This document shows, one piece after another, positions 1 to 64,000 of a stretch of DNA of 64,000 nucleotides. The DNA is from Patescibacteria group bacterium (GTDB taxonomy: Bacteria; Patescibacteriota; Patescibacteriia; UBA1558; GWA2-36-10). The stretch covers positions 5,030 to 69,029 of the forward strand of contig JBAZKN010000002.1 of assembly GCA_041650755.1 (NCBI GenBank), written 5' to 3'. A program made the position numbers and the translations under genes. The notes under the pieces were generated by a model that made no database searches, was not told the origin of the DNA, and saw nothing but the letters and a program-made list of their open reading frames with translations. The stretch's first letter is position 1, and the number at the start of each line of letters is the position of its first letter.

Positions 1-368
1 TTTTTATTTTGTTCATTTTGCAGATCTTGCCAAATACGCCTAGCTCCTTCTCGGGGGTCAACTTTTATATAAATTTTAATAGATTCTGGTATAAAATAAA
101 ATTGAGTGCGTCCCTCGGCAATGACAATATTGTTTACAGCCAAATCACGTGCTTGTTTGGCCGCTGCCTTATCTACGTCGACATCGGTTTCCGGATGATT
201 TAAGGCGTATTCATTTAATTCGGCTAGGCTCATGCCCATATCAAGCGCCAGTTGTCGACGAATGCCACCGACATAGATTCTTTTAGCCAATAGTTTTTCA
301 GCTAAAATTTTGGCAATAGTGCTTTTGCCACTTCCACCGGGCCCAGAGATTGTAATAATTGGGTGCAT
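1..368 (-). CDS. cmk: Cytidylate kinase, N-terminal 122 aa; 3' end runs off the window
   Basis: Minus-strand translation MHPIITISGPGGSGKSTIAKILAEKL (P-loop) ... IVIAEGRTQFYFIPESIKIYIKVDPREGARR matches the Cmk G-R-D/T and lid regions. ATG at 368, 6 nt after the rluD-like stop. Not listed in the ORF track because it has no stop in the window. Confidence 0.75.
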   Translation of the reverse strand, partial: MHPIITISGPGGSGKSTIAKILAEKLLAKRIYVGGIRRQLALDMGMSLAELNEYALNHPETDVDVDKAAAKQARDLAVNNIVIAEGRTQFYFIPESIKIYIKVDPREGARRIWQDLQNEQNK

Positions 369-373
369 AAAAA

Positions 374-1294
374 CTATTTTAACTCTTTTAAAAAATTTTC
401 CATCTCCAGAGGTAATCTCGAGCTGTATTTGTGCCAATGATTTTTGGTATCTTGAAATTTTAATAAGTTGGCATGTAAAAAAATTCTCAAATCAATATTT
501 TTTTTCTTTTTGCGCACATCTCTGGTTTGGTAAAGCTTGTCGCCCACCACCGAGTGTCCGATACTGTAAAGATGAGCCCTGATCTGGTGCATGCGCCCGG
601 TTTTGATCTGGATTTTGAGCAGAGTATAATTGGTATAACGCCTGACGACCTCATAAATAGTGTGGGCCGGCAAACCTGGGCTTTCGGTGTGGACTTTCAT
701 CAGACCAGTTTTGTGGTCACGCTCTAGGGGTGTAATAATTTCACCATTATCATTGAGCAAGCGGCCATGGACTAGAGCGATATATTCTTTAATAATGGTG
801 CGCTCTTGAAATTGTTTTTTTAAAGTTTGAAAAAAATCTTGGTTTAAAGCAACCACCATCAGACCAGACACCTCTCTATCAAGACGGTGGACTATGCCGG
901 GGCGCGTTGTGTCGTCACCCACATTTTTTACTTGGGGGAATTTTTTTAGTAGCCAGGCAGTCAGTGTATCTGGTTCTTGTTTTTCTGTGGGGTGAACCAG
1001 TAAACCACTGGGTTTATTCAGCACTACATAGTCTGTAGTTTTTTTGACAATTTTTGGTGTGGGCTTTTTAGTAAATTTTACTGGGGTGACTTGGGTAGCC
1101 GTTTTTTTGTCTGGCTCAAAAATAATCACATCGCCGCTTTTTAGCCAAAAATGCACCGGTGCCTCATGTTGGTTGACGGTCACTTGGTTATTGACGATCA
1201 TTTTTTGGATTTGGCTGCGGCTTAAGCTAGGATTTTGCTCATGCAAGAATTTATCTAAACGCGCCTTGTCTTTTCCCTGATATATAAATTGCAT
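374..1294 (-). CDS. RluA-family 23S rRNA pseudouridine synthase with N-terminal S4 domain (RluD-like)
   Basis: 306 aa. S4-like N-terminus (LDKFLHEQNPSLSRSQIQKMI) and the catalytic HRLDREVSGLMVVALN motif. Confidence 0.85.
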   Translation of the reverse strand: MQFIYQGKDKARLDKFLHEQNPSLSRSQIQKMIVNNQVTVNQHEAPVHFWLKSGDVIIFEPDKKTATQVTPVKFTKKPTPKIVKKTTDYVVLNKPSGLLVHPTEKQEPDTLTAWLLKKFPQVKNVGDDTTRPGIVHRLDREVSGLMVVALNQDFFQTLKKQFQERTIIKEYIALVHGRLLNDNGEIITPLERDHKTGLMKVHTESPGLPAHTIYEVVRRYTNYTLLKIQIKTGRMHQIRAHLYSIGHSVVGDKLYQTRDVRKKKKNIDLRIFLHANLLKFQDTKNHWHKYSSRLPLEMENFLKELK

Positions 1295-1382
1295 AGCTTT
1301 AATTTACCAGAAATTCATCTGAAAAGAAAGAGCGGCGCGCGCTGGGCGCGTGCCGCTGTCTAGTATCTCAAGGTCCATCTAG

Positions 1383-2126
1383 CTAGGAGCGCTGGAAGGC
1401 TTCAATGGGCGGATTACCGCCGAGCCCTGCACCCAAAGAGTAGATAGCCCGAGTAGCTCTATCAGCAATGGCCCGTTTGACTGTTCGTGGGTCTGTTTGG
1501 TCGGCATTGGCGATAAGGTCGCTATAGTCGACCGGCTGTCCGAAAGCAATCAGAATGTCTTTTCCGTTGTGGAAACGCTCCTCTCCCAAGGGGAAGACCT
1601 TTTCCATACCATCGATCCAGACCGGGACAATGGTAGCCCCAGTTTCATAGGCCACGTGGCCTATGCCGATACGCGGCGTGATTGGTTTGTTTGGACGCTC
1701 TCTGGTGCCGCCCGGAAATACAAAGAGTCGGCCATATCTGGCTAGCCGGCTCATGGCTCGCAAGGCACCAGGATCAATCCGGCTATGGGCGATGGGCTGG
1801 ATTTTCATGCACCAGCCCCAGATAGCCATCAATCTAGTCTTCATGTAGTTGGCCTTGTCTGCCGTGTGCCACGGTAGCAGCCACGGGCAGAAGAAGTCCC
1901 TTAGCCGCATAGCTGCTAGGGTCACCGGGAAGGAGTCTACTAACGTAAGGTGCCGACAGGCATAGATCACATTGCGGCCATGGGGTACGTGATGACGGCC
2001 AATGACCCGAGTGCGGTTGAATATGAAGAAGATGACGAAGGTCGCCGATCCAAATAGCGCTAGGATCGGCCAGCGCACCAGGTCAGCCAAGTACATCTTG
2101 GTGACCCTCCACCCAGAGATCTTCAT
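1383..2126 (-). CDS. Lysophospholipid (1-acyl-sn-glycerol-3-phosphate) acyltransferase-like protein (high-GC cassette A)
   Basis: The FPGGTRER acyltransferase motif and an N-terminal TM segment. Local GC about 56% against a backbone below 40%. Strong SD GAAAGGAG 7 nt before the ATG at 2126 (MKISGWRV). GC-rich terminator hairpin downstream (1330-1360). Confidence 0.55.
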   Translation of the reverse strand: MKISGWRVTKMYLADLVRWPILALFGSATFVIFFIFNRTRVIGRHHVPHGRNVIYACRHLTLVDSFPVTLAAMRLRDFFCPWLLPWHTADKANYMKTRLMAIWGWCMKIQPIAHSRIDPGALRAMSRLARYGRLFVFPGGTRERPNKPITPRIGIGHVAYETGATIVPVWIDGMEKVFPLGEERFHNGKDILIAFGQPVDYSDLIANADQTDPRTVKRAIADRATRAIYSLGAGLGGNPPIEAFQRS

Positions 2127-2287
2127 CGCGAGCTCCTTTCTATGCACCCGCCGGGTGCTTTTATTTGAACCATTTGGTGGCTCTTTATGAACCTGAGTTT
2201 TAGAAAGAGGTGATAAGAACGAGATAGATTACCTTATCATATTAACCAAAAAAAGCAATCTGGTAAAGGATTATAATTAATAAAAAA

Positions 2288-2312
2288 ACAACCCGTCGGG
2301 TTGAAATTTTAG
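2288..2312. terminator. Bidirectional intrinsic terminator
   Basis: aaaaaaacaacccgtcgggttgaaatttt: stem aacccg/cgggtt flanked by A and T runs. Confidence 0.6.
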
Positions 2313-2320
2313 GATTCATT

Positions 2321-2848
2321 CTAAAGCGTCTGATTGATCTTTTTGCCTATATTTTTTGGGGTAATAGCAAAAACAAAAAGAATCATTGCGACTGCCAGAA
2401 AAACTAATTCTTTTTCTGTGCCACAGACCTTTGCCCAGCCGCCCAACGGGTCGTCCGTGTTATAGATTATCGTACATTTAAAAACTTCTATTTTCAAGAA
2501 AAATTGTTGCAAGATTAGTGTTAAGATAAGACCAGTAATGGTTTTTATGCCAGTATTCTTAAGACCATGCAGATATTCGCTGAGAGACCGTGATACTTTT
2601 TTACTGGTATTAGATATATTTTTGCCTCGCTGGCCAATCAGATCAGCGATTAAGGTGATAAGGCTAGTCACGATCAAAATAATTCCTAAAATTAAAATAT
2701 ATGTTGCGTTGGATGCTTGAGCGCTATCGCTCATACCAAAAAAATTGGCTACCCACTGGTAATCAATAACATTAATTGCGCCAACAGAACTTAATAAAAA
2801 GAAAAGTGAAAGTAAGATCAAAATTATTTTTCTGGTGATAACACTCAT
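2321..2848 (-). CDS. Hypothetical multi-pass membrane protein
   Basis: 175-aa ORF with AT-rich host-like codon usage and 4-5 hydrophobic segments. Confidence 0.5.
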   Translation of the reverse strand: MSVITRKIILILLSLFFLLSSVGAINVIDYQWVANFFGMSDSAQASNATYILILGIILIVTSLITLIADLIGQRGKNISNTSKKVSRSLSEYLHGLKNTGIKTITGLILTLILQQFFLKIEVFKCTIIYNTDDPLGGWAKVCGTEKELVFLAVAMILFVFAITPKNIGKKINQTL

Positions 2849-2872
2849 GGTAATGCGTGTCTATTTTTATTT

Positions 2873-2955
2873 TGGTGCCCCCAGGAGGACTCGAGCCTCC
2901 AACCGTTTGCTTAAGAGTCCGCCAGCTGGCGATCTATCAACTGAGCTATGAGCGC
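2873..2955 (-). pseudogene. tRNA-Lys(CTT)-like gene disrupted by a palindromic insert; probable pseudo-tRNA
   Basis: Reverse complement GCGCTCATAGCTCAGTTGATAGATCGCCAGCTGGCGGACTCTTAAGCAAACGGTTGGAGGCTCGAGTCCTCCTGGGGGCACCA. Its acceptor, D, T arms and 3' anticodon half are near-identical to the intact tRNA-Lys at 3373-3449. The 5' anticodon stem is replaced by TCGCCAGCTGGCGGA (a 14-nt perfect palindrome), so the anticodon helix cannot form. Confidence 0.5.
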
Positions 2956-3116
2956 ATCAATAAATTGCTAATTGTTAATTGATAATAGTTAATTGTTTTT
3001 GGTACTCCCTGAAGAGCGGCAATTATTAAATTAGCAATTAACTATTTACAATTAAATAGTAGTGCGGCCGGTAGGAGTCGCCGCGCCCGCTGCCTAGTGG
3101 CAGCTTAGGCGGCCAG

Positions 3117-3150
3117 GGAACCCACAATCCCTTGGTCCGAAGCCAAGTGC
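3117..3150 (-). repeat. Partial duplicate of the tRNA-Arg(TCG) anticodon arm plus variable/T region (tRNA fragment)
   Basis: cttggtccgaagccaag (17/17) recurs 70 bp from the same sequence inside tRNA-Arg, followed by a GGGTTC T-arm remnant. Embedded in a GC-rich 120-bp non-coding stretch (3061-3168). Confidence 0.5.
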
Positions 3151-3168
3151 TCCCCGCCTGCCATAACC

Positions 3169-3243
3169 TGGTGCCCTCGTCAGGAGTCGAACCCGAAATT
3201 CTTGGTCCGAAGCCAAGCGTGATATCCATTTCACTACGAGGGC
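3169..3243 (-). tRNA. tRNA-Arg (anticodon TCG)
   Basis: Reverse complement GCCCTCGTAGTGAAATGGATATCACGCTTGGCTTCGGACCAAGAATTTCGGGTTCGACTCCTGACGAGGGCACCA. Cloverleaf with anticodon loop CTTCGGA. CCA is encoded. Confidence 0.85.
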
Positions 3244-3372
3244 CTAGGATAATGAATTTTGATGCCCCTCGACTTCGCTCAGGGCACTCGATTTATAATA
3301 CGCAATGGTCGTAGGTGCTAATAGCACTGAAGACCACGAGTGAGACTTTTGCGAAGCGAAAGGCGAATCGAG

Positions 3373-3449
3373 TGGTGCCCCCAGTAGGATTCGAACCTAC
3401 GACCGTTTGCTTAAGAGGCAACTGCTCTACCAACTGAGCTATAGGGGCA
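3373..3449 (-). tRNA. tRNA-Lys (anticodon CTT)
   Basis: Reverse complement TGCCCCTATAGCTCAGTTGGTAGAGCAGTTGCCTCTTAAGCAAACGGTCGTAGGTTCGAATCCTACTGGGGGCACCA. Anticodon loop CTCTTAA. Confidence 0.85.
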
Positions 3450-3526
3450 AATGCGATAGAAAAATATAGCTTATTATAAGCTATACGGCAAGTAGTTTAC
3501 TATAAAATTTATGAAAAATCAAGGCC

Positions 3527-4480
3527 TTAGGCCAAAGGGTCAATATAAGCCTTTTTTAAATCAGCTGTTGCCTCTTCCAAACCTATTAGTCGGCTATGTT
3601 GGATAATAGCAGCTAGCTGGGCAGCTACCGCCTCCAGTAATATTTGATTGTTGGCGCTATATTCCTGACCGTAGCGTTTATTTTTCAGCACAATAAAACC
3701 AATGGCTTTTTGTGTGAGGCAAATAGGGGCAATGATCATGGTCGACTTAGTTTGTCCTGGCCAAAGTAAATTTTTGCTAGGCCAATCATTTGGTCCCAAA
3801 ATAAGTGTGCGCGGATGGCGAACCAAGTCTTGAAAGATTGGGAAAGCAGCCGCAGGATAATAGGCGCGATCTTTGATGTCTTTAAAATTAAGACTTCGAT
3901 AGACATGGAGTTTGTCGGTGGTTTGGGAATAGGTCATAAAAATAGCTGCTTGGGACGGGATGACGTTTAGAATAATATCCAAGACAAAGCCGGCAATATT
4001 GTTGAGATTTGATTGTCGGCTGATAGCTTGGCTGATGGCGAACAAGGCGGTTAATTTATTATCAGCATGCTCCAAGCGTTGATATAATATGCCAGCTGTA
4101 TTTTTATAGATTTTCTCCGCTATTTTGGGAGCCTGTTTTATGATCTTGGGCCAGTGGCGTTGGGACAGCTCCAAGGTAGTCAAAGCCTTCAGGGCTTTGA
4201 GGCTGTGCCGGTGGTATAAAATATTGTTTAACAGGGAATTTTCTCCAATAAATTCACACTTGTTGAACAAGGCAATGATTTGTTTTTCTGAACCAACTTG
4301 GGCTTCTAGACCGGCTTGGCCGCTAGCGACAATTATCAGGCGATCGGCGGCTTTTTGATCTTGATAAAGATAGACATCAGCCGGATACTTTTTTTCTATC
4401 AGAAAATTGCCCAGCAGAGCTGTCTCTGACTTGGCTAAACCAGCCAACAAAGGAATTTTTTCTAAAGATATTTTAGCCAT
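3527..4480 (-). CDS. cNMP-binding (Crp-like) domain plus GAF domain protein, probably co-transcribed with pilT
   Basis: N-terminal cyclic-nucleotide-binding signature (FNKCEFIGENSLLNN) and a C-terminal GAF-like region. The stop lies 15 bp downstream of pilT's stop on the minus strand... more precisely the gene starts 15 bp after the pilT stop in the direction of transcription. Confidence 0.55.
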   Translation of the reverse strand: MAKISLEKIPLLAGLAKSETALLGNFLIEKKYPADVYLYQDQKAADRLIIVASGQAGLEAQVGSEKQIIALFNKCEFIGENSLLNNILYHRHSLKALKALTTLELSQRHWPKIIKQAPKIAEKIYKNTAGILYQRLEHADNKLTALFAISQAISRQSNLNNIAGFVLDIILNVIPSQAAIFMTYSQTTDKLHVYRSLNFKDIKDRAYYPAAAFPIFQDLVRHPRTLILGPNDWPSKNLLWPGQTKSTMIIAPICLTQKAIGFIVLKNKRYGQEYSANNQILLEAVAAQLAAIIQHSRLIGLEEATADLKKAYIDPLA

Positions 4481-4494
4481 GCAGTTTTGGCTTT

Positions 4495-5529
4495 TTAGGA
4501 AGTGTGGTTGAGATAAGCTAGAGCGGTAGCTTCATCGATAATATTATTCTCCAAAAGTTCTTTGATGTTTTGCTCCAAGCTAAACATGCCTTCATCGGCG
4601 CTGGTTTGGATGACGCTTTTAATCTGGGGTATTTTATTTTCTCGGATGATGTTGGCAATTGCCGGAGTGTTGACCAATATTTCTCGCACAGCCACGCGGC
4701 CGCCGTTTATTTTTGGCACTAATTGTTGGGAGATAATGCCGCTTAAGGAGATGGACAGCTGCAGGCGGACCTGAGCCTGCTGATGAGGCGGAAAAACATC
4801 GATAATACGATCAATAGTCTGGGCGGCGCTATGAGTGTGCAGGGTAGCCAGCACCAAGTGGCCGGTTTCTGCCAGAGTGATGGTAGTGGCGATAGTTTCT
4901 AGATCACGCATTTCGCCGACCATGATGACATTTGGGTCTTGACGCAGGACATGTTTTAAGGCTCCATCAAAACTCAGCATGTCGGTGCCTAGTTGGCGCT
5001 GCTTGATAATGCTTTTTTTTGGTTGATGGATAAATTCTATTGGGTCTTCGAGAGTAACAATATGAGCAGTACGGCTTTGGTTTATTTTTTCTATCATGGC
5101 AGCTAGAGTAGTAGACTTACCGCAGCCGGTCGGACCAGTGACCAGGATCAATCCGCTGGTGCGGGCAATCAGCTGCAGGACAATTTCTGGCAGGCCAATA
5201 TCTTCTATCGAGGGTATTTCACCAGAAATGACCCTGGCGACTAAACCGGGGTTATCTTTTTCCCAGTGGAGATTGACGCGGTAGCGGGAGTATTCGGCTA
5301 TTTCATAAGAAATATCCAGCTCTCTTTCTTCGGTGTATTTTTTTTGCTGTCGTTCAGTCAAAATACCAAAGATCATTTTTTCCGCTATTTCTCTAGTGAC
5401 CACTTCGGTGTCAGGCATGAGTTTCAGTTCGCCATCAATACGCAAGATGGGTGGCTTGCCAACAATGATGTGCAGATCAGAAGCTTTGTTTTTGGTGGCG
5501 ATTTTGAAAAGGTTGTTGATGTTAAGCAT
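4495..5529 (-). CDS. pilT: Type IV pilus retraction ATPase PilT
   Basis: 344 aa. Walker A GPTGCGKSTT, Asp box and His box. The length and motifs are typical of PilT rather than PilB. Confidence 0.85.
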   Translation of the reverse strand: MLNINNLFKIATKNKASDLHIIVGKPPILRIDGELKLMPDTEVVTREIAEKMIFGILTERQQKKYTEERELDISYEIAEYSRYRVNLHWEKDNPGLVARVISGEIPSIEDIGLPEIVLQLIARTSGLILVTGPTGCGKSTTLAAMIEKINQSRTAHIVTLEDPIEFIHQPKKSIIKQRQLGTDMLSFDGALKHVLRQDPNVIMVGEMRDLETIATTITLAETGHLVLATLHTHSAAQTIDRIIDVFPPHQQAQVRLQLSISLSGIISQQLVPKINGGRVAVREILVNTPAIANIIRENKIPQIKSVIQTSADEGMFSLEQNIKELLENNIIDEATALAYLNHTS

Positions 5530-5607
5530 TTTTTTGCTTGCTTTTTATTTATATAATTTGAATGTATTTATTATATCATATTTGTCAATGGTAAGGTATA
5601 TCTCAAA

Positions 5608-5652
5608 TGTCAACAACAAAAAAATCCGCCCAGCCCTTGGTGAAGGGCTGGG
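5608..5652 (-). terminator. Intrinsic terminator for the 5670-6194 gene
   Basis: 11-bp stem ccgcccagccc/gggctgggcgg followed on the minus strand by a T-run. Confidence 0.7.
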
Positions 5653-5669
5653 CGGGACAGGTTTTAAAA

Positions 5670-6194
5670 TTATTTATTAGTAGCCAGCTGTCTGTTTTTG
5701 ATGGTAGTCATGATTTTTACTGGGGCAAACAGTAGTCCGGTGTATAAGATATTACTAAGCAAGGTATTAAAGAAAAATGGTATAGCCAAAGTAAAACAAA
5801 GCATTAAGCCAGTCAGACTATGAGCATACCAGTGGCTAAATTGCCAGACAGCTAGATTGGTGATCAGAAAGAAAGTTAGAGCTGAAAGCAGCGTGGCAGA
5901 GCCGACATTTATCCAGTGGCCATGCTTTTTTAAGTAAAGTCCAAATAATAAGTTGAGAGCCAGACTGCCATAGATCGTTAGCATCAGCTGCCAAGCATAG
6001 AGGCCGAGCGCCAGATCGGATAATATGAGCGCCAAAAATGGCAGGATCCAATATTTCCGCTGGCTGGCATAAGCGCCGGCAAATAGCAGCAGGCTAGCCA
6101 GTGGAGAAAAATTTGGCAGATGCCAGATCAGCCTGGCCAGCAGCGCCAAAACACTTAAGATTATGAAGAGGTAGAGATTATCTTTTTTCATCAA
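5670..6194 (-). CDS. Small polytopic membrane protein (possible ECF-type S component)
   Basis: 174 aa with 5-6 TM helices. Adjacent to DUF4430 and CobO genes. Function inferred from context only. Confidence 0.45.
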   Translation of the reverse strand: MMKKDNLYLFIILSVLALLARLIWHLPNFSPLASLLLFAGAYASQRKYWILPFLALILSDLALGLYAWQLMLTIYGSLALNLLFGLYLKKHGHWINVGSATLLSALTFFLITNLAVWQFSHWYAHSLTGLMLCFTLAIPFFFNTLLSNILYTGLLFAPVKIMTTIKNRQLATNK

Positions 6195-6214
6195 ATTAAA
6201 ATTATTTATTAAAT

Positions 6215-6658
6215 TTAGAAATTAGCAGTTTCAAAACGCCATTCAATCTGGTCGCCCACTTTTGGCATGTATTGGCTGGCGCCCACTTGGCCCAAAATGT
6301 CGTTGATATAATATTGCCAGTATTTATTATCCCGGCCGTTGATTTTGTCATTAATCTGAGTAATTAGTCTGCCCATAGTGCTATAATCTGCATAGTTAAA
6401 AGTCCAAGCCTGTTTAGCCGCGACACTTTCCGTGATAGTAAAAAGGTTAGTGCTCAATTGGTCGGAGTAAGGATAAGCTAAGCTGATTTTTTTATCATCA
6501 CCGAAATTAAATATTATGGATATTTGCCCTTGCTCTTGGCCGGTAAGCTGCCCTATGGTTTCATTTTGATTTTTAATTGTTCGTGGCACTTGCCAGAAGA
6601 TCAGGGCTACTATTAATAACAGTGCCAGAAAAATAATAAGCTTAAGATTTTTTCGCAT
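6215..6658 (-). CDS. DUF4430-like secreted/anchored protein
   Basis: N-terminal signal/TM segment. C-terminal KYWQYYINDILGQVGASQYMPKVGDQIEWRFE resembles the DUF4430 consensus. Confidence 0.5.
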   Translation of the reverse strand: MRKNLKLIIFLALLLIVALIFWQVPRTIKNQNETIGQLTGQEQGQISIIFNFGDDKKISLAYPYSDQLSTNLFTITESVAAKQAWTFNYADYSTMGRLITQINDKINGRDNKYWQYYINDILGQVGASQYMPKVGDQIEWRFETANF

Positions 6659-6693
6659 ATATTTTATTTTGACAATTAGATGAATTAAAAATA

Positions 6694-7239
6694 TTAGTAG
6701 TCAATACCCGGTCTGGCAATCAAGCCCTGGCTGATGTAGTGTTTTTTGGCATTCATTTCGGTCACCAAATCCGCCAGATCCACGATTTCTTGGGGGCAAT
6801 AGCGCCCTGTCAAAATCAGCTCCAAGTTTTTTGGTTTTTGCTTGATCAAGATAAGGATATCGTCGCAATTTAGCAGGCCAGTTTTTACCGTGGTATTTAT
6901 TTCATCCAGTATCAGTAAATCAAAATTTTTTTTGAACCATAGTTTTGCCTGTTTGATGGCCGCAGCTGCTCCTTTGATGTCGCCAACCTGATTTTTGAAA
7001 CGGAAGCCCTTATTTTTTGACAGGCGCGGTAGACCGAAAGCGCAATAATCTATGTTTAGGTGCTTTATCTTGTCCAGGATTTTTCTTTCACTATAATAAT
7101 CGCCGCCTTTATCAAAATATATGATGCCCACCTTTAGTCCTTGTCCTAAGGCGCGGATAGCCAATCCTAAAGCAGCTGTGGTTTTACCTTTGCCGTGGCC
7201 AGTATAGACATGGATTTTTCCTAATTTATTATTTGACAT
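6694..7239 (-). CDS. cobO: Cob(I)alamin adenosyltransferase (CobA/CobO/BtuR family)
   Basis: P-loop VYTGHGKGKTTAALGLAIRALGQG is typical of BtuR/CobO. Start taken at MSNNK (7239). The 17 upstream codons in the ORF track are GC-rich sequence belonging to the adjacent island. Confidence 0.8.
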   Translation of the reverse strand: MSNNKLGKIHVYTGHGKGKTTAALGLAIRALGQGLKVGIIYFDKGGDYYSERKILDKIKHLNIDYCAFGLPRLSKNKGFRFKNQVGDIKGAAAAIKQAKLWFKKNFDLLILDEINTTVKTGLLNCDDILILIKQKPKNLELILTGRYCPQEIVDLADLVTEMNAKKHYISQGLIARPGIDY

Positions 7240-7304
7240 AAAGTCAGCATTTGTGTTTAAATTTTGAGGTCCCCCGGCTGTTCTTTTCATCAGGGAGGGC
7301 AGCC

Positions 7305-7475
7305 ATGCATTGGTGGCAGACTCGGCCTTTTTGGGTCACATTCTGTGTGGCCATCGGCGCGGTCATGATCTGGCGTATCCAGCATCACGTCTTTGACGTC
7401 ATCGGCGGTTTGTTTATCGCCCTTGGCATAACCATTGCCCTAATCAAGGACAAGGAAGGGAGAAGATGGAGATGA
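7305..7475 (+). CDS. Small membrane protein (56 aa), high-GC cassette C gene 1
   Basis: SD AGGGAGGG 5 nt before the ATG at 7305. Two hydrophobic segments. GC about 60%. Overlaps the next ORF by 10 nt (ATGGAGATGA). Confidence 0.5.
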   Translation: MHWWQTRPFWVTFCVAIGAVMIWRIQHHVFDVIGGLFIALGITIALIKDKEGRRWR

Positions 7476-7834
7476 ACGAAGGCGGCGCGTATCGCTACTT
7501 TTGGCCACTAATGGTCACACTGACGGGCGCGATCATTGTCCTATTCTCGGTTGGCGAGTCGAACCTCGTCTGTTTCATCGGCGCGCTGGTGGCTATCTCG
7601 GGCCTGATCTTCTTTCTGGCCAGGTCTCGCCTGTCCGCCACCCGGACCGTGATTCCAATCAACTGGTTTGCACTAGCGACAATGCTGGCGCTCTATCTCT
7701 GGACCCACGGTGGCCTGGAGGTTTCAACCGGCGATTGGCTGGTCAGCCTCTTGTTGGCTTTGGTGGGTACAGCTGTGCTCTGCTTTTTGCTATTGCTGAC
7801 CGGTTTTTGGATCGCGATCAGCCGTCGTCTATGA
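7466..7834 (+). CDS. Membrane protein (122 aa, 4 TM), cassette C gene 2
   Basis: SD AAGGAAGGGAG upstream. GC3-rich codons. Four hydrophobic helices. Confidence 0.55.
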   Translation: MEMNEGGAYRYFWPLMVTLTGAIIVLFSVGESNLVCFIGALVAISGLIFFLARSRLSATRTVIPINWFALATMLALYLWTHGGLEVSTGDWLVSLLLALVGTAVLCFLLLLTGFWIAISRRL

Positions 7835-7857
7835 TCCGAGTAGACGGAGGTGTGGAT

Positions 7858-7992
7858 ATGCTACAGGAGTTTTTGAAGCAATTGACCCAGTTGCGGTCAG
7901 TCTACATCGTGATGGCCGCGACAATCCTGCTCTTGTTCGCAATCTGGGCAGGGTGTGATTATCTGCCTCGCATTAGGGCGCGGCGACGCTAG
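7858..7992 (+). CDS. Small single-TM protein (44 aa), cassette C gene 3
   Basis: SD GGAGG 7 nt before the ATG at 7858 (MLQEFLKQLTQLRSVYIVMAATILLLFAIW...). Confidence 0.45.
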   Translation: MLQEFLKQLTQLRSVYIVMAATILLLFAIWAGCDYLPRIRARRR

Positions 7993-8039
7993 CCCCGCCC
8001 ATCCATCCCGAAGGGCAGACATGGTTCCGTGTACCTGAC

Positions 8040-8072
8040 CCGTCGAGCCGAGCTCGACGGTTTTTTATTTTT
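8040..8072 (+). terminator. Intrinsic terminator ending cassette C
   Basis: ccgtcgagc cga gctcgacgg followed by ttttttattttt. Confidence 0.8.
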
Positions 8073-8108
8073 AATCAAGACACCTTTTTAAATTTAGTCA
8101 TGATTAAT

Positions 8109-8717
8109 TTATATTAAAAATTTTCTGGTTAGATTATCAATATTTTTATTTTTTAAATATCTATCAATATTTTTTATAGCTTTAGCATGAAAATTATCTC
8201 TATAATATTTTGGCGTCAGCTGAATTTTTGGTTTTAAATAAGAGAGTATTGACTTGGTCCAAGCTCGTATGGGGAATGGTCTACCGTCGTGTAATAGATG
8301 ATATTCTCTTTCTATTTTTTTGCTGGCTGCTAAAAAGTTTTTATAACTTTCAGTAAACGATGATAAGTCGGCAGCTCGTAATATTTTTTGCTCAGTGGTT
8401 TTTAGGGGGTAGCCAGCTTTGGTCGCCATAATTGTTTGTTGGACTTGCTTAACAGCCCCAGTTGGGTATTTTAAAGTTTTTAATTCTCGAGCGGTAATTT
8501 TGCCAGCTAGTTCTTCTTTGTTATTTTTAACTTTATCATAGCCAGCATCATGAAATAGGGCGGCTATTTCTACTATCTCCCGATTGACTGGCACCTTGTA
8601 TTTTTTGCAGCGGTGGATAAATTTTAAAGCTACTCGCCTGACCTTGAGAGCATGAGCAAAATTGTGATAGGGAAGTTTGCCATAATGTTTTCTGGCAATA
8701 GTTTCAATTTTAGTCAT
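8109..8717 (-). CDS. HD-domain phosphohydrolase
   Basis: HNFAHALKV ... LFHDAGY, the H..HD metal-binding motif. Confidence 0.7.
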   Translation of the reverse strand: MTKIETIARKHYGKLPYHNFAHALKVRRVALKFIHRCKKYKVPVNREIVEIAALFHDAGYDKVKNNKEELAGKITARELKTLKYPTGAVKQVQQTIMATKAGYPLKTTEQKILRAADLSSFTESYKNFLAASKKIEREYHLLHDGRPFPIRAWTKSILSYLKPKIQLTPKYYRDNFHAKAIKNIDRYLKNKNIDNLTRKFLI

Positions 8718-8767
8718 TAGTTTTTATTTTATTTAAACTTGTCAAATAAATGCAGGTTTTGGCATTA

Positions 8768-8796
8768 TTGACATTTTTGTGCCATCAGTATAAAGT
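8768..8796 (+). promoter_or_regulatory. sigma70-like promoter (TTGACA ... TATAAA/TAAAGT) in AT-rich DNA, just before the high-GC cassette D
   Basis: ttgaca tttttgtgccatcag tataaagt. The GC-rich ORF starts 80 bp downstream. Confidence 0.4.
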
Positions 8797-8877
8797 AATA
8801 CGTCGTATAGTCAGGAAACTTTGCCAGTGGCTACAAGTGTTCGTTCTGGCCATGTACACACGAGACAAGGAGGCACC

Positions 8878-9210
8878 ATGAAGAAGAAGTCTGCTTTGCT
8901 TGCCATGACCACGGATCACCCCGAATGGGGCAAGTTCATGGCCCGCCTGCATGGTCCAAGGGGGTGCAATGCTCGTCAGAAGAAGGGCGTGGGGACCATC
9001 TACACCTGTGGGCATGAGTCTGATCGTCCTCGCATCAGGGCAATTCTCCAGGAGATGGGGGATGTCGATATCCCTCATACGATGGGGTGCTTCACGAAGC
9101 GGGGCCTCATGTGCGACTGCGCGGTCGCCCGCAGCGGCATCGCGCCCGCGCCGAAGCGGGTGCTGCCAGAGCAGCGTTCGTGGTGGGAGATCATGATGTC
9201 GCGACCGTAG
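8878..9210 (+). CDS. Cys/His-rich small protein (110 aa), cassette D gene 1
   Basis: Perfect SD caAGGAGGcacc before the ATG at 8878. Strong GC3 periodicity. Motifs GCNAR..., CGHESD, HTMGC, LMCDC suggest metal binding. Terminator-like hairpin downstream. Confidence 0.6.
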   Translation: MKKKSALLAMTTDHPEWGKFMARLHGPRGCNARQKKGVGTIYTCGHESDRPRIRAILQEMGDVDIPHTMGCFTKRGLMCDCAVARSGIAPAPKRVLPEQRSWWEIMMSRP

Positions 9211-9527
9211 GCTTGCCTTTAGCCGTCCACTGGGACCCTTCGAGGGTTCTGTGGGCGGTGTTTTTTTATTTTTCAATTATTTTTTTCTTGCCACCTTTTT
9301 ACCCTTCAACTCCCCCTCGACTTGGTTCGACTACGCTCACCACAAGTCGCTCGGGGTCAGACAACACGGTTTTTTAACGTGGCTAGTCGCTGCCAAATTT
9401 TAAGTTTTTCTAAGGGCGGGGTCGTTTGATTTATTTTTTAATCAAATTTTCTAAGTATAATTATTATAGAAAACATCCTGAGAGGGGGCGGGGATGCGTC
9501 GGGTGCATCCCCGAGAAGACTGGTGAT

Positions 9528-9713
9528 TCAGTACTTGCGATAAGGGTGCTCAGGCCCAGGGCCGCCGTGCTTGATCGGCTCGCCGTTCATTGGCCAGCGG
9601 CATCGTGGGCACTTGCGGAATGGAGGAGGATTGTTCACATCCTCGTGGCTGGTGTCGGTGTATAGACATCCAACGTTAGAGCACGCCCAAGTGTAATTTG
9701 GCGGAGGGAACAT
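9528..9713 (-). CDS. Zinc-ribbon-like mini-protein (61 aa), cassette D gene 2, convergent with gene 1
   Basis: SD aAAGGAGaaagacc before the ATG. CxxxxC ... CPRC spacing. An 8-bp perfect hairpin GGGGATGC/GCATCCCC lies just past the stop. Confidence 0.55.
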   Translation of the reverse strand: MFPPPNYTWACSNVGCLYTDTSHEDVNNPPPFRKCPRCRWPMNGEPIKHGGPGPEHPYRKY

Positions 9714-9865
9714 GGTCTTTCTCCTTTGGGGGATGTGGTTCTTTGGCCTCTTCTCAAGATGTTTTAAAGAGCGAGATTATGTAATTAATTTTATTTATTT
9801 TGTAATATAAATGGGAAATGTATTTCACTACACTAAACCCCTACCTTTTTGGCAGGGGTTTATAA

Positions 9866-12814
9866 TTATTTCATATCACATGCCCCTTTGAATCCACACT
9901 GCTTTGAACATTCCGTGCAACCGCCCATTTTGACCATAATGCCTTGCTTGCAGTTGGGGCAGATTTTACCGACCTCTGTGCCATAGCGATCATCTAGCTC
10001 TTCTTGCAGTACTTCTTTGGCAATTTCCAAGTGCTTTAAGGGGTTTTGGATTTCCGGCATTTCTACCGTATCTGGCGTGGGGGCAATGGCCACCTTAAGA
10101 GTTTTCTGCTCGGTTTCTTTTTTGCCGTTGTAAGCCAGATTTTTCTTTTCGGTTTCTTTATCTAGAGACAATACCTGTTCTTGCCGGCTGGCATCACGAT
10201 AAATAGTCACACCTTTACAACCTAGCTCGTAAGCTTGTTCATAGAGAACAGTAGTTTGTTCGACGCTGAAGTCAGCTGGAGCATTAGCCGTTTTGCTGAT
10301 AGAAGAGTCTGTCCAGCGTTGGACAGCTGCCTGCACCTTGATGTGATCGAGAGGAGACAGGTCCATGGCTGATACAAAGAAATCAGGCAGGTGACCATTG
10401 TGTTTGTAGAGATCAGCTAGCGGTATATAGACTTCGTGAAAACCAAGTCTGGATTGGCGGTAAAATTTGAAAGCATAATATGGCTCGATGCCGGTAGACG
10501 TCCCCAACATTGATCCGACTGTGCCGGTTGGCGCTTGCGTAGTCAGCGTGACATTGCGCAGGCCCTGCTCGCGGATCATGCCTCTCACATCTTCGGGCAA
10601 AGTTTTGACAAATCCGGTTTCTAAGAATTTTTCTGATTCAAACTTCGGGAATGAGCCTTTTTCTTTGGCCAGCCGAGATGATTCACGGTACATCTCGATT
10701 GTAATAGTCTGGAAAAGGCGGTCAATAAGTGGGGCTGCTTCACTGGAGCCATATTTGAGGCGCAGTTTTATTAATAATTCGCCCAAGCCCAAAGTGCCGC
10801 CACCGATGCGGCGCTCATTTTTTTGATTCAGCTCATTTTCTTTGAAGTGATAGGGCGTAAGGTCAATGACATTATCCAAAAATCTGGTCAAAACTCTGGC
10901 AGATTTTTTCAGGCCCTCCCAATCAAGCTCATACAATGGCCCTAGTTCGTCTTCACCCACCTGTCTGGCAAAAGAAGCCAAGTAAAGATGTCCTAAGTTG
11001 CAGACGCCCCAGGGCGGTAAGCCTTGCTCGCCGCAGGGATTGGTGGACACTAGCTTGTTGTAGTAGCTGGAATTGCTCAGTTTGTTGTAGCGCTCCATAA
11101 ATACTACGCCCGGTTCAGCACTGGCATGGGCCGAAGCAATGATTTTGTTCCATAGATCCCGCGCCTTGATGGTCTTGTATATTTTTACCGGATAGCCGGC
11201 GGCTTTCCAGGCATGCAGGTCGCCATCCCAGATATTGTCATAGATATCTTTATAGGCCGGGTTTTCATAGTCGGGGAACTCCAGATTCCAATATTCGTCA
11301 TTTTTGACGGCCTTCATAAAGGCATCAGATACCATGACGGAAATATTAGCATTTTCTATTTGGCCGGCTTTGGTTTTGGAGCTGATAAATTCTAAAATAT
11401 CCGGATGCCAGTCCCATTGCATCAGCATCAGGGCTCCTCGGCGCGAACCGCCTTGTTCTATCAGCCCGGTAGCATAAGAAAATAATCCCCCCCAAGAAAC
11501 AGAGCCAGAAGATTTGCCGTGCACGCCTTTGACGTAGGCATATCTGGGGCGCAAGGCAGATAGCGACATGCCCACGCCGCCACCGCGAGAAAAAACTTCG
11601 GTCATATGATAGAGCGTGTCAGCAATGATGGCTTTGCGGGAGTCGCGCGGTCCGGGCAAGACATAGCAATTGAATAGTGTCAGGTTGGAGGTGTAGTTGC
11701 CGTGGGTGTCGACGTTGGCGCCGGTCATGATGCGGCCGCCTGGCTGGATATGCTTGTCGTGCAATTCTTCAAAAAATATTTCAAAATATTTTTCTTTATT
11801 TTCCGGGCTAGTTTCCACTGAAGCCACAGCCTTGGCAATCCGGCGGTGAGCATCCTCTATGGATTCTCGCGGCTTGTCGCATTTATATAGGTCTTGCTCA
11901 AATTCAAAATTATTGGCCGGATCAGCAAAAGCGCCAGTCAGCATATGCAGGATAGTTTTGTCATCGGGCAAAATGTGCTTGATGATGCCCAAGTCTTTTT
12001 TGGGATATTTGCGGTCTTCTTTGGAGATGACAATTACCAGATCACCTAGCTCTATATCCTCCCTTTTATCTTTGATAGAGTAGCGATCAAGAAAAATGAT
12101 CCGACCCAGCTCATCAAAGCCAACAGAGTTATTTAGAATATGCTTAGCCTGCTTGCTGAGATTGATGCCTTTGGCCTCCAGAGCCTTTACTTCCGGCGAA
12201 GTGACTTCCTTACCCAGTTCGAGGCGGATTTTTTTGCGCTGTTCGCGGTAGAGGATAAAGGCTTTGGCGGTTTTGGCCCAATTTGACTGGATCAAGATGA
12301 TTTCTATGATATCTTGGATTTGTTCGACGTTTGGTATGGTGTGGCCGTCATACTTATGCTCTAGTATGGAGATGGTAATATCCGCCAGTTTTTTGGCTTC
12401 CAGCTCATCAAACTCCTGGGTAGCATTGCCGGCCTTAAGAATCGCCATAAAGACCTTGTTTTTATCAAAGTCAACAATGGTGCCGTCCCGTTTGCGTATT
12501 TTAGTGATATTAGAAAAAATTTTTTGCTGGGCGTCAGCCTTAGCATTTCTAGTTTTAAAGTAAGCCTTGGCTACTTGGGGCAGATTGTTTTCCAATAATA
12601 CTATATTTACAGCACTGCGGATGTCGTCGCTGGTAATCAATTCTTCGTCTGAATAGATATTTTCGATATATTTGACCACTTGTTGGGCGAATTTATCAGT
12701 TAAAGGGTTGTCTTGCAGGCCGGCACTCAAAAGGGCGCCTTTTAGAGAAGCGGCGATTTTGTCTTGGTCAAAATCTTCGGTGTTACCGGAGCGTTTTTTC
12801 ACTTGGCGAGCCAT
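9866..12814 (-). CDS. nrdJ: Class II (adenosylcobalamin-dependent) ribonucleotide reductase with N-terminal ATP-cone and C-terminal Zn ribbon
   Basis: ATP-cone (VKKRSGNTEDFDQDKIAASL), the catalytic NPCGEQ motif and a C-terminal CPNCKQG...CTECSKQC. Start taken at MARQVKK (12814). The 28 extra N-terminal residues of the ORF-track model (ATG at 12898) would overlap the upstream palindromes. Confidence 0.85.
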   Translation of the reverse strand: MARQVKKRSGNTEDFDQDKIAASLKGALLSAGLQDNPLTDKFAQQVVKYIENIYSDEELITSDDIRSAVNIVLLENNLPQVAKAYFKTRNAKADAQQKIFSNITKIRKRDGTIVDFDKNKVFMAILKAGNATQEFDELEAKKLADITISILEHKYDGHTIPNVEQIQDIIEIILIQSNWAKTAKAFILYREQRKKIRLELGKEVTSPEVKALEAKGINLSKQAKHILNNSVGFDELGRIIFLDRYSIKDKREDIELGDLVIVISKEDRKYPKKDLGIIKHILPDDKTILHMLTGAFADPANNFEFEQDLYKCDKPRESIEDAHRRIAKAVASVETSPENKEKYFEIFFEELHDKHIQPGGRIMTGANVDTHGNYTSNLTLFNCYVLPGPRDSRKAIIADTLYHMTEVFSRGGGVGMSLSALRPRYAYVKGVHGKSSGSVSWGGLFSYATGLIEQGGSRRGALMLMQWDWHPDILEFISSKTKAGQIENANISVMVSDAFMKAVKNDEYWNLEFPDYENPAYKDIYDNIWDGDLHAWKAAGYPVKIYKTIKARDLWNKIIASAHASAEPGVVFMERYNKLSNSSYYNKLVSTNPCGEQGLPPWGVCNLGHLYLASFARQVGEDELGPLYELDWEGLKKSARVLTRFLDNVIDLTPYHFKENELNQKNERRIGGGTLGLGELLIKLRLKYGSSEAAPLIDRLFQTITIEMYRESSRLAKEKGSFPKFESEKFLETGFVKTLPEDVRGMIREQGLRNVTLTTQAPTGTVGSMLGTSTGIEPYYAFKFYRQSRLGFHEVYIPLADLYKHNGHLPDFFVSAMDLSPLDHIKVQAAVQRWTDSSISKTANAPADFSVEQTTVLYEQAYELGCKGVTIYRDASRQEQVLSLDKETEKKNLAYNGKKETEQKTLKVAIAPTPDTVEMPEIQNPLKHLEIAKEVLQEELDDRYGTEVGKICPNCKQGIMVKMGGCTECSKQCGFKGACDMK

Positions 12815-12894
12815 AAATTTGCTTTTATTTAAGGATTTTTTATTAGTTTTATTGGCCGATAAAAAAATGGCCAAAGGACATTTTACGCTGTAAA

Positions 12895-12910
12895 ACACAA
12901 CATATTGTGT
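12895..12910. promoter_or_regulatory. NrdR-box-like 16-bp palindrome upstream of nrdJ
   Basis: acacaacatattgtgt, immediately preceded by a second palindrome ttttacgctgtaaaa (12880-12894). It resembles the NrdR operator consensus. No nrdR gene lies in the window. Confidence 0.3.
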
Positions 12911-13024
12911 TCAAAATCATTATAGCATACAAGATATAGGTTTAGCAATTTTGTTAGTTTGTGGCTATTTTTAGCCAAAATATTATAACCCAAAGATTTT
13001 AAAAATCCAAGCTGTGCATAACTT

Positions 13025-13080
13025 GCCCTCCTTTGCGGGAAAACAGGGATTAAATTATTAGAAAATGGGCAAAGGAGGGC
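13025..13080. repeat. 12-bp perfect inverted repeat (gccctcctttgc / gcaaaggagggc) with a 32-nt loop in the nrdJ upstream region
   Basis: Read directly from the sequence. Followed by a second GC-rich hairpin, ccccgc...gcgggg (13083-13108). Confidence 0.5.
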
Positions 13081-13138
13081 ACCCCGCGGAGCTTCAGCGG
13101 AGCGGGGTTTGCTCCAAGACGGCAAAGTCTTACTAAAG

Positions 13139-13167
13139 TTGGCAAAAATTTACCTTTCTGCTATTAT
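13139..13167 (+). promoter_or_regulatory. sigma70-like promoter TTGGCA-N17-TATTAT
   Basis: Positioned 17 nt upstream of the ATG at 13184 (short or absent leader). Confidence 0.35.
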
Positions 13168-13183
13168 TGCTTTAACTATACAT

Positions 13184-13399
13184 ATGGCCAGTATTTTTAA
13201 GAAAAAGAAGAATTATAGAAAAGAAGGCCCAAAAAATAGGCCTCGCCTTGAGCGGCATAGACCGCGCACCTCTGATAAGGACCTGGTTGACCCGGTTGCT
13301 TATTGCGGAGATTTGGATTTGGGTAAATATCCTGTTTTGCCGCCCACCAAAAAAGAAGAACAGGAGTTTGACGTAGAAAATCCATTGAATAAGAGATAA
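13184..13399 (+). CDS. Small basic hypothetical protein (71 aa)
   Basis: ORF MASIFKKKKNYRKEGPKNRPRLERHRPR... No SD, which is consistent with host genes. Followed by a bidirectional terminator. Confidence 0.35.
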   Translation: MASIFKKKKNYRKEGPKNRPRLERHRPRTSDKDLVDPVAYCGDLDLGKYPVLPPTKKEEQEFDVENPLNKR

Positions 13400-13403
13400 A
13401 TAT

Positions 13404-13444
13404 AAAAAACGCGCTAGTTTTTCATTGAATCGGCGCGTTTTTTT
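13404..13444. terminator. Bidirectional intrinsic terminator between convergent genes
   Basis: aaaaaacgcgc ... gcgcgttttttt. Confidence 0.6.
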
Positions 13445-14801
13445 AATTTAAAACAATACTTTCCTTTATTTTTATAGCCTGGACCGCAAAACCCAGATCT
13501 TTTTGGATTTTGTCAGCCAAAATTTGAGTTGCAGTCGGATCACCATGCACCAAAAACACCTTTGGTTTATTTTTAAAAGCTTCCAGCCACTTTAGTAGGC
13601 CAGCTTGATCAGCGTGGGCTGAAAAACCATCGATTTTTTCTACCCCGGCCCGGATTGGTATTTTGTGCCCGCCGTAGCGGAAATCAAAAGCGCCATTAAC
13701 GAGAGCATGGCCTAGGGTGCCAGGCACTTGATAGCCCATAAACAGAATGTGATTTTTTTCTTGGCTGGCATAAACAGCCAGATGGTGGATGATGCGGCCG
13801 CCATCGGCCATACCAGCTCCGGCCAAGATGATTTTCGGAGCAGGAGCCAGATTTATTTGTTTTGACTGGGCGGCAGTGTTGGTGATCTTGAGATGCGGAA
13901 AACTAAAGATATCATGATCATGCTCTAAGGCGCCTTGGGCGGCTACGTTTAAATCCTGGACATTTTGTTTGTATATCTTGGTAGCTTCATAGGCCATAGG
14001 ACTGTCCAAATATACCGGCACTCTAAAGTCCAGATGTTTTTCATAATAATCATTGAGGACTTTTAGGATATCTTGAGCACGCTCAATAGCAAAGACAGCA
14101 ATAATCAAAGTAGAGCTATGGCGGGTGACTCTTTGCACAGCTTCTAGGAGTTTGGCGTTGCGATTTTTGATCTGTTCATGCAGCCGGTCGCCATAAGTGC
14201 TTTCCATGATGACAAAGTCAGCTTTAGATAAATATTCAATATTTTTCACCAAAGGCATATTTTCTCCGCCAATGTCACCGGTGAAAACAATAGTTTTTGG
14301 TCCGGCTTTTATTTCCACCAGGCTGGCGCCCAAAATATGGCCAGAATTGTAGAGGGTAAAACTTAATTCAGAATTCAGCTGATTATTTTTGTGGTAGTTT
14401 ACTAGAGTCCAGTGCTTATTCAATTCGTCTAAATCAGTTTGAGCATATAGCCAGCTCAGAGAATGCTCAGCCACCCTTTCCTGCATTACTTTGAAGCTGT
14501 CGGCTAGGATAATGTCAGCTAGCTGCCGGGTTGCTTTGGTAGCAAATACAGGCCCGCGGAAGCCTCTTTTAAAAAGCAGGGGCAATCGGCCGCAGTGGTC
14601 AAGATGGGCGTGGGTCAAAATCACAGCATCAATGCTTTTGGCATCAAAATCAAATTCCGACCAATTTTTCAGATAATTTTCATCACCGCCTTGCCAAAAG
14701 CCGCAATCAATTAAAACCCTAAAATCGTCCACTTTGAGCAAGTGGCAGGAGCCGGTGACTTCTTGCGTGGCACCATAGGATGTTAGGGTGATTTTTGGCA
14801 T
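13443..14801 (-). CDS. MBL-fold beta-CASP ribonuclease (RNase J/CPSF73-like)
   Basis: The HAHLDHCG (HxHxDH) motif, a beta-CASP region, and a length of 452 aa. Confidence 0.7.
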   Translation of the reverse strand: MPKITLTSYGATQEVTGSCHLLKVDDFRVLIDCGFWQGGDENYLKNWSEFDFDAKSIDAVILTHAHLDHCGRLPLLFKRGFRGPVFATKATRQLADIILADSFKVMQERVAEHSLSWLYAQTDLDELNKHWTLVNYHKNNQLNSELSFTLYNSGHILGASLVEIKAGPKTIVFTGDIGGENMPLVKNIEYLSKADFVIMESTYGDRLHEQIKNRNAKLLEAVQRVTRHSSTLIIAVFAIERAQDILKVLNDYYEKHLDFRVPVYLDSPMAYEATKIYKQNVQDLNVAAQGALEHDHDIFSFPHLKITNTAAQSKQINLAPAPKIILAGAGMADGGRIIHHLAVYASQEKNHILFMGYQVPGTLGHALVNGAFDFRYGGHKIPIRAGVEKIDGFSAHADQAGLLKWLEAFKNKPKVFLVHGDPTATQILADKIQKDLGFAVQAIKIKESIVLN

Positions 14802-14802
14802 T

Positions 14803-15465
14803 TTATCCGCAATTTATGCAGTCATAGCTTTGCAATTCTTGATAAAATGGTTTTAATTTCAAAATATCAATAACCTTTACCGTATTTTTCAATTGCCACT
14901 GTTTGCAACTGGCATTGGCGGTATTCTTTTGGATGCACTGAAAACCAATTTGCTTAAATGTCGTTTGCAGATCGGTAGACGGATTATTATTCAATGATAT
15001 ATTCGCTCCGAGCGTATAATTTTCTCCACTAACGCCGAAGATTTTACTTAGGCGATCGGCGTCACCACAGTCGGAAGCAGTGAATAGTTCTCCTAGATGC
15101 CTCAGGGATTCATACTTTGTGTCTATTGGGTATATGTTGTAGCCAGCTTCTGTTGGCGTTGGCGCGGCAGTGCATAAGTTATTTATTGTTTGGTTTTTTT
15201 CTAATTCAGTTAATTTATTTTCATTCTCCGATAATTTGTTTGTTAGTTTTGTAATTTGATTTTCCGCAGCATTAAGCTTGTTTTGCATTTCAGTGCGTAT
15301 TTTTTCTTCATTAGCTTTGATTAATTTCCTGGCTTCCATATTTTGCCAATAATATACTCCACCACCAACCAGCAGAGCAACGATGATGGCAATCAATACT
15401 ATTGGACCAGAAGAGCTACTTTTTGGCGGCGTGGAACTTACATAAATAGGTTTTTTGTCGGGCAT
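14803..15465 (-). CDS. Membrane-anchored coiled-coil protein with C-terminal Cys-containing domain
   Basis: N-terminal TM segment, heptad-rich segment (KLTNKLSENENKLTELEKN) and 6 Cys residues in the C-terminal half. Confidence 0.5.
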   Translation of the reverse strand: MPDKKPIYVSSTPPKSSSSGPIVLIAIIVALLVGGGVYYWQNMEARKLIKANEEKIRTEMQNKLNAAENQITKLTNKLSENENKLTELEKNQTINNLCTAAPTPTEAGYNIYPIDTKYESLRHLGELFTASDCGDADRLSKIFGVSGENYTLGANISLNNNPSTDLQTTFKQIGFQCIQKNTANASCKQWQLKNTVKVIDILKLKPFYQELQSYDCINCG

Positions 15466-15470
15466 AGTTT

Positions 15471-16052
15471 TTATTTTTTTAAAAATGGGTTAGGCATATT
15501 AAATATTATTTTTGGTGTGTGATTATTTATTCTATCCAGAGATATTTTGTATTTTTTGGCGTAGATGATGTCGGCAGCACCAAAAATAGCTTTTTTGTAA
15601 TCCAAACTAAGCCGCCGGCAAATATTTTTGACCTTTTTTTCTGAACAATCTTCGATTTCTAGATATGGGTCTAGGAAGGGCCAATGGTCGATTGTTATTT
15701 CGGCGCCATTTAGTTTCCACAATTCCCGCCAGTTTTCTTGATAGGCTTTTTGTTCGCAGCCCAAGCACAGTAATAATTGTCTAGCTGTTTCCAGGTTGTC
15801 TATTTTTAAGCAAATTTCTTTTTGGTCGGTGATTTTTGAGCCGCGGACCACTTTTAGACTCATGGTAATTTTGTCTTTTTCCTGGCGCAGTCTTAGCCAT
15901 GATCCTTTTTTGTTTTTAGGTAAATTAAAAATGTACCGTTTTTGCAAAAAAGAGGAGTAGATTTTTTTGGCGCCAATTTTTTTAAGTTGTCTTCGGATTG
16001 CCGAGACATTAATATCCAAAAAAGTGGCCTCGTATTCTATGGGTAAACGCAT
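15471..16052 (-). CDS. CYTH-domain protein (CyaB/thiamine-triphosphatase-like)
   Basis: N-terminal EYEATF motif region, 193 aa. Family call is moderate. Confidence 0.45.
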   Translation of the reverse strand: MRLPIEYEATFLDINVSAIRRQLKKIGAKKIYSSFLQKRYIFNLPKNKKGSWLRLRQEKDKITMSLKVVRGSKITDQKEICLKIDNLETARQLLLCLGCEQKAYQENWRELWKLNGAEITIDHWPFLDPYLEIEDCSEKKVKNICRRLSLDYKKAIFGAADIIYAKKYKISLDRINNHTPKIIFNMPNPFLKK

Positions 16053-16095
16053 ATAGGCAATTATACCATATTTTTTTGTGTTTAGGGGGCGTGTA

Positions 16096-16124
16096 TTGAC
16101 AATTTTATTATATTTTGCTATAAT
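16096..16124 (+). promoter_or_regulatory. Perfect-consensus sigma70 promoter TTGACA-N17-TATAAT preceding cassette E
   Basis: ttgaca attttattatattttgc tataat. A roughly 120-nt leader follows, with a hairpin (cagtc...ggcctttgtgaaacaggcc...gactg), then the SD AAAGGAGG. Confidence 0.55.
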
Positions 16125-16248
16125 ATTTTGATACAGTCAAAAGTTGGCCTTTGTGAAACAGGCCCTAGACTGTTACTTTGAACCTTCAATTATTCTCCCA
16201 AGTACTATGCTATAACAAAACGCCTAACGGCAGGCAAAAGGAGGCCTC

Positions 16249-16968
16249 ATGGACAAAGCGTTGTTGGAACAGGTGGCCGGGCGACTAGACGAGAAAGTCG
16301 CCGTGGCCCAACTACTGGTGGTGCACATGCTCGCTTCTGACCCTCCTTCATCCGAGGTTGATATGCTGGCCATTCACGGACTCTCGGCCGGCATGTACCA
16401 GAGCGGGAATCTCCTGGAGTGCGCTGCCGAGCTCTGGCGTTCAGGGCTTGCCAGCCACATGGCAGTGGTCGGCGGTGACGGCAGTCCGACGGGCCAGTCG
16501 GCTCCGGGAGCATCCTGGGTCGGGTCCAGCTTTCTGATCGAAGAGCTGGCCAAGCGCGAAGTCCCCCAAGACCAGATCATCGTGATGGATCCCATCACCC
16601 ACACCAAGGAGGAGGCTTACGCCATCGTCCGGGCGGCCATGAAGCACGGGTACCGGAGCGTGATGAGCGTAACGGTGCCTTACCATGGCCCCAGAGTGCT
16701 CTCCTGCCTGGTCGCGGTGATGAAAGAGTTGGGCTACTGGATCGAGTGGCACATGATGGTGCCGCCCAAGGTCAACTGGACCCTGGAGATGGTCGCTTCC
16801 CAGGGCAAGGGCACGACCAACTCCCTGTTCGCGGCCATGGACGATGCCGCCAAGGTCCAGAAGTACGTGGACAACAGTTTCGGTGCTTCCTACCCGGAGG
16901 TGATCTACTACCTGCTCAATCGTGCTCGGATCGTCGAGCACCAGCAGTGGGATTTCCCTGGGGCGTAA
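16249..16968 (+). CDS. DUF218 (YdcF/ElyC/SanA)-like protein, high-GC cassette E
   Basis: SD aAAGGAGGcctc ATG. GC about 62%. Motifs VVGGDGS, THTKEEAYAI and TVPYHGPRV align with the DUF218 GG, NTxENA and TSxxHMxRA boxes. Confidence 0.5.
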   Translation: MDKALLEQVAGRLDEKVAVAQLLVVHMLASDPPSSEVDMLAIHGLSAGMYQSGNLLECAAELWRSGLASHMAVVGGDGSPTGQSAPGASWVGSSFLIEELAKREVPQDQIIVMDPITHTKEEAYAIVRAAMKHGYRSVMSVTVPYHGPRVLSCLVAVMKELGYWIEWHMMVPPKVNWTLEMVASQGKGTTNSLFAAMDDAAKVQKYVDNSFGASYPEVIYYLLNRARIVEHQQWDFPGA

Positions 16969-17070
16969 CCCAGCAGATGAGCATAGAGCCGGCCGCGTCG
17001 TCGTTTATCAAGCGATGGCGCGGCTTTTATTTTTATATGAGTAATACCATTTTTTTAGGGTCTATGATAG

Positions 17071-17136
17071 AATTTACCCTGTTAAATAACTCCGCTTAGC
17101 GGAGTTGCCGCGCGGCGGCATTTAACAGGGTAAATT
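17071..17136 (+). repeat. Structured 66-bp element, copy 1
   Basis: 17-bp perfect outer inverted repeat aatttaccctGTTAAAT / ATTTAACagggtaaatt enclosing hairpins aactccgc-ttag-gcggagtt and gccgc-gcg-gcggc. Ends 21 nt before the DUF2207 ATG. Confidence 0.7.
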
Positions 17137-17157
17137 TGTAAGATTAATAAAGTATTT

Positions 17158-18915
17158 ATGAAAAAACATTGGAAACTATTTTTATCCGCGTTTATCTTGA
17201 GCTTATTTTGGTTTAGGCCAGCCTTGGCTCTAGAAAAGATAAATAATTATCAAGCAATAGTCCAACTGAATGCCGATAATACTATGACGGTGACCGAGCG
17301 GATCGATTATGATTTTGGTGATGCCCAAAGACATGGTATTTACCGCAATATACCCTATTTATATAATAATTTTTTATGGAGTCGAGCTGCCGAAATTAGC
17401 CAGATATCCGTGGCCGATGAAAATGGCCAGGCTTACAATTTTGTGGTCAGTAATCACAATAAAGATAAGCAGATAAAAATAGGCAAAGCCGATGTTTATG
17501 TGACTGGTCAAAAAATATATGTTATTAAATATAAAGTTTCTGATCCATATCTTTTTCGTCAGGACAGCGACCAATTTTATTGGGATATTATAGGTGGTGG
17601 CTGGCAGGTACCCATTAGCCAAAGCACGGTGACAATTTGGTTGCCCCAAAGTATTTCAACTGGCGATTTAGAAGCAGATTGCTATGCCGGCAACTATGGC
17701 AGTAATTCGTCTTGTAATTCGATCAAGTATTTGTATGCTGATGACGGTAGTACCTTAGTGAGTGGCCTGGTTCTCAAGCAAGATGATTTATCGGCCGGCG
17801 GCATTTTGACGGTTTTGATAGGCTTGCCAAAAGGCGCGATCATGGAGCCGGGTTTTTGGCATAAAACTTGGCAGATTTTCAAATATAACGGCATAATATT
17901 TTTGCCGCTCTTAGCTTTTATTATCGCCTTTATCCTTTGGTTTAAACGCGGCCGTGATCCAAAAGGCCGGGGCAATATTATTGCCGAGTATGATGTGCCG
18001 GATAAGCTGTCGCCGGGTGAAGTAGCGGTAGTAGTTAATGAGAAAATTTCCAATCAAGACATTTCTGCCGAGGTCATATATTTAGCCATCAATGGCTACT
18101 TGAAAATTACCAGACTAGAAAAATCGGGCCTTATTAAAAAGTCAAGCGATTATCTGCTGGAAAAATTCAAAGATGAAAAAGATTTGCCCAATGAATTTCA
18201 AAAAGATCTGCTGGCCAATTTATTCCACCGAGCCAGCTCTCCCGATAAACTAAAGGGTTATCAGCTTGATCCTCGGACCACAGTGGCGGTTTTGTTGTCA
18301 GATCTGGATAAAGCTTATGAATGGCGCCCAATTGTTGATAACAAACTCCTTCAGTCAGTAGCTGATAAGGGATATTTTATCAAAAATCCAAATAAAATCA
18401 GAGGCATATATATTACCGTATTTTTGCTTTGCCTCCTGCCGATTGTCATTGTTTTGGGTCTGCTGGGAATTTTTACTCCTTTGGCACGCATAGCCCTGGC
18501 CTTGAGCATGATAATATTGATTATCTTTGGCTGGCAAATGCCAAAGAAGACCCCAAAAGGCGCATTGACCAAAGAATATATTCTGGGGCTAAAAGAGTAT
18601 TTGCGAGTAGCGGAAAAAGACAGAATAAAATTTCATAATGCTCCGGAAAAAAATCCACAGCACTTCGAGGCTTTATTGCCCTATGCCATGGTGCTGGGCG
18701 TAGAGAAAGAATGGGCCAAACAGTTTGAGGGCATATACAGAGAAAATCCGAGTTGGTGCGCTGGTTTTTATGTGGGTACTTTCAGCAGTGCAGATTTTTC
18801 TCATAGTCTAGAAAATTTTGGCGCCCAAGCCAAAGCTACTTTTGCCACTCCTAGCTCTAGTGGTGGTGGTTTTGCCGGCGGTGGCGGCGGTGGCGGCGGT
18901 GGCGGCAGCTGGTAA
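17158..18915 (+). CDS. DUF2207 family membrane protein
   Basis: Signal peptide, mid-protein TM segments, and the diagnostic C-terminal Gly tail SSSGGGFAGGGGGGGGGGSW. Confidence 0.8.
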   Translation: MKKHWKLFLSAFILSLFWFRPALALEKINNYQAIVQLNADNTMTVTERIDYDFGDAQRHGIYRNIPYLYNNFLWSRAAEISQISVADENGQAYNFVVSNHNKDKQIKIGKADVYVTGQKIYVIKYKVSDPYLFRQDSDQFYWDIIGGGWQVPISQSTVTIWLPQSISTGDLEADCYAGNYGSNSSCNSIKYLYADDGSTLVSGLVLKQDDLSAGGILTVLIGLPKGAIMEPGFWHKTWQIFKYNGIIFLPLLAFIIAFILWFKRGRDPKGRGNIIAEYDVPDKLSPGEVAVVVNEKISNQDISAEVIYLAINGYLKITRLEKSGLIKKSSDYLLEKFKDEKDLPNEFQKDLLANLFHRASSPDKLKGYQLDPRTTVAVLLSDLDKAYEWRPIVDNKLLQSVADKGYFIKNPNKIRGIYITVFLLCLLPIVIVLGLLGIFTPLARIALALSMIILIIFGWQMPKKTPKGALTKEYILGLKEYLRVAEKDRIKFHNAPEKNPQHFEALLPYAMVLGVEKEWAKQFEGIYRENPSWCAGFYVGTFSSADFSHSLENFGAQAKATFATPSSSGGGFAGGGGGGGGGGSW

Positions 18916-18925
18916 TTTTATATGA

Positions 18926-18950
18926 GAAAAAAGAGTCCGTTGCCGGACTC
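18926..18950 (-). terminator. Intrinsic terminator for the minus-strand small ORF
   Basis: gagtccg ttgc cggactc with a T-run on the minus strand. Confidence 0.6.
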
Positions 18951-18975
18951 TCAAGGCAGAGGCCCCTAGTCGTTA

Positions 18976-19131
18976 TTAGTGACTCACGCTCATGGCATCG
19001 TTGATGCCATAGCCCAGCAGACATATTCCCGATATGATGATTATCACTAGCACTAGGACGATTCCGATCTTGCTAGAGCGGGACTCACTCCGCCAAAACG
19101 CGTTGAGTAGGATTTCTGATTTTTTAGGCAT
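18976..19131 (-). CDS. 51-aa hydrophobic peptide (type I toxin-like) with strong SD; moderately GC-rich micro-cassette F
   Basis: ggaAAGGAGGgcc ATG, then MPKKSEILLNAFWRSESRSSKIGIVLVLVIIIISGICLLGYGINDAMSVSH. Not in the ORF track (below 60 aa). Followed by the terminator above. Confidence 0.4.
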   Translation of the reverse strand: MPKKSEILLNAFWRSESRSSKIGIVLVLVIIIISGICLLGYGINDAMSVSH

Positions 19132-19250
19132 GGCCCTCCTTTCCTTTTATCAGGCTATGTATGAGGGAAGGAACGTTGGTAAATATTTTTTTAACATATA
19201 TATTGCATCTTGTCAACTATATAATTAAGTAATAGAATTTTAGGAAAACA

Positions 19251-19366
19251 AAAACCGCCGATATTTTGTTGTTATGGCGAGAGCTTTGGCCCGAAGCAAC
19301 CTATAAGCTGGTAGATTGCCACGCCCTTTGCACTTGCAATAACAATGTAGAACGCTCGGCGGTTTT
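19251..19366. repeat. Long imperfect hairpin closed by a 10-bp perfect stem (aaaaccgccg ... cggcggtttt), downstream of the peroxiredoxin gene
   Basis: A- and T-runs flank a roughly 95-nt interior containing sub-hairpins (ttgcacttgcaa). Candidate structured RNA or an unusually large terminator. Confidence 0.4.
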
Positions 19367-19373
19367 ATAAGTA

Positions 19374-20018
19374 TTATATTTTACCCACCAAGTCCATTCC
19401 TGGCCTTAAAGTTTTTTCGCCCGGCTCCCAGTTGGCTGGGCAAGCCTGGTCGCCATACTTGGAGACAAATTGCGCAGCTTGTAGTTTGCGCATGAGCTCT
19501 TTGCTGCTGCGGCCGATCCCATTGGCATGAATTTCCATAGTTTTTAAGTTGCCATCGGGGTCAATAATGAAAGTGCCACGTAGGGCCAAGCCCTCATCTT
19601 TTATATAGACGCCGTAGGCGCGGCTGATATTACCAGTCGGATCAGCCAACATTGGGAAATTTATTTTTTTAATCGCGTCCGATGTATCATGCCAGGCCTT
19701 GTGTACATAGACAGTGTCGGTAGAGACTGACAGTATCTCGGCATTCAGTTTTTTTAATTCCTCATAGTGATGAGCCAGATCTTCGAGCTCGGTTGGGCAG
19801 ACGAAAGTGAAGTCAGCCGGATAAAAGAATAGTATGACCCAGCGGCCTTTATAATCAGACAATTTTATCTTTTTTTCCTCATCGTGATGATAGGCAGTGG
19901 CGGTAAAATTTGGTGCAGGAGCATTTATTTGGGGAGTGCTGATCTTGCAACACGAGCAGTCGCAGATATTGTGGCAGCAATAGTCAGTATTGCATTGGCA
20001 AATATTTTTTTCTTGCAT
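19374..20018 (-). CDS. 2-Cys peroxiredoxin (AhpC/Prx1 family) with a Cys-rich N-terminal extension
   Basis: FTFVCPTE peroxidatic Cys and ACPANW resolving Cys. The first 25 aa, MQEKNICQCNTDYCCHNICDCSCCK, carry 9 Cys. Confidence 0.8.
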   Translation of the reverse strand: MQEKNICQCNTDYCCHNICDCSCCKISTPQINAPAPNFTATAYHHDEEKKIKLSDYKGRWVILFFYPADFTFVCPTELEDLAHHYEELKKLNAEILSVSTDTVYVHKAWHDTSDAIKKINFPMLADPTGNISRAYGVYIKDEGLALRGTFIIDPDGNLKTMEIHANGIGRSSKELMRKLQAAQFVSKYGDQACPANWEPGEKTLRPGMDLVGKI

Positions 20019-20028
20019 ATATCTTAAG

Positions 20029-20928
20029 TTAATTATTATCCAAATTAGATTTTAATTTTTTTAATATATCTTTACCCTTGGTCTGGCCATATTGATACGA
20101 TCTCAGGGCCCTTTCTTTGTCTACGCGTAATTTGTAGTTTTTAGTATCGTCAAAGAGCAAGTGGACATGAGGATATTTACGTAGATTGTGTGCATAGGGA
20201 TAGTTCATGATATTGCGCAAATGTTTGCGGCCATACTTGATGCCAAAATATCTGGTTTTCATGGCAATATCCAGTAGATCATACCACAAAGATCTAGCTA
20301 CAGAAAATTTTGTCTTTTTTTCATTGAGGATGTAGACGATTTGTTTGTCAAGATTTTTTTCCACAACATTTTTGATGAAATCATCAGTCGGCATAATGCC
20401 GCCGTCCACATACATATCTTTTTGGTGCAAGGAGCTGGCATAAAGCGGCATGTTTGATGATTGGATGATGCGCTCAATGGTATTTTCTCTGGCATCCAGG
20501 TATTTTATCTGCAAAGATTTTGGGTCTAGAACTTTGACATAAAAATTTATCGGTGAGGATTTTATTTTTTCTATATTAAGGGGGAAGATTTTGGTTTCAA
20601 TATCTTCTAGATAGGTCAAATCCATAACGTCAAAATTGCGCTTAAAAAGTATCATCATGAAGAATTGCTTGGCCATCCTAAAAAAAGACAGGTTGCGCAA
20701 AAAAATATCTTTGCGGCCCAAATAATCCAAATATACTATCAAGCCCTTATCGGTTTCTTCTGATAAAAAATAGGCGGCGTTGTGTGAGCCGCAAGATACA
20801 GCATAGATGGAGTGAATGCGGGGGTAGAGATTAGCTGCCTGAAAAGCCGAAAATACTCCAGCGCTAAATACACCGCGGATTGATCCGCCCTCAACGATGA
20901 TAATAATGTCCCGTTGGTCTTGCCCCAT
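20029..20928 (-). CDS. Patatin-like phospholipase with a non-canonical nucleophile motif
   Basis: GGSIRG oxyanion motif and a DGG catalytic Asp are present, but VSCGS replaces the usual G-x-S-x-G. Confidence 0.6.
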   Translation of the reverse strand: MGQDQRDIIIIVEGGSIRGVFSAGVFSAFQAANLYPRIHSIYAVSCGSHNAAYFLSEETDKGLIVYLDYLGRKDIFLRNLSFFRMAKQFFMMILFKRNFDVMDLTYLEDIETKIFPLNIEKIKSSPINFYVKVLDPKSLQIKYLDARENTIERIIQSSNMPLYASSLHQKDMYVDGGIMPTDDFIKNVVEKNLDKQIVYILNEKKTKFSVARSLWYDLLDIAMKTRYFGIKYGRKHLRNIMNYPYAHNLRKYPHVHLLFDDTKNYKLRVDKERALRSYQYGQTKGKDILKKLKSNLDNN

Positions 20929-20931
20929 GGA

Positions 20932-21552
20932 TTATTTTTTGGCCGCCATAAATTTTTTAGCTACCACTGACCAGTTTATCACTGACCAGAAGTTTTGGAT
21001 ATATTCTGCTCGGCGATTCTGGTATTTTAGATAATAGGCATGTTCCCATACGTCGATGCCCAATAAGGGTGTGTGCCCGAGAGAATAAGGGCTGTCTTGG
21101 TTGGCGGTTTTTTCAATAATCAATTTATTATCATTGAGTGACAGCCAAGCCCAGCCTGAGCCAAAGACAGTGCTGGCGGCGTTGTTGAATTCTTCTTTGA
21201 ATTTATCCAAACTGCCGAAATGCTTGTTAATGGTTGCCAGTAATTCATCTTTAGGGTGTGTGTTTTCGTCAGCTGGGCCCATGATCTGCCAGAGTATATT
21301 GTGGTGCAAGTGCCCGCCGCCATGATTTTTAACCGTTAGTCTGATATCTTCGGGTATTAGGTTGAGATTACTTAGAATATCTTCAATAGTTTTGTCAAAA
21401 AAATCAGGGTATTTCTCCAAAGCCTTGTTTAGGTTGGTAGTATATGTAGCGTGATGCTTGTCGTGGTGAACTCGCATTGTCGCTTCATCAATATATGGCT
21501 CGAGCGCATTATAACCATAAGGCAGCTCGGGCGTAATAAATTGTTTGCTCAT
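20932..21552 (-). CDS. sodA: Fe/Mn superoxide dismutase
   Basis: HHDKHH and DVWEHAYYL motifs. 206 aa. Confidence 0.9.
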   Translation of the reverse strand: MSKQFITPELPYGYNALEPYIDEATMRVHHDKHHATYTTNLNKALEKYPDFFDKTIEDILSNLNLIPEDIRLTVKNHGGGHLHHNILWQIMGPADENTHPKDELLATINKHFGSLDKFKEEFNNAASTVFGSGWAWLSLNDNKLIIEKTANQDSPYSLGHTPLLGIDVWEHAYYLKYQNRRAEYIQNFWSVINWSVVAKKFMAAKK

Positions 21553-21570
21553 ATGTTTTTATTTAATTGA

Positions 21571-22248
21571 TTAGCCAAAATATTTTTCTTTATAAAATCT
21601 GATTAGTTGTTCCACTTCTGGTATGACTATGGGGTTACCTATACCAACTTTGGTTTTTTTCTGCACAGCTTCTAGGGTTGTGGCGCCCTCCAAAACAGCT
21701 TCTTCTATATCGTGGTCGCTGACTCCTGACACTTTATCAATCAGGCGGGCGCTTTCTTCAACAATGCGTTGTTTCTGGTCAGAACGCAAAAAATAATTAT
21801 TGATGGCGCTGCGCAGGGCTTTGTCGCCCAAGACCGAGCAATGGATTTTGCGAATCGGCAAGCCGCCTAAGCGATTAGTGATGTCCTGGGCCTGGATTTT
21901 TAGAGCTTGATCAATTTTCATGCCACCCTTTTCCGTGGCCATGACCGATAGCATTGAGGTGGCGCCGATAGCTGAAGCACAACCAAAGGTTTGCCACTTT
22001 AGCTTTCTTATGCGGTCAGTTTTTTTATTAACCCAGATCCACATTTTCATCATGTCGCCACAAGCCGGTGAGCCAATCATGCCCACGCCATCATAATTTT
22101 TTATTTTATTGGCATCCATGATGAGATTTTTGGGATGGAAAAAATGTTCCTTGACGATGTCGGTATATAGCCAGGTATCTTCCTGGCCGGTCGGCAAGAC
22201 ATCGATACTTGATAAGATCGATTTTTTATTTTTTTTATATGTAGGCAT
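21571..22248 (-). CDS. NifU/IscU-like Fe-S scaffold protein with C-terminal extension
   Basis: GSPACGD and GCASAI scaffold cysteines. 225 aa. Confidence 0.75.
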   Translation of the reverse strand: MPTYKKNKKSILSSIDVLPTGQEDTWLYTDIVKEHFFHPKNLIMDANKIKNYDGVGMIGSPACGDMMKMWIWVNKKTDRIRKLKWQTFGCASAIGATSMLSVMATEKGGMKIDQALKIQAQDITNRLGGLPIRKIHCSVLGDKALRSAINNYFLRSDQKQRIVEESARLIDKVSGVSDHDIEEAVLEGATTLEAVQKKTKVGIGNPIVIPEVEQLIRFYKEKYFG

Positions 22249-22253
22249 TTTAT

Positions 22254-23516
22254 TTAACAGGGCAAATTAATTATTTTTTTAGGTGCCAAGCGTATGCTTT
22301 TTTCCAAGCTCGCCATATCTACTCTGACTGGCGACCCTTTGCGTAAATAGTCAACTATATCAGGCAGCTTAGTCATCAGATATTCTAGATCTTTTTTGGT
22401 GGTGTATTTACCCAAAGTAAAGCGTAGTGAGCCGTGGGCGGCTTCATAAGGCCTGCCCAAAGCGCGGATGACGTGGGATGGCTCTAGGGTAGTAGAGGTA
22501 CAGGCCGAGCCAGTAGATGCCTGAACGCCAACTTCATCTAAGTACAATAACAAGGCTTCACCTTCTATGTCCAGTATAGAAATATTTATATTGTTGGGCA
22601 GCCTTTTTTCTGCGTGGCCGTTGAGTATAGTTTTGGGGATTTTTTTGAGGATAGATTTTATCAGCCAATCTCGTAAAATAATTAAGCGTCGATTTTCTTT
22701 TTCTCTATTTTTTTGAGCTAATTTTAAAGCTGCGGCCAGGCCGATGATGCCAGGTACATTTTCTGTTCCTGAACGCAGATTTTTTTCTTGACCGCCACCA
22801 TCTATCAGCGGCGCTAAAGGTGTGCCGCGTCGCGCATAGAGCAAACCAACTCCTTTGGGACCATAGATTTTACTGCCGTTAATGGTCAGCAAATCAACGT
22901 GCATTTTTTGGACATCAAGCGGCAGGGCTCCGGCTGCTTGGCAAGCATCAGTGTGAAAATAAATCTTATTGAGCCCGCTTTTTTGTCTAGCCATATTGAC
23001 CCTAGTAAGATTAGCGCCAATTTTTTGGATGGGTTGGAGCGTGCCAATCTCATTGTTGGCAGTCATGATGCTCACCAGCATTGTATTTGGCCTAATAGCT
23101 CGATTGAGCAGCGGCTCCATGATAATGCCGTCATCGTCAACTGGTACAATGGATACGGTGAAGCCCTGTTTGGCCAGATGTTCGGCTGTATGCAGGACAG
23201 CATGATGCTCGATGGCTGAAATTATCAGGTGCGGTTTATTTTTTTCTGTCAAAAAATTATAAGTCAAGCCCTTGATAGCCAGAGCAATGCTTTCAGTACC
23301 GCCGCTGGTAAAGATTATTTCTTCAGCTTGGCAATTTAGAATTTGAGCAAGATCAGTCCGAGCATTTTCAACAGCTTGTTTAGCCATTAAACCAAGAGAG
23401 TAGAGGCTGGATGGATTGCCAAATTTATCCGACCAATATGGCGCCATAGCCCGAAGCACGACCGGGTCGACGGGAGTGGTGGCCGCGTAGTCCAAATAAA
23501 TATTTTTTCTAGGCAT
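22254..23516 (-). CDS. Cysteine desulfurase (NifS/IscS class V aminotransferase)
   Basis: HTDACQAAG, PLP-lysine region INGSKIYGPKG. 420 aa. Confidence 0.85.
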   Translation of the reverse strand: MPRKNIYLDYAATTPVDPVVLRAMAPYWSDKFGNPSSLYSLGLMAKQAVENARTDLAQILNCQAEEIIFTSGGTESIALAIKGLTYNFLTEKNKPHLIISAIEHHAVLHTAEHLAKQGFTVSIVPVDDDGIIMEPLLNRAIRPNTMLVSIMTANNEIGTLQPIQKIGANLTRVNMARQKSGLNKIYFHTDACQAAGALPLDVQKMHVDLLTINGSKIYGPKGVGLLYARRGTPLAPLIDGGGQEKNLRSGTENVPGIIGLAAALKLAQKNREKENRRLIILRDWLIKSILKKIPKTILNGHAEKRLPNNINISILDIEGEALLLYLDEVGVQASTGSACTSTTLEPSHVIRALGRPYEAAHGSLRFTLGKYTTKKDLEYLMTKLPDIVDYLRKGSPVRVDMASLEKSIRLAPKKIINLPC

Positions 23517-23746
23517 TATTTTTGGGGAGGATGAAGTTGCTGTCCATTATCGTCAAAAATGCGGATAGCATTGACCGGGCAGCTTTGAGCAGCCTGTAAA
23601 ATAGTTTTGGCATCGTCGCCAGTCGGATTTTTGATGATGGCAATACCCTTGTCATCCAATACAAAAGTATTTGGGGCGACCGCCACGCAAGAAGCTACAC
23701 TAATGCAGGCTTCTCGATCGATTTCTATTTTCATATATAAGTGCAA
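23516..23746 (-). CDS. Small ferredoxin-like protein (4 Cys)
   Basis: CISVASC ... SCP spacing, 72-76 aa. Lies directly upstream of nifS in the same orientation. Confidence 0.55.
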   Translation of the reverse strand: MHLYMKIEIDREACISVASCVAVAPNTFVLDDKGIAIIKNPTGDDAKTILQAAQSCPVNAIRIFDDNGQQLHPPQK

Positions 23747-23824
23747 GTTAATATTTAGCTTTTATAGTATTAATAATAATGAAAATAGATAAAACAGTCA
23801 ATTTTTGAGTAAAATATATGAATA

Positions 23825-23853
23825 TTGACAATTTTTTCTATATATGATATAAT
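23825..23853 (+). promoter_or_regulatory. Perfect-consensus sigma70 promoter TTGACA-N17-TATAAT preceding cassette G
   Basis: ttgaca attttttctatatatga tataat. A 70-nt leader with the hairpin tggcc-tttt-ggcca follows, then the SD AAGGGAG. Confidence 0.55.
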
Positions 23854-23924
23854 ATAATGTTAAGTCGTACATAGACAACTATTCTGTAGCTTTTCTTGGC
23901 CTTTTGGCCAGAAGGGAGACCATA

Positions 23925-24959
23925 ATGAGCGGGACAGTTCGTCTAGTCAAGAAAATCGTGACTCATGTCAAGCCCCATCTGGATGAGCTGGTGGCCATTT
24001 GGCTGCTCGTCCGGTGGGGGGAGAAACACTTCCCCGGCATCAACACTGTGCCAGTAGAGGTCTGGCGCAAGGGGTTGGAGTCCGCCGACGGCCGCTCCTT
24101 TGAGGAGCATGAGGACGAAGGCACGATGTTCATCGGGATTGGCGGCGGCCAGTTCGATGAGCACCCGACCAACGGCACTGACGATCTGTCTGGTGAGTGC
24201 GCGGCCACTCTGGTCGCCAAGCGTCTGGGCATCCAAGACGACCCGGCTCTCGAAAGGATTCTGGACTTCGTTCGTCGGATTGACACCAAAGGTGGCGCCA
24301 ATCCTTGGGACATCTCGGCTGTCGTTAAGGCGGCCAACGAAGTCGGCAAAGGTCTGCCGGAGCTGCTCACCTGGGTGTTCTTGGCGCTTGATGCCAAGTA
24401 TGAACAGCAGGTCAAGTTCCTCGAGGCAGAGGCCGATGCCAACATCGCCCAATGGGATACGGTCGGCTCTGTGCGGGTAGCTACCGCAGAATCTGACAAC
24501 CAGCAGGTCTACAAGGTGCTTTTCACTAGGGGTGCGGCGGTGGCGATTGTTCGCCGGCGTCAGGATGGCCGAGTGGCCATCTTCACGCAGAAGCGTGACA
24601 ACATCAGGCTCACTGACGCTGTCAGGATCATCCGCCGCTTGGAGCAGAAGGCTCGCGGCGATGTCAGGACTACCAACTGGAAGGAGCTGGCAGCGCCTGG
24701 TTCCATCGACGCTGTGGCGCGCTGGTACTATCTTAAGGAGGGTGAAATGCTGCTGAACGGCAGCGATACCCACCCCGATACGCCGGCTACCGGTCTGTCC
24801 CTTTCCACCATCCGTCAGGCGGTCATCTTGGCCCTTTCTGGCGAGATGATCTGCTCGCAGGCCAATGTCTGCGACGGGAAGTCCTGCAAGTGGTATCAGC
24901 TCGGCCTGAGCCGGTGCCAGACAATTCGCTACAGAATGTCGAGTGGCCAATCGCAGTAG
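23925..24959 (+). CDS. MYG1/UPF0160-like metal-dependent hydrolase, high-GC cassette G
   Basis: N-terminal KKIVTHVKPHLDELVAIWLL fits the MYG1 T-H-x-x-x-H-x-D-E signature. GC about 60%. SD present. Terminator downstream. Confidence 0.45.
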   Translation: MSGTVRLVKKIVTHVKPHLDELVAIWLLVRWGEKHFPGINTVPVEVWRKGLESADGRSFEEHEDEGTMFIGIGGGQFDEHPTNGTDDLSGECAATLVAKRLGIQDDPALERILDFVRRIDTKGGANPWDISAVVKAANEVGKGLPELLTWVFLALDAKYEQQVKFLEAEADANIAQWDTVGSVRVATAESDNQQVYKVLFTRGAAVAIVRRRQDGRVAIFTQKRDNIRLTDAVRIIRRLEQKARGDVRTTNWKELAAPGSIDAVARWYYLKEGEMLLNGSDTHPDTPATGLSLSTIRQAVILALSGEMICSQANVCDGKSCKWYQLGLSRCQTIRYRMSSGQSQ

Positions 24960-24983
24960 GTCGCACTACTGATTGGGCACACG

Positions 24984-25030
24984 AAGAGCTCGGAGCGGCG
25001 TCAGCCGACACCCCGAGCTCTTTTCTTTTT
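24984..25030 (+). terminator. Intrinsic terminator ending cassette G
   Basis: aagagctcgg ... ccgagctctt ttctttttat (10-bp stem). Confidence 0.75.
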
Positions 25031-25087
25031 ATAAATTTTTTACAAAAGCGTATTCGAAACCAGCAAAGCAACCTGAGCTAAGATAAA

Positions 25088-25140
25088 TTTTGAGGTTGCG
25101 AAGCAAGTTGAGCGCAGGCGAGCTGAGTTCGCCGAAGTCG
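25088..25140 (+). promoter_or_regulatory. Three to four degenerate ~17-18-bp direct repeats (gcRaagcaaSYtgagc-like) immediately upstream of a promoter
   Basis: gcaaagcaacctgagc / gcgaagcaagttgagc / gcaggcgagctgagttc / gccgaagtcgaaacttgac. Candidate binding array for a transcription factor. Confidence 0.35.
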
Positions 25141-25144
25141 AAAC

Positions 25145-25173
25145 TTGACAAAACCATTTTTTTGTGCTATCAT
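25145..25173 (+). promoter_or_regulatory. sigma70-like promoter TTGACA-N17-TATCAT
   Basis: ttgaca aaaccatttttttgtgc tatcat. Confidence 0.5.
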
Positions 25174-25188
25174 TACTATGTAGTTTGA

Positions 25189-25230
25189 AATTGGCTTTGA
25201 GCCCCAGTAGAAGGGGCGGCCAATTTTTTT
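25189..25230 (+). terminator. Attenuator-like intrinsic terminator between the promoter and the first small ORF (or 3' end of a ~45-nt sRNA)
   Basis: aattggc tttga gcccc agtagaa ggggc g gccaatt ttttttt. Confidence 0.5.
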
Positions 25231-25243
25231 ATTATAAAAATAT

Positions 25244-25402
25244 ATGATTACTAATGCTCTTCAAACCCCAAAATTACAGTCATTTAAAATGGTAATAAAG
25301 CCCGGCGATAGCAAATTACGTTCGGGCGATTATTGGGCAATTTTGGTTTTGTGCTTGGTTGGCTCTATTACCTTAATTGTGATGATGACTCAGGCCATTT
25401 AA
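25244..25402 (+). CDS. Small single-TM peptide 1 (52 aa)
   Basis: MITNALQTPKLQSFKMVIKPGDSKLRSGDYWAILVLCLVGSITLIVMMTQAI. Paralogous C-terminal half with peptide 2 (xWAIxxLxxL...VLM). Confidence 0.3.
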   Translation: MITNALQTPKLQSFKMVIKPGDSKLRSGDYWAILVLCLVGSITLIVMMTQAI

Positions 25403-25426
25403 AATTAATAATTAAATATAAAATTT

Positions 25427-25573
25427 ATGACTCCAGAAGGACCAATGTGCCAAGTAAAGTCTTGGAAGAGAGCTGGCTTTTATTGTAGCCCAGAAGTAGC
25501 CAGCCATGAAAATTGGGCAATTTTCAGCTTGGTAGTTTTGAGCTACTTTGTGTTAATGAGCACCATAGTATAA
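25427..25573 (+). CDS. Small single-TM peptide 2 (48 aa)
   Basis: MTPEGPMCQVKSWKRAGFYCSPEVASHENWAIFSLVVLSYFVLMSTIV. Confidence 0.3.
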   Translation: MTPEGPMCQVKSWKRAGFYCSPEVASHENWAIFSLVVLSYFVLMSTIV

Positions 25574-25586
25574 AGATTTAAAATAT

Positions 25587-25664
25587 ATGTGGTCAAAAAC
25601 ACAGCTCTTGGGCCCCCTGATATTATTATTATTTACCTGGGCCCCCTATGCTCTTTATTGTTAA
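25587..25664 (+). CDS. Small hydrophobic peptide 3 (25 aa)
   Basis: MWSKTQLLGPLILLLFTWAPYALYC. Speculative. Confidence 0.2.
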   Translation: MWSKTQLLGPLILLLFTWAPYALYC

Positions 25665-25718
25665 AAAATAAACAATATGTCACCATGATTTTTTAAGGTT
25701 CGCTCTAAGGCCTACCTG

Positions 25719-25753
25719 CCCACCCTGTACCATATGGTATGGGGTGGGTTTTG
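25719..25753 (+). terminator. Intrinsic terminator ending the small-peptide unit
   Basis: cccaccctgtaccata/tggtatggggtggg followed by tttt. Confidence 0.65.
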
Positions 25754-25813
25754 ATTAGAAAATAATCAGTATTTTTGTTATAATACCATTAGCTTAGAAA
25801 ATTAAACATTATT

Positions 25814-27550
25814 ATGGAGAACAGAAATAATTTGAGTTGGAAAATCGGTGGTGAGGCCGGTTTTGGCATAAAGTCGGCCGGCATAAGCCTTGGCAAAATT
25901 TTCATGAAAGCCGGTTATGAAGTTTTCGACTATACCGAATATCCATCTTTGATAAGGGGCGGGCACAATACTTACCAATTGATGATAGATAGTCAAAAGG
26001 TGAACGGCGTCAGTTTGGCGATAGATGTCCTGGTGGCCCTCAATCAGGAGACTATTACCAAGCATGCTGGTGAACTGGTAGACCAGGGCGTGATAATTTT
26101 TGATCACGAAAATATTGAGGCCAAAAATTTGAAATTAGACAAAAAAATAAACCTTTTGGGCGTGCCTTTGTCTGTTCTGGCAAATCAAGCTGGTGGCGAG
26201 TTGATGCGCAACGTAGTGGCTATGGGCGCCACCTTGGCTTTGGTTGGGCAGGATTTAGCGATTGCTAACCGAGTCATCAAAGACACTTTTCAGAGTAAGG
26301 GAGAGGGGGTTGTCAAAAATAATTTACAGGCGCTGTCTTTGGGTTTTGAATATGTCAAAAAGAATTACAGGCAAAAATTCATTTGTCATCTACCCACTAA
26401 GACTGATCACCATAATATCTTACTGGCTGCCAACGAAGCCATGGCCTTGGGGGCTTTGGCCGGCGGTTTAAATTTTTATGCTGGCTATCCCATGACGCCA
26501 TCTTCTTCAATTCTGCACTATTTGGCTGGTGTAGCCGAGTCAGCCAGTATAGTGGTGCGTCATGCGGAAGATGAAATATCAGTAATTAATATGGCTTTGG
26601 GGGCTGCTCATGTTGGCGCTCGGGCTATGATAGCTACTTCGGGCGGCGGTTTTGCCTTGATGGTAGAGGCTTTGGGTTTGGCTGGTATGACTGAGACTCC
26701 TCTGGTGATTATCAATGTTATGCGGCCTGGTCCAGCTACTGGTCTTCCTACCTGGACTGAGCAGGGTGATTTACAATTTGTCCTGCGGGCAGCTCAGGGA
26801 GATTTTCCCAGGATAATTTTGGCGCCTGGCGATGCAGAGGAGGCTTTTTATTTGACAGCCGAAGCCCTGAATTTAGCTGAAGTTTACCAGACGCCGGTGA
26901 TAATTTTATCGGACAAATTTATCGGTGAAGGTAATAGCACCGTGCCTAAATTTGACACCAAAAAAATTAAAATTGACAGAGGCAAATTATTGACCGAAGA
27001 GCAGCTCAAGAAGATCAAAGATTACCAGCGTTATCAGGTGACCAGTGACGGCATTTCTTCGCGCGCCTTGCCGGGCATGATAGGCGGCTTGTTTGTGGCC
27101 AATAGCGATGAGCATGATGTCTATGGCTTCGTGTCAGAAACATCGTCTGATCGCAAGCAGCAAGTAGACAAACGGCAGCGCAAATTGGAAACTATGGCCA
27201 AGAATTTGCCCGAGCCACCGGTACACGGTAATCTAAAAGGGCCAAAAACCATTGTTTTGTGGGGTTCGACCAAGGGCCCGGTTTTGGATGTATACAATTC
27301 TTTGCCGGCAGAGAAAAAAGCCGAGATCAAGATTTTGCAGCTTCAATATTTGTGGCCATTTCCGGTAGATTTTGTGGCAGAAATTTTGCGGAAGTCCAGC
27401 AAAGTTTTGTTAATAGAAAATAATAATAATGCTCAAGCCGGTCAATTAATTGCCCAAGAAACGGGGATCATTATTAAAGATAAATTATTAAAATATGATG
27501 GCCGCCCGTTTTTCAGGGAAGACTTGGTTGCGGCTTTAAATAAATTATAA
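25814..27550 (+). CDS. 2-oxoacid:ferredoxin oxidoreductase alpha subunit with fused N-terminal gamma domain
   Basis: The N-terminal 180 aa resemble the POR/KOR gamma subunit (GGEAGFGIKSAG), followed by the alpha domains. 578 aa. An extended -10 (tgttataat) lies upstream. Confidence 0.8.
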   Translation: MENRNNLSWKIGGEAGFGIKSAGISLGKIFMKAGYEVFDYTEYPSLIRGGHNTYQLMIDSQKVNGVSLAIDVLVALNQETITKHAGELVDQGVIIFDHENIEAKNLKLDKKINLLGVPLSVLANQAGGELMRNVVAMGATLALVGQDLAIANRVIKDTFQSKGEGVVKNNLQALSLGFEYVKKNYRQKFICHLPTKTDHHNILLAANEAMALGALAGGLNFYAGYPMTPSSSILHYLAGVAESASIVVRHAEDEISVINMALGAAHVGARAMIATSGGGFALMVEALGLAGMTETPLVIINVMRPGPATGLPTWTEQGDLQFVLRAAQGDFPRIILAPGDAEEAFYLTAEALNLAEVYQTPVIILSDKFIGEGNSTVPKFDTKKIKIDRGKLLTEEQLKKIKDYQRYQVTSDGISSRALPGMIGGLFVANSDEHDVYGFVSETSSDRKQQVDKRQRKLETMAKNLPEPPVHGNLKGPKTIVLWGSTKGPVLDVYNSLPAEKKAEIKILQLQYLWPFPVDFVAEILRKSSKVLLIENNNNAQAGQLIAQETGIIIKDKLLKYDGRPFFREDLVAALNKL

Positions 27551-27554
27551 AAAT

Positions 27555-28415
27555 ATGTTGACCGAAAAAGATTTTTTGACCCCAAATCGTCCGACTTGGT
27601 GCCCGGGCTGCGGTAATTATGCGATTTGGCTAGCACTGCGTCAGGCTCTGGCTGAACTAAATTTAGCCCCACACAATGTTTTGTTGGTTTTTGGCATTGG
27701 CTGTTCTGGCAATGGCTATAATTTTACTAAAGCTTATGCTTGGCACTCTTTGCATGGTCGCAGCGTGCCCACGGCCGTAGGCGCAAAACTGGCTAATAAA
27801 GATTTGACCGTGATTGCGCTGGCTGGCGACGGTGATGGCTATGGCGAGGGTTTAAATCATTTATTGCAAGCTATCCGCGGCAATGTTGATATTACTTATA
27901 TTGTGCATGATAACAAAGTTTATGGCCTGACTACCGGCCAAGCTTCGCCGACTTCAGATCAGGGCTTTGAGACAAAGTCTTCACCTCAAGGTACGACCGA
28001 CGAGGCCCTCAATCCTATTGCTCTATCTTTGGCTGGCGGCGCTAGCTTTGTAGCCAGAGGATTTTCCGGCCAAGCCCAGCATTTAAAAGAACTATTTAAA
28101 GCGGCTATTACTCACAAAGGTTTTTCTTTGGTTGATGTTTTCCAGCCCTGCGTGACTTTTAATAAGGTAAATACTTTTAAATGGTTTTTTGATCGATTAT
28201 ACAATTTGGATACGCAAGCCGCTTATGATAAGAAAAATTTAGGCAGCGCTCTAGAACAAAGCCTGATTTGGGGGGATAAAATTCCTTACGGCATTTTTTA
28301 TCAGAAAGATAAAAGAGAATTGACTGCTAGTCTACCGGTTTTATCTGGTGCAGCTTTAGCCAAGCGCCCGATGAATATACGAAATTTAGATAAGTGGCTG
28401 GCTGAATTTAGCTAA
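27555..28415 (+). CDS. 2-oxoacid:ferredoxin oxidoreductase beta subunit (TPP-binding)
   Basis: CPGCGNYAIW and GDGDGYGEG TPP motifs. Confidence 0.85.
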   Translation: MLTEKDFLTPNRPTWCPGCGNYAIWLALRQALAELNLAPHNVLLVFGIGCSGNGYNFTKAYAWHSLHGRSVPTAVGAKLANKDLTVIALAGDGDGYGEGLNHLLQAIRGNVDITYIVHDNKVYGLTTGQASPTSDQGFETKSSPQGTTDEALNPIALSLAGGASFVARGFSGQAQHLKELFKAAITHKGFSLVDVFQPCVTFNKVNTFKWFFDRLYNLDTQAAYDKKNLGSALEQSLIWGDKIPYGIFYQKDKRELTASLPVLSGAALAKRPMNIRNLDKWLAEFS

Positions 28416-28416
28416 T

Positions 28417-29223
28417 ATGAAAAATATTTTTTTTAGTAGACAGAACGGTGGGTTTTCTCTGGCAGAAATAGTGATAGTAGTGGCTATTTTGGCGATTTTG
28501 GGAGCAGTTATATTTTATTGGGTTGATCCAGCTGCCAAAGTGGGTACTGCTAGAGATAAAAAGCGCCAGCATGATGTTTTGGTGATTAGTGGCGCATTGT
28601 CTGATTATGTGCAGAAACATAAAGGAGCTCTGCCAGTTTTGGGCGCAGTGACCACCAATAAAAAAGTGCTTTGCTCCAGCCAAAGCGGCAGCAATCTGAC
28701 TTGCGATGGTACCTCACAGCTTTGTTTAGTAGTTGATGACCAAAACTTTTATGATAAATATTTGTCGGCCTTGCCGGTAGATCCGGAAAAAACCGATACC
28801 ACTGATACAGGGTATTATCTCCAGAAAGATTCAGATGGAAATTTGGTGGTTGGCGCTTGTACTTATACTGATTCAGCTATCAGCACCAAGCCGGGCATCA
28901 GGGTCAGCTGCACAGCTTATGCCGGCGGTCACTGCTGGTATGCGGGCATAGCTGGGCAGACTTGTGATACGGTTTGTGCTGCTCAAAGCCTGGTTTGTTC
29001 CTCGGGTGCGACCTATGGTCCCGATGTTTATACCGGCAATCATCCATTCTGCGTTTTAAATAAAGCCTTGGGGGCTACCTGCGGCACCAATTGTCAGGCT
29101 GGCACCAGTGATTACCCGCCTTCTTATACCAGTGACGGCTTGAGTTGTTGGACGCAAAGCAGTGCTATTGCCTGCGATAGTATTCGCGATGCGGGCGACA
29201 TCAACGCTTGCCCGTGCGAATAA
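28417..29223 (+). CDS. Type IV pilin/pseudopilin with prepilin N-terminal methylation motif and Cys-rich C-terminal domain
   Basis: GFSLAEIVIVVAILAILG class III signal. About 20 Cys in the C-terminal 150 aa. Confidence 0.75.
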   Translation: MKNIFFSRQNGGFSLAEIVIVVAILAILGAVIFYWVDPAAKVGTARDKKRQHDVLVISGALSDYVQKHKGALPVLGAVTTNKKVLCSSQSGSNLTCDGTSQLCLVVDDQNFYDKYLSALPVDPEKTDTTDTGYYLQKDSDGNLVVGACTYTDSAISTKPGIRVSCTAYAGGHCWYAGIAGQTCDTVCAAQSLVCSSGATYGPDVYTGNHPFCVLNKALGATCGTNCQAGTSDYPPSYTSDGLSCWTQSSAIACDSIRDAGDINACPCE

Positions 29224-29234
29224 TTTTAGAGTAA

Positions 29235-29262
29235 AACTTCAAGCCAAACTTGAAGTTTTTTG
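29235..29262 (+). terminator. Intrinsic terminator after the pilin gene
   Basis: aacttcaag ccaa acttgaagtt tttt. Confidence 0.7.
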
Positions 29263-29309
29263 TTGTATTTTTTTGTGTTATAATAAAGCCATTATTTGAT
29301 TAAAATCTT

Positions 29310-31970
29310 ATGTTTTGGAAAAAAGTTTATCATCACGCCAGTTTTATATTTTTAGCTATTTTGCTTTTTGCCCAATGCTTGGTTTTGGTGGCCACTCAAG
29401 CCCGGCCAAAAGCCAGCTATGATTTGGCGGCTATTTTTATTGAGCCAATGCCTTATACCAGCTTGGCAATCGGCGATTCCGTCAGTCTACAGGCCAGATT
29501 ATCCAGTAAAGCGGCTAACAATTTTTCTTCGGTATATTTTATTGTTGCCAATGCTGATAAAAACATTAGTTTAAATTTTGAAGCAAGTAAGCAAGTTGAT
29601 GGCTCGTGGCTGGCTGACAGCACCTGGCAGACCACTGATTGGCCCGGAGCGATTTATCAAATTTCAGTCACAGCCAACATCACAGATGCCAATGGTCAGC
29701 TGATTGATAGCTTGAATTCTGCTCCGCAACTTGTTCAACTGGTGGATATGGGTACTGGAGAAAGTGTTTTGCCAGCAAAAACCAGTAGCGTTTCGACTAG
29801 CACCCAGGCAGCCGCTGATGAGTCCATGCCCCTCCCCACAAAGACAAACCAAACTACTTCTACGCCGCCGGATACTAGTTCGGATAATAGCCCCTCTAGT
29901 GATGCCAGCACACCGACCAGCACCAGTCCCACCAGTACTACCACCCCCAGTGATTCAGATAAAAACATAATTTTATTATCGCCGGCTAGCGGTAGTATTA
30001 TTAGTGATTCACAACTATCGGTGAAACTAACCACTAATTTTGAGGCTGACGTCGTCAGTGTGGAATTAATAAATACAAATAATGCAGCTATCAGTACCGG
30101 TAGTATAGATATAAATAAGGTGGATGGTTTGAGTTGGGACAAAACTCTCACCTTGGGCAACACTTTTATAGATGGCGACTATAAACTATTGGTATCGGCC
30201 GATCCAAAAGATGATATGGCAAGCATTGAAAAGGCGTTTGATTTTATGTTGGCTCTGACTGGCGCTGATACTGAAAATCAAGATTTAGCAATATCTTTGC
30301 TTAATATTGGTTCTAATTTATCTGGTTCAGTGACTTTGAGGGCTATGGCGACGGCTAATGCCAATAGCGCGGGATTTTTAATCACAAATTCTTTGACTGA
30401 TGCGGAAGTTTTACTGGCAGCTGGAGTCCGCAAGGCAAGTACTGCTAGTACAAGCAGTGAATATTTATATATTTGGGACACGAAAACCGCAGCTAATGGT
30501 AATTATTTTATCCAAGCTCTAGCCTATGCTGGCGGGAACACAGTCAAAAGCGAGAAAAAATTGATCAGTGTTTTTAATGAAACCACCGGCAATGAAGAAA
30601 TTGTCAGCTCCACCCAAGAAATAGAAGGCGAACCTACCGATATTCCAACCCCAGAGGAGCCAATTTCAGAACCGAGTGATAGTGGGCTAGATTGCGCAAA
30701 GTCAGGCATCGCCGATCAAATAGCCTGTGCTAAATTTATGGCTGAGTTGAGTGGAGTTTTCCCCAGTGCCTGCCTTAAGGCTGGCGTGTATGATGCTGAA
30801 GCCTGTGAACAATTTTTGAACCAAAGCCTTTCAGTAGAATGCCAGGAGCAGGGCATTACTGACGCTGAAAAGTGCAAGGATTATTTGATGCAAAAATATG
30901 CCAGCCAAGTAGTTTGTCAGCTGACAGCTACTAGCACTTGTGCTGATTTATTACGCGACGATTATTTGAATCGCCTAGCAGCCATTATCAAACAGCGAGA
31001 TTTTTTATCAAGCGCTACCGCGGCAGTATTAAATCAGACTTTATCAGTCACCGACCTTAATCAAAAATTAAAGGAAAGCGGCTTGTCAGAAGATCTGTCT
31101 ACTTTAGCCACCCCAGAATTGAAGGTTATGGTAGTCAAGGCTCAGGCAGAGACGATTTTGGCTGCAGATGATAAACTCGAAATTACGCCACCGGCCATTC
31201 TTTTGCCGGATAACGACAGTGATATGCTACCTAATGATTTGGAAAAATATTATGGCACTGATTTGAATAATGCTGACACTGACAATGATGGCTACAAAGA
31301 TGGAGAGGAAGTCAAAAATGCCTATAACCCCTTAGGCCAAGGCAAATTAGCTACTGTTAGGACAGTTTTAGACCAAATTATTTTAAGCAACTTGAGCCTA
31401 GAACAACCAAAAAGCTCTTCTGGACTGCTTTTGGATACCAACTGGCAAGTGATGGCGGCCGATTCTCAAAATGGCAACTTGGCTTTGAGCGGTCAAGCTG
31501 ATCCCGAAACTTGGGTCAATATTTATTTATATAGCGGCTTGCCCATATTGTTGACAACTAGAACTGATGCTAGCGGCAAGTGGACTTATGATTTGCCGGC
31601 TAATTTGAGTGAGGGTGTGCACCAAGCTTATGTAGCCATTAATGATGCTAGCGGCAAGATCATTAAGCAATCAGCCGCTTTGATATTTTCTGTGACAAAT
31701 TTATCCGCCCCAGCAGCCAGCGCCCAAGTCACTTTTACGGATGAATCTCCCGTCAAACCTAGTTTTCAATTTGTTTGGTGGTATTTTATTTTAGCCGGTG
31801 TAGCGGTCTTGATCGTGGCCTTAGTTATTATTTCGGTAGCTCGCCATCGTCGCCAAGAAGCGTTCCTATCGAGTAGTCAGCCTATCGCCGGAGCAGTTGA
31901 TAGCCGGGTCAATACCCAGACCATGCCCAGTACGCCTCCTAGTGATACGCCAACCGGTTTTCCTCAATAG
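29310..31970 (+). CDS. Large secreted/cell-surface protein (886 aa) with Ser/Thr-rich linker, thrombospondin-type-3-like Ca-binding motif and C-terminal TM anchor
   Basis: Signal peptide. STSTQAAADESMPLPTKTNQTTSTPPDTSSDNSPSSDASTPTSTSPTSTTTP linker. DNDGYKDGEE motif. TM segment FQFVWWYFILAGVAVLIVALVII near the C-terminus. Confidence 0.7.
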   Translation: MFWKKVYHHASFIFLAILLFAQCLVLVATQARPKASYDLAAIFIEPMPYTSLAIGDSVSLQARLSSKAANNFSSVYFIVANADKNISLNFEASKQVDGSWLADSTWQTTDWPGAIYQISVTANITDANGQLIDSLNSAPQLVQLVDMGTGESVLPAKTSSVSTSTQAAADESMPLPTKTNQTTSTPPDTSSDNSPSSDASTPTSTSPTSTTTPSDSDKNIILLSPASGSIISDSQLSVKLTTNFEADVVSVELINTNNAAISTGSIDINKVDGLSWDKTLTLGNTFIDGDYKLLVSADPKDDMASIEKAFDFMLALTGADTENQDLAISLLNIGSNLSGSVTLRAMATANANSAGFLITNSLTDAEVLLAAGVRKASTASTSSEYLYIWDTKTAANGNYFIQALAYAGGNTVKSEKKLISVFNETTGNEEIVSSTQEIEGEPTDIPTPEEPISEPSDSGLDCAKSGIADQIACAKFMAELSGVFPSACLKAGVYDAEACEQFLNQSLSVECQEQGITDAEKCKDYLMQKYASQVVCQLTATSTCADLLRDDYLNRLAAIIKQRDFLSSATAAVLNQTLSVTDLNQKLKESGLSEDLSTLATPELKVMVVKAQAETILAADDKLEITPPAILLPDNDSDMLPNDLEKYYGTDLNNADTDNDGYKDGEEVKNAYNPLGQGKLATVRTVLDQIILSNLSLEQPKSSSGLLLDTNWQVMAADSQNGNLALSGQADPETWVNIYLYSGLPILLTTRTDASGKWTYDLPANLSEGVHQAYVAINDASGKIIKQSAALIFSVTNLSAPAASAQVTFTDESPVKPSFQFVWWYFILAGVAVLIVALVIISVARHRRQEAFLSSSQPIAGAVDSRVNTQTMPSTPPSDTPTGFPQ

Positions 31971-31974
31971 ATTT

Positions 31975-32009
31975 TAAAAAAGCCCCGCATTATTTGGTGG
32001 GGCTTTTTA
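31975..32009. terminator. Bidirectional terminator between the surface-protein gene and rpe
   Basis: aaaaaagccccgc attatttggt ggggcttttt. Confidence 0.65.
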
Positions 32010-32643
32010 TTTTACGTAAAGCTTTTCTAATATCTGGGGCAGTCTGCAGATACTTACCTATGACGGCCATATCGGCGCCGGCATTTTTTATGCGCAGAAA
32101 ATTTTTGTCACTGATGCCGCCATCAACGGAGATTTTTTGCCGGGGGAATTTTTTTCTCAATTTTTTTATTTTCAAAATAGCCTTAGCGTGGAAGGCGCGG
32201 CCTTGGGCGCCGGATTTTATGCTCATCAGTTGAATGGTGTCAAAATACTTGGCTATTTTGGCGATTTTTTCTACCGGAGTGGTCAAATTTAGGCAAAGAC
32301 CGGTCTTTATTTTTTTCTTTTTTAGATAATCATTGAGGCAGAGGATGACGGCCAGATTTTTCTTAGCTTCGTAGTGCCAGATTATTTTTTTGACATTAGA
32401 TAATTTTTCCCAGAGATTTATATACTTAGCCACATCTCTGACCATGAGATGTATTTCTAGTTGATGCTGGCGGGTGATTTTTTTGACTGTAGCGGGGCGG
32501 AATTTAGTCTGGCCGCTGACAAATTTGCCATCCATGATGTCTAGTTGGATATAAGAAAAAAAAGGAGCAACTTTGCGCCATTGTCGGTAAAATTCTCTTT
32601 TGTTTTTGGCAAGGATTGCCGGAACAATTTTTATTTGCCTCAT
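31990..32643 (-). CDS. rpe: Ribulose-phosphate 3-epimerase
   Basis: PAILAKN ... LDIMDGKFV ... HLMV ... DGGI motifs. Confidence 0.8.
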   Translation of the reverse strand: MRQIKIVPAILAKNKREFYRQWRKVAPFFSYIQLDIMDGKFVSGQTKFRPATVKKITRQHQLEIHLMVRDVAKYINLWEKLSNVKKIIWHYEAKKNLAVILCLNDYLKKKKIKTGLCLNLTTPVEKIAKIAKYFDTIQLMSIKSGAQGRAFHAKAILKIKKLRKKFPRQKISVDGGISDKNFLRIKNAGADMAVIGKYLQTAPDIRKALRKIKSPTK

Positions 32644-33083
32644 CCGATTTTTTTTATGCGTCGGGCATGCCTTTCTTCTCCGGGAAAATCTGTTTTAAGA
32701 AAAGTCTCGACTAAGTGTACGCCTTGAGTAGTACTTAAGAAGCGGCCGGCCAAACAGAGGACATTGCTGTCGTTGTGCTCGCGTCCGACCATGACAGCGC
32801 TGACCGAGTAGCCTAAGATAGCCCGGACTTTTTTGAAGCGATTGGCGGCAATGCACATGCCGTGCCCGCTGCCGCAGATCAGTATGCCGAAATTTTTTGG
32901 CTGGCGGCTGATGGTCTGGGCAACCTTTTTGGCAAAATCAGGATAATCATCATCTGACGTTAGCGTGTCAGCGCCAAAGTCCACATAATTGATTTTGGTT
33001 TCAGATAAATATTGTTTGATAGCATTTTTCAAGCGCAAGCCAGCATGATCGGCCCCCAGATAAACTTTAAATTCTTTTTCCAT
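32640..33083 (-). CDS. rpiB: Ribose-5-phosphate isomerase B
   Basis: GADHAG and GILICGSGHGMCIAANRF motifs. Start at MEKEFKV (33083). Overlaps the rpe start by 4 nt. Confidence 0.8.
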   Translation of the reverse strand: MEKEFKVYLGADHAGLRLKNAIKQYLSETKINYVDFGADTLTSDDDYPDFAKKVAQTISRQPKNFGILICGSGHGMCIAANRFKKVRAILGYSVSAVMVGREHNDSNVLCLAGRFLSTTQGVHLVETFLKTDFPGEERHARRIKKIG

Positions 33084-33213
33084 AAGAATATTTTTACTTT
33101 TGTTTATATGGTTAAACTTTAGCATACTTTGGATTTTTTTACCATTGACGTAATGGCTGTTTATTGTTATACTTGGCTGTGTTTATTTGAAAAAATGGAC
33201 ATTTTACATATTA

Positions 33214-33250
33214 GCCCCGGTAGTTCAATGGATAGGAACATTAAGATATA
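33214..33250 (+). pseudogene. tRNA 5'-half fragment (acceptor and D arm only)
   Basis: GCCCCGGTAGTTCAATGGATAGGAACATTAAG parallels the 5' half of the adjacent tRNA-Arg(TCT), then diverges. No matching 3' half is found. Confidence 0.45.
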
Positions 33251-33325
33251 AGTGCCTTCCCCCGCAAAATGTATGAGCGAAGCGAATACTATTTTGCGCG
33301 GTCCCGCAACACGAAATTTTTTTAA

Positions 33326-33400
33326 GCCCCTATAGTTCAACGGATAGAACAGCGGCCTTCTAAGCCGTCGATGTAGGTTCGATTCCTACTGGGGGCACCA
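33326..33400 (+). tRNA. tRNA-Arg (anticodon TCT)
   Basis: GCCCCTATAGTTCAACGGATAGAACAGCGGCCTTCTAAGCCGTCGATGTAGGTTCGATTCCTACTGGGGGCACCA. Confidence 0.85.
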
Positions 33401-33514
33401 CCGATAGTTTTTGCGGGACTCCGCCAGTTGGCGGACTCGCAGAGAGAGTAAACCCCTGTGGTAATAGTAGTTATGCACCTTTACATTTTTTACCACAGAT
33501 GTTAATATATCCCC

Positions 33515-33958
33515 ATGACATGGGAATATATAGCAGGTTTTTTTGATGGCGAAGGATCCATAGTTTACAATGGTAGTGGTTTTAGATTAACAATCGCCCA
33601 AACGAACCTTACGGTGTTAGATAGTATAAGTAGGTTTACAAAAATTGGTCAGGTTATAAAGGTCACCAAACGTCAGGTTCACTGGAAAGATAGTTGGGTA
33701 TATTATATAAGCAAACAGGAAGACATTTTATTTTTTGTGAGACATATCCAAAATTTTTCAATAGTTAAAAAACAAAAAATAAATATAGTATTGCCGAGGC
33801 TCATAAAAGCAGTTTCCAATAATAGAGATAGGATTTTAAAGAGACAACTATTGACTAAATCAGCTAAAGCTCTGAGAAAAAATGGTTTAAGTTATAGAGA
33901 AATAGGCAAGAGATTAAATATGGATTTTGGACAAGCGCGTCGTTTGATAAAAAGATAA
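33515..33958 (+). CDS. Free-standing LAGLIDADG homing endonuclease with C-terminal HTH
   Basis: MTWEYIAGFFDGEGSIVYNGSGFRL: single LAGLIDADG motif (IAGFFDGEGS). C-terminal GLSYREIGKRLNMDFGQARRLIKR. 147 aa. No flanking intron or intein context found. Confidence 0.7.
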   Translation: MTWEYIAGFFDGEGSIVYNGSGFRLTIAQTNLTVLDSISRFTKIGQVIKVTKRQVHWKDSWVYYISKQEDILFFVRHIQNFSIVKKQKINIVLPRLIKAVSNNRDRILKRQLLTKSAKALRKNGLSYREIGKRLNMDFGQARRLIKR

Positions 33959-33970
33959 GATTATTTACAT

Positions 33971-34048
33971 GGTGGCAGTAGCTCAGTTGGTTAGAGCATC
34001 GGGTTGTGGTCCCGGCGGTCGTGGGTTCGAGACCCATCTGCCACCCCA
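33971..34048 (+). tRNA. tRNA-His (anticodon GTG) with encoded G-1 and CCA
   Basis: G-GTGGCAGTAGCTCAGTTGGTTAGAGCATCGGGTTGTGGTCCCGGCGGTCGTGGGTTCGAGACCCATCTGCCAC-C-CCA. Confidence 0.85.
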
Positions 34049-34086
34049 TCGAAGATCCTGAGCGAACGTAGTGAGTCGAAGGATCA
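34043..34086 (+). repeat. 44-bp direct repeat, left copy (overlaps the last 6 nt of tRNA-His); attL-like
   Basis: accccatcgaagatcctgagcgaacgtagtgagtcgaaggatca, identical to 35761-35804. Each copy is followed by a similar hairpin plus T-run. Confidence 0.85.
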
Positions 34087-34350
34087 AAAAACACCCAATT
34101 TTCTTTGAGTGTTTTTTGTTCGTTATAATTTGACTAAATATATAATAATTGCTATAGTATCTTGTTGTTTTTCATATATTTCGTAGTCTGCTTTTTGTTT
34201 ATTTATATGAGTAAAAAGCAGGCTAAGAAAACGCTTAGTCTTTGTTCCGTTAAATAATTTTTTGTGTACGAAGGGGGGTGAACCAGACCGTTGTTCTGTC
34301 GGCAATCTCGTGTGCTAGGGTTCTGGATTCATTCAAGGAGGTATGGGAGG

Positions 34351-35613
34351 ATGTCGACCATGCTGCAATCCCAGGTCATCGAAAGGCTTCTGAAGTACGC
34401 GCGGGTCAACACCCGTTCGCTTCAGGCCATGCCGGGCGAGGAGCTCCCTCACCCAAGCAGTCCGGAGCAGGTGGTCTTGATCGACCTGTTGCTCTCCGAG
34501 CTGTCCGACATGGGGGTGCCGTCCAACTGGACCAGGAAGCTCGAAGACGCTTCGTTCCTGATCGAGATCCCCGCGACCGAGGGCCACGAGAACGCCCCGC
34601 ACGTCGTTCTGGCTGCGCACGTGGACACCTACTTCGGCTGTCCCGGCGGGGCCAACCCGATCATCCACGAGTACCAGGGCGGCGACATCGCGCTCCCGAA
34701 CGACAACGTGGTCATCCCGGCCTCGGACCTTGCCGGTCTCGAGGGCAAGGGGATCATCACCGCTGACGGCACCACGCTGCTCGGTGGCGACGACAAGTGC
34801 GGAGTCGCGGCCATCATGACCTTCATCGAGAGCATGCTGGCTCACAATCTGCCGCACGGTCCGCTGACCATCTGGATCTGTACCGACGAGGAGGTCGGCG
34901 AGGTCGGCGTGAAGTTCCTGCCTTCGGGCACGGCGGAGAAGTGGGACTTCTTCTGGACCGTGGACGGGGAGCGTCTCGAAGTCGTGGACATTGGCTGTTT
35001 CTACGGCTCCTCGGTCGACGTCGAGTTCATCGGCAACGATTCCCATCCGGGTGTCTCCGGCCACTCGCTCAAGCCCGCCCACTACGCCGCCTGTCGCTTC
35101 GTGGATCAGCTCGGCCTGGCGCCGACGCCCTGGCGGACCAGCGGCGAGGAGTCGTTCATCTACGTGCCCTCTCTGCCCGCCTGCACGGCCGGCAAGTCGA
35201 CGATCAAGGTCTTCCCGCGTACCTTCCGCCAGGAAGAGATCCCTGAGATGCGGGAGACGATCCGGCTCGTGGCCGAGGAGGCGGCTTCGCACTACGGCGT
35301 CCAGGCCGTGGTCAGTGAGGCCAAGATCCTCTACGTCTCCACCGAGGTCGCGATCGACCAGAACCGCCACCTGTTGCAGCCGGGTCTGGACGCGATCCGG
35401 AAGTTCTGGGTCGAGCCCAAGCTGCATCGCGTGCGCGCTGGCACCGACGGCGCCATGCTGAACATGACGTACCCGAAGATCCCGTCGCCGAACATGGGAG
35501 CCGGGGCCCGCAACTTGCACGGCGTTCGCGAGTTCGTCGTGCGGGAAGAGCTCCAGCTCGTCCCGGAGATCATCTCCGAGATGATCGGAATCTACGCGAC
35601 CATGTCGCGCTGA
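34351..35613 (+). CDS. M20-family peptidase (peptidase T/PepT-like tripeptidase), high-GC cassette H cargo
   Basis: HVDT, GGDDKCGVAAIM, TDEEVGE, GTDGA and NLHGVREF motifs of M20B. GC about 62%. SD AAGGAGG 9 nt before the ATG at 34351. Confidence 0.75.
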   Translation: MSTMLQSQVIERLLKYARVNTRSLQAMPGEELPHPSSPEQVVLIDLLLSELSDMGVPSNWTRKLEDASFLIEIPATEGHENAPHVVLAAHVDTYFGCPGGANPIIHEYQGGDIALPNDNVVIPASDLAGLEGKGIITADGTTLLGGDDKCGVAAIMTFIESMLAHNLPHGPLTIWICTDEEVGEVGVKFLPSGTAEKWDFFWTVDGERLEVVDIGCFYGSSVDVEFIGNDSHPGVSGHSLKPAHYAACRFVDQLGLAPTPWRTSGEESFIYVPSLPACTAGKSTIKVFPRTFRQEEIPEMRETIRLVAEEAASHYGVQAVVSEAKILYVSTEVAIDQNRHLLQPGLDAIRKFWVEPKLHRVRAGTDGAMLNMTYPKIPSPNMGAGARNLHGVREFVVREELQLVPEIISEMIGIYATMSR

Positions 35614-35760
35614 TCCGCCATCGTGAGAGGTTCGCAACCCAAACTGCCGTCTCAACAATCCTTGCAGGTGAGAGATGGCGTTTTCATTTATTTAAAATTG
35701 TAGATAGGGTATATGATAAGTATTTGAAATTAGTATAGTCCCGATACGTTTTACGACGCG

Positions 35761-35804
35761 ACCCCATCGAAGATCCTGAGCGAACGTAGTGAGTCGAAGG
35801 ATCA
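35761..35804 (+). repeat. 44-bp direct repeat, right copy; attR-like
   Basis: Perfect match to 34043-34086. Followed by tcaccc..gggtgg ttttttg terminator-like hairpin. Confidence 0.85.
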
Positions 35805-35868
35805 CAAAATCACCCTGAGCGTAGTCGAATGGGTGGTTTTTTGATATAATGGAGAAAATAAATTCACC

Positions 35869-36105
35869 ATGAAATACTTTGTGATAATTGCTATAAGTAT
35901 GATTTGGGCTGGCGTTATTGCCTTTTATTTTATAATGAAGAAATATTCAACTAAAGAGGAATTGGCTAATTGGAAATATGTGCCTATTTTAAATCTTTGG
36001 TCTACAAACTGGGGTTTTGTTAAAAGGTATTGGAAAACTTTTATTATTGCATGGTTCATAGTATTGATAGTTGCGTTATGGTGGTCATTAACTAAAAATT
36101 CATAA
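35869..36105 (+). CDS. Small membrane protein (78 aa)
   Basis: Two hydrophobic helices. AT-rich host-like codons. Confidence 0.45.
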   Translation: MKYFVIIAISMIWAGVIAFYFIMKKYSTKEELANWKYVPILNLWSTNWGFVKRYWKTFIIAWFIVLIVALWWSLTKNS

Positions 36106-36142
36106 TATTAATTTATAATCATTATTTTTATTGGGTCTTATT

Positions 36143-36172
36143 AAAAAACCCTCAGGTGACGCGAGGGTTTTT
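36143..36172. terminator. Bidirectional terminator
   Basis: aaaaaaccctc aggtgacgc gagggttttt. Confidence 0.7.
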
Positions 36173-36178
36173 ATAAAA

Positions 36179-36448
36179 TTATATATTATCCTGTTTGTCT
36201 TTTTGGCTGTTAGCCTTAATTATCGGCAAAAAATACATGATCAATCCAGATATAGCCATGCCCAACAATAATATACCAAAGATAATGCTCATCTGGTTGT
36301 GCAGATATTGAGCTAAGCTAAAATTTAAAAAATCAAACAAGTGGGGGTATTTTAGGATTAGGCCAGTAATCATCATGATTAGGCCTGAGCAGGCCGTGAC
36401 CAGAGTCAGATAGCGGTGAACCTTTCTAGATATTAGATAGATATTCAT
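36179..36448 (-). CDS. Small membrane protein (89 aa)
   Basis: Three hydrophobic segments. Confidence 0.45.
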   Translation of the reverse strand: MNIYLISRKVHRYLTLVTACSGLIMMITGLILKYPHLFDFLNFSLAQYLHNQMSIIFGILLLGMAISGLIMYFLPIIKANSQKDKQDNI

Positions 36449-36457
36449 AGAAATAAA

Positions 36458-36868
36458 TTATGGAGTGTATTGATCACCTATTTGGCCAATGAATAATTGT
36501 CCGAGAGCATTGATAGCTTTACTGCTCTGATGTTTTTCCTGGCTGGAAAATTGTCCGCTTACGTCTTGGCCGCAATATGGCACGATCAATTGATCGGGTC
36601 GGGGGTGTTGGTCTAAATAATTGGTAGCGTCATAAACTTTATTATTGATAATCAGCCAGCAGTCGTTGCTAGTGTCGTGCTTAGCCACTTCAGCGGCAGA
36701 TAGGGTGCTTTGGCTGCCTGGGTTAATGTTGTTTACCTGATTGTTGTTGGTTAAATTAAAATTCGGCAAATTTTTGCCAGCTTGATTTTTGTAGTGCACA
36801 GCCATGGCTATTGCAAATATTACTACAGCCACGGTTATTAATACGCCAATAATCAGTTCTTTTTTCAT
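36458..36868 (-). CDS. Membrane-anchored cytochrome b5-like heme-binding domain protein
   Basis: KVYDATNYLDQHP resembles the cyt-b5 VYDVTxFxxxHPGG motif. Start at MKKELIIGVL (36868). Confidence 0.45.
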   Translation of the reverse strand: MKKELIIGVLITVAVVIFAIAMAVHYKNQAGKNLPNFNLTNNNQVNNINPGSQSTLSAAEVAKHDTSNDCWLIINNKVYDATNYLDQHPRPDQLIVPYCGQDVSGQFSSQEKHQSSKAINALGQLFIGQIGDQYTP

Positions 36869-36982
36869 AATAAAATTTAATCTTAGCTTTATTATATAAT
36901 ACGCCGGGGTAATAGACAATATTTCATGCGCCGCTTACCTTTACCATGGTTTTTTGCTATACTTAATCAATAAAATATAAAC

Positions 36983-37588
36983 ATGAAAAAATCCATCTTA
37001 TTAGTTTTAGCGCCGGTTATTATTTCTGGCTGCACATTGATTCCCAAAGGGATTGAGCGCCCAAATAACGCGAATACGTCAGCGGAAGTAAATGCGAAAT
37101 GTAAAGAAGAGTGCCTTGCTAGTACAGCCGATAACCGTTGCCGTTTTGGCACGCCCACCGGCGGCGAATTTATCAACGGGGAGTGTAAGTGTCATTGCTA
37201 TGAAACGCCGCCGCCAACCAATCAGCCAAATGCCGGCACAAATAATCCGGCTTCAGTAAATTGCCTTCAAAAAGGTGGCCGGGTAGAAATTAGGCAAGCC
37301 AAGAATGGTCAGTATGGTGTTTGTCTTTTTGACGATAATCGTCAATGCGAAGAATGGGCTCTCTTACGGGGCGAATGTCCGGCAGGCGGCCTAAAGATTA
37401 CTGGTTATGAAAATGAAGCTGAAATTTATTGCGCGATTACAGGTGGCGAGGTTCAGGGTGTGGGCACGGCCACTCCGATGTGCAAGCGTATTGATGGTAC
37501 ACTTTGTAATGCTCAGGCTAATATGGATGGCGATTGCCCAAATCCGTATGATCCTAATCCAAGTGCCGGAAATATCGAAACCCCATAA
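36983..37588 (+). CDS. Lipoprotein with two DUF333 (COG3042 putative hemolysin-like) domains
   Basis: Lipobox IISGC. NPASVNCLQKGGRVEIR ... CLFDDNRQCEEWALLRGEC, with a second repeat CAITGGEVQG ... CNAQANMDGDCPNP. Confidence 0.6.
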   Translation: MKKSILLVLAPVIISGCTLIPKGIERPNNANTSAEVNAKCKEECLASTADNRCRFGTPTGGEFINGECKCHCYETPPPTNQPNAGTNNPASVNCLQKGGRVEIRQAKNGQYGVCLFDDNRQCEEWALLRGECPAGGLKITGYENEAEIYCAITGGEVQGVGTATPMCKRIDGTLCNAQANMDGDCPNPYDPNPSAGNIETP

Positions 37589-37792
37589 AATTATTAATTA
37601 TAAATTATATGAATAAAAACAGCGGAGTATCAGGGGGCATTTATGGTTTAGCTTTTATTGGCGCCTTGATTTATAACATTCAACATTCCAATACTTTCTG
37701 GTTGGGGGTGCTGGGATTTCTTAAGGCCCTAGTCTGGCCAGCTTTTCTGGTCTATAAATTAATGGGTTTTTTAGGTATGTAGATTTAACAAA

Positions 37793-37826
37793 AAAACACC
37801 CCGCATTTGATGCGGGATGTTTTTTA
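37793..37826. terminator. Bidirectional terminator
   Basis: aaaaaacaccccgcatttgatgcgggatgtttttt. Confidence 0.7.
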
Positions 37827-37836
37827 TTTCAAAGAT

Positions 37837-38949
37837 TTATTTATTGTGTCCTTTACCATTGCCAGATGATTGTTTTGGCATAGCTTGTTTTAAGTTGCCA
37901 TTGAACTTAGCCATTTTTTGTTGTAGTCTATTTTTTAGAATATGGATTGGGTTGCGATCATTTTCACGATTTTTTTCACACCAATCATCGCACTTGCATT
38001 CACATTGGCATCTTTGATTGTTGTTTCTACCCAACGTGGTTACTGAAATAATACTAGAGTTTGGGGAGACATTGCCAGCCGCATCATAGGCTTTGACAAA
38101 GTAAGAGTAGGTGGTAGATGCAGTTAGACGGATGTCGTTATAATGGGGATTTTTAACTTGAGCAATTTGGATTCCATCTCTAAATACTTTATAGCCAACC
38201 ACAGCTAGATCATCGGTTGAAGTTGACCATTTTAGATTGACGTGCTGGAAAGAGACCACATGGGCGACTAAATTAGTTGGTGCATTAGGTATAGTCGTGT
38301 CAGTGGGGTTTGCCAAGGTTATAGCCGAGACAGTATTGGAGGCAGTTGATATGTTGCCAGCCGCATCATAGGTTTTTACAAAAAAGCTATAGGTAGTAGA
38401 AGCAGTTAGACCAGTGTTATTGAAAGTAGTATCGGTTGATGTGGCAATTTGTATATTATTTCTAAATATTTTATAGCCAGCTACTCCAATATTATCAGTA
38501 GCAGCGGTCCAGCTCAAATTTATTTGGGAAGAAGACACTGTGTTGGCGACTAGGTTAGTTGGCGCACTGGGCACAGTCAAATCAACGGGCATAGCCAGAG
38601 TCGTAGTTGATACTGGATTAGAAAAATCCGATTTATTACCAGCCACATCATAGGCCTTAATAGCATAGGTATAAGTAGTAGAGGCTGTCAGTCCCAAGTC
38701 GTTGAATGTGGTGGTAGCTACATTGGCGACTCCAAGACCATTTCTAAATATACTATAACCAGCTACTCCAATATTATCAGTAGCAGCGGTCCAGTTCAAA
38801 TTTATTTGGGAGTTTGAAACTGCAGTGGCCGCTAAATTAGTTGGTATAGATGGAGGAGTGGTGTCATCCACAGCTAGAGCGGACTTGATAAGTGTCAAAG
38901 AGGAGTAGGCAGCTACGAGTACGCCCAAGATTAAAAGTATTTTTTTCAT
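37837..38949 (-). CDS. Secreted protein with four fibronectin type III-like repeats and a C-terminal Cys/charged tail
   Basis: Four repeats of about 90 aa (PTNLxAxxVSxxQINLxWTAATDNIGVAGYxIFRNG). Signal peptide. Tail QRCQCECKCDDWCEKNREND. Confidence 0.7.
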   Translation of the reverse strand: MKKILLILGVLVAAYSSLTLIKSALAVDDTTPPSIPTNLAATAVSNSQINLNWTAATDNIGVAGYSIFRNGLGVANVATTTFNDLGLTASTTYTYAIKAYDVAGNKSDFSNPVSTTTLAMPVDLTVPSAPTNLVANTVSSSQINLSWTAATDNIGVAGYKIFRNNIQIATSTDTTFNNTGLTASTTYSFFVKTYDAAGNISTASNTVSAITLANPTDTTIPNAPTNLVAHVVSFQHVNLKWSTSTDDLAVVGYKVFRDGIQIAQVKNPHYNDIRLTASTTYSYFVKAYDAAGNVSPNSSIISVTTLGRNNNQRCQCECKCDDWCEKNRENDRNPIHILKNRLQQKMAKFNGNLKQAMPKQSSGNGKGHNK

Positions 38950-39161
38950 AAGTTTTATTTAATTATTATAGGAGAAAGTATTATCCTTTCATGAAATTAA
39001 TACAAAATAACCCCCTTTTTGTTACAAGTAGGGTTTGGGGTATTATAATGAGAAATATTTAATATTTTAGCTAATTTTAGTCAAAATATTATTAAAATTA
39101 GACAAGGAAAAATATTCTGCTATATTAGATATATTAGACACGCAACAAAAAGGCGATTTAT

Positions 39162-39668
39162 TTGTATATTATTATGGGATTTAGTCAGGACAATTTTATA
39201 GCCCATTACGAAAAATACAAAGATAAAATATATGTATATTTTTTGTATCGAGTCGGCTTTAATAGGGAAACAGCCGAGGACCTGACCTCCGAAGTGTTTT
39301 TGAAAGCTCTCAAGAGTTTTTCGACCTTTGACCAAAATAGATCTTTTCAGTCATGGATTTATGCCATTGCTCATAATCATTTGGTTAATCATTATCGAGT
39401 AGCTAATCGCGAAGTGGAGCTGACGGAAAATGTTTCCATCACCCAAAGCGACCACAAAAAAATAGAGCTAGGATATGAGCTAGAGTTGATTTTAAAAGAA
39501 ATAAATAAAATGGAAGCCAACGACAGAGATATTTTATTGCTGCGCTTTGTGGATCAGCTGGATAATTCTGAAATAGCCGAGCTTTTGGGCAAAGAAGAAG
39601 GAGCAGTCCGCACCAAAATTAGTCGCAGCTTGGCAAAGTTAAGAGAAAAATTAGACGGACATGGATAA
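39162..39668 (+). CDS. ECF-type sigma-70 factor
   Basis: Region 2 (ETAEDLTSEVFLKALKSFSTFD...SWIYAIAHNHLVNHYR) and region 4 HTH (DNSEIAELLGKEEGAVRTKISRSLAKLRE). Confidence 0.8.
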   Translation: MYIIMGFSQDNFIAHYEKYKDKIYVYFLYRVGFNRETAEDLTSEVFLKALKSFSTFDQNRSFQSWIYAIAHNHLVNHYRVANREVELTENVSITQSDHKKIELGYELELILKEINKMEANDRDILLLRFVDQLDNSEIAELLGKEEGAVRTKISRSLAKLREKLDGHG

Positions 39669-40524
39669 TTTAGAAAAAAATTTATTAAACCTACCCAAAC
39701 CCAACTTAGGTAGAAACACGGATTTAAAAATCAGATCAAAAATCCGCTGGTTTGTTTTTTTCAAGAATTTGCGGGTAGCCCTTGATCTGCCGATACCCAA
39801 GACCCCGATTTTACGACCAATATTTTTGAGCTTGCTAATCGTGGCTGTTATTTTTGGCTCAACGGCGGCTTATGCATATGCTAATGATAGCGTAACCATA
39901 GGTAGCGCCCTGTATCCGCTCAAGAAGGCAGTCGAAAACGTCCAGCAGAATTTGTCCTTGACCAAAAATTCAAAAGTTGATACTTTAAATAATTTTTCAG
40001 AAAGAAGGCTAAAAGAGGCGGTGAATTTAGTTGAAGAAAACCAGCAAAATGATAGAATTGATCAGCAAGCGGTAGCCAGTAATAATATTCAAGCAACCAT
40101 TGATGAAGCCGTTAATAATATTGATTCAGCTGTCAAAACTTCCCAAGAAATAGTTGATGTCAAGGCTGCGCAAAGAGCCAAGGATAAGATCAAGAAAAAG
40201 AATGAGGCCATTGTTCAATACTTGGATAATATTGAAAAAATTGCCGATATCAATCAAAACAAAGAAGTTATCAATAAAGTAAATGAGGCCAAAAGGGCCA
40301 TTGATAAATACAACGCAGTGTTGGATAAAGGCAATAAACACAAAAAGTCCGACAATGGAACTTCGGGCAGGGATAATGATTCTGTCCAGAATCCAGTCCC
40401 ACAAAACCTTAATACGCAAAGTGATTTTCCCAAGCGTGATACGGGCAGCCAAAACAAATCGGCTGATAAGCTGGAAAGAAATATAAACATGAGTGAGAGG
40501 GACTATTCTCATTTACCAAGATAA
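39661..40524 (+). CDS. Single-pass membrane protein with extracytoplasmic coiled-coil region (putative anti-sigma partner)
   Basis: Overlaps the sigma gene stop. TM segment at aa 55-75. Low-complexity Q/N/K-rich extracellular part. Confidence 0.5.
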   Translation: MDNLEKNLLNLPKPNLGRNTDLKIRSKIRWFVFFKNLRVALDLPIPKTPILRPIFLSLLIVAVIFGSTAAYAYANDSVTIGSALYPLKKAVENVQQNLSLTKNSKVDTLNNFSERRLKEAVNLVEENQQNDRIDQQAVASNNIQATIDEAVNNIDSAVKTSQEIVDVKAAQRAKDKIKKKNEAIVQYLDNIEKIADINQNKEVINKVNEAKRAIDKYNAVLDKGNKHKKSDNGTSGRDNDSVQNPVPQNLNTQSDFPKRDTGSQNKSADKLERNINMSERDYSHLPR

Positions 40525-40627
40525 AATAATAAAACATCTAAAACAACTTTGCACCGGACAGTACAGAGTTGTTTTTTTATTGATTTTTTTGTTATACTAG
40601 CTAAGTTGATTATTTGATCGAAAAAAT

Positions 40628-42139
40628 ATGCATCAAGATTTACTAGACAAATTTTTACAAGACAAGCGATGTCTTGCCGTAGTTTGCAACCAGTGGGGTG
40701 ATACTGGCAAGGGCAAGCTGGTGGATCTTTTATCCACTTGGGCTGATATTATTATTCGTGGCACCGGTGGAGCCAACGCCGGACACACCATTGTAGTGGG
40801 CAACCAGAAACACATTTTTCATCTTTTGCCTTCAGGGATTTTGCACGATCTGGCTGGCAAAATAAACGTGATTGGCCGCGGCGTGGCTTTTGATCCGCAA
40901 GCCGTGATAGATGAGCTAAATATTTTGCAGACCGCCGGCAGTGATGTGAAAAATTTAAAGATCAGCCATCAGGCGCCGCTTATTTTGCCCTATCATATTT
41001 TGGTAGATAGGATTGGCGATAAAGAGCAAAAGATCGGGACAACCGGCAGAGGTATTGGGCCGCTCTATACCGACTACGCTGCCCGCCAAACTATTTTTGT
41101 AAACGATATTTTTAATCAGGAAGTTTTTAGAGAAAAATTGACCAAGTATTTAGCCGGTAAACAAAATGTTTTGCTTGGTCTTGATAAAAATATAGCTAAA
41201 GAAGTTTTATCCCATCCGCATTTAGGTGGCGGAATCTATTTTAACAGCGAAACAATTTTGGATATAGAGGCTATTGTAGAAAAATACACCGGAGATTTTG
41301 CCGTCAGGCTAAAGCCATATATTATTGATTTAGAAAATTTCGTCCGAAAGGCTTTGGCTGACAATAAAAAGATTCTTCTGGAAGGCGCCCAGGGCGCATT
41401 ATTAAGTGTTGATCATGGCACTACCAAATACCAGACTTCTTCAGACTGCACTATAGCCGGCCTGGCCAAGGGAGCAGCTTTGAGAGAAAATCAAGTTGAC
41501 CATGTTTTTGGTATTGCCAAGGCATTTTATATGACTAGAGTCGGGCACGGGCCATTTCCCAGTGAGTTTGGTGGCCGGGAAAGCGAGGAGTATTGTGAAC
41601 GCGGCATTACTCGAGAGCAGGAAAAAGCTGATCACGCCAATAAAATAGATGAGTATATAAATTCAGGAGACCAACTAAAGACGGGCATAGCAGTGCGTTT
41701 ATTGGGGGATGAATACGGGGCAACTACTGGCCGGACTCGTCGCAATGGCTGGCTAGATTTAGTAGCTCTTAAATATGCCATGGGGTACAATAGCCATAGT
41801 TTAGCCTTGACCAAGGTAGATGTTTTGGATAAATTTAAAAAAATAAAATTATGTATAGCCTATAAATATATCGGCCCAAATATTTTTTATGCTGGTAGAG
41901 AATTAAAGACCGGTCAGCAAATAGATTTTTTTCCGCGTTTTTCAGAAATTTTATATAATTGCGAGCCAGTCTATCAGGAGTTTGACGGCTGGCAGACAGC
42001 TATTTCCAGTATAGAAGATTATGCTACCCTACCCCAAGCCATAAAAACCATAGTGGAATTTATTGAACAATATACTGTCGGTAAAATTAATATTATTTCT
42101 GTGGGGCCAGATAGACAGCAGACCATTTTAAAGATATAA
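40628..42139 (+). CDS. purA: Adenylosuccinate synthetase with a ~50-aa internal insertion
   Basis: QWGDTGKGKLVDLL, GHTIVVG, GTTGRGIGP, and GATTGRTRRNGWLD...SVGPDR. 503 aa against a typical length of about 430. Confidence 0.85.
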   Translation: MHQDLLDKFLQDKRCLAVVCNQWGDTGKGKLVDLLSTWADIIIRGTGGANAGHTIVVGNQKHIFHLLPSGILHDLAGKINVIGRGVAFDPQAVIDELNILQTAGSDVKNLKISHQAPLILPYHILVDRIGDKEQKIGTTGRGIGPLYTDYAARQTIFVNDIFNQEVFREKLTKYLAGKQNVLLGLDKNIAKEVLSHPHLGGGIYFNSETILDIEAIVEKYTGDFAVRLKPYIIDLENFVRKALADNKKILLEGAQGALLSVDHGTTKYQTSSDCTIAGLAKGAALRENQVDHVFGIAKAFYMTRVGHGPFPSEFGGRESEEYCERGITREQEKADHANKIDEYINSGDQLKTGIAVRLLGDEYGATTGRTRRNGWLDLVALKYAMGYNSHSLALTKVDVLDKFKKIKLCIAYKYIGPNIFYAGRELKTGQQIDFFPRFSEILYNCEPVYQEFDGWQTAISSIEDYATLPQAIKTIVEFIEQYTVGKINIISVGPDRQQTILKI

Positions 42140-42163
42140 AGTATTTATTATCACCATCTATGG

Positions 42164-42190
42164 TGAAATAAAAATTTCAGCATTTGCGTA
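42164..42190 (+). promoter_or_regulatory. ECF (sigmaW-like) promoter TGAAAT-N17-CGTATTAA upstream of the ECF sigma gene; transcript effectively leaderless
   Basis: tgaaat aaaaatttcagcatttg cgtattaa. The ATG lies about 9 nt after the -10. The same bipartite motif recurs at 43491 and 44091. Confidence 0.6.
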
Positions 42191-42199
42191 TTAATACAT

Positions 42200-42778
42200 A
42201 TGGTGAGCGAACAGATCGTGGCTGATAAAACCGATATAGAGCTAGTCAGACTGACCTTGGCCAATCAAGAGAATTTTTTGTATTTGGTCAATCGTTATGA
42301 CCAAAAACTCCTAAAGTTTATCAAGAGAATATCTGGTCTAAATAAAGAAGATGCCGAAGATTTATTACAAGAAGTATTTATAAAAGTTTATCAGAATCTA
42401 AATGATTTTGATCAGAACTTAAAATTTTCTTCTTGGCTTTACCGTATAGCGCATAATCAGGTGATCAGTAATTATCGTAAAAATAAAAGCCGGCCAAGAA
42501 TGTCTTTATTTGATTTGGATTTAGAGTCGTGTGAGCAGTTGGTTAGTGATTTTGATATCAATCATAATGTCGATCAGCAAATTTTGCGGGAAAAAATAAC
42601 CACCGTTTTACGGGGCTTAGACTGGAAATATCGTGAGGTGATGATTTTAAAGTACCTAGAAGATAAAAGCTATGAGGAAATTTCCGATATTATCAAAAAA
42701 CCGGCTAGTACGGTCGGTACCCTATTACGACGGGGTAAAAAAATCCTTCGACAAGAGCTAAAAAAAGAAAATATATGA
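42200..42778 (+). CDS. ECF-type sigma-70 factor (second copy)
   Basis: Region 2 DAEDLLQEVFIKVYQNL...SWLYRIAHNQVISNYRKN and region 4 YEEISDIIKKPASTVGTLLRRGKKILRQEL. Confidence 0.8.
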   Translation: MVSEQIVADKTDIELVRLTLANQENFLYLVNRYDQKLLKFIKRISGLNKEDAEDLLQEVFIKVYQNLNDFDQNLKFSSWLYRIAHNQVISNYRKNKSRPRMSLFDLDLESCEQLVSDFDINHNVDQQILREKITTVLRGLDWKYREVMILKYLEDKSYEEISDIIKKPASTVGTLLRRGKKILRQELKKENI

Positions 42779-43485
42779 ATAATTTTGGTCAACAAATTTT
42801 GACGGAAATAAAAGAGCATAATATTCAGCCCAAAAAACGCTGGGAGTTTTTGTTTAAGAATATTATTCTTTGGGTCATCTTGATTTCGGCTATTTTTTTA
42901 GCCAGTCTAGCTAGTTCGGTCACGATTTTTATGCTCAAGCATGCAGTGGGATCTACTTATATACCAGATTTTCATCCACTCAAAAGATTATTGCTAGATT
43001 TGCCATTTTTTTGGCTAGTCAGCCTGGCATTATTTTCTTTGCTGGCCTGGTATGATTTTAAAAACACCAAGCGCGGCTACAAATACCATACTTGGGTGAT
43101 AGTGATCGGCAGCTTGCTGGTGAGCATTGTTTTGGGTGCTGTTATTTATCAGGCCGGCGTGGGTGAAAGGCTAGAGGATGTATTTTTTAGGCGCGTGCCT
43201 TTTTATAAAGAGATGTTTAGAAGGGGTGGCAGGATTTTAGTCGAGCCAGATAAAGGGCATTTGGCTGGAGTAGTAAGATCAGTGGCGTCCGATGCTATTA
43301 CCGTGGAGGATTTTAAAGGAGATGTCTGGGTTATCAACACTAGTACTAGCCAGTTTCGTGTTGGCCAGAGAGTGATGTTGATCGGCAAAATAGGAGATGA
43401 CGATAGGTTTGTTTGCGAGAGCATTAAGCCTTGGCTTAAACCGCAGGGTCATGTGGCCCCACCACCAATGTTTCCGCGGCCATAA
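42775..43485 (+). CDS. Polytopic membrane protein overlapping the sigma gene stop (putative anti-sigma factor)
   Basis: 4-nt overlap (ATGA). Short cytoplasmic N-terminus, four TM segments and a C-terminal soluble domain. Confidence 0.5.
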   Translation: MNNFGQQILTEIKEHNIQPKKRWEFLFKNIILWVILISAIFLASLASSVTIFMLKHAVGSTYIPDFHPLKRLLLDLPFFWLVSLALFSLLAWYDFKNTKRGYKYHTWVIVIGSLLVSIVLGAVIYQAGVGERLEDVFFRRVPFYKEMFRRGGRILVEPDKGHLAGVVRSVASDAITVEDFKGDVWVINTSTSQFRVGQRVMLIGKIGDDDRFVCESIKPWLKPQGHVAPPPMFPRP

Positions 43486-43490
43486 TTATT

Positions 43491-43517
43491 TGAAATAATT
43501 TTTATTTGTTTGGCGTA
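43491..43517 (+). promoter_or_regulatory. ECF (sigmaW-like) promoter TGAAAT-N17-CGTATAAT
   Basis: tgaaat aatttttatttgtttgg cgtataat. Confidence 0.6.
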
Positions 43518-43573
43518 TAATCTAGTGTCGAAGGAATTTGGCCAATTCCTATTAACTATTAATCAAATAAATT

Positions 43574-44023
43574 ATGGACAAAAAAAGATATTTACTAGTA
43601 GCATTTTTGGGGCTATTGATCACTACGGTAGCGGTCGGGGCAACCACTTTAGCTTTTGGTGGCCGAGCTAACCTTGGCGCCAATGGAAATAGCCAGACAT
43701 GGCCAGCTAAAGAGCAGCGACAAGCCCCCGCGAACATGCAAGCTATCACCAATAATGATTATAATTCTTGGGCAGCGTCTATGACGACTCGAGTGGCTGA
43801 AATGCGCCAGCAAGCTAGTGATTTGGAAGCCAAAATAAATCAGGAGACTTTCAACAAACTAGTGCAGGCTCATGAGCTTATGCAAGCCGGCAAGCAAGAT
43901 GAGGCTAAAGCTATCTTTGACGAATTGGGCATGTTCGGCCCATTTGGCGGGCGCATGGGAGATAAGGGCATGGGCCACGGACCAAATGCAGCTAGTACAA
44001 ATACTGGGCAAACAACTGAATAA
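43574..44023 (+). CDS. Secreted low-complexity protein (149 aa)
   Basis: Signal peptide followed by a Q/A/G/N-rich sequence. Under the ECF-type promoter. Confidence 0.5.
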   Translation: MDKKRYLLVAFLGLLITTVAVGATTLAFGGRANLGANGNSQTWPAKEQRQAPANMQAITNNDYNSWAASMTTRVAEMRQQASDLEAKINQETFNKLVQAHELMQAGKQDEAKAIFDELGMFGPFGGRMGDKGMGHGPNAASTNTGQTTE

Positions 44024-44047
44024 TTTTTTAGCAAAAAACTCACCTCT

Positions 44048-44086
44048 AAAATCCAGCCCCGAGTAACTCATAAGGGCTGGATTTTA
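44048..44086 (+). terminator. Intrinsic terminator (12-bp stem aaaatccagccc / gggctggatttt)
   Basis: Read directly from the sequence. Overlaps the next promoter's -35 region. Confidence 0.75.
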
Positions 44087-44090
44087 GGTT

Positions 44091-44117
44091 TGAAATAAAT
44101 TGAGTCAGTTTGGCGTA
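44091..44117 (+). promoter_or_regulatory. ECF (sigmaW-like) promoter TGAAAT-N17-CGTATTAT for the efflux operon
   Basis: tgaaat aaattgagtcagtttgg cgtattat. Confidence 0.6.
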
Positions 44118-44165
44118 TTATATAAAAGATGCTCTGGTTTATTGGTTAGTTATTATTTATAAATT

Positions 44166-45935
44166 ATGTCTAAAAAACGTAAATTATGGGGAGCGATTAT
44201 TTTAGCCTTTGTGCTGGTAGTCGGGTATTTTGTTTGGCAAAATATGGCCAACAAAAAAGTAGAAACCAAGTATGTTTTAGCCAAAGTAGAAAAAGGAGAC
44301 CTGATCAAAAATATTTCCGGCAGCGGTCAGGTGTCAGTATCCAATCAAGTAGATGTTAAGCCGAAAGTCTCCGGCGATGTCATCAGTGTTGCAGTCAGCG
44401 TTGGCCAATCAGTTAAGGCTGGAGATATTATAGCACAGATCAATGCTAGAGACGCTTACAAAGCAGTCAGAGATGCCCAGGCTAATTTAGCCAGCGCTAA
44501 ATTGTCTTTAACAAAACTTCAACAGCCAGCTGATGATCTAAGTATCTTGCAAGCAGAAAATTCTTTGGCTCAAGCCCAAGAATCAAAACAAAGCAGCCAA
44601 GAAGACCTGCAAAAAGCCTATGACGATGGTTTTAATGACGTGGCTAATGCTTTTTTGGATTTGCCGAACATAATTTCAGGAATTTATACTATGCTTTATG
44701 GTAGTGCTATCAATATTAGTCAGAGCAATATGGATTATTATACTGACAGCGCTAGTCAGTATGACTTGAAAGCCCTGAGTTATCGCGACGATGTTACGGC
44801 TGCCTATAATACAGCCCGCAGTTCTTATGATAAAAATTTTAGTGATTATAAGGTAACGGACAGATTTTCTAACATCAGCACCATTGAAGCATTGATTAAC
44901 GAAACTTATGGTGCCAGTAAAAACATTGCCCAATTAGTCAAAAGCGCTAACAATTTAATTCAGTTTTATGAAGACCAACTATCCAAACATGATTTGAAAC
45001 CGCTGGCAACTGCCGATACTTACCTGAGCAGTCTAAATACTTATACCGGAAAGATTAATAATCATATTGCTAGCTTGCTATCTATCAAACAGACAATTCA
45101 AAAAAACGAACAGGCGATTATTGACGCTGATCGTACTATTGCAGAAAAGACAGCCAGTTTGAGCGATCTAAAGGCTGGTACAGACCTCCTAGATTTACAA
45201 GCGCAGCAATTGGTGGTGCAGCAACGGCAGAATGCCCTGCTTGATGCTCAACAAGAACTAGCCGACTATGTGATCAAGGCGCCATTTGATGGCGTGATTG
45301 CTGCTTTGGATGTCAAAAAAGGAGATATAGTTTCATCAGCTACGGCTATAGCCACTTTGATTACTAAGCAACAGATGGCGGAGATTTCCCTAAATGAAGT
45401 AGACGCAGCTACAGTAAGGCCGGGGCAAAAGGCTGTTCTAACTTTTGATGCTGTTTCCGATCTGACTATTTCGGGGGAAGTGGGAGAAGTTGATACTCTA
45501 GGAACCGTCAGTCAGGGAGTAGTGACTTATGGCGTCAAGATTGTTTTTGATATTCAAGATGAAAGAGTGAGGCCTGGTATGAGCGCTAGTGTTTCCATTA
45601 TCACTGATCTCAAGCAGGGGGTTTTATTGCTTGCCACTGCGGCCGTCAAATCAAGTGGGGAAAATTATTATGTTGAAGTGCCAAACGAAGAGCTGGATAG
45701 CGCTGCGGCCACAGCTAGTACTGGCGTGGTTTTGCAGAATCAACTAAAACAGCAAGCGGTGCAGATAGGCATAGCCAACGATTCTTTGACAGAAATAAGT
45801 AGCGGTTTATCTGAAGGTGATCTGGTAATTTTGCGATCCATAAGTTCCGGCAGCTCCACCAATAATACAAATTCTTCTTCCCAGGGGAAGAGCATTTTCC
45901 AAATGACTGGTGGTGGACCGCAAGGCAGACCATAA
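44166..45935 (+). CDS. HlyD/MacA-family periplasmic adaptor (membrane fusion) protein
   Basis: N-terminal TM segment, long coiled-coil region and C-terminal beta-barrel region. 589 aa. Confidence 0.7.
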   Translation: MSKKRKLWGAIILAFVLVVGYFVWQNMANKKVETKYVLAKVEKGDLIKNISGSGQVSVSNQVDVKPKVSGDVISVAVSVGQSVKAGDIIAQINARDAYKAVRDAQANLASAKLSLTKLQQPADDLSILQAENSLAQAQESKQSSQEDLQKAYDDGFNDVANAFLDLPNIISGIYTMLYGSAINISQSNMDYYTDSASQYDLKALSYRDDVTAAYNTARSSYDKNFSDYKVTDRFSNISTIEALINETYGASKNIAQLVKSANNLIQFYEDQLSKHDLKPLATADTYLSSLNTYTGKINNHIASLLSIKQTIQKNEQAIIDADRTIAEKTASLSDLKAGTDLLDLQAQQLVVQQRQNALLDAQQELADYVIKAPFDGVIAALDVKKGDIVSSATAIATLITKQQMAEISLNEVDAATVRPGQKAVLTFDAVSDLTISGEVGEVDTLGTVSQGVVTYGVKIVFDIQDERVRPGMSASVSIITDLKQGVLLLATAAVKSSGENYYVEVPNEELDSAAATASTGVVLQNQLKQQAVQIGIANDSLTEISSGLSEGDLVILRSISSGSSTNNTNSSSQGKSIFQMTGGGPQGRP

Positions 45936-45945
45936 TTTAGCATCC

Positions 45946-46629
45946 ATGGTAGAATGTAAGGACATCATTAAGGTTTACCAGAGCGGTGAAGCCGAGGCAA
46001 AAGTCTTGAAAGGCATATCTTTTGTGATTGAAGACGGAGAATTTGTGGCTATCATGGGCCCATCCGGCTCAGGTAAATCCACCCTGATGCATATTATTGG
46101 CGCTTTGGATACGCCTACCAGTGGCCAGTATTTTTTTGATGGCAAAGATACGTCAGAGCTAGCCGATGATGAGCTGGCTGATATTAGAAGAAAAAAAATT
46201 GGTTTTGTTTTTCAGAGCTTTAATCTTTTATCTAGGGCCACAGTTTTGAGGAATGTAGTTTTACCCTTGGTTTATACCGGTATAGACAAGAGTAAAAGAG
46301 AAAAGCTAGCCAAGGCCGCCTTGATAAACGCTGGCTTAGATGAAGCGCATTTTCACCATCTATCCAATCGGCTATCTGGTGGCCAGATGCAGCGAGTGGC
46401 GATAGCCAGGGCTTTAGTTAATGATCCTAGCTTGATTTTGGCTGATGAGCCGACAGGTAACCTAGACACCAAGACTGGCTTAATTGTTTTGGATACATTC
46501 CGTAGGCTTAATACTCAAGATCATCGCACCATTGTTTTAATTACTCACGAGCACGATGTTGCCCAGCATGCAGACAGAATTATTACCATTAGAGATGGTT
46601 TGATTGTTGGAGACACAAGGCATCGTTAA
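45946..46629 (+). CDS. ABC transporter ATP-binding protein (MacB/LolD-type)
   Basis: Walker [10 protein letters not shown], signature [15 protein letters not shown] and Walker [12 protein letters not shown]. Confidence 0.85.
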
Positions 46630-46638
46630 AATAATAAT

Positions 46639-47862
46639 ATGCGAAGTTCAGATATATTCGAGGAAACATATTTGGCCCTGCTGGCCAATAAAGTCAGATC
46701 GGTCTTGACCATACTTGGTATTGTCATTGGTATTGCTTCGGTGATTGCCATGATAGCTATTGGCCAGGGATCGCAGGGGACAATTCAATCCAGCATTCAA
46801 TCTCTGGGGTCCAATTTGATTCTGGTAATGCCGGGCATGCAGAGAGGGGTGGGCACGCAAATAAGTCAGGGGCGAGGCTCAGCTCAGACGCTTACCCTGG
46901 AGGATGCTTATGCTATTAGAGATGAGGTTGATAGTGTTGAGGCAGTAGCCCCGGAATTATCTGGTCGTTATCAAGTGACTGCCAAAGGCACCAACACTAA
47001 TACTTCTATAGTCGGCACTACGTCCAGTTATCCCAGCATTAGAAATGTAGAGATTGATAGTGGTTTATTTATATCAGATCAAAATGTTGGCAGTATGTCC
47101 AAGGTGGCTGTCCTGGGGCCGACTACTAGGGATGATGTTTTTGGTGAGGGGGTAGATCCGGTGGGACAGACCATTCGTATTAATCAGATAGATTTTAAAG
47201 TGATTGGCATCACCAAGGTCAAAGGCGGTAGCGGTTTTAGTAATCAAGATGATATGATTTTTGTGCCGATTACGACAGCTCAACAATTTTTAGCGGGTAA
47301 TGATAGGGTTAGCACTATCAGCGTGCAGGCCACCGATCAATCAGTTATGATGCAGATGCAATCGGATATTACCTCCCTATTATTAAGTCGACACAATATT
47401 TCTGATTCTACTTTGGCTGATTTTAGCACCTTGAATCAGACTGATATAGTAGCCGCCGCTACTTCTGTGGCCGACACTTTTACCACATTATTGGCTTCAG
47501 TAGCCGCCATTTCACTTTTGGTGGGTGGTATAGGTATTATGAATATGATGTTGACCACTGTGACAGAGCGGACTAAAGAAATTGGTTTACGAAAAGCTAT
47601 TGGCGCCAAGCGCAGGGATATTAGTTCCCAGTTTTTAGCAGAAGCTGTGGCTCTGACTTTTATTGGCGGCTTTATTGGTATAATTTTAGGTTGGTTAGTG
47701 TCTTGGGGCGTGCATAAATTTGGTAATATTGCTACTCAAGTATCGTTATCGTCTATTATTTTGGCTTTTTGTGTTTCAGCTGGCATCGGCATTATCTTTG
47801 GCTATTATCCAGCTCGCCGGGCGGCTCGTCTCAATCCGATCGATGCTTTGCGTTTTGAATAA
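46639..47862 (+). CDS. ABC transporter permease, FtsX/MacB family
   Basis: N-terminal TM segment, a periplasmic domain of about 220 aa and C-terminal three TM segments. 407 aa. Confidence 0.8.
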   Translation: MRSSDIFEETYLALLANKVRSVLTILGIVIGIASVIAMIAIGQGSQGTIQSSIQSLGSNLILVMPGMQRGVGTQISQGRGSAQTLTLEDAYAIRDEVDSVEAVAPELSGRYQVTAKGTNTNTSIVGTTSSYPSIRNVEIDSGLFISDQNVGSMSKVAVLGPTTRDDVFGEGVDPVGQTIRINQIDFKVIGITKVKGGSGFSNQDDMIFVPITTAQQFLAGNDRVSTISVQATDQSVMMQMQSDITSLLLSRHNISDSTLADFSTLNQTDIVAAATSVADTFTTLLASVAAISLLVGGIGIMNMMLTTVTERTKEIGLRKAIGAKRRDISSQFLAEAVALTFIGGFIGIILGWLVSWGVHKFGNIATQVSLSSIILAFCVSAGIGIIFGYYPARRAARLNPIDALRFE

Positions 47863-47885
47863 AAATAATTAATTATATAAAAAAC

Positions 47886-48326
47886 ATGAAGAAATTTTTA
47901 CCAATCATGATTATTCTGGCAGTCATAATAGCGGGAGGAGCTTTCTATGGCGGCATAGTTTATCAAAGGTCAAAGATGAGTCAAAAAAATATGGCCAATT
48001 TTCCTAACGCTGGGCAAATGAATGGCACCAACCGAGCGATCAATAATCGCTCTGGCATGGATTTTGTGAGTGGGGAGGTTCTAAAGCAAGATGTTGCTAG
48101 TTTGACTATTAAGTTGAAAGACGGTGGCTCTAGGATTATTTTGTATGCCAGTTCTACGCCAATCATGAAATCTACTATTGGTTCTGTTGGTGATTTGCAG
48201 ATCGGCCAAAGTGTCAGTGCCAATGGCACAACTAATTCTGACGGTAGTCTTAGTGCTCAAGCAATACAGATTAGGTCGGAGATGCCGGTTGGGGCCGAGC
48301 CTGCTCCGGGGCCAGTCGGGGGATAG
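47886..48326 (+). CDS. Secreted/anchored small protein (146 aa)
   Basis: N-terminal TM/signal segment. Last gene of the efflux operon. Confidence 0.5.
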   Translation: MKKFLPIMIILAVIIAGGAFYGGIVYQRSKMSQKNMANFPNAGQMNGTNRAINNRSGMDFVSGEVLKQDVASLTIKLKDGGSRIILYASSTPIMKSTIGSVGDLQIGQSVSANGTTNSDGSLSAQAIQIRSEMPVGAEPAPGPVGG

Positions 48327-48370
48327 CTGTTTTTGAGAATTAGTTTTAGCTACGATTTTAAATATTCCCC

Positions 48371-48432
48371 AATAAAATTTTCTGGTTATTAACTGCTTTA
48401 CAGATGAGGAGTTAGAGCCAGAAAATTTTATT
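48371..48432. repeat. 15-bp perfect inverted repeat (aataaaattttctgg / ccagaaaattttatt) with a 32-nt spacer, in the 5' region of the M23 peptidase gene
   Basis: Read directly from the sequence. A T-run follows the 3' arm. Confidence 0.5.
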
Positions 48433-48453
48433 TTTAGCCCTCAGATAGTTTTT

Positions 48454-49149
48454 TTGCTATACTTAAAATATATGAAAAAATATATATCGTTGGTTTTAAT
48501 AATTTTTGTTTTAAGCGGGCTGATTTATTGCTTGCGTTTTTATACCTTGCAAAGATCGCGGGGTGTGGGCACGAATCTACCGGTAAGTAACGAGGCACAG
48601 AAAGACGTTTTATCTACTAATAGTATTGATATTGCAGATCAAGATCAGTCAGTCATAGGTGAGCCAATTAGCGATGCTTTATCCCGCATCACTAAAAAAC
48701 CGTTTGGTATAAAAATTTCGCCAAAAGACTCACCAATTCAGCCGGAAAAATTTTCCGGTTATCACACTGGCATTGATTTTGAGACGACCAGCATTGAACA
48801 AAATATAGATATACCAATTTATGCCGTTTGTTCTGGGCCACTGATCTTGCAAAAGCGGGCCGGCGGTTATGGCGGGGTGGCTGTGCAGAGTTGCACGATA
48901 GATAAACAGGCGGTAACAGTTGTTTATGGCCATTTGCGTCTTGCCAGCATCACGGCAAAAATTGGGCAGGAGCTAAATCGTGGAGAACAGATTGGTTTTT
49001 TGGGTAGCGGATTTAGCGTCGAGACTGATGGTGAGAGAAAGCATTTACATTTAAGCATACACAAAGGCACCGGCGTCAATATTTTGGGTTATGTACAGAA
49101 GCCGGAACATTTAAGCGCTTGGATAAATCCGGCAGATTTATTAAAATAA
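48454..49149 (+). CDS. M23 (LytM-type) metallopeptidase
   Basis: YHTGIDF (HxxxD) and HLHLSIH (HxH) motifs. N-terminal TM anchor. Confidence 0.75.
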   Translation: MLYLKYMKKYISLVLIIFVLSGLIYCLRFYTLQRSRGVGTNLPVSNEAQKDVLSTNSIDIADQDQSVIGEPISDALSRITKKPFGIKISPKDSPIQPEKFSGYHTGIDFETTSIEQNIDIPIYAVCSGPLILQKRAGGYGGVAVQSCTIDKQAVTVVYGHLRLASITAKIGQELNRGEQIGFLGSGFSVETDGERKHLHLSIHKGTGVNILGYVQKPEHLSAWINPADLLK

Positions 49150-49166
49150 TAATTAATTACAATATT

Positions 49167-49478
49167 ATGTCCAAAAAAATTATTAAGTATTGCCTTATTG
49201 AAGCTGGGGCAGCGATTATTTACGTGGGCTTGGTGGTCGGGCTGATGAATAATTCTGAGAAAATTTTTGATCAGCATAGCGATGTCTGGGCCGGGGTAGC
49301 CATGTTACTGTTGCTGGTTTTTTCGGTAGCGGTCATGGGCCTGACTATTTTTGGCCGCTCAATCATCTGGTATGTGGATGGCCAAAAAAAAGAAGCGCTT
49401 AGGCTGATATTTTGTAAATTAGCCTTTTTGCTGATTATAATATTATTGGTTTTTCTGGGGCTGGTGATTATCAAATGA
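49167..49478 (+). CDS. Small membrane protein (103 aa, 3 TM)
   Basis: ORF beginning MSKKIIKYCLIEAGAAIIYVGLVVG. Confidence 0.45.
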   Translation: MSKKIIKYCLIEAGAAIIYVGLVVGLMNNSEKIFDQHSDVWAGVAMLLLLVFSVAVMGLTIFGRSIIWYVDGQKKEALRLIFCKLAFLLIIILLVFLGLVIIK

Positions 49479-49544
49479 TCAAATTAAACCATTGCCAGCC
49501 AGCCTTATTTTGGCTATACTTTCTATATAATTTAACAAGAATTT

Positions 49545-51005
49545 ATGGCTAAAAAAGCAAAAAAAGGATCCGAACTAAGTATTACTAAGCGAACCGACGA
49601 TTATTCCCAGTGGTATCTGGACGTAGTTGCCGCGGCTGATTTAGCGGAGAATTCACCGGTCAGGGGTTGTATGGTTATTAAACCCTATGGCTATGCCTTG
49701 TGGGAGAATATTCAAATAGAGATAAACAGAAGGTTTAAAGAGCACGATATACAAAATGCTTATTTTCCGATTTTTATTCCAGAAAGTTTTATCAAAAAAG
49801 AAGCCGAACATATCGAGGGTTTTGCCCCAGAGTTAGCCGTTGTCACCCAAGCTGGTGGCAAAAAATTGGAAGAGCCACTAGTTGTCCGACCGACTTCCGA
49901 AACTATTATAAACAAGTCTTTTAGTAAATGGATAGAATCATATCGCGATTTGCCATATATAATCAATCAATGGGCTAATGTTGTCCGTTGGGAGATGCGA
50001 CCTCGATTGTTTTTGCGTAGTTCCGAGTTTTTGTGGCAAGAGGGGCATACTGCGCATGCTACTCCAGAGGAGGCGCGCGACTATGCCTTGATGATTTTAC
50101 AAAAAATATATCAGCCGTTTGTGGAAGAGTTTTTGGCTATGCCGGTTTTGGCTGGCATCAAGTCAAGATCCGAGCGTTTTGCCGGGGCTAAAGATACTTA
50201 TGGCATAGAAGCCTTAATGCAGGACGGCAAATCTTTGCAGGCCGGCACCTCGCATGATTTATCCGATCATTTTGCCAAGTCTTTTGATATAAAATATTTG
50301 GACAAGGACGGCAAATTGCAATATGTCTATCAAACTAGCTGGGGAGTGAGTACCAGACTGATTGGTGGCTTGATCATGATGCACGGTGATGACAATGGTC
50401 TGATCTTGCCGCCTAAAATAGCCCCTCATCAAGTAGTTATTATTCCCATTGCTCAAGCTGCTAGCGATCCTGTGGCCAAGCAGTCAGTCAATTTAAAGAG
50501 AAAATTAGAAAGGAAATACAGGGTGCATCTGGATAAGCGCTACAATCTTCGTCCTGGTGAAAAATACTACGAGTGGGAAAAGAAGGGCGTACCGGTCAGA
50601 GTAGAGATTGGTCCGCGCGATTTAGAATCCAAAGCGGCAATCCTGGTACGTCGTGATACCGGTGAAAAGATGACGGTAAAATTAGTTGATTTAGAAAAAA
50701 AAATTAGTCAGGCTTTGGTGGAAATACAAAAAAATCTATATCAGCAAGCCTTGAATCGTCGAGAAGACTCAACTCATAGGGTAGATACTTGGCCAGAGTT
50801 TGCCAAAGCCCTAGAGAAAGGCGGCTATGTCTTGGCTCATTGGTGCGAATCCGAGGAGTGCGAAGCTGACATCAAAGCCAAAGTAAAGGCCGTCAGTCGT
50901 TGCTTGACTTTTGATGCCAAAAAAGAAACGGGGGAGCATAAGTGCATTGCTTGCGGTAAAAAATCTCCTAGCAATAAGCGTTGGGTATTTGCTAAAGCTT
51001 ATTAA
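49545..51005 (+). CDS. proS: Prolyl-tRNA synthetase (archaeal/eukaryotic-type, with C-terminal Zn-binding domain)
   Basis: Class II aaRS motifs (FLRSSEF, GTSHDLSDHFAK). C-terminal CESEECEADIK...CIACGKK. 486 aa. Confidence 0.85.
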   Translation: MAKKAKKGSELSITKRTDDYSQWYLDVVAAADLAENSPVRGCMVIKPYGYALWENIQIEINRRFKEHDIQNAYFPIFIPESFIKKEAEHIEGFAPELAVVTQAGGKKLEEPLVVRPTSETIINKSFSKWIESYRDLPYIINQWANVVRWEMRPRLFLRSSEFLWQEGHTAHATPEEARDYALMILQKIYQPFVEEFLAMPVLAGIKSRSERFAGAKDTYGIEALMQDGKSLQAGTSHDLSDHFAKSFDIKYLDKDGKLQYVYQTSWGVSTRLIGGLIMMHGDDNGLILPPKIAPHQVVIIPIAQAASDPVAKQSVNLKRKLERKYRVHLDKRYNLRPGEKYYEWEKKGVPVRVEIGPRDLESKAAILVRRDTGEKMTVKLVDLEKKISQALVEIQKNLYQQALNRREDSTHRVDTWPEFAKALEKGGYVLAHWCESEECEADIKAKVKAVSRCLTFDAKKETGEHKCIACGKKSPSNKRWVFAKAY

Positions 51006-51007
51006 AT

Positions 51008-51040
51008 AAAAAGGCCCTTATTATGGGGCTTTTTTATTTA
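51008..51040 (+). terminator. Intrinsic terminator after proS
   Basis: aaaaaggccc ttattatg gggctttttt. Confidence 0.6.
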
Positions 51041-51106
51041 CACTTGACAGCATTTTATTTTTGTTATATATATTTAGACATATATCTAAATATCTAATTA
51101 ATTCCC

Positions 51107-51391
51107 ATGTCTTTAACAGAAACATTTGCCGCCCTTTCCGAGCCAAATAGGCAAAAAATCTTAGATTTATTGAAAAAAGGTGAATTGTCAGTCAATGAGA
51201 TCGCCAAGAATTTAGACATTACTTTGGCCACCCTATCTCATCACTTGGATATCCTCAAGCGAGCTGACCTGATTTCCAGTCGTCGTAAGGGGCAGCAGAT
51301 TATTTATTCTTTAAATTTTAGCATTTTAGAGGAGGTCGCCGAAAAAATCGCTAAATTTTTAGCCGTAAAAAAATATAAAAATAATAATTAA
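51107..51391 (+). CDS. ArsR/SmtB-family transcriptional regulator (SdpR-like)
   Basis: Winged HTH LSVNEIAKNLDITLATLSHHLDILKRADLI. A TTGACA-N17-TATATA promoter and a near-palindrome tagacatatatcta lie upstream. Confidence 0.75.
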   Translation: MSLTETFAALSEPNRQKILDLLKKGELSVNEIAKNLDITLATLSHHLDILKRADLISSRRKGQQIIYSLNFSILEEVAEKIAKFLAVKKYKNNN

Positions 51392-51399
51392 TAATCATT

Positions 51400-52065
51400 A
51401 TGAAATCACCAATTAAGTTAACTTGGAAAAGCGAAATTTGGGCGATACTTTTGGTCATCGCCGTTATCGTATTAAGCTTTTATTTTTATGCTCATTTTCC
51501 CGAGCGGGCAGTCACCCATTGGGATTTTAGAGGCGTGCCCAATGGCTGGTCAGGTCGAGCGGGGGCGGCCTTTGGTGTAATGGCTATCATACCTGGTCTA
51601 TATCTGATGTTTTTATTGCTACCACTTGTCGATCCTAAAAAAGAGCGCTATGCCGAATTTGCCAAAGTCTTTCAGGCCTTTAAAAATATTTTGTTAACCT
51701 TATTTTTCATTATTTATATCGTAGCCGGTCTATATAATATGGGCATACCAGTCAGAGTGGAATTTTGGATACCATGGTTGATAGGTCTGTTGATGATTTT
51801 TATCGGTAACTACCTGGGTAAGATCAAGCGCAATTGGTTTATGGGCATTCGTACCCCTTGGACTTTGTCTTCGGAAAATGTTTGGAACAAGACGCATCGA
51901 GTTGGCGGTTGGGCGTTCATTTTATTTGGTGTTTGCATTATTATTTCGCCAAACTTATCACCGTTTTGGGGCGCTGTCATATTTTTTGCAGGCGTTTTGT
52001 TGGCGGTTGTTGGCACCATACTTTATTCTTATATTATTTTTCGTCAGGAGCAAAAGAATAAATAA
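51400..52065 (+). CDS. SdpI/YhfL-family membrane protein (DUF1648 plus SdpI domain)
   Basis: AVTHWDFRGVPNGWSGRAGA (DUF1648 box) and NWFMGIRTPWTLSSENVWNKTHRVGG (SdpI box). Six TM segments. Confidence 0.75.
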   Translation: MKSPIKLTWKSEIWAILLVIAVIVLSFYFYAHFPERAVTHWDFRGVPNGWSGRAGAAFGVMAIIPGLYLMFLLLPLVDPKKERYAEFAKVFQAFKNILLTLFFIIYIVAGLYNMGIPVRVEFWIPWLIGLLMIFIGNYLGKIKRNWFMGIRTPWTLSSENVWNKTHRVGGWAFILFGVCIIISPNLSPFWGAVIFFAGVLLAVVGTILYSYIIFRQEQKNK

Positions 52066-52077
52066 CTTTTTATAAAA

Positions 52078-52116
52078 AATAGATCAGCCTCGGGAAATCC
52101 CGGGGCTGATTTTAAT
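52078..52116. terminator. Bidirectional terminator between the sdpI-like gene and mgtA
   Basis: atcagcctcggg aaat cccggggctgat flanked by A and T runs. Confidence 0.7.
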
Positions 52117-54718
52117 TTATATGCATTTTTTTGAGCAGCCAATTTTTAGCTATCTGTGTGCTGGTGAAATATAGCAGTAAGATGATTGCTAGATATAGCC
52201 AATAGCGAGGCGGCGGCATTACTAGACCAAGATAGTTGGCTAGAGGCGAAAAAGGCAGATAGATGCCTATCGCAGATATAGCTAAAGTGGTGATAATCAA
52301 TGGCCAGCTGGCGCGGCTTTGAATAAAAGGCAGGCGGCGGGTGCGAATAACGTGAATGATTAGAGTTTGGCTCAAGAGAGATTCTATGAACCAGCCAGTA
52401 TGGAAAAGGGCCGGGTTGAACCAACAGTTGAAAGCTAAAATCATAGTAAAATAGGTGATATAGTCAAAGATGGAGCTGATTGGCCCGATTGATAAAATAA
52501 ATTTTTTGATGTGCTCGGTACTTAGAGTTTCTTGCCGCTTAAGCTGTTCTTTGTCAACATTGTCGGTGGGGATAGTAGTTTGGGAAATGTCATAAAGCAA
52601 ATTGTTGAGTAAGATCTGTAGAGGCAGCATAGGCAAAAATGGCAAGAAAATACTGCTGCCGACTACGCTTAGCATATTGCCAAAATTTGAGCTGGCCGCC
52701 ATGCGTATGTATTTTATAATATTAGAAAAAATGCGGCGTCCTTCCAAGACTCCATCTTTGAGGACGAGCAAATTTTTCTCCAGCAGGATAATGTCAGATG
52801 ACTCCTTGGCAATATTGGCTCCACCATCTACTGATATACCGACATCGGCTGCCCGTAAAGCCGGGGCGTCGTTGATGCCATCGCCCAAGTAGCCGACTGT
52901 ATGTTGGTTTTGTCGTAAGGCGCGGATAACCCTTTCTTTGTGCAGAGGAGAAAGTCGAGCAAAAATATTATTTTCTTCAACTAATTTACTTAAAAGTTGA
53001 TCGCTGGCTGATTCGATTTCTTGGTCGGTCACTATGCCCTTTATTTTAAAGTCCACTTGTTGGCAGACTTGTTGGGTAATCAGGTGATTGTCGCCGGTCA
53101 ATATTTTTATATCAACGCCCAGTTCGGCCAATTCTTTTATGGTATTTTTGGTGCTGGGTTTCGGTGGGTCCAAAAAAGCTAAGTAGCCTAAAAAAGTCAA
53201 CTCTTTTTCATCGTGATGGGTGTATTTTTTTTCACGGACAGCAGTTTTTTTTATGGCCAAGCCCAAAACTCTAAAACCATCGTTGCTCAACTGTTCAAAA
53301 TCTTTTTTTAAGCGAATAAAAATTTGTTTATTGACGTGATGGCTTTGGCCAGCCAGCTCATAGGAGTCGCAGCGGGCAAAAATTTCTTCAGCTGCACCTT
53401 TGGCAATTAAATAATGGTGTTCCCGGTCTTTGACTACTATAGACATTAACTTGCGTTCAAAATCAAAAGGTATTTCAGCCACCTTTTTGTATTGAGAAAT
53501 AGGGACATCCTCATAGTGCAATATAGCCTGATCTAGTATATTTTTTAATCCAGTCTGAAAATAGCTGTTTAAATAAGCATATTTGAGAACGGTCGGGCTT
53601 TCTTGGTGATTAATATCACAATGTTTTTCCAAAATAATTCTATTGAGGGTCAGAGTGCCGGTTTTATCGGTGCACAAGATATCCATGGCCCCAAAATTTT
53701 GAATGGCGCTTAGGTGTTTGATGACCACTTTTTTCTTGGCCATGCGCAGAGCACCGTTGGATAAGTTGACAGTCACTATCATGGGCAGCATTTCTGGGGC
53801 CAGCCCCACGGCTACAGCCAGAGCAAACAAAAAGGATTGCCAAAAGTCACCCTTGGTCAAAAGATTTATCAAAAATACGGCTGGCACCATGATCAATACA
53901 AATCGCATGATCAACTTGGTGAAATTCTTTATCCATTTATCAAAGTTGGTCAGCTCTCGATCAGCTAAAATCGTCTTGACCATTGACCCAAAATAAGTTT
54001 CTTGGCCGGTGGCCACCACCACAGCCTTGCCAATGCCGCTATCTACATTGGTGCCCATAAAGCATATGTTGGAAAAATAAAGCGGGTTTTTGAGGTCTTG
54101 CTGCTCTAGGTCTTCGGTTTTTATTACCGGTAGCGATTCGCCAGTCAACATTGATTGGTCAATCAAAAGATTTTGTGATTCGATCAACCTGATGTCAGCC
54201 GGTATCATGTCGCCGGCTGTTAAAGATATGATATCGCCTGGCACTAGTCGGGGTAAGGATATTTTTTTAGTTTCACCGTCACGGATGACCGTGGCCTGGC
54301 TCTTGATGATTTTTTCTAATTTATCGGCAGCTAGTTGGGCCCTAGTTTCCTGCCAAAATTTTATTACAGCGCTTATCAGCACCATGACTAGAATCATGAC
54401 CACAGAGGCTGGGTTATTGGTCAAAAGTGATATGAAAGCTAAGGCCAGTAATAAGATAGCCAAGGGGTCCTTGAAAGCCAAAATCAACCTCAGGGTTATT
54501 GGTTTGGGTTTTTGTTGAGTGGTGATATTTAGCCCATATTTTATTAGGCGATGTTTTACCTCATTTTTATCTAGGCCGCCTAGCTTGCTGTTGAGATTAT
54601 GTAAAACCTGCTTATAATTCTGATAGGCGGCCTGTTTTAAGGATAATAAAATTTTTTCACCTGGCTGGTGGGCGGTGGTCTTATCAGAGTGTCTTAAAAC
54701 TAAGCGCAGTGAGTTCAT
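52112..54718 (-). CDS. mgtA: Magnesium-translocating P-type ATPase
   Basis: DKTGTLT phosphorylation site, TGESLP, and the GDGINDAPALRAADVGI hinge. 868 aa with MgtA-like topology. Confidence 0.85.
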   Translation of the reverse strand: MNSLRLVLRHSDKTTAHQPGEKILLSLKQAAYQNYKQVLHNLNSKLGGLDKNEVKHRLIKYGLNITTQQKPKPITLRLILAFKDPLAILLLALAFISLLTNNPASVVMILVMVLISAVIKFWQETRAQLAADKLEKIIKSQATVIRDGETKKISLPRLVPGDIISLTAGDMIPADIRLIESQNLLIDQSMLTGESLPVIKTEDLEQQDLKNPLYFSNICFMGTNVDSGIGKAVVVATGQETYFGSMVKTILADRELTNFDKWIKNFTKLIMRFVLIMVPAVFLINLLTKGDFWQSFLFALAVAVGLAPEMLPMIVTVNLSNGALRMAKKKVVIKHLSAIQNFGAMDILCTDKTGTLTLNRIILEKHCDINHQESPTVLKYAYLNSYFQTGLKNILDQAILHYEDVPISQYKKVAEIPFDFERKLMSIVVKDREHHYLIAKGAAEEIFARCDSYELAGQSHHVNKQIFIRLKKDFEQLSNDGFRVLGLAIKKTAVREKKYTHHDEKELTFLGYLAFLDPPKPSTKNTIKELAELGVDIKILTGDNHLITQQVCQQVDFKIKGIVTDQEIESASDQLLSKLVEENNIFARLSPLHKERVIRALRQNQHTVGYLGDGINDAPALRAADVGISVDGGANIAKESSDIILLEKNLLVLKDGVLEGRRIFSNIIKYIRMAASSNFGNMLSVVGSSIFLPFLPMLPLQILLNNLLYDISQTTIPTDNVDKEQLKRQETLSTEHIKKFILSIGPISSIFDYITYFTMILAFNCWFNPALFHTGWFIESLLSQTLIIHVIRTRRLPFIQSRASWPLIITTLAISAIGIYLPFSPLANYLGLVMPPPRYWLYLAIILLLYFTSTQIAKNWLLKKMHIN

Positions 54719-54839
54719 TTTTTGTTTTTGCTTTGATTAAATATATTATAACACAAATCGCGATTTTTGGGGGATAAACTATTTTATTTTTAAATCAAAG
54801 TGGTATAATAAATTTGCCTTTAATTTTAAATTTAAATTC

Positions 54840-56129
54840 ATGGGAAAGAAATTTTTATTTATTAGTATTGAGGGTTTGCTTTGCGATATTGCTTGGATTA
54901 TTTCCAAGGAGGGCAACGAAGTAAAATTTTATATTAGAGATGCCAGCGCTAACGACATTGGTCTTGGCTTTGTGGAGCGAGTCGATAATTGGGAAAATTG
55001 GGTTGACTGGGCAGACGTCATTGTCTTTGATGATGTTTTGGGGCATGGTGCTATGGCTGAAGATTTGCGCAAACAGGGCAAGCTGGTCATAGGCGGTACC
55101 AGGTATACCGATCGTCTGGAAGATGACAGGAGTTTTGGCCAGGAGGAGATGAAAAAACACGGCATTTCCATTATTCCTTATCAAATTTTTACCTCCTTTG
55201 ATGAGGCCGTTGAGTTTGTCAAAAAAAATCCCTCCCGTTATGTTATTAAATCAAGCGGCGAATCACACGTTTCTAAGGCTTTTTTATTTATTGGCGAAGA
55301 GGATGACGGTCAGGATGTCTTGCATATTTTGGAGGCCTATAAAAAAGTTTTTGCTGATCAGGTCAAAGAGCTCCAGCTGCAAAAGAGGGTAGTCGGCGTT
55401 GAGGTGGCAGTGGGAGCATTTTTTAATGGGCATATTTTTTTGAATCCGATCAATGTAAATTTTGAACATAAAAAATTATTCCCCGGCAACATCGGCCCCT
55501 CGACCGGTGAAATGGGCACCAGCATGTTTTGGAGTATGCCCAATAAGATATTTAATGCCACTTTAAAAAAATTGGAAGAAAAATTACGCGAAGAGCATTT
55601 TGTCGGCTATATTGATATTAATTGCATAGTCAACGGTAACGGCATTTATCCCCTGGAATTTACTTCCCGCTTTGGTTATCCGACTATTTTTATTCAACAA
55701 GAGGGCATAGCTATGCCGATGGGAGAATTCTTTTACAAAATGGCAGCCGGCGAAGATTTTGCCATCAAGACCAAAAAGGGTTTTCAAATAGGTGTCAGGA
55801 TTATAGTGCCGCCCTATCCATTTGATGACCCAGCCACCTTTGATTCTTTTTCTAAAAATGCCGTGATTTTGTTCAGAAAGCCAAATTATGATGGTGTGCA
55901 TTTTGAAGATGCCAAGCAAGATAAGGGCGAATGGCTGGTAGCCGGCGATGCCGGCGTAGTGCTGACTGTCACCGGCAGTGGATTGACCATGAAACAGGCC
56001 CAACGGCATGTGTATAATCGGGTGAGTAACATCATGATACCTAACATGTATTATCGTACGGATATTGGCGATCGCTGGTATGAAGATAGCGATAAGTTAA
56101 ATACCTGGGGCTATTTAAGAGACTCATAA
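54840..56129 (+). CDS. Phosphoribosylamine--glycine ligase (PurD)-like ATP-grasp enzyme, divergent
   Basis: VIKSSGESHVSKAF compared with PurD VIKADGLAAGKGV. GNIGPSTGEMG compared with GPNTGGMG. EFTSRFGYPT compared with EFNCRFGDPE. 429 aa. Confidence 0.6.
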   Translation: MGKKFLFISIEGLLCDIAWIISKEGNEVKFYIRDASANDIGLGFVERVDNWENWVDWADVIVFDDVLGHGAMAEDLRKQGKLVIGGTRYTDRLEDDRSFGQEEMKKHGISIIPYQIFTSFDEAVEFVKKNPSRYVIKSSGESHVSKAFLFIGEEDDGQDVLHILEAYKKVFADQVKELQLQKRVVGVEVAVGAFFNGHIFLNPINVNFEHKKLFPGNIGPSTGEMGTSMFWSMPNKIFNATLKKLEEKLREEHFVGYIDINCIVNGNGIYPLEFTSRFGYPTIFIQQEGIAMPMGEFFYKMAAGEDFAIKTKKGFQIGVRIIVPPYPFDDPATFDSFSKNAVILFRKPNYDGVHFEDAKQDKGEWLVAGDAGVVLTVTGSGLTMKQAQRHVYNRVSNIMIPNMYYRTDIGDRWYEDSDKLNTWGYLRDS

Positions 56130-56131
56130 AT

Positions 56132-56914
56132 ATGGCAAAAATAGGTTTAGTGTTGAGCGGCGGTGGGACAAGGGGCCTAGCCCATATCGGTGCTTTAAAA
56201 ATTTTACAGGCTTTGGGCATAAAATTTGATTATGTGGCTGGTTGTAGCATCGGTGCCATCATCGGTGCTTTTTATGCGGCCGGCAAGAGCGCCAAAGAGA
56301 TGGAGGATTTTATTTTATTAAACAAGGTTTATAAATTATTAAATTTTTCCTTATCATCGCTGGGCATAAACAAGACAAGTAATTTAGAGAAGGCCATTTT
56401 TGATGTTATCAAAGTAAAAAAATTTGAAGAATTAAAATTGCCGCTTTTTATCAATGCTACCAACTTGAGCCAAGGCCAGGAAGTTATTTTTAAATCGGGT
56501 GATTTATTTGCCGCCATTAGGGCCAGCATTGCCGTGCCGGGAGTATTTGCTCCGGCAAAAATAAAGGGGGACTTTTATGTTGATGGCGGAGTCTTAAACC
56601 AAAATCCATTTGCCATTTTGCCCAAAGATACCAGTCATTATATCATTATTAATGCTTCACCTTTTGAAAAAATGGGGTATAAGAAAAAATTAAATTTAGT
56701 AGATATTTTGGCAGCCAGTATAAAAATGATGCAAAACGAGATTAGTTATTTGAAGCTTTCCCAAGTGCCAGACGACAAGGTAGTATTGATTGAGCCAGAT
56801 TTGGAGGGGCGCAGTCTTTTGCAGGGCACTAAACATTTTCATGATTTGATAAGAAAGGGAGAACAGGCAGCCCTAGCTAAGCGGTCAGAAATAAAAAATA
56901 AATTTAATATCTAA
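56132..56914 (+). CDS. Patatin-like phospholipase (canonical)
   Basis: GGGTRG oxyanion box, GCSIG nucleophile elbow and the DGG catalytic Asp. Confidence 0.8.
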   Translation: MAKIGLVLSGGGTRGLAHIGALKILQALGIKFDYVAGCSIGAIIGAFYAAGKSAKEMEDFILLNKVYKLLNFSLSSLGINKTSNLEKAIFDVIKVKKFEELKLPLFINATNLSQGQEVIFKSGDLFAAIRASIAVPGVFAPAKIKGDFYVDGGVLNQNPFAILPKDTSHYIIINASPFEKMGYKKKLNLVDILAASIKMMQNEISYLKLSQVPDDKVVLIEPDLEGRSLLQGTKHFHDLIRKGEQAALAKRSEIKNKFNI

Positions 56915-56924
56915 AAATAAAAAA

Positions 56925-56962
56925 CCGCCCGGACCAAGTTCGGCCAGCGGGCGAGGAGGTGG
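56925..56962 (-). terminator. Intrinsic terminator for the small minus-strand gene
   Basis: ccgcccgctggccgaacttggtccgggcgg followed by tttttattttt on the minus strand. Confidence 0.7.
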
Positions 56963-56969
56963 GGTGAAA

Positions 56970-57182
56970 CTATCTTGCCAGACGGGCGCGGATCGGACCG
57001 CGAGGATAGCGGCGTGGATTGCGGCGGCGCAAGCCTTCTCCCAAGCCCTCGGCTTGGGTTTTGGATCTTGCCCATAAGTTGGCCACAAACACTTCTTGGC
57101 CTTGGGCGTCTACATAGACATTGTAATACTGCTTTTTGTTCTTGTCTGGAGAAGGACGGCTGGTGTTGGAGCATCTAGACAT
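56970..57182 (-). CDS. Small basic protein (70 aa), high-GC micro-cassette I
   Basis: SD GGGGAGG 8 nt before the ATG. MSRCSNTSRPSPDKNKKQYYNVYVDAQGQEVFVANLWAR... GC about 58%. Has its own terminator. Confidence 0.45.
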   Translation of the reverse strand: MSRCSNTSRPSPDKNKKQYYNVYVDAQGQEVFVANLWARSKTQAEGLGEGLRRRNPRRYPRGPIRARLAR

Positions 57183-57367
57183 CTTGTTGGCCTCCCCAAA
57201 GAGCAGAAGGAACAGATGGTAGCAAAAGCAATCCTAGTTTCAATTTTAAATATTGTCAAGCTCGTGCTATATTGATTATATATGGCCGATAGGACATATC
57301 ATATTATTGGCTGATTGTGGTAGTAGCTTAAGCATAGGTTCAATCAGGCCCTAAGATTGATAACACC

Positions 57368-57814
57368 ATGCAGATTATTAGTTCAAAATTTGCCAATCAA
57401 CAAATCATACCTAGTGACTATACTTGCGATGGCCGCGACGTTAATCCGCCACTGGAGTTTAAAGAGGTACCAGAAAATACCAAAAGTTTGGTGTTGATCA
57501 TGGACGACCCTGATGCTATGAAGCCGGCCGGTAAGGTTTGGGATCATTGGATAATTTTTAATATTCCGCCGGACATCAGAACAATAAGAGAAGGCGAGGA
57601 ACCGCTTGGTGTTCATGGCTTAGGTACCAGTAACAACTTAAAATATCATGGGCCTTGCCCACCAGACGGTCAGCATCGTTATATTTTTAAGTTGTACGCC
57701 TTGGACACCAGTTTAGATTTGCCCCAGTCTAGTACCAAGGGCCAATTAGAGCAGGCGGTGTCCGGGCACATTCTGGCCCAGGCGGAACTAGTTGGTTTGT
57801 ATCAGAGAAGATGA
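57368..57814 (+). CDS. YbhB/YbcL-family PEBP (Raf kinase inhibitor-like) protein
   Basis: DGRDVNPPLEF ... DDPDA ... GKVWDHWIIFNIPPD ... HRYIFKLYALD. Confidence 0.8.
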   Translation: MQIISSKFANQQIIPSDYTCDGRDVNPPLEFKEVPENTKSLVLIMDDPDAMKPAGKVWDHWIIFNIPPDIRTIREGEEPLGVHGLGTSNNLKYHGPCPPDGQHRYIFKLYALDTSLDLPQSSTKGQLEQAVSGHILAQAELVGLYQRR

Positions 57815-58452
57815 TTTTTTAGTAATTCAATAACTTCTTGATCGGTCGTTTGCTCAAATTCCTCATAAAAATTTCCCACAGCGCCAAAGTAGTCTGGCGC
57901 CTCCAGATAAACCAATTTATCAACTAATTTTTTTATTGTTTGAGCTGTGTCGCGGGCAATCACCGGCACGGCTACAATTATTTTTTTTGGTTTTTGTGGG
58001 CCGACAGCCAAAAGGGAGGCTCGCATAGTAGCCCCGGTAGCTATACCATCATCTACTAAAATAGCGGTTTTATTTTTTAGTATCAGCGGCGGCCGATTGG
58101 CTCGGTATATTTTTTGGCGTCGCGCGGCTTCTTGCTTGGCGGCGGCTATGCTTTGCTCAAGATAAACATCAGATATGCCGTAAGCAACGATTGAACCATG
58201 ATCCAGGAAAGCTTCTCCGGCCAGAGTGACAGCACCAATAGCAAATTCTGGGTTTTGCGGGGCACTGATTTTTCTGGGTACGATGATATCGAGCGGTAAA
58301 GCTAATTTTTTGGCAACTGCCGCGGCGACTACTACACCGCCACGCGGCAAACCTAAGATGATTGCCTGCCGGTCGTTTTGGCAGGCCTTTAATTTGTCAG
58401 CTAAGTGCCGGCCAGCCGTTTGGCGATTGGTAAATATCATAATTTTTGCCAA
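57802..58452 (-). CDS. Type I phosphoribosyltransferase-family protein
   Basis: PRPP-binding loop ILVDDGIATGATM. 216 aa. Confidence 0.65.
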   Translation of the reverse strand: MAKIMIFTNRQTAGRHLADKLKACQNDRQAIILGLPRGGVVVAAAVAKKLALPLDIIVPRKISAPQNPEFAIGAVTLAGEAFLDHGSIVAYGISDVYLEQSIAAAKQEAARRQKIYRANRPPLILKNKTAILVDDGIATGATMRASLLAVGPQKPKKIIVAVPVIARDTAQTIKKLVDKLVYLEAPDYFGAVGNFYEEFEQTTDQEVIELLKNHLL

Positions 58453-59225
58453 TATTTTTGAGTGGCACGGGGATTTTGTAAGTGGAGACCAGATTGGACA
58501 TCTCTACCCAAGCCACCTTGACGCTTTATTTGGTGGGCTAGAGTATGGCGGAGGATTTGCGGGGTAATGATAAGCGGCGGCCTTAGTCGGCGGGCATATT
58601 TATCAATAATCCTTTCTACTGATCTAACCGACAGATGATTGACGACTGGATTTTTTTGCGCCCGATCAAAGTTTATAAATAACCAGGGGCTATTGTCGTG
58701 CCGCCAAGCTAAATATTTTTCCAAGTCCGCCCAAGTGAGAGGATCCAAATGAATGCTTTGCCCGTTGATAAATATTTCTTGTTTAATAGTATCGATATCG
58801 TGGCGTTTTAATTTGATTAGTTGGCTGACTTTTAAGCCGCTGTAGTAGAGTATTTCCAGCATAGCTTTATCGCGCCGGCCGATCAGGCTTGTTTGATCAG
58901 AATCAGCAGCCAAAAAAGCAGTCAGCTGTTTTTGGCTTAGCACTTTGACGGCCGGCGCTTGATAGGAAAGCAAGGCAAACTTAAATTTGACCTGTAAAAA
59001 CTCCAGATAGTCGTTGATGATAATAAAATGCAGGTTGAGGCTGCCGACATTTTGGCGCGAGCGTAATAATCGCTCTTGATATTTTTTTAGATTAGCAGTG
59101 TTTATTTTTTGTTTGCCCAAACTAAGCAGAAATTTATCTATATGCCAGAGATAATTTTTAATGGTCAAAGGTTTTAGGCCACGTTTTTTGAGCAGATTTT
59201 GGTATTTGTTTATATTTTTTTCCAT
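58437..59225 (-). CDS. Tyrosine site-specific recombinase (XerC/XerD-like, short form)
   Basis: N-terminal core-binding-like LKPLTIKNYLWHIDKFL, R...HxxR box (ILRHTLAHQ), and C-terminal GGLGRDVQSGLHLQNPRATQKY with the catalytic Tyr. The start codon is 2 nt from structured-element copy 2. Confidence 0.75.
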   Translation of the reverse strand: MEKNINKYQNLLKKRGLKPLTIKNYLWHIDKFLLSLGKQKINTANLKKYQERLLRSRQNVGSLNLHFIIINDYLEFLQVKFKFALLSYQAPAVKVLSQKQLTAFLAADSDQTSLIGRRDKAMLEILYYSGLKVSQLIKLKRHDIDTIKQEIFINGQSIHLDPLTWADLEKYLAWRHDNSPWLFINFDRAQKNPVVNHLSVRSVERIIDKYARRLRPPLIITPQILRHTLAHQIKRQGGLGRDVQSGLHLQNPRATQKYWQKL

Positions 59226-59226
59226 A

Positions 59227-59292
59227 AATTTACCTTGTTAAATAGTTCCGCAAGGCGGAACTGCCGCTTTGTGGCATTTAACAGAGTAAATT
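59227..59292 (+). repeat. Structured 66-bp element, copy 2
   Basis: aatttaccttGTTAAAT ag ttccgc-aag-gcggaa ct gccgc-ttt-gtggc ATTTAACagagtaaatt. Same architecture as copy 1, with compensatory changes in the inner stems. Confidence 0.7.
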
Positions 59293-59388
59293 TTATCATA
59301 AAACGACACAAAAAGAAAAACTCGCCGCGTGAGTCCACCTGATGGTGGCGCAGCGAGCTTGAGGGAGAGGGGGGGGTGGGCGGGGTGC

Positions 59389-59868
59389 TTATGTCGAAGG
59401 AGGGTCGACAGCCCTGGTAAGGAAGATGAGGTTTCCCATTCGCCCGTTAAGTCGAGCGATTACAGAGATCGAGACGTCGCGCAGGCAATAGCCCTGGTCG
59501 AGCTTGTGCAGCATGAAATCGTCGATGCGGCCATAGACGCTGGTCGGCAGGATGGTCGTGTTGCCCCTAGTGACCACTGTGTCATCCGGGCTGTAGCAAT
59601 CACCAGTGATGTTGTAGCTGATTTCAATCAGGCCAACTCGCGTCTTGATCTGCTCTTGGTGTGCGTTGCAGTAGTTGACTGTGGCATTCAGACCTTGGTC
59701 GTAGTAGACCATCAAGGCCGCATTCATCATCTGCGCGGCGGAATCTTGGATGGCGGCGATCTCGTCTTTGTTGGGTCCGGTGTGGTGGGCGATTGCGATG
59801 ATGATCACAACCAAGAGTAGTAGGGAGGCAATCGCTGCCGACATATTGTTTCGGTTCATGGGAGTCAC
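59389..59868 (-). CDS. Secreted/membrane-anchored Cys-containing protein (159 aa), high-GC cassette J
   Basis: SD gAAAGGTGactcc ATG. Signal/anchor AAIASLLLLVVIIIAIAHH. Five Cys. GC about 58%. Terminator hairpin after the stop (about 59330-59385). Confidence 0.55.
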   Translation of the reverse strand: MTPMNRNNMSAAIASLLLLVVIIIAIAHHTGPNKDEIAAIQDSAAQMMNAALMVYYDQGLNATVNYCNAHQEQIKTRVGLIEISYNITGDCYSPDDTVVTRGNTTILPTSVYGRIDDFMLHKLDQGYCLRDVSISVIARLNGRMGNLIFLTRAVDPPST

Positions 59869-59939
59869 CTTTCAAATGAATGAACATTACCCCACATTCC
59901 CTGGGGCAGGGGTTTATGGCTATTTGCCAACAACTTTAT

Positions 59940-59968
59940 ATAATAACATATATTTAATTATTTGTCAA
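59940..59968 (-). promoter_or_regulatory. Near-consensus sigma70 promoter TTGACA-N17-TATTAT driving cassette J
   Basis: Minus strand: ttgaca aataattaaatatatgt tattat. A roughly 70-nt leader with the hairpin cccctgcccc/gggg follows. Confidence 0.5.
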
Positions 59969-60105
59969 TAATGTTAAAAAAAATTGACTTTTTACCTGCA
60001 AAATGTTAGTCTATGATTACTTTTAATCATAGAACCCTATGCTTGGTTTGGCCCGACTTAGCTAACTTGAGGTCAGGCTCGGCTTTTGGGAGAAAGGTAA
60101 ATATT

Positions 60106-60468
60106 ATGTTAGACAAGAAGAAAAAGATTAAAATCATCGAAAAGTTCAAAACCCACAAAAATGACACCGGTTCTCCGGAGGTGCAAATTGCTATTTTGAC
60201 AGAAGAGATCAAAGAACTGACCAAGCATTTGCGGGAAAATAAAAAAGACTTTTCTTCTCGCCGCGGCCTACTGGCCAAGGTATCTTTGCGCCATCGTCTC
60301 TTGCGCTATTTGGAGCGGGAAGACGAAAAGCGTTTTGTTAAACTCATCAAGGCTTTGGGTTTAAAGTTTGCCAAAAAGGAAAAACAGGATATTTTGGGAG
60401 ACGAGATGATCTTGGGTGCTCCAGAAGAAGCCGAGACCAGCGAAGACAGCAAAGAAATAAAAGAATAA
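60106..60468 (+). CDS. rpsO: Ribosomal protein S15 with ~30-aa acidic C-terminal extension
   Basis: TGSPEVQIAILTEEIKELTKHL ... SRRGLLAKVSLRHRLLRYL. Extension KFAKKEKQDILGDEMILGAPEEAETSEDSKEIKE. A 90-nt structured leader lies upstream. Confidence 0.85.
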   Translation: MLDKKKKIKIIEKFKTHKNDTGSPEVQIAILTEEIKELTKHLRENKKDFSSRRGLLAKVSLRHRLLRYLEREDEKRFVKLIKALGLKFAKKEKQDILGDEMILGAPEEAETSEDSKEIKE

Positions 60469-60477
60469 TTTTTATGA

Positions 60478-60515
60478 AACCCCAAGGCCGTAAAAACCTT
60501 AGGGTTTTATAAAAT
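60478..60515 (+). terminator. rpsO-pnp intergenic hairpin/terminator
   Basis: ccccaagg ccgtaaaaa ccttaggg tttt. Confidence 0.55.
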
Positions 60516-60651
60516 AAATATATTAACAATTAAGGCAAAATAGCGGAGCTTTAGTAGTTGGTAGGCAGATTTTAGATCATGGACAGTGATCTGGAATTTG
60601 TCATATCAACTATAGAACCGACATTTTGCCTATAGGAAAGTATCAAAAAAT

Positions 60652-62877
60652 ATGTCGGTACGACAATTTAAGACCGAGGTAGCCGGAAAAGAGCTTACAG
60701 TAGAGATCGGTAAGCTGGCTCAACAAGCTCATGGCTCTTGCACTGTCATTTATGGTGAGACAGTAGTTTTAGCAACTGCTGTGACTAGCTCAACCCAGCG
60801 CGAGGGCATAGATTATTTCCCTTTGCTGGTTGATTATGAAGAAAGGCTTTATGCTGCCGGTAAAATAAAGGGTTCGCGCTTTATCAAGCGTGAAGGCCGG
60901 GCTACCGATGAAGCAATTCTCACCTCTCGTTTGATTGATCGGTCCATCAGGCCATTGTTTAAAGAATCAGAACGGAATGACGTGCAGGTAGTGGTGACAG
61001 TTTTATCTTATGACGGCATCAATGAGCCTGATTTTCCCAGCCTGATAGCCACTTCTATAGCCTTGGGCATTTCACCGATTGTCTGGGGTGGGCCACTGGC
61101 CGGCATTAAGCTTGGTAAAATCGGCGAGGAGTGGGTAATAAACCCCAGCGTCGAGGCTAAACAAAAAAGCGAGTTTGATTTACTGGTTGCCGGCACAGCT
61201 GATCAAGTGGTAATGATTGAAGCCGGAGCCAAACAAGTCCCAGAAGACACCATGATAGCTGCTATTGAATTTGCCGGTAAGCATATTCAGCGTCTGATGC
61301 CCTTTATTGAGGGCGTTATTCGGGATGCTGGCTTACCCAAAATTCAGCCCAAGGTAGATGGAGATGCCGAAGCAGCTCAGCAGATGATTCATGATAAGGT
61401 TTTGGCATTTTTGCAAAGCAAAGATTTATTAGCTTGTTTTCAGCCCGATAAATCAAAGATGAAAACAGCCATTGAGGACATTAAAGCTGAGCTTGATCAG
61501 GTATTAAAAGTTGATAATGAAGTTTCTAAAGATGCTCGAGCCATGGGGGTAGCCATGCTCGATTCTATGTTAGAGAAATCTTTCAAATCTTTGGTTTTGG
61601 ATAAAAAACAGCGTCCAGATGGCCGCGCTTTTGATGAAATCAGACCACTATCTGCTGAAGTGGGGATTTTGCCCCGCACTCATGGCAGTGGTTTATTTGC
61701 TAGGGGCGAAACCCAGGTTTTGTCTATAGTGACTTTGGGTGCGCCGGGAGATCAGCAGCTGCTTGATTCAATGGAAGAATCTGGTTCCAAGCGCTATATG
61801 CATCATTATAATTTTCCGGGGTTTTCTACGGGTGAAGTAAAGCCTTTGCGCGGTCCGGGTCGTCGGGAGATCGGCCACGGCGCCTTAGCTGAAAAAGCCC
61901 TAGTGCCAGTTTTGCCGGATGAGGAGAGCTTTCCCTATACTATCCGGGTTGTTTCTGAAGTATTGAGCTCAAACGGTTCATCTTCACAAGCCTCTATCTG
62001 TGGTTCCACCTTATCCTTGATGGACGCTGGTGTGCCAATTATTGCGCCGGTAGCTGGTATTGCCATGGGTTTGGTAGTTGATGATAATGACCCCAAAAGA
62101 TATGAGATTCTGACAGATATCCAGGGCATTGAAGATCATTCTGGCCATATGGATTTTAAAGTAGCGGGCACCGAAGCTGGCATTACCGCCATTCAATTGG
62201 ATATAAAATTGGGCGGCATTAGCTATCAGGTTGTCAAAGAGACCATTCAGCGGGCCCGTGAAGCTAGAATGAAGGTTTTGTCGGTCATGAAGCAGGCAAT
62301 TGCCGCTCCGAGAGCGGAACTTTCTCCTTATGCGCCGCGGATTATTACTTTGCGCATTGATCCGGATAAAATTCGGGAAGTTATTGGTACTGGTGGTAAA
62401 ATCATCAATGAAATTATTGATAAATGTAATGTCCAGATCGACATTGAGCAGGATGGTTTGGTATTAATTACTTCTACCGACCAAGTTGGCGCTCAAAAGG
62501 CCAAGCAGTGGATAGAAAACATTGTCAAAGATATTACGGTGGGTGAAATTTATGAAGGTAAAGTCACCCAAATAATCAAAGACAAAAATAATGGCAATGA
62601 AATAGGCGCTATTGTAGAATTGTTGCCAGGTAAAGATGGTATGGTTCATATTTCCCAAATTTCTCACTCAAGAATTGCCAAGATCACTGACGTGGTAAAT
62701 ATTGGCGACACAGTCAGAGTCAAGGTAATGGATGTGGATACTGCCAATAATCGCATTAGTTTATCCATGAAAGAGCTTGTGCCCCGTCCAGCCGGCTTGC
62801 CGGAGCATGACACCAGAGATTTTCGGCCTCGTCGTCCCGGCGGTCCAGCCAAAAAGCCATTTTTTAAGCGCTCATAA
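60652..62877 (+). CDS. pnp: Polynucleotide phosphorylase
   Basis: Two RNase PH domains, KH and S1 domains (GEIYEGKVTQIIK...), and a basic C-terminal tail. 741 aa. Classical rpsO-pnp synteny. Confidence 0.9.
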   Translation: MSVRQFKTEVAGKELTVEIGKLAQQAHGSCTVIYGETVVLATAVTSSTQREGIDYFPLLVDYEERLYAAGKIKGSRFIKREGRATDEAILTSRLIDRSIRPLFKESERNDVQVVVTVLSYDGINEPDFPSLIATSIALGISPIVWGGPLAGIKLGKIGEEWVINPSVEAKQKSEFDLLVAGTADQVVMIEAGAKQVPEDTMIAAIEFAGKHIQRLMPFIEGVIRDAGLPKIQPKVDGDAEAAQQMIHDKVLAFLQSKDLLACFQPDKSKMKTAIEDIKAELDQVLKVDNEVSKDARAMGVAMLDSMLEKSFKSLVLDKKQRPDGRAFDEIRPLSAEVGILPRTHGSGLFARGETQVLSIVTLGAPGDQQLLDSMEESGSKRYMHHYNFPGFSTGEVKPLRGPGRREIGHGALAEKALVPVLPDEESFPYTIRVVSEVLSSNGSSSQASICGSTLSLMDAGVPIIAPVAGIAMGLVVDDNDPKRYEILTDIQGIEDHSGHMDFKVAGTEAGITAIQLDIKLGGISYQVVKETIQRAREARMKVLSVMKQAIAAPRAELSPYAPRIITLRIDPDKIREVIGTGGKIINEIIDKCNVQIDIEQDGLVLITSTDQVGAQKAKQWIENIVKDITVGEIYEGKVTQIIKDKNNGNEIGAIVELLPGKDGMVHISQISHSRIAKITDVVNIGDTVRVKVMDVDTANNRISLSMKELVPRPAGLPEHDTRDFRPRRPGGPAKKPFFKRS

Positions 62878-62902
62878 TCAAAAAATTTGCGACTTTAGTC
62901 CC

Positions 62903-64000
62903 GTGCCTATCAAAGAATCGCTAAAAAATAAAGCAGCCTTTTTAAAAATAAAATTTATTTGGTTTATTTTGGCGTTAGTATTTATTTTTATAGTGGCCAT
63001 GCTGTGGACGCCAAAACATTCCTTGCCAGCCATTAGCTATTTGCCCCAAGATACTGTTTTTTATTATCAATGGTCCAATCAAGAAACATTTAATCAGCAG
63101 GTTTTGGCTAAATTACCAATTATTGATGCCAGTATCCCCCAAGAGCAGCTTAGCAAATTGCAGCAGATACTTTTGGATGGTTTTGGCCAAGCCAAAGAGA
63201 TTGTTTGGTTCAAAGTAAAGGACGATAGTGACGATCACTATTTGGTTCGTTTCGATAAATCTAGGTCCATTCTCAAGTGGCTGCAAGAATATCAGATTGA
63301 TTACCTTTTTGTTGAGCCAGGTAAAAATGTTATTTTGATTTCCCATTCAGCTAGTCTTGTAGCTTCGGCGGATAGCGGAGCGCACTTTGATGTTTCAGAG
63401 AACGATTTGGGTCAGGGCGTGAATATATATTGGTCCACCCAGGACTCTCCGCAATTTTTAAAAAATTTATCTGCTTGGCTGAAAATTTCTACTGATAATC
63501 CCCATGTCTATACCAATATCAAGCTGCTGGATTCTGGTAAAACATCCTTTAATCTTTGGCAAGATAAACTACGCAAAGTGATAAACTCCACTTCTACAGT
63601 TACGTGGCCCAATGACGCCCAAATTCCTTATAACATTGATTTGGCCCTAGGTTTTTCTAGCGGTTTAAATCAAGAGGAGCAGGGTTTGATAAAAAGTTAT
63701 ATTTTGCAGCCGCTATTTGCCGACTTACCATATTATAAATTGGGAGAAAAAGATATGGCCAGGCTAATGCAGGGTAATTTTATCCTAAAAAATAGTGACG
63801 GTTGGCTGATGATGAGTCGATTAGATTGGCAGAGCCAAGCAGCTGCTTTACTGCCCAGTTTTGATTTAACTGAAGTTAAAAAAGTTCTGCCTGATGGCAC
63901 GGCCTATATAGAGTATTTAGCCAGCTCTACTCAAGCCATCAATAGCCAGGATAAGAATAACCAGAATGTCAAACAATACGATTATCGGAGCCATGTCTAT
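62903..64000 (+). CDS. Hypothetical membrane-anchored protein, 3'-partial (runs off the window); not in the supplied ORF track
   Basis: Open frame from GTG 62903 (alternative ATG at 62999) to the window end, over 360 codons. N-terminal TM segment FIWFILALVFIFIVAML. AT-rich host-like codons. Confidence 0.5.
   Translation, partial: MPIKESLKNKAAFLKIKFIWFILALVFIFIVAMLWTPKHSLPAISYLPQDTVFYYQWSNQETFNQQVLAKLPIIDASIPQEQLSKLQQILLDGFGQAKEIVWFKVKDDSDDHYLVRFDKSRSILKWLQEYQIDYLFVEPGKNVILISHSASLVASADSGAHFDVSENDLGQGVNIYWSTQDSPQFLKNLSAWLKISTDNPHVYTNIKLLDSGKTSFNLWQDKLRKVINSTSTVTWPNDAQIPYNIDLALGFSSGLNQEEQGLIKSYILQPLFADLPYYKLGEKDMARLMQGNFILKNSDGWLMMSRLDWQSQAAALLPSFDLTEVKKVLPDGTAYIEYLASSTQAINSQDKNNQNVKQYDYRSHVY

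Follow-up and report, generated by a model that had tools for sequence, protein, structure and literature searches.

Consensus promoters and strong SD sequences accompany GC-rich gene units in a Patescibacteria genome

Introduction

Natural promoters in which every element stands at consensus simultaneously are rare. Two such sequences within one short stretch of a bacterial chromosome, each upstream of a GC-rich gene, raise the question of how the promoters came to be there: did they arrive with the genes that they precede, or were they built in place by selection? We addressed this question in a 64-kb window (the whole stretch of DNA that was analysed) from a Patescibacteria (CPR) genome, the GC content of which is 43% in the window. 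An original prediction, made from the sequence of this window, had proposed that a perfect promoter, followed by a leader with a hairpin and a strong SD, stands in front of each of several foreign GC-rich cassettes. It offered two readings, namely that promoter and leader travel with the cassette, or that selection acts strongly on the expression of newly acquired genes in an SD-independent host.

Several known systems provide points of comparison. A moron is an autonomous promoter-gene-terminator unit of deviant composition between phage genes (PMC3594210). SD-blind translation occurs in Bacteroidia, in which rare genes, such as rpsU, bear an SD (PMC7797042, PMC9976891). Within Parcubacteria, about half of the 16S genes are reported to lack the anti-SD motif (Tsurumaki et al., PMC9297842).

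Results

Two exact consensus promoters lie upstream of GC-rich genes

The promoter site of cassette E (16096-16124, + strand) comprises TTGACA, a 17-nt spacer (ATTTTATTATATTTTGC) and TGcTATAAT; that of cassette G (23825-23853, + strand) comprises TTGACA, a 17-nt spacer (ATTTTTTCTATATATGA) and TGaTATAAT. Both match the consensus hexamers at 12 of 12 positions, and TATTGACAATTTT is common to the two. Both also have an extended -10 element (TGn), which is absent from the original prediction. A pattern search confirmed the exact hexamers and 17-bp spacing that had been reported at these sites, which are the only two exact TTGACA-N17-TATAAT sequences in the window; one-mismatch versions add two more, at 25145-25173 (+) and 59968-59940 (-). 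The E and G sites lie on the right strand and at a plausible distance 5' of a gene, with 124 nt between -10 hexamer and start codon for E and 71 nt for G (80 nt for cassette J and 81 nt for cassette D). With TTGACA, 17 bp, TGn and TATAAT all correctly placed, they resemble known sigma-70 extended -10 promoters, and judged by these features they look like functional promoters for a primary sigma factor of the sigma-70/RpoD type.

A background effect of low GC had been named as the observation that would undo the claim, and we ran that comparison. When the window's intergenic DNA (8863 nt, GC 0.38) was simulated 3000 times under a first-order Markov model, exact sites numbered 0.003 per run on average, compared with the 2 observed, and no run (0/3000) produced two or more; the background explanation thus fails. 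Chance would draw on the low GC of the intergenic DNA and on loose consensus matches, which are common (60–84 per 20 kb, compared with 38–51 in shuffles), but it would have to account for two exact sites, both with TG and both in the right orientation and at the right distance, and for the retention of the G promoter in the sister species locus L083. An assembly chimera fares no better. The E locus is present on a 236-kb metagenome contig and in an independent Logan assembly, with the E gene in both and with identical junctions, which makes chimerism unlikely; synteny of the locus with another species also speaks against an artefact of assembly. We give next to no credence to the idea that the promoter matches are a by-product of AT-rich DNA or that the locus is a chimera.

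GC-rich units share a common plan

The two exact promoters belong to a larger set. Seven blocks of the window exceed 0.52 GC, compared with 0.43 for the window as a whole, and reading of the sequence added two smaller ones, giving nine GC-rich units with 11 genes. This density, nine in 64 kb, is unusually high compared with about 1 per 50 kb elsewhere. The plan of a unit is a promoter, a leader of 48–192 nt, a strong SD 5–9 nt 5' of the start codon, one to three GC-rich ORFs (GC3 from 0.58 to 0.89 across units) and a GC-rich intrinsic terminator; a long GC-rich hairpin with a T-run closes every unit (9/9). In E, G, J, D, H and I, the gene is flanked by its own promoter and its own factor-independent terminator.

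In cassette E (+ strand), a leader of ~117 nt (16131-16248) with the SD AAAAGGAGG at 16236-16244 leads to an ORF for a DUF218/YdcF-like protein of 239 aa (16249-16968; GC 0.61, GC3 0.80), followed by a terminator with a 16-bp GC-rich stem and a T-run (16991-17035). Cassette G (+ strand) has a leader of ~65 nt (23860-23924), in which a hairpin (23890-23918) pairs partly with the SD AGAAGGGAG (23910-23918; duplex of -8.7 kcal/mol), an ORF for a CPR-specific DHH/DHHA1-fold phosphoesterase of 344 aa (23925-24959; GC 0.60, GC3 0.73) and a terminator with 17-nt arms (24984-25031), the sequence of which is identical in L083. In cassette H (34040-35809, + strand), which lies at a tRNA-His gene, the promoter TTGACT-N17-TGcTATAGT (34130-34158) is followed by a 192-nt leader, the SD AAGGAGG and an ORF for a PepT-like M20 peptidase with the highest GC3 of all (34351-35613; 0.89).

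The promoter elements that had been predicted for two further cassettes were also found. Cassette J (- strand) has TTGACA-N17-TATTAT at 59968-59940, preceded in the -10 by TGt (11 of 12 matches plus TG), the weakest SD among E, G, J and D (-4.6 kcal/mol), an ORF of 156 aa (59389-59859; GC3 0.71) and a terminator at 59310-59357. Cassette D (8768-9267, + strand) has TTGACA and TAAAGT at N17 spacing (8768-8796), a leader, the SD AAGGAGG, an ORF of 110 aa (8878-9210; GC3 0.77) and a terminator at 9223-9267. Cassette I (56917-57259, - strand) has TTGACA-N17-TAGGAT (57259-57231), the SD GGGGAGG, an ORF of 70 aa (56970-57182) and a terminator at 56917-56953. The three small membrane-protein ORFs of cassette C (7305-8068, + strand; ORFs at 7305-7475, 7466-7834 and 7858-7992) each have a strong SD and share a terminator at 8040-8060, and their sole candidate promoter, TTGACA-N18-TTAAAT (7233-7262), lies within the upstream gene. 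Two cassettes on the - strand are without a good promoter: A (1383-2126), a PlsC-like acyltransferase gene with the SD AAAGGAG and GC3 of 0.65, has no consensus promoter, and F (9528-9713), a Cys-rich 61-aa ORF with the SD AAAGGAG and GC of 0.58, has no good -35. Among the eight cassettes with intergenic DNA upstream, the promoter therefore matches at 12/12 positions in two, at 11/12 in one and at 10/12 in three, and is not good in two. A perfect promoter in front of each cassette was thus an overstatement, since 12/12 is reached in only two of the nine units.

The leaders are more heterogeneous than had been supposed. An SD-like sequence is present in E, G, J and D, as predicted, but a hairpin that beats shuffled sequence is found in G only. 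Leader folding was better than in shuffles for G (z = -2.3) and for a native small-ORF operon (see below) and no better for E, J, D and H. Leaders showed no homology when aligned between cassettes or within the G family. At the gathering score, the only Rfam matches in the window were tRNAs, and a search of the E leader with E-values of up to 1 returned no match. Permissive searches of the E leader and of the region past E gave microRNA matches, which we rejected as hairpin artefacts.

Native and cassette genes differ in their start signals

Apart from the units, the window encodes ribonucleotide reductase (RNR), PNPase, pyruvate:ferredoxin oxidoreductase (PFOR), SufS/NifU, SOD, AhpC, ribosomal protein S15, an ECF sigma factor and four tRNAs, and the neighbours of the units are housekeeping genes, not phage genes. 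The DUF2207 protein encoded beside E has relatives in Patescibacteria only, the best of them, at 46% identity, being a protein of Candidatus Kerfeldbacteria; when reference genomes were scanned for close relatives in which the sites are empty, none came closer than this 46%.

Native promoters typically consist of TGnTATAAT with a -35 that matches at just 1–4 of 6 positions, and the element ends 6–40 nt 5' of the ATG (20 nt for RNR, 29 nt for PFOR and 26 nt for a P-type ATPase). The -10 of the CYTH gene ends 7 nt before the ATG, and this gene is probably leaderless. Native leaders are 0–40 nt long, and the start regions are A/T-rich (for example, aaataaaaatATG). Even S15, AhpC, SOD and L10, which are highly expressed native genes, have no SD, here and in the Moranbacteria loci L027 and L028. 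The cassettes, in contrast, typically have a full -35 beside the extended -10, which ends 48–192 nt before the ATG; measured against native promoters, most of which have an extended -10 only, the full form at E and G marks a distinct class of unit.

These differences are quantitative as well. Mean GC3 is 0.71 in cassette genes and 0.42 in native genes (n = 11 and n = 56). A strong SD, defined as a duplex of at most -6 kcal/mol in the 18 nt before the start with the 16S tail ACCUCCUUU, from which the host's own anti-SD may differ, precedes 10 of the 11 cassette genes and 1 of the 56 native genes (Fisher p = 5e-10). The SD-independent host backbone that had been proposed is thus real. Promoter scores average 11.25 in the eight cassettes with intergenic DNA upstream, compared with 9.71 in 31 native genes (Mann-Whitney p = 0.016), and an exact TTGACA is found at five of the eight and three of the 31, respectively. 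On these measures, a single small genome combines two markedly distinct sets of start signals, for transcription as well as for translation. The promoter DNA of the cassettes is AT-rich, like the host, and their ORFs are GC-rich.

Consensus promoters are not confined to the cassettes. A native low-GC operon of small ORFs (25145-25749, + strand) begins with TTGACA-N17-TGcTATCAT (25145-25173; 11 of 12 matches plus TG), followed by a leader hairpin with a T-run, SD-less small ORFs and a terminator (25718-25749); conservation in L083, L011 and L016 covers its promoter, the leader hairpin and the first peptide. In L027 and L028, a 12/12 promoter with a spacer of 16 drives a native SD-less L10 ribosomal-protein operon. 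Because low-GC native operons have near-perfect promoters of 11–12 matches, the consensus promoter does not serve as a mark of foreign DNA, as had been suggested. In CPR, it signals strong expression rather than foreign origin per se, and what sets the cassettes apart is the SD together with high GC.

Homologues of cassettes E and H occur in separate contexts

Cassette E has only two detectable relatives, and a metagenome scan with E alone gave no match. The three copies occupy three contexts: between the CYTH and DUF2207 genes in the window, after tRNA-Asn in L089, and in the interval from CobA to RNR in L091, which comes from a distantly related, syntenic genome with backbone proteins that are 35–78% identical. 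A TTGACA-N17 promoter is present at all three loci, with 10–11 of 12 matches at the two homologues. The L089 homologue is 64% identical to E and, although the contexts differ, the two promoter spacers are identical at 12 of 17 positions, which ranks them in the top 1% when set against 11,478 unrelated promoter pairs. The two terminators also align and are homologous. In L089/L090, the homologue lies between repeats of the 3' end of tRNA-Asn and of the hairpin downstream of it, with the TTGACA of the homologue starting ~5 nt past the repeat.

Cassette H has a similar arrangement. Direct repeats of 52 nt (34040-34091 and 35758-35809; 96% identical) start with the last nine bases of tRNA-His and enclose both promoter and terminator. 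Homologues in L143, L145 and L146 lie in separate contexts and are laid out as in H, and several homologues of G and H adjoin tRNA or tmRNA genes. Relatives of H at 40–78% identity all come from CPR, with a gap then to the PepT of Firmicutes at 33–36%. Repeats of a tRNA 3' end were thus found at H and at the L089/L090 homologue of E and not at E, G, D, C and J in the window, where a search for flanking direct repeats yielded none above noise. A tRNA-Lys fragment (2873-2917) that we considered as an att remnant extends to a whole tRNA-like copy (2873-2956) and was rejected.

Cassette G belongs to a CPR-wide family

A structure model of the G protein (pLDDT 91.5) matches pAp phosphatase, NrnA and NrN with a Foldseek probability of 1.0, and on this model G could be a near-core enzyme. 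The gene is syntenic in L083, where ferredoxin, G, two small ORFs and PFOR follow one another as in the window. The L083 promoter has the same hexamers, TG and spacing, with 15 of 17 spacer positions identical; identity is ~75% in the intergenic DNA around it and 60–75% in the G coding sequence. At 4-fold sites of conserved residues, the window and L083 are identical at a fraction of 0.47 in G, compared with 0.54–0.56 in the neighbours, and the GC of the G 4-fold sites is 0.72–0.73 in both species. The 4-fold divergence is only slightly above that of the backbone, which disfavours replacement of G by a foreign copy; the sequence comparison favours co-inheritance of G since the split from the L083 species. 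The original prediction is right that the promoter accompanies G, since it is conserved in L083, but G is not newly acquired, having been resident since before that split. The data fit both an old import that may still be losing its high GC and a gene with GC that may be actively maintained.

We surveyed the family in 33 further metagenome loci with flank GC of 0.31–0.54. The promoter score is at least 11.5 in 26 of the 31 loci with enough upstream sequence for scoring, compared with 6 of 50 control genes from the flanks. A strong SD is found at 31 of the 33 loci, a count that is inflated by the choice of start codons on best SD (as in the 80-locus survey below), equally in both classes. Gene GC exceeds that of the flanks by a mean of 0.081. 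The members in L097, L100 and L110/L111 have a strong promoter and SD without a raised GC3, so that selection on a vertically inherited gene would explain the signals of the G family equally well. Of the 127 relatives of G, those that are named belong to Pacebacteria, Parcubacteria or Patescibacteria, bar one MAG labelled Bacteroidales. When 30 G proteins were placed in a neighbour-joining tree and labelled by GC, no high-GC donor clade emerged. The nearest relatives of both G and H are all CPR, and an origin in another phylum, such as an Actinobacteria host, was rejected on this ground; with two CPR-specific families, the cassettes do not count as foreign if the word implies another phylum.

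GC3 outliers in other CPR loci are enriched in the same signals

The association extends to other loci. Of 80 further CPR loci, we examined those with GC below 0.46 (845 genes), picking start codons as above and taking as outliers the genes with GC3 at least 0.15 above the locus median. A strong SD precedes 12 of 21 outliers and 74 of 784 typical genes (Fisher p = 1.4e-7), and the promoter score is at least 11.5 for 8 of 19 outliers and 32 of 371 typical genes. Examples of outliers are L007:737, L011:13303, L016:13551 and L013:9536.

Phage, defence and recombinase genes are absent from the units

No integrase, transposase or phage gene was found within any of the nine units. Scans of viral contigs with the G alignment and with H gave no match, PHROGs gave no specific match (generic M20-peptidase homology for H only), and PADLOC found no defence system. 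The sole tyrosine recombinase in the window is XerA-like (58437-59225) and lies outside J.

This recombinase raises the possibility of integron-like or Xer-mediated cassettes, captured by it at a 67-nt imperfect palindrome. Two copies of the palindrome lie just past the E and J terminators, one of them abutting the start codon of the recombinase, and its inner hairpin has two compensatory pairs. Most of the evidence points elsewhere, however. The palindrome is present at only two of the nine units and is missing from the L089 and L091 homologues of E; both copies are + oriented, although E and J are opposed; and related arms occur elsewhere within an L10 leader hairpin. An attC would have its GTTRRRY and RYYYAAC-like motifs in the opposite order, and on motif order, orientation and the presence at 2/9 units we rejected the palindrome as an attC. 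Since the units moreover have their own promoters and form no cassette array, capture of this kind is very improbable.

Discussion

Our results support a model in which whole, expression-ready GC-rich modules are exchanged among CPR genomes, with the promoter and the SD as parts of the module that selection keeps; we would put its probability at roughly 60%. The two readings of the original prediction can now be weighed against each other. Promoter inside repeat-bounded inserts, homology of the E and L089 spacers and terminators, conservation in L083 and the G-family survey all point to a promoter that travels with the gene, which on present sequence comparisons is better supported than selection in place. 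The claim that promoter and leader travel together holds in part: promoter, SD and terminator would travel, or be maintained, with the gene, whereas the leader is not homologous.

One alternative is that promoterless foreign ORFs were acquired and that selection in an SD-independent, AT-rich host drove the local sequence to consensus. It would account for promoter DNA that is AT-rich like the host next to GC-rich ORFs, and for the leaders of homologues, which are non-homologous and share only short motifs, so that convergence is possible; A and F, moreover, are cassettes that have persisted although they have no good promoter. It sits poorly with a promoter located within repeat-bounded inserts at tRNA-His and tRNA-Asn, with an E spacer and terminator that have homologous counterparts in another context, and with a G-family promoter in 26 of 31 loci from very different genomes. 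In addition, native genes manage on an extended -10 alone, so there is no obvious pressure to build a full -35. We consider construction in place unlikely. A different view holds that the cassettes are native, vertically inherited, highly expressed genes, in which GC3 was raised by codon selection or GC-biased gene conversion. Much of what speaks for this comes from G, a CPR-wide DHH phosphoesterase with a possible housekeeping role like that of a nanoRNase, syntenic with L083, near the backbone in synonymous divergence and with signals that are kept even where GC3 is not raised; the native L10 and small-ORF operons also reach 11–12 of 12 matches. However, S15, AhpC, SOD and L10 are highly expressed without an SD, and a GC3 excess of 0.3–0.45 is far above the usual effect of codon selection. 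The homologues of E, G and H in unrelated contexts, the direct repeats at tRNA genes, which point to insertion, and the mere two detectable relatives of E are likewise at odds with vertical inheritance, which we regard as distinctly unlikely for the set as a whole.

If modules are exchanged, the units would move horizontally among CPR genomes from promoter to terminator, in the manner of morons, and some would insert at tRNA 3' ends through site-specific recombination supplied in trans. Parcubacteria differ in the anti-SD, and SD-using, higher-GC CPR lineages are therefore plausible donors. Once in place, a full sigma-70-type promoter would yield a transcript of ~0.5–1.5 kb that ends at the intrinsic terminator. 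Transcription may well be high and constitutive, because this form of promoter is also used by native operons for which high expression is expected. Translation of the cassettes probably initiates in an SD-dependent manner, because the A/U-rich, unstructured start context of the host is not available to a gene with a GC-rich beginning; this dependence is one likely reason why selection would keep the signals.

What we propose for this locus is a variation on known patterns of gene import and not a new mechanism. As in phage morons, a promoter and a factor-independent terminator of the unit's own enclose cargo that varies and is deviant in composition, and the units sit between unrelated genes and recur in different genome contexts. 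Unlike morons, they sit on a cellular chromosome, away from phage genes and with no viral or PHROG link; their GC is above rather than below that of the host, from which their translation-initiation signals also deviate. The phage context was tested and is absent, and we do not class the units as morons. The placement of H (at tRNA-His) and of the E homologue (at tRNA-Asn) within repeats that include a tRNA 3' end is reminiscent of tRNA-targeted islets, but the cassettes are only 1–1.7 kb long and without an integrase, and repeats and an adjacent tRNA are both lacking at the window's E, G, D, C and J. Integron cassettes, too, are small single-gene units, and a tyrosine recombinase and a palindrome lie beside one cassette here. 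The own promoters and terminators, the absence of attC at most units and the lack of an array, attI and Pc set the cassettes apart, and they are not integron cassettes. In translation, the host is similar to SD-blind Bacteroidia in that most genes are SD-less and a small minority have a very strong SD. The SD-bearing genes here are GC-rich accessory units, however, and not a ribosomal autoregulator like rpsU.

A broader proposal, which we offer tentatively and consider rather unlikely, is that CPR bacteria run a native SD-less set of signals, with extended -10 promoters and a leader that is short or absent, together with a pan-CPR pool of GC-rich plug-and-play units with full consensus promoters, long leaders and strong SDs. 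These units would pass from lineage to lineage without a recombinase of their own, entering for instance at tRNA 3' ends, and SD-led translation would be a separate and possibly conditional channel for them. If true, such a channel would exist in hosts with ribosomes that mostly ignore the SD or even lack the anti-SD. Two questions thereby become testable, namely whether the ribosomes of SD-poor CPR bacteria pair with an SD and whether imported GC-rich genes need one.

In summary, the signature of high GC3, full -35 with extended -10, long leader, strong SD and strong terminator may help to recognise exchanged genes in CPR genomes, and its value lies in the fact that these organisms have almost no experimental genetics. 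Where CPR bacteria are genetically tractable, the cassette promoters and SDs are candidate parts for expression tools.

Variable intervals and repeats around the cassettes

The interval from the CobA/BtuR-like gene to ribonucleotide reductase is a variable hotspot. In the window (7290-9866), this interval carries the GC-rich cassettes C, D and F together with an HD-domain gene. On the L091 contig, which is distantly related but syntenic with the window, the corresponding interval (L091:3728-12308) has a different cargo that includes a homologue of cassette E, NUDIX genes and a PycTM (Pycsar effector-like) gene.

Two copies of a 67-nt imperfect palindrome, both in + orientation and 81% identical, lie at 17071-17137, 3' of the cassette E terminator, and at 59227-59293, in the gap that separates the cassette J terminator from the initiation codon of a gene encoding a XerA-like tyrosine recombinase (58437-59225); a half-site is found at 22251-22268(-). 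The palindrome is built from arms AATTTACCCTGTTAAAT / ATTTAACAGGGTAAATT around two small hairpins, and its inner hairpin shows two compensatory pairs. In the CPR loci L022 and L028, an L10-leader hairpin is also lengthened by palindrome-related arms; in L027 it is not.

Short intergenic repeats rich in GC (GAGCGAAGCGAA / CTGAGCGTAGTCGAA type), hairpin-forming in many cases, occur at 9320-9355, 25095-25140, 33262-33300, 34055-34085 and 35770-35840. L083, the syntenic locus of a sister species, lacks the stretch of about 100 nt (25035-25140) that holds such repeats near cassette G.

The tRNA cluster adjoining cassette A includes tRNA-like sequences at 2873-2956 and about 3062-3135, neither of them called by ARAGORN or Rfam, which could represent a pseudogene or a divergent tRNA. 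Within the first, 2873-2917 shares 89% identity with the 3' half of tRNA-Lys (3373-3448), whose 5' part is matched by 2933-2956. A free-standing LAGLIDADG-type homing-endonuclease-like ORF (33515-33958; 147 aa, GC 0.32) is flanked by tRNA-Arg(tct) and tRNA-His, directly upstream of the site at which cassette H, an M20 peptidase unit, is inserted at tRNA-His.

Promoters and leader sequences

In several native genes, no more than 6-30 nt separate the end of the -10 element from the start codon. For the native CYTH-domain gene (15471-16052(-); promoter at about 16061-16069), the TGgTATAAT element ends 7 nt ahead of the ATG, and this spacing points to a leaderless mRNA.

A native low-GC operon at 25145-25749 consists of a TTGACA-N17-TGcTATCAT promoter, a leader hairpin, three ORFs without SD sequences (52, 48 and 25 aa) and a terminator. 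The leader hairpin is stable (z = -3.7) and followed by seven Ts, a terminator- or attenuator-like arrangement. Promoter, hairpin and the 52-aa peptide, which bears the motif KPGDxxLRxxDYWAI, are kept both in L083 and at two distant CPR loci, L011:18817 and L016:20674; a conserved small RNA or an attenuator is a possible interpretation of the element. In two Saccharibacteria loci, L039:5720(-) and L043:1758(-), a perfect TTGACA-N17-TGcTATAAT promoter is separated from the ORF by about 200 nt of conserved non-coding sequence, which has no Rfam match and possibly represents a small RNA or leader of unknown type.

Encoded proteins

A gene for a fibronectin-III/Ig-domain surface protein (37837-38949(-)) contains three tandem 282-nt repeats (38031-38844; 61-85% identical). 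The stretch 39162-40524 encodes an ECF-type sigma factor of 168 aa, which is the window's only observed alternative sigma factor, and then a DUF5667 protein, possibly the cognate anti-sigma factor.

The cassette G protein (23925-24959) has no match in Pfam or NCBIfam. Its confident structural model (pLDDT 91.5) predicts a DHH/DHHA1 phosphoesterase resembling NrnA, pAp phosphatase and NrN, and its C-terminal tail is Cys-rich. The family appears to be CPR-specific.

Follow-up and report, generated by a model that had tools for sequence, protein, structure and literature searches.

What is the short palindrome that occurs twice in this window, and is it a site at which a neighbouring recombinase captures foreign genes? 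The window is the whole stretch of DNA analysed, 64,000 nucleotides from a Patescibacteria group bacterium. An earlier note had described two copies of a folded element, compared its outer boxes with integron attC and Xer sites, and placed each copy at the border of a high-GC cassette. The finding is more general than was visible from the window; its structural reading is right, but the attC, Xer and cassette reading is not supported.

Both copies were present as described, at 17071-17136 and 59227-59292, as a direct repeat of 67 nt with 81% identity. They are solitary and lie 42 kb apart. In each copy, inverted arms of 17 nt enclose one hairpin of 19 nt and one of 13 nt, with zero unpaired bases at the junction. 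The elements and their parts, none of which is assigned to a strand, are as follows.

17071-17136, no strand: copy 1, whole element, 66 bp, defined by repeat, fold and covariance model (81.2 bits)
17071-17087, no strand: left arm of copy 1, AATTTACCCTGTTAAAT
17088-17106, no strand: long inner hairpin (P2) of copy 1, AACTCCGC-TTA-GCGGAGTT
17107-17119, no strand: short inner hairpin (P3) of copy 1, GCCGC-GCG-GCGGC
17120-17136, no strand: right arm of copy 1, ATTTAACAGGGTAAATT
59227-59292, no strand: copy 2, whole element, 66 bp, defined by repeat, fold and covariance model (68.9 bits), with an orthologous copy in the related locus L327
59227-59243, no strand: left arm of copy 2, AATTTACCTTGTTAAAT
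59244-59262, no strand: long inner hairpin of copy 2, AGTTCCGC-AAG-GCGGAACT
59263-59275, no strand: short inner hairpin of copy 2, GCCGC-TTT-GTGGC, with one G.T pair
59276-59292, no strand: right arm of copy 2, ATTTAACAGAGTAAATT

The 17-nt outer inverted repeat that had been claimed for both copies was perfect in copy 1, but copy 2 departed from perfect pairing by a single C.A mismatch and a single T.G pair. The inner stems kept their pairing in spite of sequence change, as had been proposed: P2 is AACTCCGC/GCGGAGTT in copy 1 and AGTTCCGC/GCGGAACT in copy 2, which represents two double compensatory changes, and P3 of copy 2 stayed paired with one G.T pair. The pattern GTTAAAT-N20-45-ATTTAAC matched twice in the window, against 0.02 matches expected by pattern count. 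An unfiltered covariance-model search of the whole window returned exactly two copies, at 81 and 69 bits, and the next best hit scored 10 bits. When both strands of both copies were folded, a three-way junction (Y shape) was obtained every time. The free energies of the two strands with RNA parameters were -40.6 and -39.5 kcal/mol for copy 1 and -30.1 and -27.3 kcal/mol for copy 2 (z from -5.5 to -8.8), and those with DNA parameters were -28.9 and -28.8 kcal/mol for copy 1 and -19.2 and -18.4 kcal/mol for copy 2 (z from -6.0 to -9.9). In both copies, the energies of the two strands were thus almost equal.

The element is not confined to two copies, a rarity that the earlier note had named as an argument against its own reading. 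When genomes representing one species each were scanned with the pattern TACCYTGTTAAAT-N26-40-ATTTAACA, at least 120 loci across phyla matched, and the number of chance matches in the whole genome collection was estimated by us, from base composition, at about 10-60. Two inner hairpins were present in the fold of 88 of the 114 unique matches, and no unpaired junction base was found in 73 of the 85 matches that could be divided into two hairpins, which argues that the matches were not due to chance. Carriers among the listed matches included many classes of Patescibacteria, Omnitrophota, Desulfobacterota and WOR-3, together with single genomes labelled Cloacimonadota, Verrucomicrobiota, Bdellovibrionales and others, and one single-cell genome (L223). 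The layout of the family was TTYACCCTGTTAAAT, two hairpins and ATTTAACAGGGTRAA. The inverted arms measured 12-17 bp, were nearly fixed in sequence, with the outermost bases less conserved than the inner part, and directly abutted two inner palindromes in which sequence was free and pairing was kept. The distance between the arms ranged from 13 to about 125 bp overall, and was 26-40 bp in the scan pattern.

The sample was shaped by the pattern used. Decayed copies were left out because intact arms were demanded, and TACC was required in one arm while the partner arm was mostly TTCACCC, which pairs perfectly with GGGTGAA; the family therefore exceeds the present sample, and its real arm consensus is probably TTCACCCTGTTAAAT / ATTTAACAGGGTGAA. 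The polarity of the arms (TTTACCC versus GGGTGAA) was considered as a signal and dropped, since the apparent T.G wobble was a product of the TACC-requiring pattern, and no claim is made from it; polarity was distributed 29 versus 37 relative to gene direction and 33 versus 42 relative to GC skew. Four WOR-3 loci (L145, L172, L175, L187) showed the conserved arms around an AT-rich, unstructured interior, a variant without inner hairpins, and in three of them (L145, L172, L175) a sequence like ATCTGCG was present on both sides. Viral contigs gave only chance matches with the loose pattern (L001-L120), 0 matches with the strict pattern, and one contig with the symmetric pattern (L329 of IMG/VR, with a terminase-like ORF), in which the element lies at 889-934. 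Plasmids gave nothing beyond chance matches. At gathering scores, Rfam 15 reported 4 tRNAs only in the window and no match to the element, and with five family loci at E<=1 it gave nothing credible on the element. Searches of the openly searchable literature by sequence and by topic found the arm sequence in no relevant context. The family is apparently undescribed so far.

Maintenance of the structure by compensatory change, which had been proposed from the two window copies, holds far beyond them. The 133 distinct family sequences were aligned to a covariance model built from 39 of them, and stem positions were paired in 98.4% of cells, compared with 75.8% in shuffles and 34-48% with slid partners; this alignment was fitted to the structure and hence favours pairing, and the slid controls and a MAFFT-only alignment agreed with it in direction. 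All 13 pairs of P2 and P3 covaried, each showing all four Watson-Crick types among the 133 sequences, and cells with a double change numbered 711, against 198 in shuffles. The 12 pairs of the outer stem were almost invariant (99.2% paired across the family), and compensatory changes in this stem were found in copies detected by the model only, for example CCCCG...CGGGG in L164 and L193. Palindromes can also stay perfect through template-switch repair, for which no selection is needed.

Either a folded single-strand DNA or a structured RNA had been suggested to underlie this pairing, and of the two the DNA fits better, while RNA is disfavoured by the rarity of G-U pairs, the symmetry of the strands and the random orientation. 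G-U pairs made up about 2% of the inner-stem cells of the 133 sequences, the same as mismatches, and in the 73 copies between co-directional genes they amounted to 3.4% on the sense strand and on the antisense strand alike. In these 73 copies, the more stable strand was the sense strand in 36 and the antisense strand in 33. Relative to transcription, the two possible orders of the long and the short hairpin occurred 30 and 23 times, and the loops were mostly of 3 nt, with GAA/TTC and AAA/TTT equal on either strand. A palindrome that is perfect on both strands points to DNA folding, or to upkeep of the palindrome at the DNA level, and not to RNA. As judged from sequence, the results favour a DNA palindrome rather than an RNA. 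A cis-acting RNA structure in polycistronic transcripts, serving as an exonuclease barrier or an RNase III-type processing site and independent of orientation owing to the palindrome, was nevertheless weighed. Among the 92 classifiable copies, 74 were found between co-directional genes, at a median of about 55 nt from each, and copies in such spacers must be co-transcribed; three copies are present within one ribosomal-protein operon (L197) and another in an rRNA spacer (L147), and the fold is very stable, all of which would suit an RNA role. REP, ERIC and Correia palindromic repeats are known to have RNA side effects of this kind. The same copies inside essential operons imply that the element is not an efficient terminator, and a terminator scan of the window called neither copy. 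An RNA role is improbable in our judgement because G-U pairs are tolerated no better than mismatches, the sense strand is not favoured and the orientation is unbiased, the loops are of 3 nt where stable RNA hairpins typically have 4-nt loops, the fixed sequence of the arms is left unexplained, and neither Rfam nor the terminator scan recognised the element.

Integron attC sites read 5'-RYYYAAC...GTTRRRY-3' on either strand and rely on extrahelical bases and an unpaired central spacer (PMC5027507). The matches to GTTRRRY and RYYYAAC seen by the earlier note are real, but the order of the boxes is reversed on both strands, and extrahelical bases and a central spacer are lacking from the fully paired outer stem. 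The element and attC share short conserved end boxes, a variable middle and a structure conserved over sequence, and folded single-strand DNA is a plausible active form of both; unlike attC, the element is solitary and not arrayed, and it has no integron integrase and no general link to cassettes. In dif, a centre of 6 nt lies between two 11-nt arms, which are best conserved in their inner part (PMC2731167). The likeness to the XerD arm was retained for the outer part, as TGTTAAAT is identical to the outer 8 nt of the proteobacterial XerD arm (8/11 nt), but the strongly conserved inner TTA reads CCC in the element. As in dif/Xer systems, including difSL-xerS modules, one copy lies beside an XerA-like recombinase gene in two related genomes. 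In contrast to dif, the element lacks a central region of 6-8 bp, its arms face outward and are 26-40 bp apart, and it occurs many times per genome, up to three times within 8 kb, while dif is one site per replicon near the terminus.

The two window loci were compared with their relatives. Copy 1 is located 21 nt from the ATG of DUF2207, as had been stated. The gap before it, which had been described as GC-rich non-coding DNA, is 102 nt long and consists of the terminator of the high-GC gene followed by the AT-rich native promoter of DUF2207, of which the following putative part was recognised by sequence.

17065-17073, plus strand: extended -10-like element of DUF2207, TGATAGAAT, conserved in relatives without the element

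The left arm of copy 1 begins inside TGATAGAAT. Upstream, an insert of about 960 bp between CYTH and DUF2207 carries a perfect promoter, a DUF218 gene and a terminator, and about 28 bp of the native spacer are imperfectly duplicated at its two borders (16060-16085 and 17035-17060); copy 1 lies about 30 bp past the right junction of this insert. In the syntenic relatives L324 and L326, with DUF2207 proteins of 62% and 57% identity, the gap between CYTH and DUF2207 is 65 bp, and both the element and the high-GC DUF218 gene are absent from the site. A family member is present elsewhere in the assembly of L326 (L198).

Copy 2 lies 1 nt from the ATG start codon of the single tyrosine-recombinase homologue that the window contains, which agrees with the position reported before. 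This recombinase is XerA/XerC/XerD-like, scored under every curated cut-off, and reached 28.5 bits on the integron-integrase model, for which the cut-off is 265. The candidate promoter part of its gene is the following.

59290-59298, minus strand: extended -10-like element of the recombinase gene, TGATAAAAT, within the block TTATCATAAAACGACAC, which is conserved in L327 and L328

Copy 2 begins inside TGATAAAAT. In L327, in which PNPase is 81% identical, the element is found at the orthologous spot, 3 nt from the start codon of the recombinase and directly left of TTATCATAAAACGACAC, so that copy 2 is conserved in a relative, the absence of which had been held to speak against the proposal. The long hairpin of L327 carries a compensatory change from T-A to C-G, and its two hairpins stand in swapped order. 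In L328 (75% identity), two unrelated hairpins occupy the place of the element. Different high-GC small ORFs lie between the recombinase promoter block and rpsO in the three genomes (window 59294-59990, L327 6800-7290, L328 3270-3900), and a minus-strand TTGACA-N17 promoter is present just upstream of these ORFs in the window and L327, with the -35 block also in L328; the interval between the recombinase and rpsO is a local hot spot of gene gain beside an XerA-like recombinase. The recombinase locus was arranged alike, high-GC ORF included, in the Logan assembly of SRR8542065, which is independent of ENA ERZ27247363, whose 236-kb Patescibacteria contig includes the window, and this agreement indicates that the mosaic of base composition at this locus is not an assembly artefact.

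These comparisons bear on the proposal that the element is an attC- or attI-like folded site used by the adjacent tyrosine recombinase for the capture of high-GC cassettes. Besides the literal box matches, the abutment of copy 2 and its L327 orthologue on the start of a conserved XerA-like gene, with different DNA beyond it in three related genomes, and the lack of both cassette and element at the DUF2207 site of relatives would agree with it. However, the copies do not border the cassettes as had been claimed, since a conserved native promoter segment lies between each window copy and the high-GC DNA; L328 has a cassette without the element; and, from the relatives compared at both loci, the element and the high-GC genes come and go independently. 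A copy is present at only 2 of about 10 high-GC islands of the window, and cassette arrays are lacking. In the wider family, the expected recombinase link was not observed near 131 other copies (1609 ORFs within 4 kb, 120 other loci listed), no element was found around distant recombinase homologues in 80 loci (423 kb), and GC-anomalous borders showed no excess over random positions in 88 loci. Together with the reversed boxes and the lack of extrahelical bases and of the unpaired spacer expected of attC (PMC5027507), these results largely refute cassette capture as a general model, and we consider it very improbable as an explanation of the element. A lineage-specific link between element and recombinase may still exist at this one locus.

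Other features of acquired or duplicated DNA were observed in the window. Genes of 54-64% GC within the 43% GC genome lie at 16086-17040, 1301-2151, 7251-8101, 8801-9751 and 23901-25051. Consensus-type AT-rich promoters are present on the high-GC genes at 16086-17040, 23901-25051 and 59389-59868, and the first of these genes comes with a terminator of its own. A segment of 1.7 kb (33972-35809) has 62-64% GC, carries a peptidase M20-like ORF and lies between 52-nt direct repeats (34040-34091 and 35758-35809) of 96% identity, the first of which overlaps the 3' end of tRNA-His (33972-34048); the segment contains no integrase and resembles an integration targeted to the tRNA. The sequence at 2873-2956 is 89% identical to the nearby tRNA-Lys gene (3373-3448), was called by neither tRNA tool, and is possibly an attachment site that has been duplicated. 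A 282-nt unit is repeated in tandem at 38031-38844, in three copies of 61-85% identity.

The family behaves as a repeat. Identity of the inner part had a median of 0.88 within genomes and 0.53 between genomes (P 2e-20), up to three copies were found per 8 kb, and tandem, nested and clustered copies exist. The copies occupy short spacers, mostly between co-directional housekeeping genes and in either orientation; no conserved neighbouring gene was found across the sampled loci, the neighbours being housekeeping genes, and the location relative to genes varied even within one operon of related species. Flanking direct repeats of at least 5 nt were present at 18 of 92 copies against 4.1 expected (P<0.001), and those of at least 6 nt at 8 of these copies against 1.4 expected (P<0.001). 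The clearest measured 7-8 bp, namely ATTGATTA (L141), TTGAATC (L207), ATTATTT (L146) and the 8-bp CTACAGCC (L329). As signs of insertion, these repeats are suggestive rather than decisive, since about 1 in 5 copies has one while most have none, and their offset from the arms varies by 0-6 nt; classical target-site duplications are tighter. Inspection of about 0.9 Mb around the copies revealed no transposase or autonomous parent element with the same arms, and no long autonomous element between distant arms. Orthologous retention was found for the window and L327 and for groups of Desulfobacterales.

Larger assemblies of hairpins were also seen around some copies. In Saccharibacteria (one assembly: L168, L186, L189, L196, L210, L227) and in Omnitrophota (L129, L191, L197), the element is the centre of a larger hairpin mosaic, whose hairpins flank it on both sides and are conserved at the base and variable at the tip; the mosaic of Saccharibacteria stops exactly at the next start codon. 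The inner hairpins were swapped between orthologous and paralogous copies (window 59244-59275 and L327 6751-6781; L123 and L181), and a simple inversion of the inner segment does not account for this in the window and L327, because the loop of the long hairpin reads the same on the same strand.

A single arm was found in the window as well.

22252-22268, minus strand: isolated arm, AATTTGCCCTGTTAAAT, matching the arm at 16/17 nt

This arm provides the cysteine desulfurase gene with its last two codons and its stop, so that the protein ends in ..IINLPC* (AAT TTG CCC TGT TAA) in the window and in ..IINL* (AAT TTA TAA) in orthologues. By its sequence, it is probably the remnant of a former copy that is now without its interior and other arm, which may have been lost, for example, via slippage between the TAAAT repeats of the two arms.

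We interpret the element, with a probability of about one half, as a miniature non-coding mobile DNA palindrome of the MITE or REP kind. The arms would bind a trans-acting protein, in the simplest case a transposase with a staggered cut of 7-8 bp. Being so short, the element would have to fold in order to serve as a substrate, and this need would preserve the inner palindromes; the fold could be a Y-shaped single strand, a cruciform, or a hinge that lets arms 26-40 bp apart meet. If only foldable copies leave descendants, covariation would arise without benefit to the host. Both window copies would have inserted immediately downstream of the following gene's -10 region, and the solo arm at 22252 would be the leftover of a third copy. 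Mobility is supported by the likeness of copies within a genome, the empty DUF2207 site in L324 and L326, and the excess of flanking repeats. Transposases normally need the outermost bases, yet these are the less conserved part of the arms, which counts against mobility. Arms that are near-identical across phyla are unusual for MITEs and suggest a conserved host partner, and the retention of some copies in place in different species agrees with a host function no less than with mobility.

Under a rival explanation, the element would serve a conserved host protein as a fixed DNA site, and this protein could be a nucleoid-structuring protein, a topoisomerase, a recombinase of the Xer type or a repressor. 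The arms would then be half-sites that are joined on extrusion of the palindrome, and the element would spread rarely and be kept through its use by the host. The near-invariant arms across phyla around a free inner part, the lack of strand or orientation bias and the orthologous retention (window and L327, and the Desulfobacterales groups) would all be expected of such a site. Both window copies, L198 and a few others begin at a -10-like element, but this does not hold for the family at large (adjacency to a promoter in 6 of 73 copies, Wilcoxon P 0.3). The 8/11 nt match to the XerD arm and the XerA-like recombinase by copy 2 also agree with a host site (PMC2731167), and in single-recombinase Xer systems gene and site are often linked (PMC2731167), but no recombinase lies near the 131 other copies. 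A fixed site also sits poorly with arm spacings from 13 to about 125 bp and with a position relative to genes that is not constant even in the same operon of related species, and the similarity within genomes, the empty site and the flanking repeats speak for amplification. A host site is regarded as unlikely, but it ranks next after the mobile palindrome.

Interpreted as a mobile palindrome, the family belongs among the small palindromic intergenic repeats. It resembles bacterial MITEs such as Correia/NEMIS of Neisseria, RUP of pneumococcus and ERIC of enterobacteria in being short and non-coding with foldable terminal inverted repeats, in being intergenic, co-transcribed, placed in either orientation, multi-copy and similar within a genome, and in having some copies with short flanking direct repeats and presence or absence at orthologous sites. 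It differs from them in its much shorter length (55-70 bp), in an interior made of two separately conserved palindromes that form a gap-free three-way junction and that is wholly different between lineages while the arms are constant across phyla, and in the lack of a known parent insertion sequence and the lower conservation of the outermost bases. Ends of the IS6 type (GGCACTGTTGCAAA) may offer a lead for the arms. With REP, BIME and REPIN it has in common that these are extragenic palindromes, often in clusters or hairpin mosaics, long kept at some loci and plausibly recognised as folded DNA. However, each REP sequence is restricted to one genus or species while the arms of the element are common to phyla, and REP is a single hairpin while the fold of the element is branched; no GTAG-type 5' tetranucleotide and no RAYT (Y1 HUH)-like gene was found next to any sampled copy. 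Hammerhead-type ribozymes, boxA/NusB sites, LexA boxes, parS and DNA uptake sequences were considered and dropped.

A bolder reading, which we hold to be quite doubtful, takes the invariant stem as the recognition site of a conserved enzyme acting on folded (Y-shaped or cruciform) DNA. The family would then be a new structure-dependent class of mobile or genome-organising elements, shared by Patescibacteria and cohabiting phyla and possibly exchanged between them, and at the recombinase locus the element would be the XerA-like enzyme's own site beside a hot spot of gene gain.

If the element is a mobile DNA palindrome, annotation has so far missed a very common feature of the genomes of the candidate phyla radiation and of several other phyla. 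It would be a clean natural case of selection on the folding of DNA and not of RNA, and would serve as a warning that covariation alone is no proof of an RNA gene. The family would also offer an insertion-polymorphism marker for uncultivable organisms and a handle toward the protein that recognises it. It may remodel genes too, as in this window, where one arm now supplies the stop codon of cysteine desulfurase.

Follow-up and report, generated by a model that had tools for sequence, protein, structure and literature searches.

A 0.7-kb region of the analysed DNA is, on the evidence of sequence comparison, a self-contained operon that encodes three tiny membrane proteins and is conserved in one clade of the ultra-small CPR/Patescibacteria. 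The unit occupies positions 25145-25753 of the window (the whole stretch of 64,000 nucleotides that was analysed); in it, a promoter close to the consensus is followed by a leader hairpin that resembles a terminator, by three small ORFs for peptides of 52, 48 and 25 aa and by a strong terminator. We consider it probable (roughly 0.6) that this is a vertically inherited module of small membrane proteins that form hetero-oligomers, with high transcription and with expression throttled by a leader attenuator. The following features were assigned, together with the spacer that precedes the promoter.

25063-25144, + strand: lineage-specific spacer in which direct repeats had been described (four copies of YTGAG; one repeat of 16 nt in two copies)
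25145-25173, + strand: near-consensus sigma-70 promoter, TTGACA-N17-TATCAT, with a TRTG extended -10 element and an A-tract/T-tract spacer (score 11/12 with TG)
25178-25186, + strand: predicted 5' end of the transcript, ATGTAGTTT, from alignments with relatives
25187-25230, + strand: leader hairpin with the shape of an intrinsic terminator (stem 25187-25227; run of seven T at 25224-25230), from folding and from relatives
25244-25402, + strand: ORF1, 52 aa, N-terminal motif SF(K/R)L(V/I)(I/V)(K/R)PGDxKLRSxDYW followed by one predicted TM helix
25427-25573, + strand: ORF2, 48 aa, paralogue of ORF1, motif KS(F/W)(K/R)x...P(E/x)V(E/A)SHENW(A/S)(I/V) followed by one predicted TM helix
25587-25664, + strand: ORF3, 25 aa, short polar N-terminus and hydrophobic tail (I/V)LL(L/I)FSWAPY(A/T)LYC up to the stop
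25677-25688, + strand: mini-ORF ATG TCA CCA TGA (MSP*) preceded by an A-rich leader, from the alignment of the segment after ORF3
25693-25716, + strand: conserved non-coding element TTAAGGTTCGCTCTAAGGCCTACC, with its core (G)CTCWRAGGCCTAYC at 25702-25716
25718-25753, + strand: operon terminator (stem 25718-25749; 14 bp, eight of them G-C pairs, then TTTT)

The TTGACA-N17-TATCAT promoter, the strong hairpin with its T-run, the three ORFs for single-TM peptides and the strong terminator had already been picked out by the sequence-only reading and were all located as listed; its suggestion of a small-protein operon was likewise borne out, the ORFs lying in one compact transcription unit. Its description of the region as the longest ORF-free stretch of the window holds for the internal stretch 25082-25801 when ORFs of at least 60 aa are considered; the accompanying impression of non-coding DNA does not, since the region holds real small genes.

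All three ORFs evolve as coding sequence, as judged from their substitution patterns. Substitutions are ranked by codon position 3 > 1 > 2 in each of them. Among relatives, the differences at codon positions 1/2/3 are 0.41/0.20/0.60 for ORF1 and 0.41/0.26/0.52 for ORF3. In comparison with L065, the closest relative, the counts are 9/4/18 for ORF1, 4/2/14 for ORF2 (dN 0.053, dS 0.87) and 2/1/5 for ORF3, a pattern like that of korA (24/19/90). The median dN/dS values are 0.20, 0.26 and 0.31 for ORF1, ORF2 and ORF3, respectively. In at least 24 loci the ORFs keep their reading frames, the positions of their starts and their stops, although synonymous sites have diverged to saturation. From this evolutionary constraint we infer that the three peptides are translated.

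Public annotation calls ORF1 and ORF2 as genes and leaves ORF3 uncalled. A profile search with ORF1 returned 47 clusters, all of 46-56 aa, all named 'hypothetical' and all from Patescibacteria wherever the source names the organism; the 29 clusters found with ORF2 likewise carry only the public name 'hypothetical protein'. The conservation of ORF3 was confirmed by tblastn, with matches in about 23 loci, and 24 sequences were aligned. No significant match was obtained for ORF1-ORF3 in Pfam, NCBIfam or PADLOC, and matches of the ORF1 and ORF2 profiles to PDB sequences were all insignificant (best E value 0.086). ORF1 and ORF2 are paralogues, as had been proposed for the C-terminal TM halves of their products; the restriction to these halves was not upheld, as alignment of the two profiles with hhalign (probability 95.6%, E value 1.2e-8) revealed similarity over the whole length. 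A 13-nt exact repeat, ATTGGGCAATTTT, is also present in both ORFs.

Each peptide is modelled as a short N-terminal segment, predicted to be cytoplasmic, followed by a single C-terminal TM helix. For ORF1, AF2 placed a helix at residues 27-51 (pLDDT about 93), and the mean Kyte-Doolittle hydropathy over 17 residues is 2.79; for ORF2 a confident single helix was predicted at residues 22-47. The N-terminal segments of both were predicted with low confidence (pLDDT 51-67). Hydropathy, together with the K/R residues located on the N-terminal side, supports a tail-anchored topology with the N-terminus inside. MVIKPGDSK and AGFYCSPEVASHENWAIFSLVVLSYFVLMSTIV are soluble N-terminal tryptic peptides of the products of the unit. 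A cytochrome b559-like (PsbE/PsbF) heme pair, prompted by the YW.I motif, was considered and rejected: the His positions differ and the profiles find no match in the PDB.

Each cistron is preceded by an A/U-rich leader without a Shine-Dalgarno (SD) sequence. An SD-like sequence is present in seven of the 50 long ORFs of the window, mostly the GC-rich, foreign-looking ones, and an SD-less start is the native style of this genome. The anti-SD motif has been reported to be absent in a Parcubacteria subgroup (PMC9297842).

The whole unit recurs in at least 24 loci of related, Komeilibacteria-like Patescibacteria, with all three ORFs kept and their order unchanged. It is nearly always located between a divergent ferredoxin-IscS-NifU cluster and korAB, and this synteny, ferredoxin-IscS-NifU(<-) / unit(->) / korAB(->), was recovered via korA and, independently, via ORF1 homologues. 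In the window and at the loci L070-L072, the neighbourhood of the unit comprises the genes for AhpC, patatin, SOD, NifU, IscS, ferredoxin, KorA and KorB as well as pilin-like and Ig-like genes. At least 24 genomes carry the unit in a single copy per locus and in the same syntenic place, and the positions of promoter, hairpin and terminator are conserved across relatives. At two loci, L017 and L019, intercalated DNA separates the unit from korA by 3-3.8 kb, and the unit is absent from relatives with a KorA less than about 60% identical. With 13 clusters (50% identity) in a set of 1.84e9 representatives, the peptide family is very narrow, and no relatives of it were detected on the viral contigs of IMG/VR. 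The unit is judged from this distribution to be inherited vertically.

The promoter at 25145-25173 is the best promoter match in the region, and no other recognisable promoter lies 5' of the three ORFs. Its pattern is found nowhere else in the window and just once in each related locus, and it can be aligned across relatives. The spacer gave an initial impression of striking conservation; the possibility that it contains a specific operator was rejected: a metagenome scan for the A-tract/T-tract/TRTG shape returned 121 promoters, three of them from this unit, and the shape is a generic strong-promoter form rather than an operator. The predicted 5' end of the transcript corresponds in relatives to ATGTAAGTT, which is conserved and opens with a start-stop pair (ATG-TAG/TAA); the sequence of the 5' segment varies by lineage (GUAGUUU, GUAAGGU or AUAGCUA).

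About 3.5 degenerate direct repeats of 17-18 bp had been described upstream of this promoter, and a DNA-binding protein that recognises them had been proposed to control the locus. Neither claim withstood analysis. Tandem Repeats Finder returned nothing in the upstream spacer at its lowest threshold, the autocorrelation peaks at offsets of 40, 35 and 20 and not at 17-18, and a repeat search found only a single two-copy repeat of 16 nt (81% identity, copies 35 nt apart). The pentamer YTGAG does occur four times in the block at a spacing of 16-18 nt (25075, 25091, 25109 and 25125). The block (about 25040-25144) is missing in L065, where the -35 box follows the upstream terminator by about 20 nt, and it is not shared by the 20 other related loci compared; L013 is the sole locus that has CAAGTTGAGC..GTCGAAAC in common just 5' of the -35 box. 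An operator made of repeats was rejected, as no periodic or conserved repeat was found by any of these routes, and the spacer 25063-25144 is probably no functional part of the unit.

The leader hairpin begins about 8 nt from the predicted 5' end of the transcript, 14 nt past the -10 box, and ends 16 nt before the ATG of ORF1. Because of this short distance, the ORFs can be reached only by transcription through the hairpin. Its folding energy is -20 to -22 kcal/mol (-20.2 to -21.7; z = -3.5 to -3.7), and it is unique to this unit. A hairpin folds at this place in each of the 14 relatives tested (dG -13.8 to -22.4, z = -2.7 to -6.2), with at least five T retained after it in all relatives. The hairpins were compared by per-sequence folds, as a MAFFT/RNAalifold alignment mis-aligns the variable inner stems. 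The outer U-A/G-C/G-C pairs of the stem are invariant in 18 of 18 sequences; the inner stems are wholly different between relatives yet still paired, by compensating replacement, and the U-run is kept. The base of the stem (AAUUGG/CCAAUU) and its 5' flank are conserved at the sequence level, and few nucleotides of the locus are as well conserved as those of the 5' segment and stem base. The Rfam 15 covariance models gave no match in this region of the window or in 13 related loci, and no antiterminator or other alternative pairing was found for the hairpin in the window. In relatives with a long UTR, GUAAGUU at the 5' end and a downstream AACUUAC recur as a possible closing helix; a three-way-junction leader built on pairing of the 5' end with AACUUAC(AU) is not claimed, as this helix does not outperform shuffles in any locus taken singly and lacks support in the window. 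From the sequence alone, the leader hairpin would fit an attenuator, a 5' stabiliser and a separate 50-nt RNA alike.

Downstream of ORF3, more distant relatives have an intact fourth, soluble ORF (MSF...NNKDSP*, about 55 aa; 12 sequences aligned) that gave no significant match in Pfam or NCBIfam. In all near relatives its place is taken by a mini-ORF of 2-3 codons, which reads MSP* in L065 and L068 and MPP* in L002. The MSP* mini-ORF of the window is, by this alignment, a relic of ORF4, the ancestral gene having been lost in the sub-lineage of the window. The element TTAAGGTTCGCTCTAAGGCCTACC that follows is conserved in 11 of 11 near relatives despite saturated synonymous divergence; it was sought in the relatives that keep ORF4 and was not seen there. 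A terminator is present at the equivalent position in relatives, with different stem sequences, and is followed in the window by a conserved, separate korA promoter at 25756-25784.

Five other explanations were weighed against an attenuated membrane-protein operon. The promoter, hairpin and U-run might chiefly form a gene for a small RNA about 50 nt long, in which a conserved single-stranded 5' seed, (A)UGUA(A)GUU, precedes a terminator hairpin; the peptides would then be made only by read-through from a dual-function locus. The direct succession of consensus promoter, strong stem and seven U, the strong conservation of the 5' segment and stem base, and the complementary AACUUAC found in cis in long-UTR relatives all fit such a gene; complementary target sites for the seed are not enriched in the window, however, the seed differs between lineages, the cis pairing is insignificant in every single locus and an Rfam family match is absent, so that we regard this explanation as unlikely. 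Read-through past the hairpin must in any case be substantial, since clear purifying selection acts on the ORFs, for which no other promoter can be recognised. The reading of the region as a purely non-coding structured RNA with chance open frames is effectively refuted by the comparisons made here. It drew on the first appearance of the region and on the somewhat better folding of the whole transcript than of shuffles (z = -3.35), and it is contradicted by the codon-position pattern and dN/dS values of 0.05-0.3 in all three frames, by the frames, starts and stops kept in at least 24 loci and by the lack of Rfam matches. The outcome that the sequence-only reading had named as decisive against its ORFs, Ka/Ks of about 1 with conservation at the RNA-structure level only, is clearly not what was found. 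It is also hardly credible that the ORFs are leader peptides whose translation controls korAB expression. The unit does lie immediately 5' of korA in most genomes; the terminator and the conserved korA promoter nevertheless stand between ORF3 and korA, the two are 3-3.8 kb apart in L017 and L019, and the conservation of the peptides goes well beyond what a leader peptide needs.

The remaining two explanations concern the peptides themselves, and both had been entertained by the sequence-only reading. Type I toxin-antitoxin-like or membrane-damaging peptides, restrained at the RNA level by the 5' hairpin, would account for products of less than 60 aa with a single hydrophobic helix and for a structured leader behind a strong promoter, and ORF3 may resemble toxins of the Ibs/Fst type in size and composition. 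The sole antisense promoter-like site (25596->25567, minus strand) loses the T of its -10 box in L065, however, and no positionally conserved minus-strand promoter was found in L002, L007 and L014. The three or four co-linear cistrons occupy a fixed position in at least 24 genomes and are not patchy, multicopy or mobile, purifying selection also acts on the soluble N-terminal motifs, and neither PADLOC matches nor viral copies in IMG/VR were found; a toxin module is thus a rather improbable explanation. Secreted peptides (bacteriocins, pheromones or RiPP precursors) are suggested by the tandem small ORFs with their paralogous pair and by the conserved aromatic/Cys tail FSWAPYALYC of ORF3. This origin is very improbable: a double-glycine (GG/GA/GS) or other leader-cleavage motif is absent from the three peptides and their orthologues; within about 6 kb in the loci examined there is no peptidase-domain ABC exporter and no immunity, radical-SAM, LanM or other modification gene; conservation in the N-terminal segments and the TM helix is that of an integral membrane-protein design; and the locus shows a strictly vertical, syntenic inheritance. 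The unit is in all likelihood neither a bacteriocin nor a toxin locus.

Among characterised systems, certain tail-anchored bacterial micro-proteins serve to tether or modulate larger complexes: Prli42 of Listeria anchors the stressosome, and CydX, KdpF and AcrZ are encoded by single genes, usually within or beside the operon of their partner. The peptides of the unit are like these four in having less than 60 aa and one TM helix, in a short conserved soluble segment that could dock a partner, and in being chromosomal, vertically inherited and not secreted. They differ in that none of the four has sequence or profile similarity to them; in contrast to CydX, KdpF and AcrZ, the unit comprises three (ancestrally four) micro-proteins in an operon of their own with a private promoter and terminator. 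With type I toxins (Fst, Ibs, TisB and Hok) the unit shares small hydrophobic peptides, a strong promoter and a structured 5' leader, whereas it is polycistronic and fixed in synteny, has a soluble N-terminal motif under purifying selection and has no antisense RNA gene that could be found. Its tandem small ORFs, including paralogues, recall class II bacteriocin and peptide-pheromone loci, but it is without a cleavage motif or genes for export, immunity or sensing, and its peptides are predicted membrane anchors. The leader resembles those of aprE and ermC, Gram-positive 5' stabilisers and attenuators, in its G+C-rich stem closed by A-U pairs, its U-run, its place in the first 55 nt or so and the retention of its structure through compensatory change; unlike in those leaders, no competing antiterminator, ligand-binding fold or leader peptide was identified. 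A plain terminator would not need the sequence conservation seen at the stem base and 5' flank.

In the membrane-protein module that we favour, a single near-consensus extended -10 promoter would drive the unit, and the transcript would open with the terminator-shaped hairpin and U-run, continue through the three cistrons and end at the strong terminator of the unit, ahead of the separate korA promoter. Three micro-proteins would be made, the paralogues ORF1 and ORF2 together with ORF3 as a hydrophobic mini-subunit of 20-25 aa, an ancestral soluble fourth partner having been lost. The three peptides may form a hetero-oligomer in the cell membrane, and their conserved SF(K/R)L...DYW/ENW N-terminal segments are probably docking or regulatory surfaces for a partner, for which the adjacent ferredoxin/KOR redox module would be the obvious candidate. 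The hairpin may attenuate transcription, in a leaky or regulated manner, and may in addition stabilise the 5' end; it would thereby set the dose of the hydrophobic products from a very strong promoter. Complex assembly and the link to ferredoxin/KOR are proposed by inference, as the peptides and the leader showed no homology to a characterised protein or RNA family. The adjacency to korAB may be plain synteny, because the unit has its own promoter and terminator, lies at a distance from korA in L017 and L019 and is absent where KorA falls below about 60% identity.

A more specific and speculative version, which we think unlikely, is a hitherto unrecognised, Patescibacteria-specific micro-complex (two tail-anchored paralogues, a mini-subunit of 20-25 aa and an ancestral soluble fourth protein) that recruits or gates the neighbouring ferredoxin/2-oxoacid:ferredoxin oxidoreductase module through its cytoplasmic SF(K/R)L...DYW/ENW motifs, with a leader RNA of a new kind setting its dosage. 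If this were true, a redox module would be gated at the membrane of a bacterium without a respiratory chain, and the leader would be a terminator-shaped hairpin with a sequence-conserved base and a three-helix form in sister lineages.

Small proteins are under-annotated everywhere and especially in uncultured CPR/Patescibacteria, and the unit described here is unnamed in every database searched (Pfam, NCBIfam, PADLOC, PDB and Rfam). It illustrates SD-less polycistronic translation behind A-rich leaders, as far as translation can be read from constraint, and the decay of a gene down to a start-stop relic. Genomes of CPR/Patescibacteria measure about 1 Mb and keep little dispensable DNA. The survival of three micro-genes, one of only 25 codons, through saturated synonymous divergence, at a fixed site by ferredoxin, Fe-S and KOR genes and under a consensus promoter, argues for an important and abundant membrane function.

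At the sequence level, the unit is shown to comprise one promoter, a terminator-shaped leader, three apparently translated, tail-anchored micro-proteins (two of them paralogues) and a private terminator. It lies in the longest internal segment of the window without an ORF of at least 60 aa (25082-25801). The sequence-only reading had already drawn attention to this segment, with a promoter, three small ORFs and a terminator; the ORFs lie where it had placed them.

25145-25173, promoter TTGACA-17-TATCAT with a TG extension
25187-25227, two-tier stem of the leader hairpin, its 3' arm running into seven T (25224-25230)
25244-25402, ORF1 (52 aa)
25427-25573, ORF2 (48 aa)
25587-25664, ORF3 (25 aa)
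25677-25688, relic of ORF4, ATG TCA CCA TGA (MSP*), behind an A-rich leader
25702-25716, 15-nt non-coding element between the ORF4 relic and the terminator, GCTCTAAGGCCTACC in the window, consensus (G)CTCWRAGGCCTAYC
25718-25749, 14-bp terminator
from 25814, korA/korB, 2-oxoacid:ferredoxin oxidoreductase (KOR)

Loci encoding relatives of KorA were retrieved and then queried with the peptides of ORF1-ORF3, which were all present, in unchanged order, in about 21 loci; the starts and stops of the ORFs were verified by frame tracing. In alignments of 24 sequences per ORF, the mean pairwise differences at codon positions 1/2/3 were 0.41/0.20/0.60 for ORF1, 0.45/0.32/0.58 for ORF2 and 0.41/0.26/0.52 for ORF3, with median NG86 dN/dS values of 0.20, 0.26 and 0.31, respectively. 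Between the window and L065, its closest relative, the differences numbered 9/4/18, 4/2/14 and 2/1/5 in the same order; korA gave a similar pattern (24/19/90). A Ka/Ks of about 1 had been named beforehand as the result that would speak against coding; since the medians and the pattern against L065 depart from it, ORF1-ORF3, including the 25-codon ORF3, are on these comparative grounds protein-coding genes. An RNA-only region is refuted by the same codon-position pattern and dN/dS values. In the annotations examined, neither ORF3 nor the ORF4 relic was called; NCBI lists the ORF1 product as 'hypothetical protein [Patescibacteria group bacterium]'.

The lack of Shine-Dalgarno (SD) sequences before the ORFs is no argument against translation, because SD-like sequences were found for 7 of 50 long ORFs of the window, mostly G+C-rich, foreign-looking genes, and the 16S anti-SD motif has been reported missing in a Parcubacteria subgroup (PMC9297842). 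The starts of ORF2, ORF3 and ORF4 in the relatives are preceded by A-rich leaders of the type AAUAAAAAUAAAAAUAUG.

The mean G+C content of the window is about 43%, with a few islands at 50-60%, and the unit is positioned between a 60% G+C island, a 351-aa ORF, and korA/korB. This ORF (23904-24959) comes with an SD-like GGGAGA and a terminator of its own (24984-25030), gave no match in Pfam, NCBIfam or PADLOC and looks horizontally acquired. Counterparts are found in L065 (466-1524) and in the related locus L066 (1099-2151); only in the closest relatives of the window does it separate the unit from the divergent ferredoxin gene, which is directly adjacent in most others. Genes for an acyltransferase, a CobA/BtuR corrinoid adenosyltransferase, a DUF218 protein and an M20 peptidase occupy further islands of 50-56% G+C, at 1383-2126(-), 6694-7290(-), 16249-16968(+) and 34351-35613(+). 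GGAGG-type SD sequences are present at several of these genes and near-absent at the A+T-rich native ones; this suggests that foreign genes keep their SD signals in a host possibly devoid of the anti-SD.

The leader hairpin (dG -20 to -22 kcal/mol, z about -3.5) was not found outside the unit. Sequence conservation covers its base (AAUUGG/CCAAUU) and the 5' flank, (A)UGUA(A)GUU; the inner stem is wholly different among sub-lineages, with pairing always kept. All 14 versions tested fold (-13.8 to -22.4 kcal/mol, z -2.7 to -6.2), and the U-run that follows is at least 5 long in every case. The hairpin and T-run read earlier are present. In the window the ORF1 ATG lies only 16 nt beyond the hairpin, and no second promoter was recognisable in the relatives, so that the constrained ORFs would be expressed only via transcription through the hairpin, which must serve either as an attenuator, leaky or regulated, or as a 5' stabiliser and cannot be a full stop. 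The transcript is predicted to begin with an ATG-TAG start-stop pair (25178-25183), and a pair stands at the aligned position in about 20 relatives (mostly ATG-TAA; GTG-TAA in L010). This might represent a leaderless mini-ORF, or simply a portion of the conserved 5' flank.

Some relatives have a long 5' UTR (L014 2824-2960, L016 2910-3075, L017 109-244 and L015 2393-2572; also L008 and L006); there, ORF1 is preceded by an extra second hairpin and by the conserved motifs GCCCCAA, AACUUAC and ACUUCC. AACUUAC is the complement of the 5' GUAAGUU, and in MFE folds it closes off the 5' end; this helix is not proposed here, as it outperformed shuffled sequence in no single locus and had no support in the window. 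These relatives may carry a three-helix leader RNA without an Rfam match; Rfam gave no family match in the window or 13 relatives.

The promoter scored 11/12, was the top site of its region and is near-identical across all loci, spacer included. A metagenome-wide scan for its pattern gave 121 matches, with the hairpin and ORF1 in only three; the A-tract/T-tract/TRTG spacer thus represents a shape generic to strong promoters of A+T-rich bacteria, which indicates high transcription and not specific regulation, and the spacer, whose conservation had first pointed to an operator, was rejected as a specific one. The supposed upstream block of about 3.5 direct repeats of 17-18 bp did not hold up: TRF at its lowest threshold was silent, autocorrelation peaked at offsets of 40, 35 and 20, a 16-mer in two copies, spaced by 35 nt, was the sole repeat, and YTGAG occurs four times at a spacing of 16-18 nt. 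L065 is without the whole block of about 100 nt, its -35 box lying about 20 nt past the upstream terminator, and other relatives have unrelated sequence in its place.

The consensus of ORF1 is SF(K/R)L(V/I)(I/V)(K/R)PGDxKLRSxDYWAI followed by a TM helix, with F14, P20, G21, L25, D29, Y30 and L44 invariant in 47 sequences; that of ORF2 is KS(F/W)(K/R)L...P.V(E/A)SHENW(A/S)(I/V), again followed by a TM helix. Their paralogy, previously restricted to the C-terminal TM halves, extends over the whole length (profile alignment of 39 columns, probability 95.6%, E 1.2e-8). ORF3 has a short polar N-terminus, then (I/V)LL(L/I)FSWAPY(A/T)LYC and the stop. AlphaFold2 with family alignments gave a single confident helix each for ORF1 (27-51) and ORF2 (22-47), with pLDDT >90, and low confidence for their N-terminal segments; hydropathy and K/R placement suggest N-in, tail-anchored peptides. 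Both families are narrow: a word-indexed search yielded 47 clusters for ORF1 and 29 for ORF2, and an exhaustive HMMER pass over 1.84e9 representatives only 13 at E<1e-3; a few distant relatives of 42-85 aa also carry the SFxL motif. Searches of Pfam, NCBIfam, PADLOC and PDB sequences gave no match for the peptides, and IMG/VR contained no relatives.

ORF4, a fourth gene downstream of ORF3 in more distant relatives (L006, L008, L010, L011, L013-L019 and L028), encodes about 55 aa without a TM segment (MSF(F/L)xK(L/I)LG...QII..P.HE...APPDELM...NNKDSP*; dN/dS about 0.36). The relic corresponds to its first two and last codons and reads MSP* in L065 and L068, MPP* in L002 and ATG-codon-stop in the L003/L007 group; ORF4 has collapsed in the sub-lineage of the window. 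The 15-nt element is kept in 11 of 11 near relatives, with no consistent structure. Short G+C-rich palindromic insertions (for example attccgcctcggctcgaccgagtcgagacggg; ggaatagtttccgc...gcggaaactacc) interrupt otherwise conserved non-coding stretches in L065 (2157-2190) and L002 (3840-3885) and lie between the korA promoter and korA ATG in L021; they look like miniature mobile palindromic elements.

The window is matched by a 236-kb metagenomic contig, k141_3127890 (ENA ERZ27247363), and its nearest KorA relatives are from Komeilibacteria/Parcubacteria MAGs. In loci derived from ORF1 homologues, and not via korA, the unit stands between AhpC-patatin-SOD-NifU-IscS-ferredoxin, encoded on the opposite strand, and korAB; as this route yields the same unit and neighbourhood as the korA route, the synteny is not a by-product of locus retrieval. 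The unit is shown to be inherited vertically, with its position fixed within a redox gene neighbourhood.

The korA promoter (25754-25784 and aligned region) is conserved across relatives as ATTAGA(A/T)AATAAT-N7-TTTCTGNTATAAT; its GATAAT-rich upstream half could be an operator, perhaps Fur/PerR-like. In L072 a FUR domain is fused to the divergent ferredoxin. Directly after korB follow a pilin-like protein (268 aa, N-terminal methylation motif) and an 886-aa Ig-like/TSP3-repeat protein (28417-31970), a pair kept in L070-L072. Farther on, tRNA-Arg(tct) and tRNA-His(gtg) flank a LAGLIDADG-type ORF (33515-33958, within 33326-34048) beside a G+C-rich island.

The tiny TM ORFs had been likened to bacteriocin, pheromone or small-toxin loci. 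A bacteriocin, pheromone or RiPP locus is very unlikely, since the peptides lack a leader motif and genes for export or modification are absent from the neighbourhood. Nor is a type I toxin-like module likely: no conserved antisense promoter was found, the synteny is fixed and polycistronic, and the defence databases gave no matches. With its hairpin and T-run the locus might serve as both sRNA and mRNA, to which we give a small chance. That ORF1-ORF3 act as leader peptides of korAB is highly improbable, since korA is set apart from them by a terminator and a promoter of its own.

For the micro-protein operon itself, we infer that the peptides would form a hetero-oligomer in the membrane, that their conserved N-terminal motifs would dock or regulate a partner and that the leader hairpin would set the dose. 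Ferredoxin/KOR is a candidate partner by position; the link to KOR is weak, since promoter and terminator are private to the unit, 3-3.8 kb are intercalated between it and korA in L017 and L019, and it is absent from relatives with KorA below about 60% identity. Operons of small membrane proteins behind a structured leader are already known as a kind of object; the small-protein families encoded here are unnamed and confined to one Patescibacteria clade.
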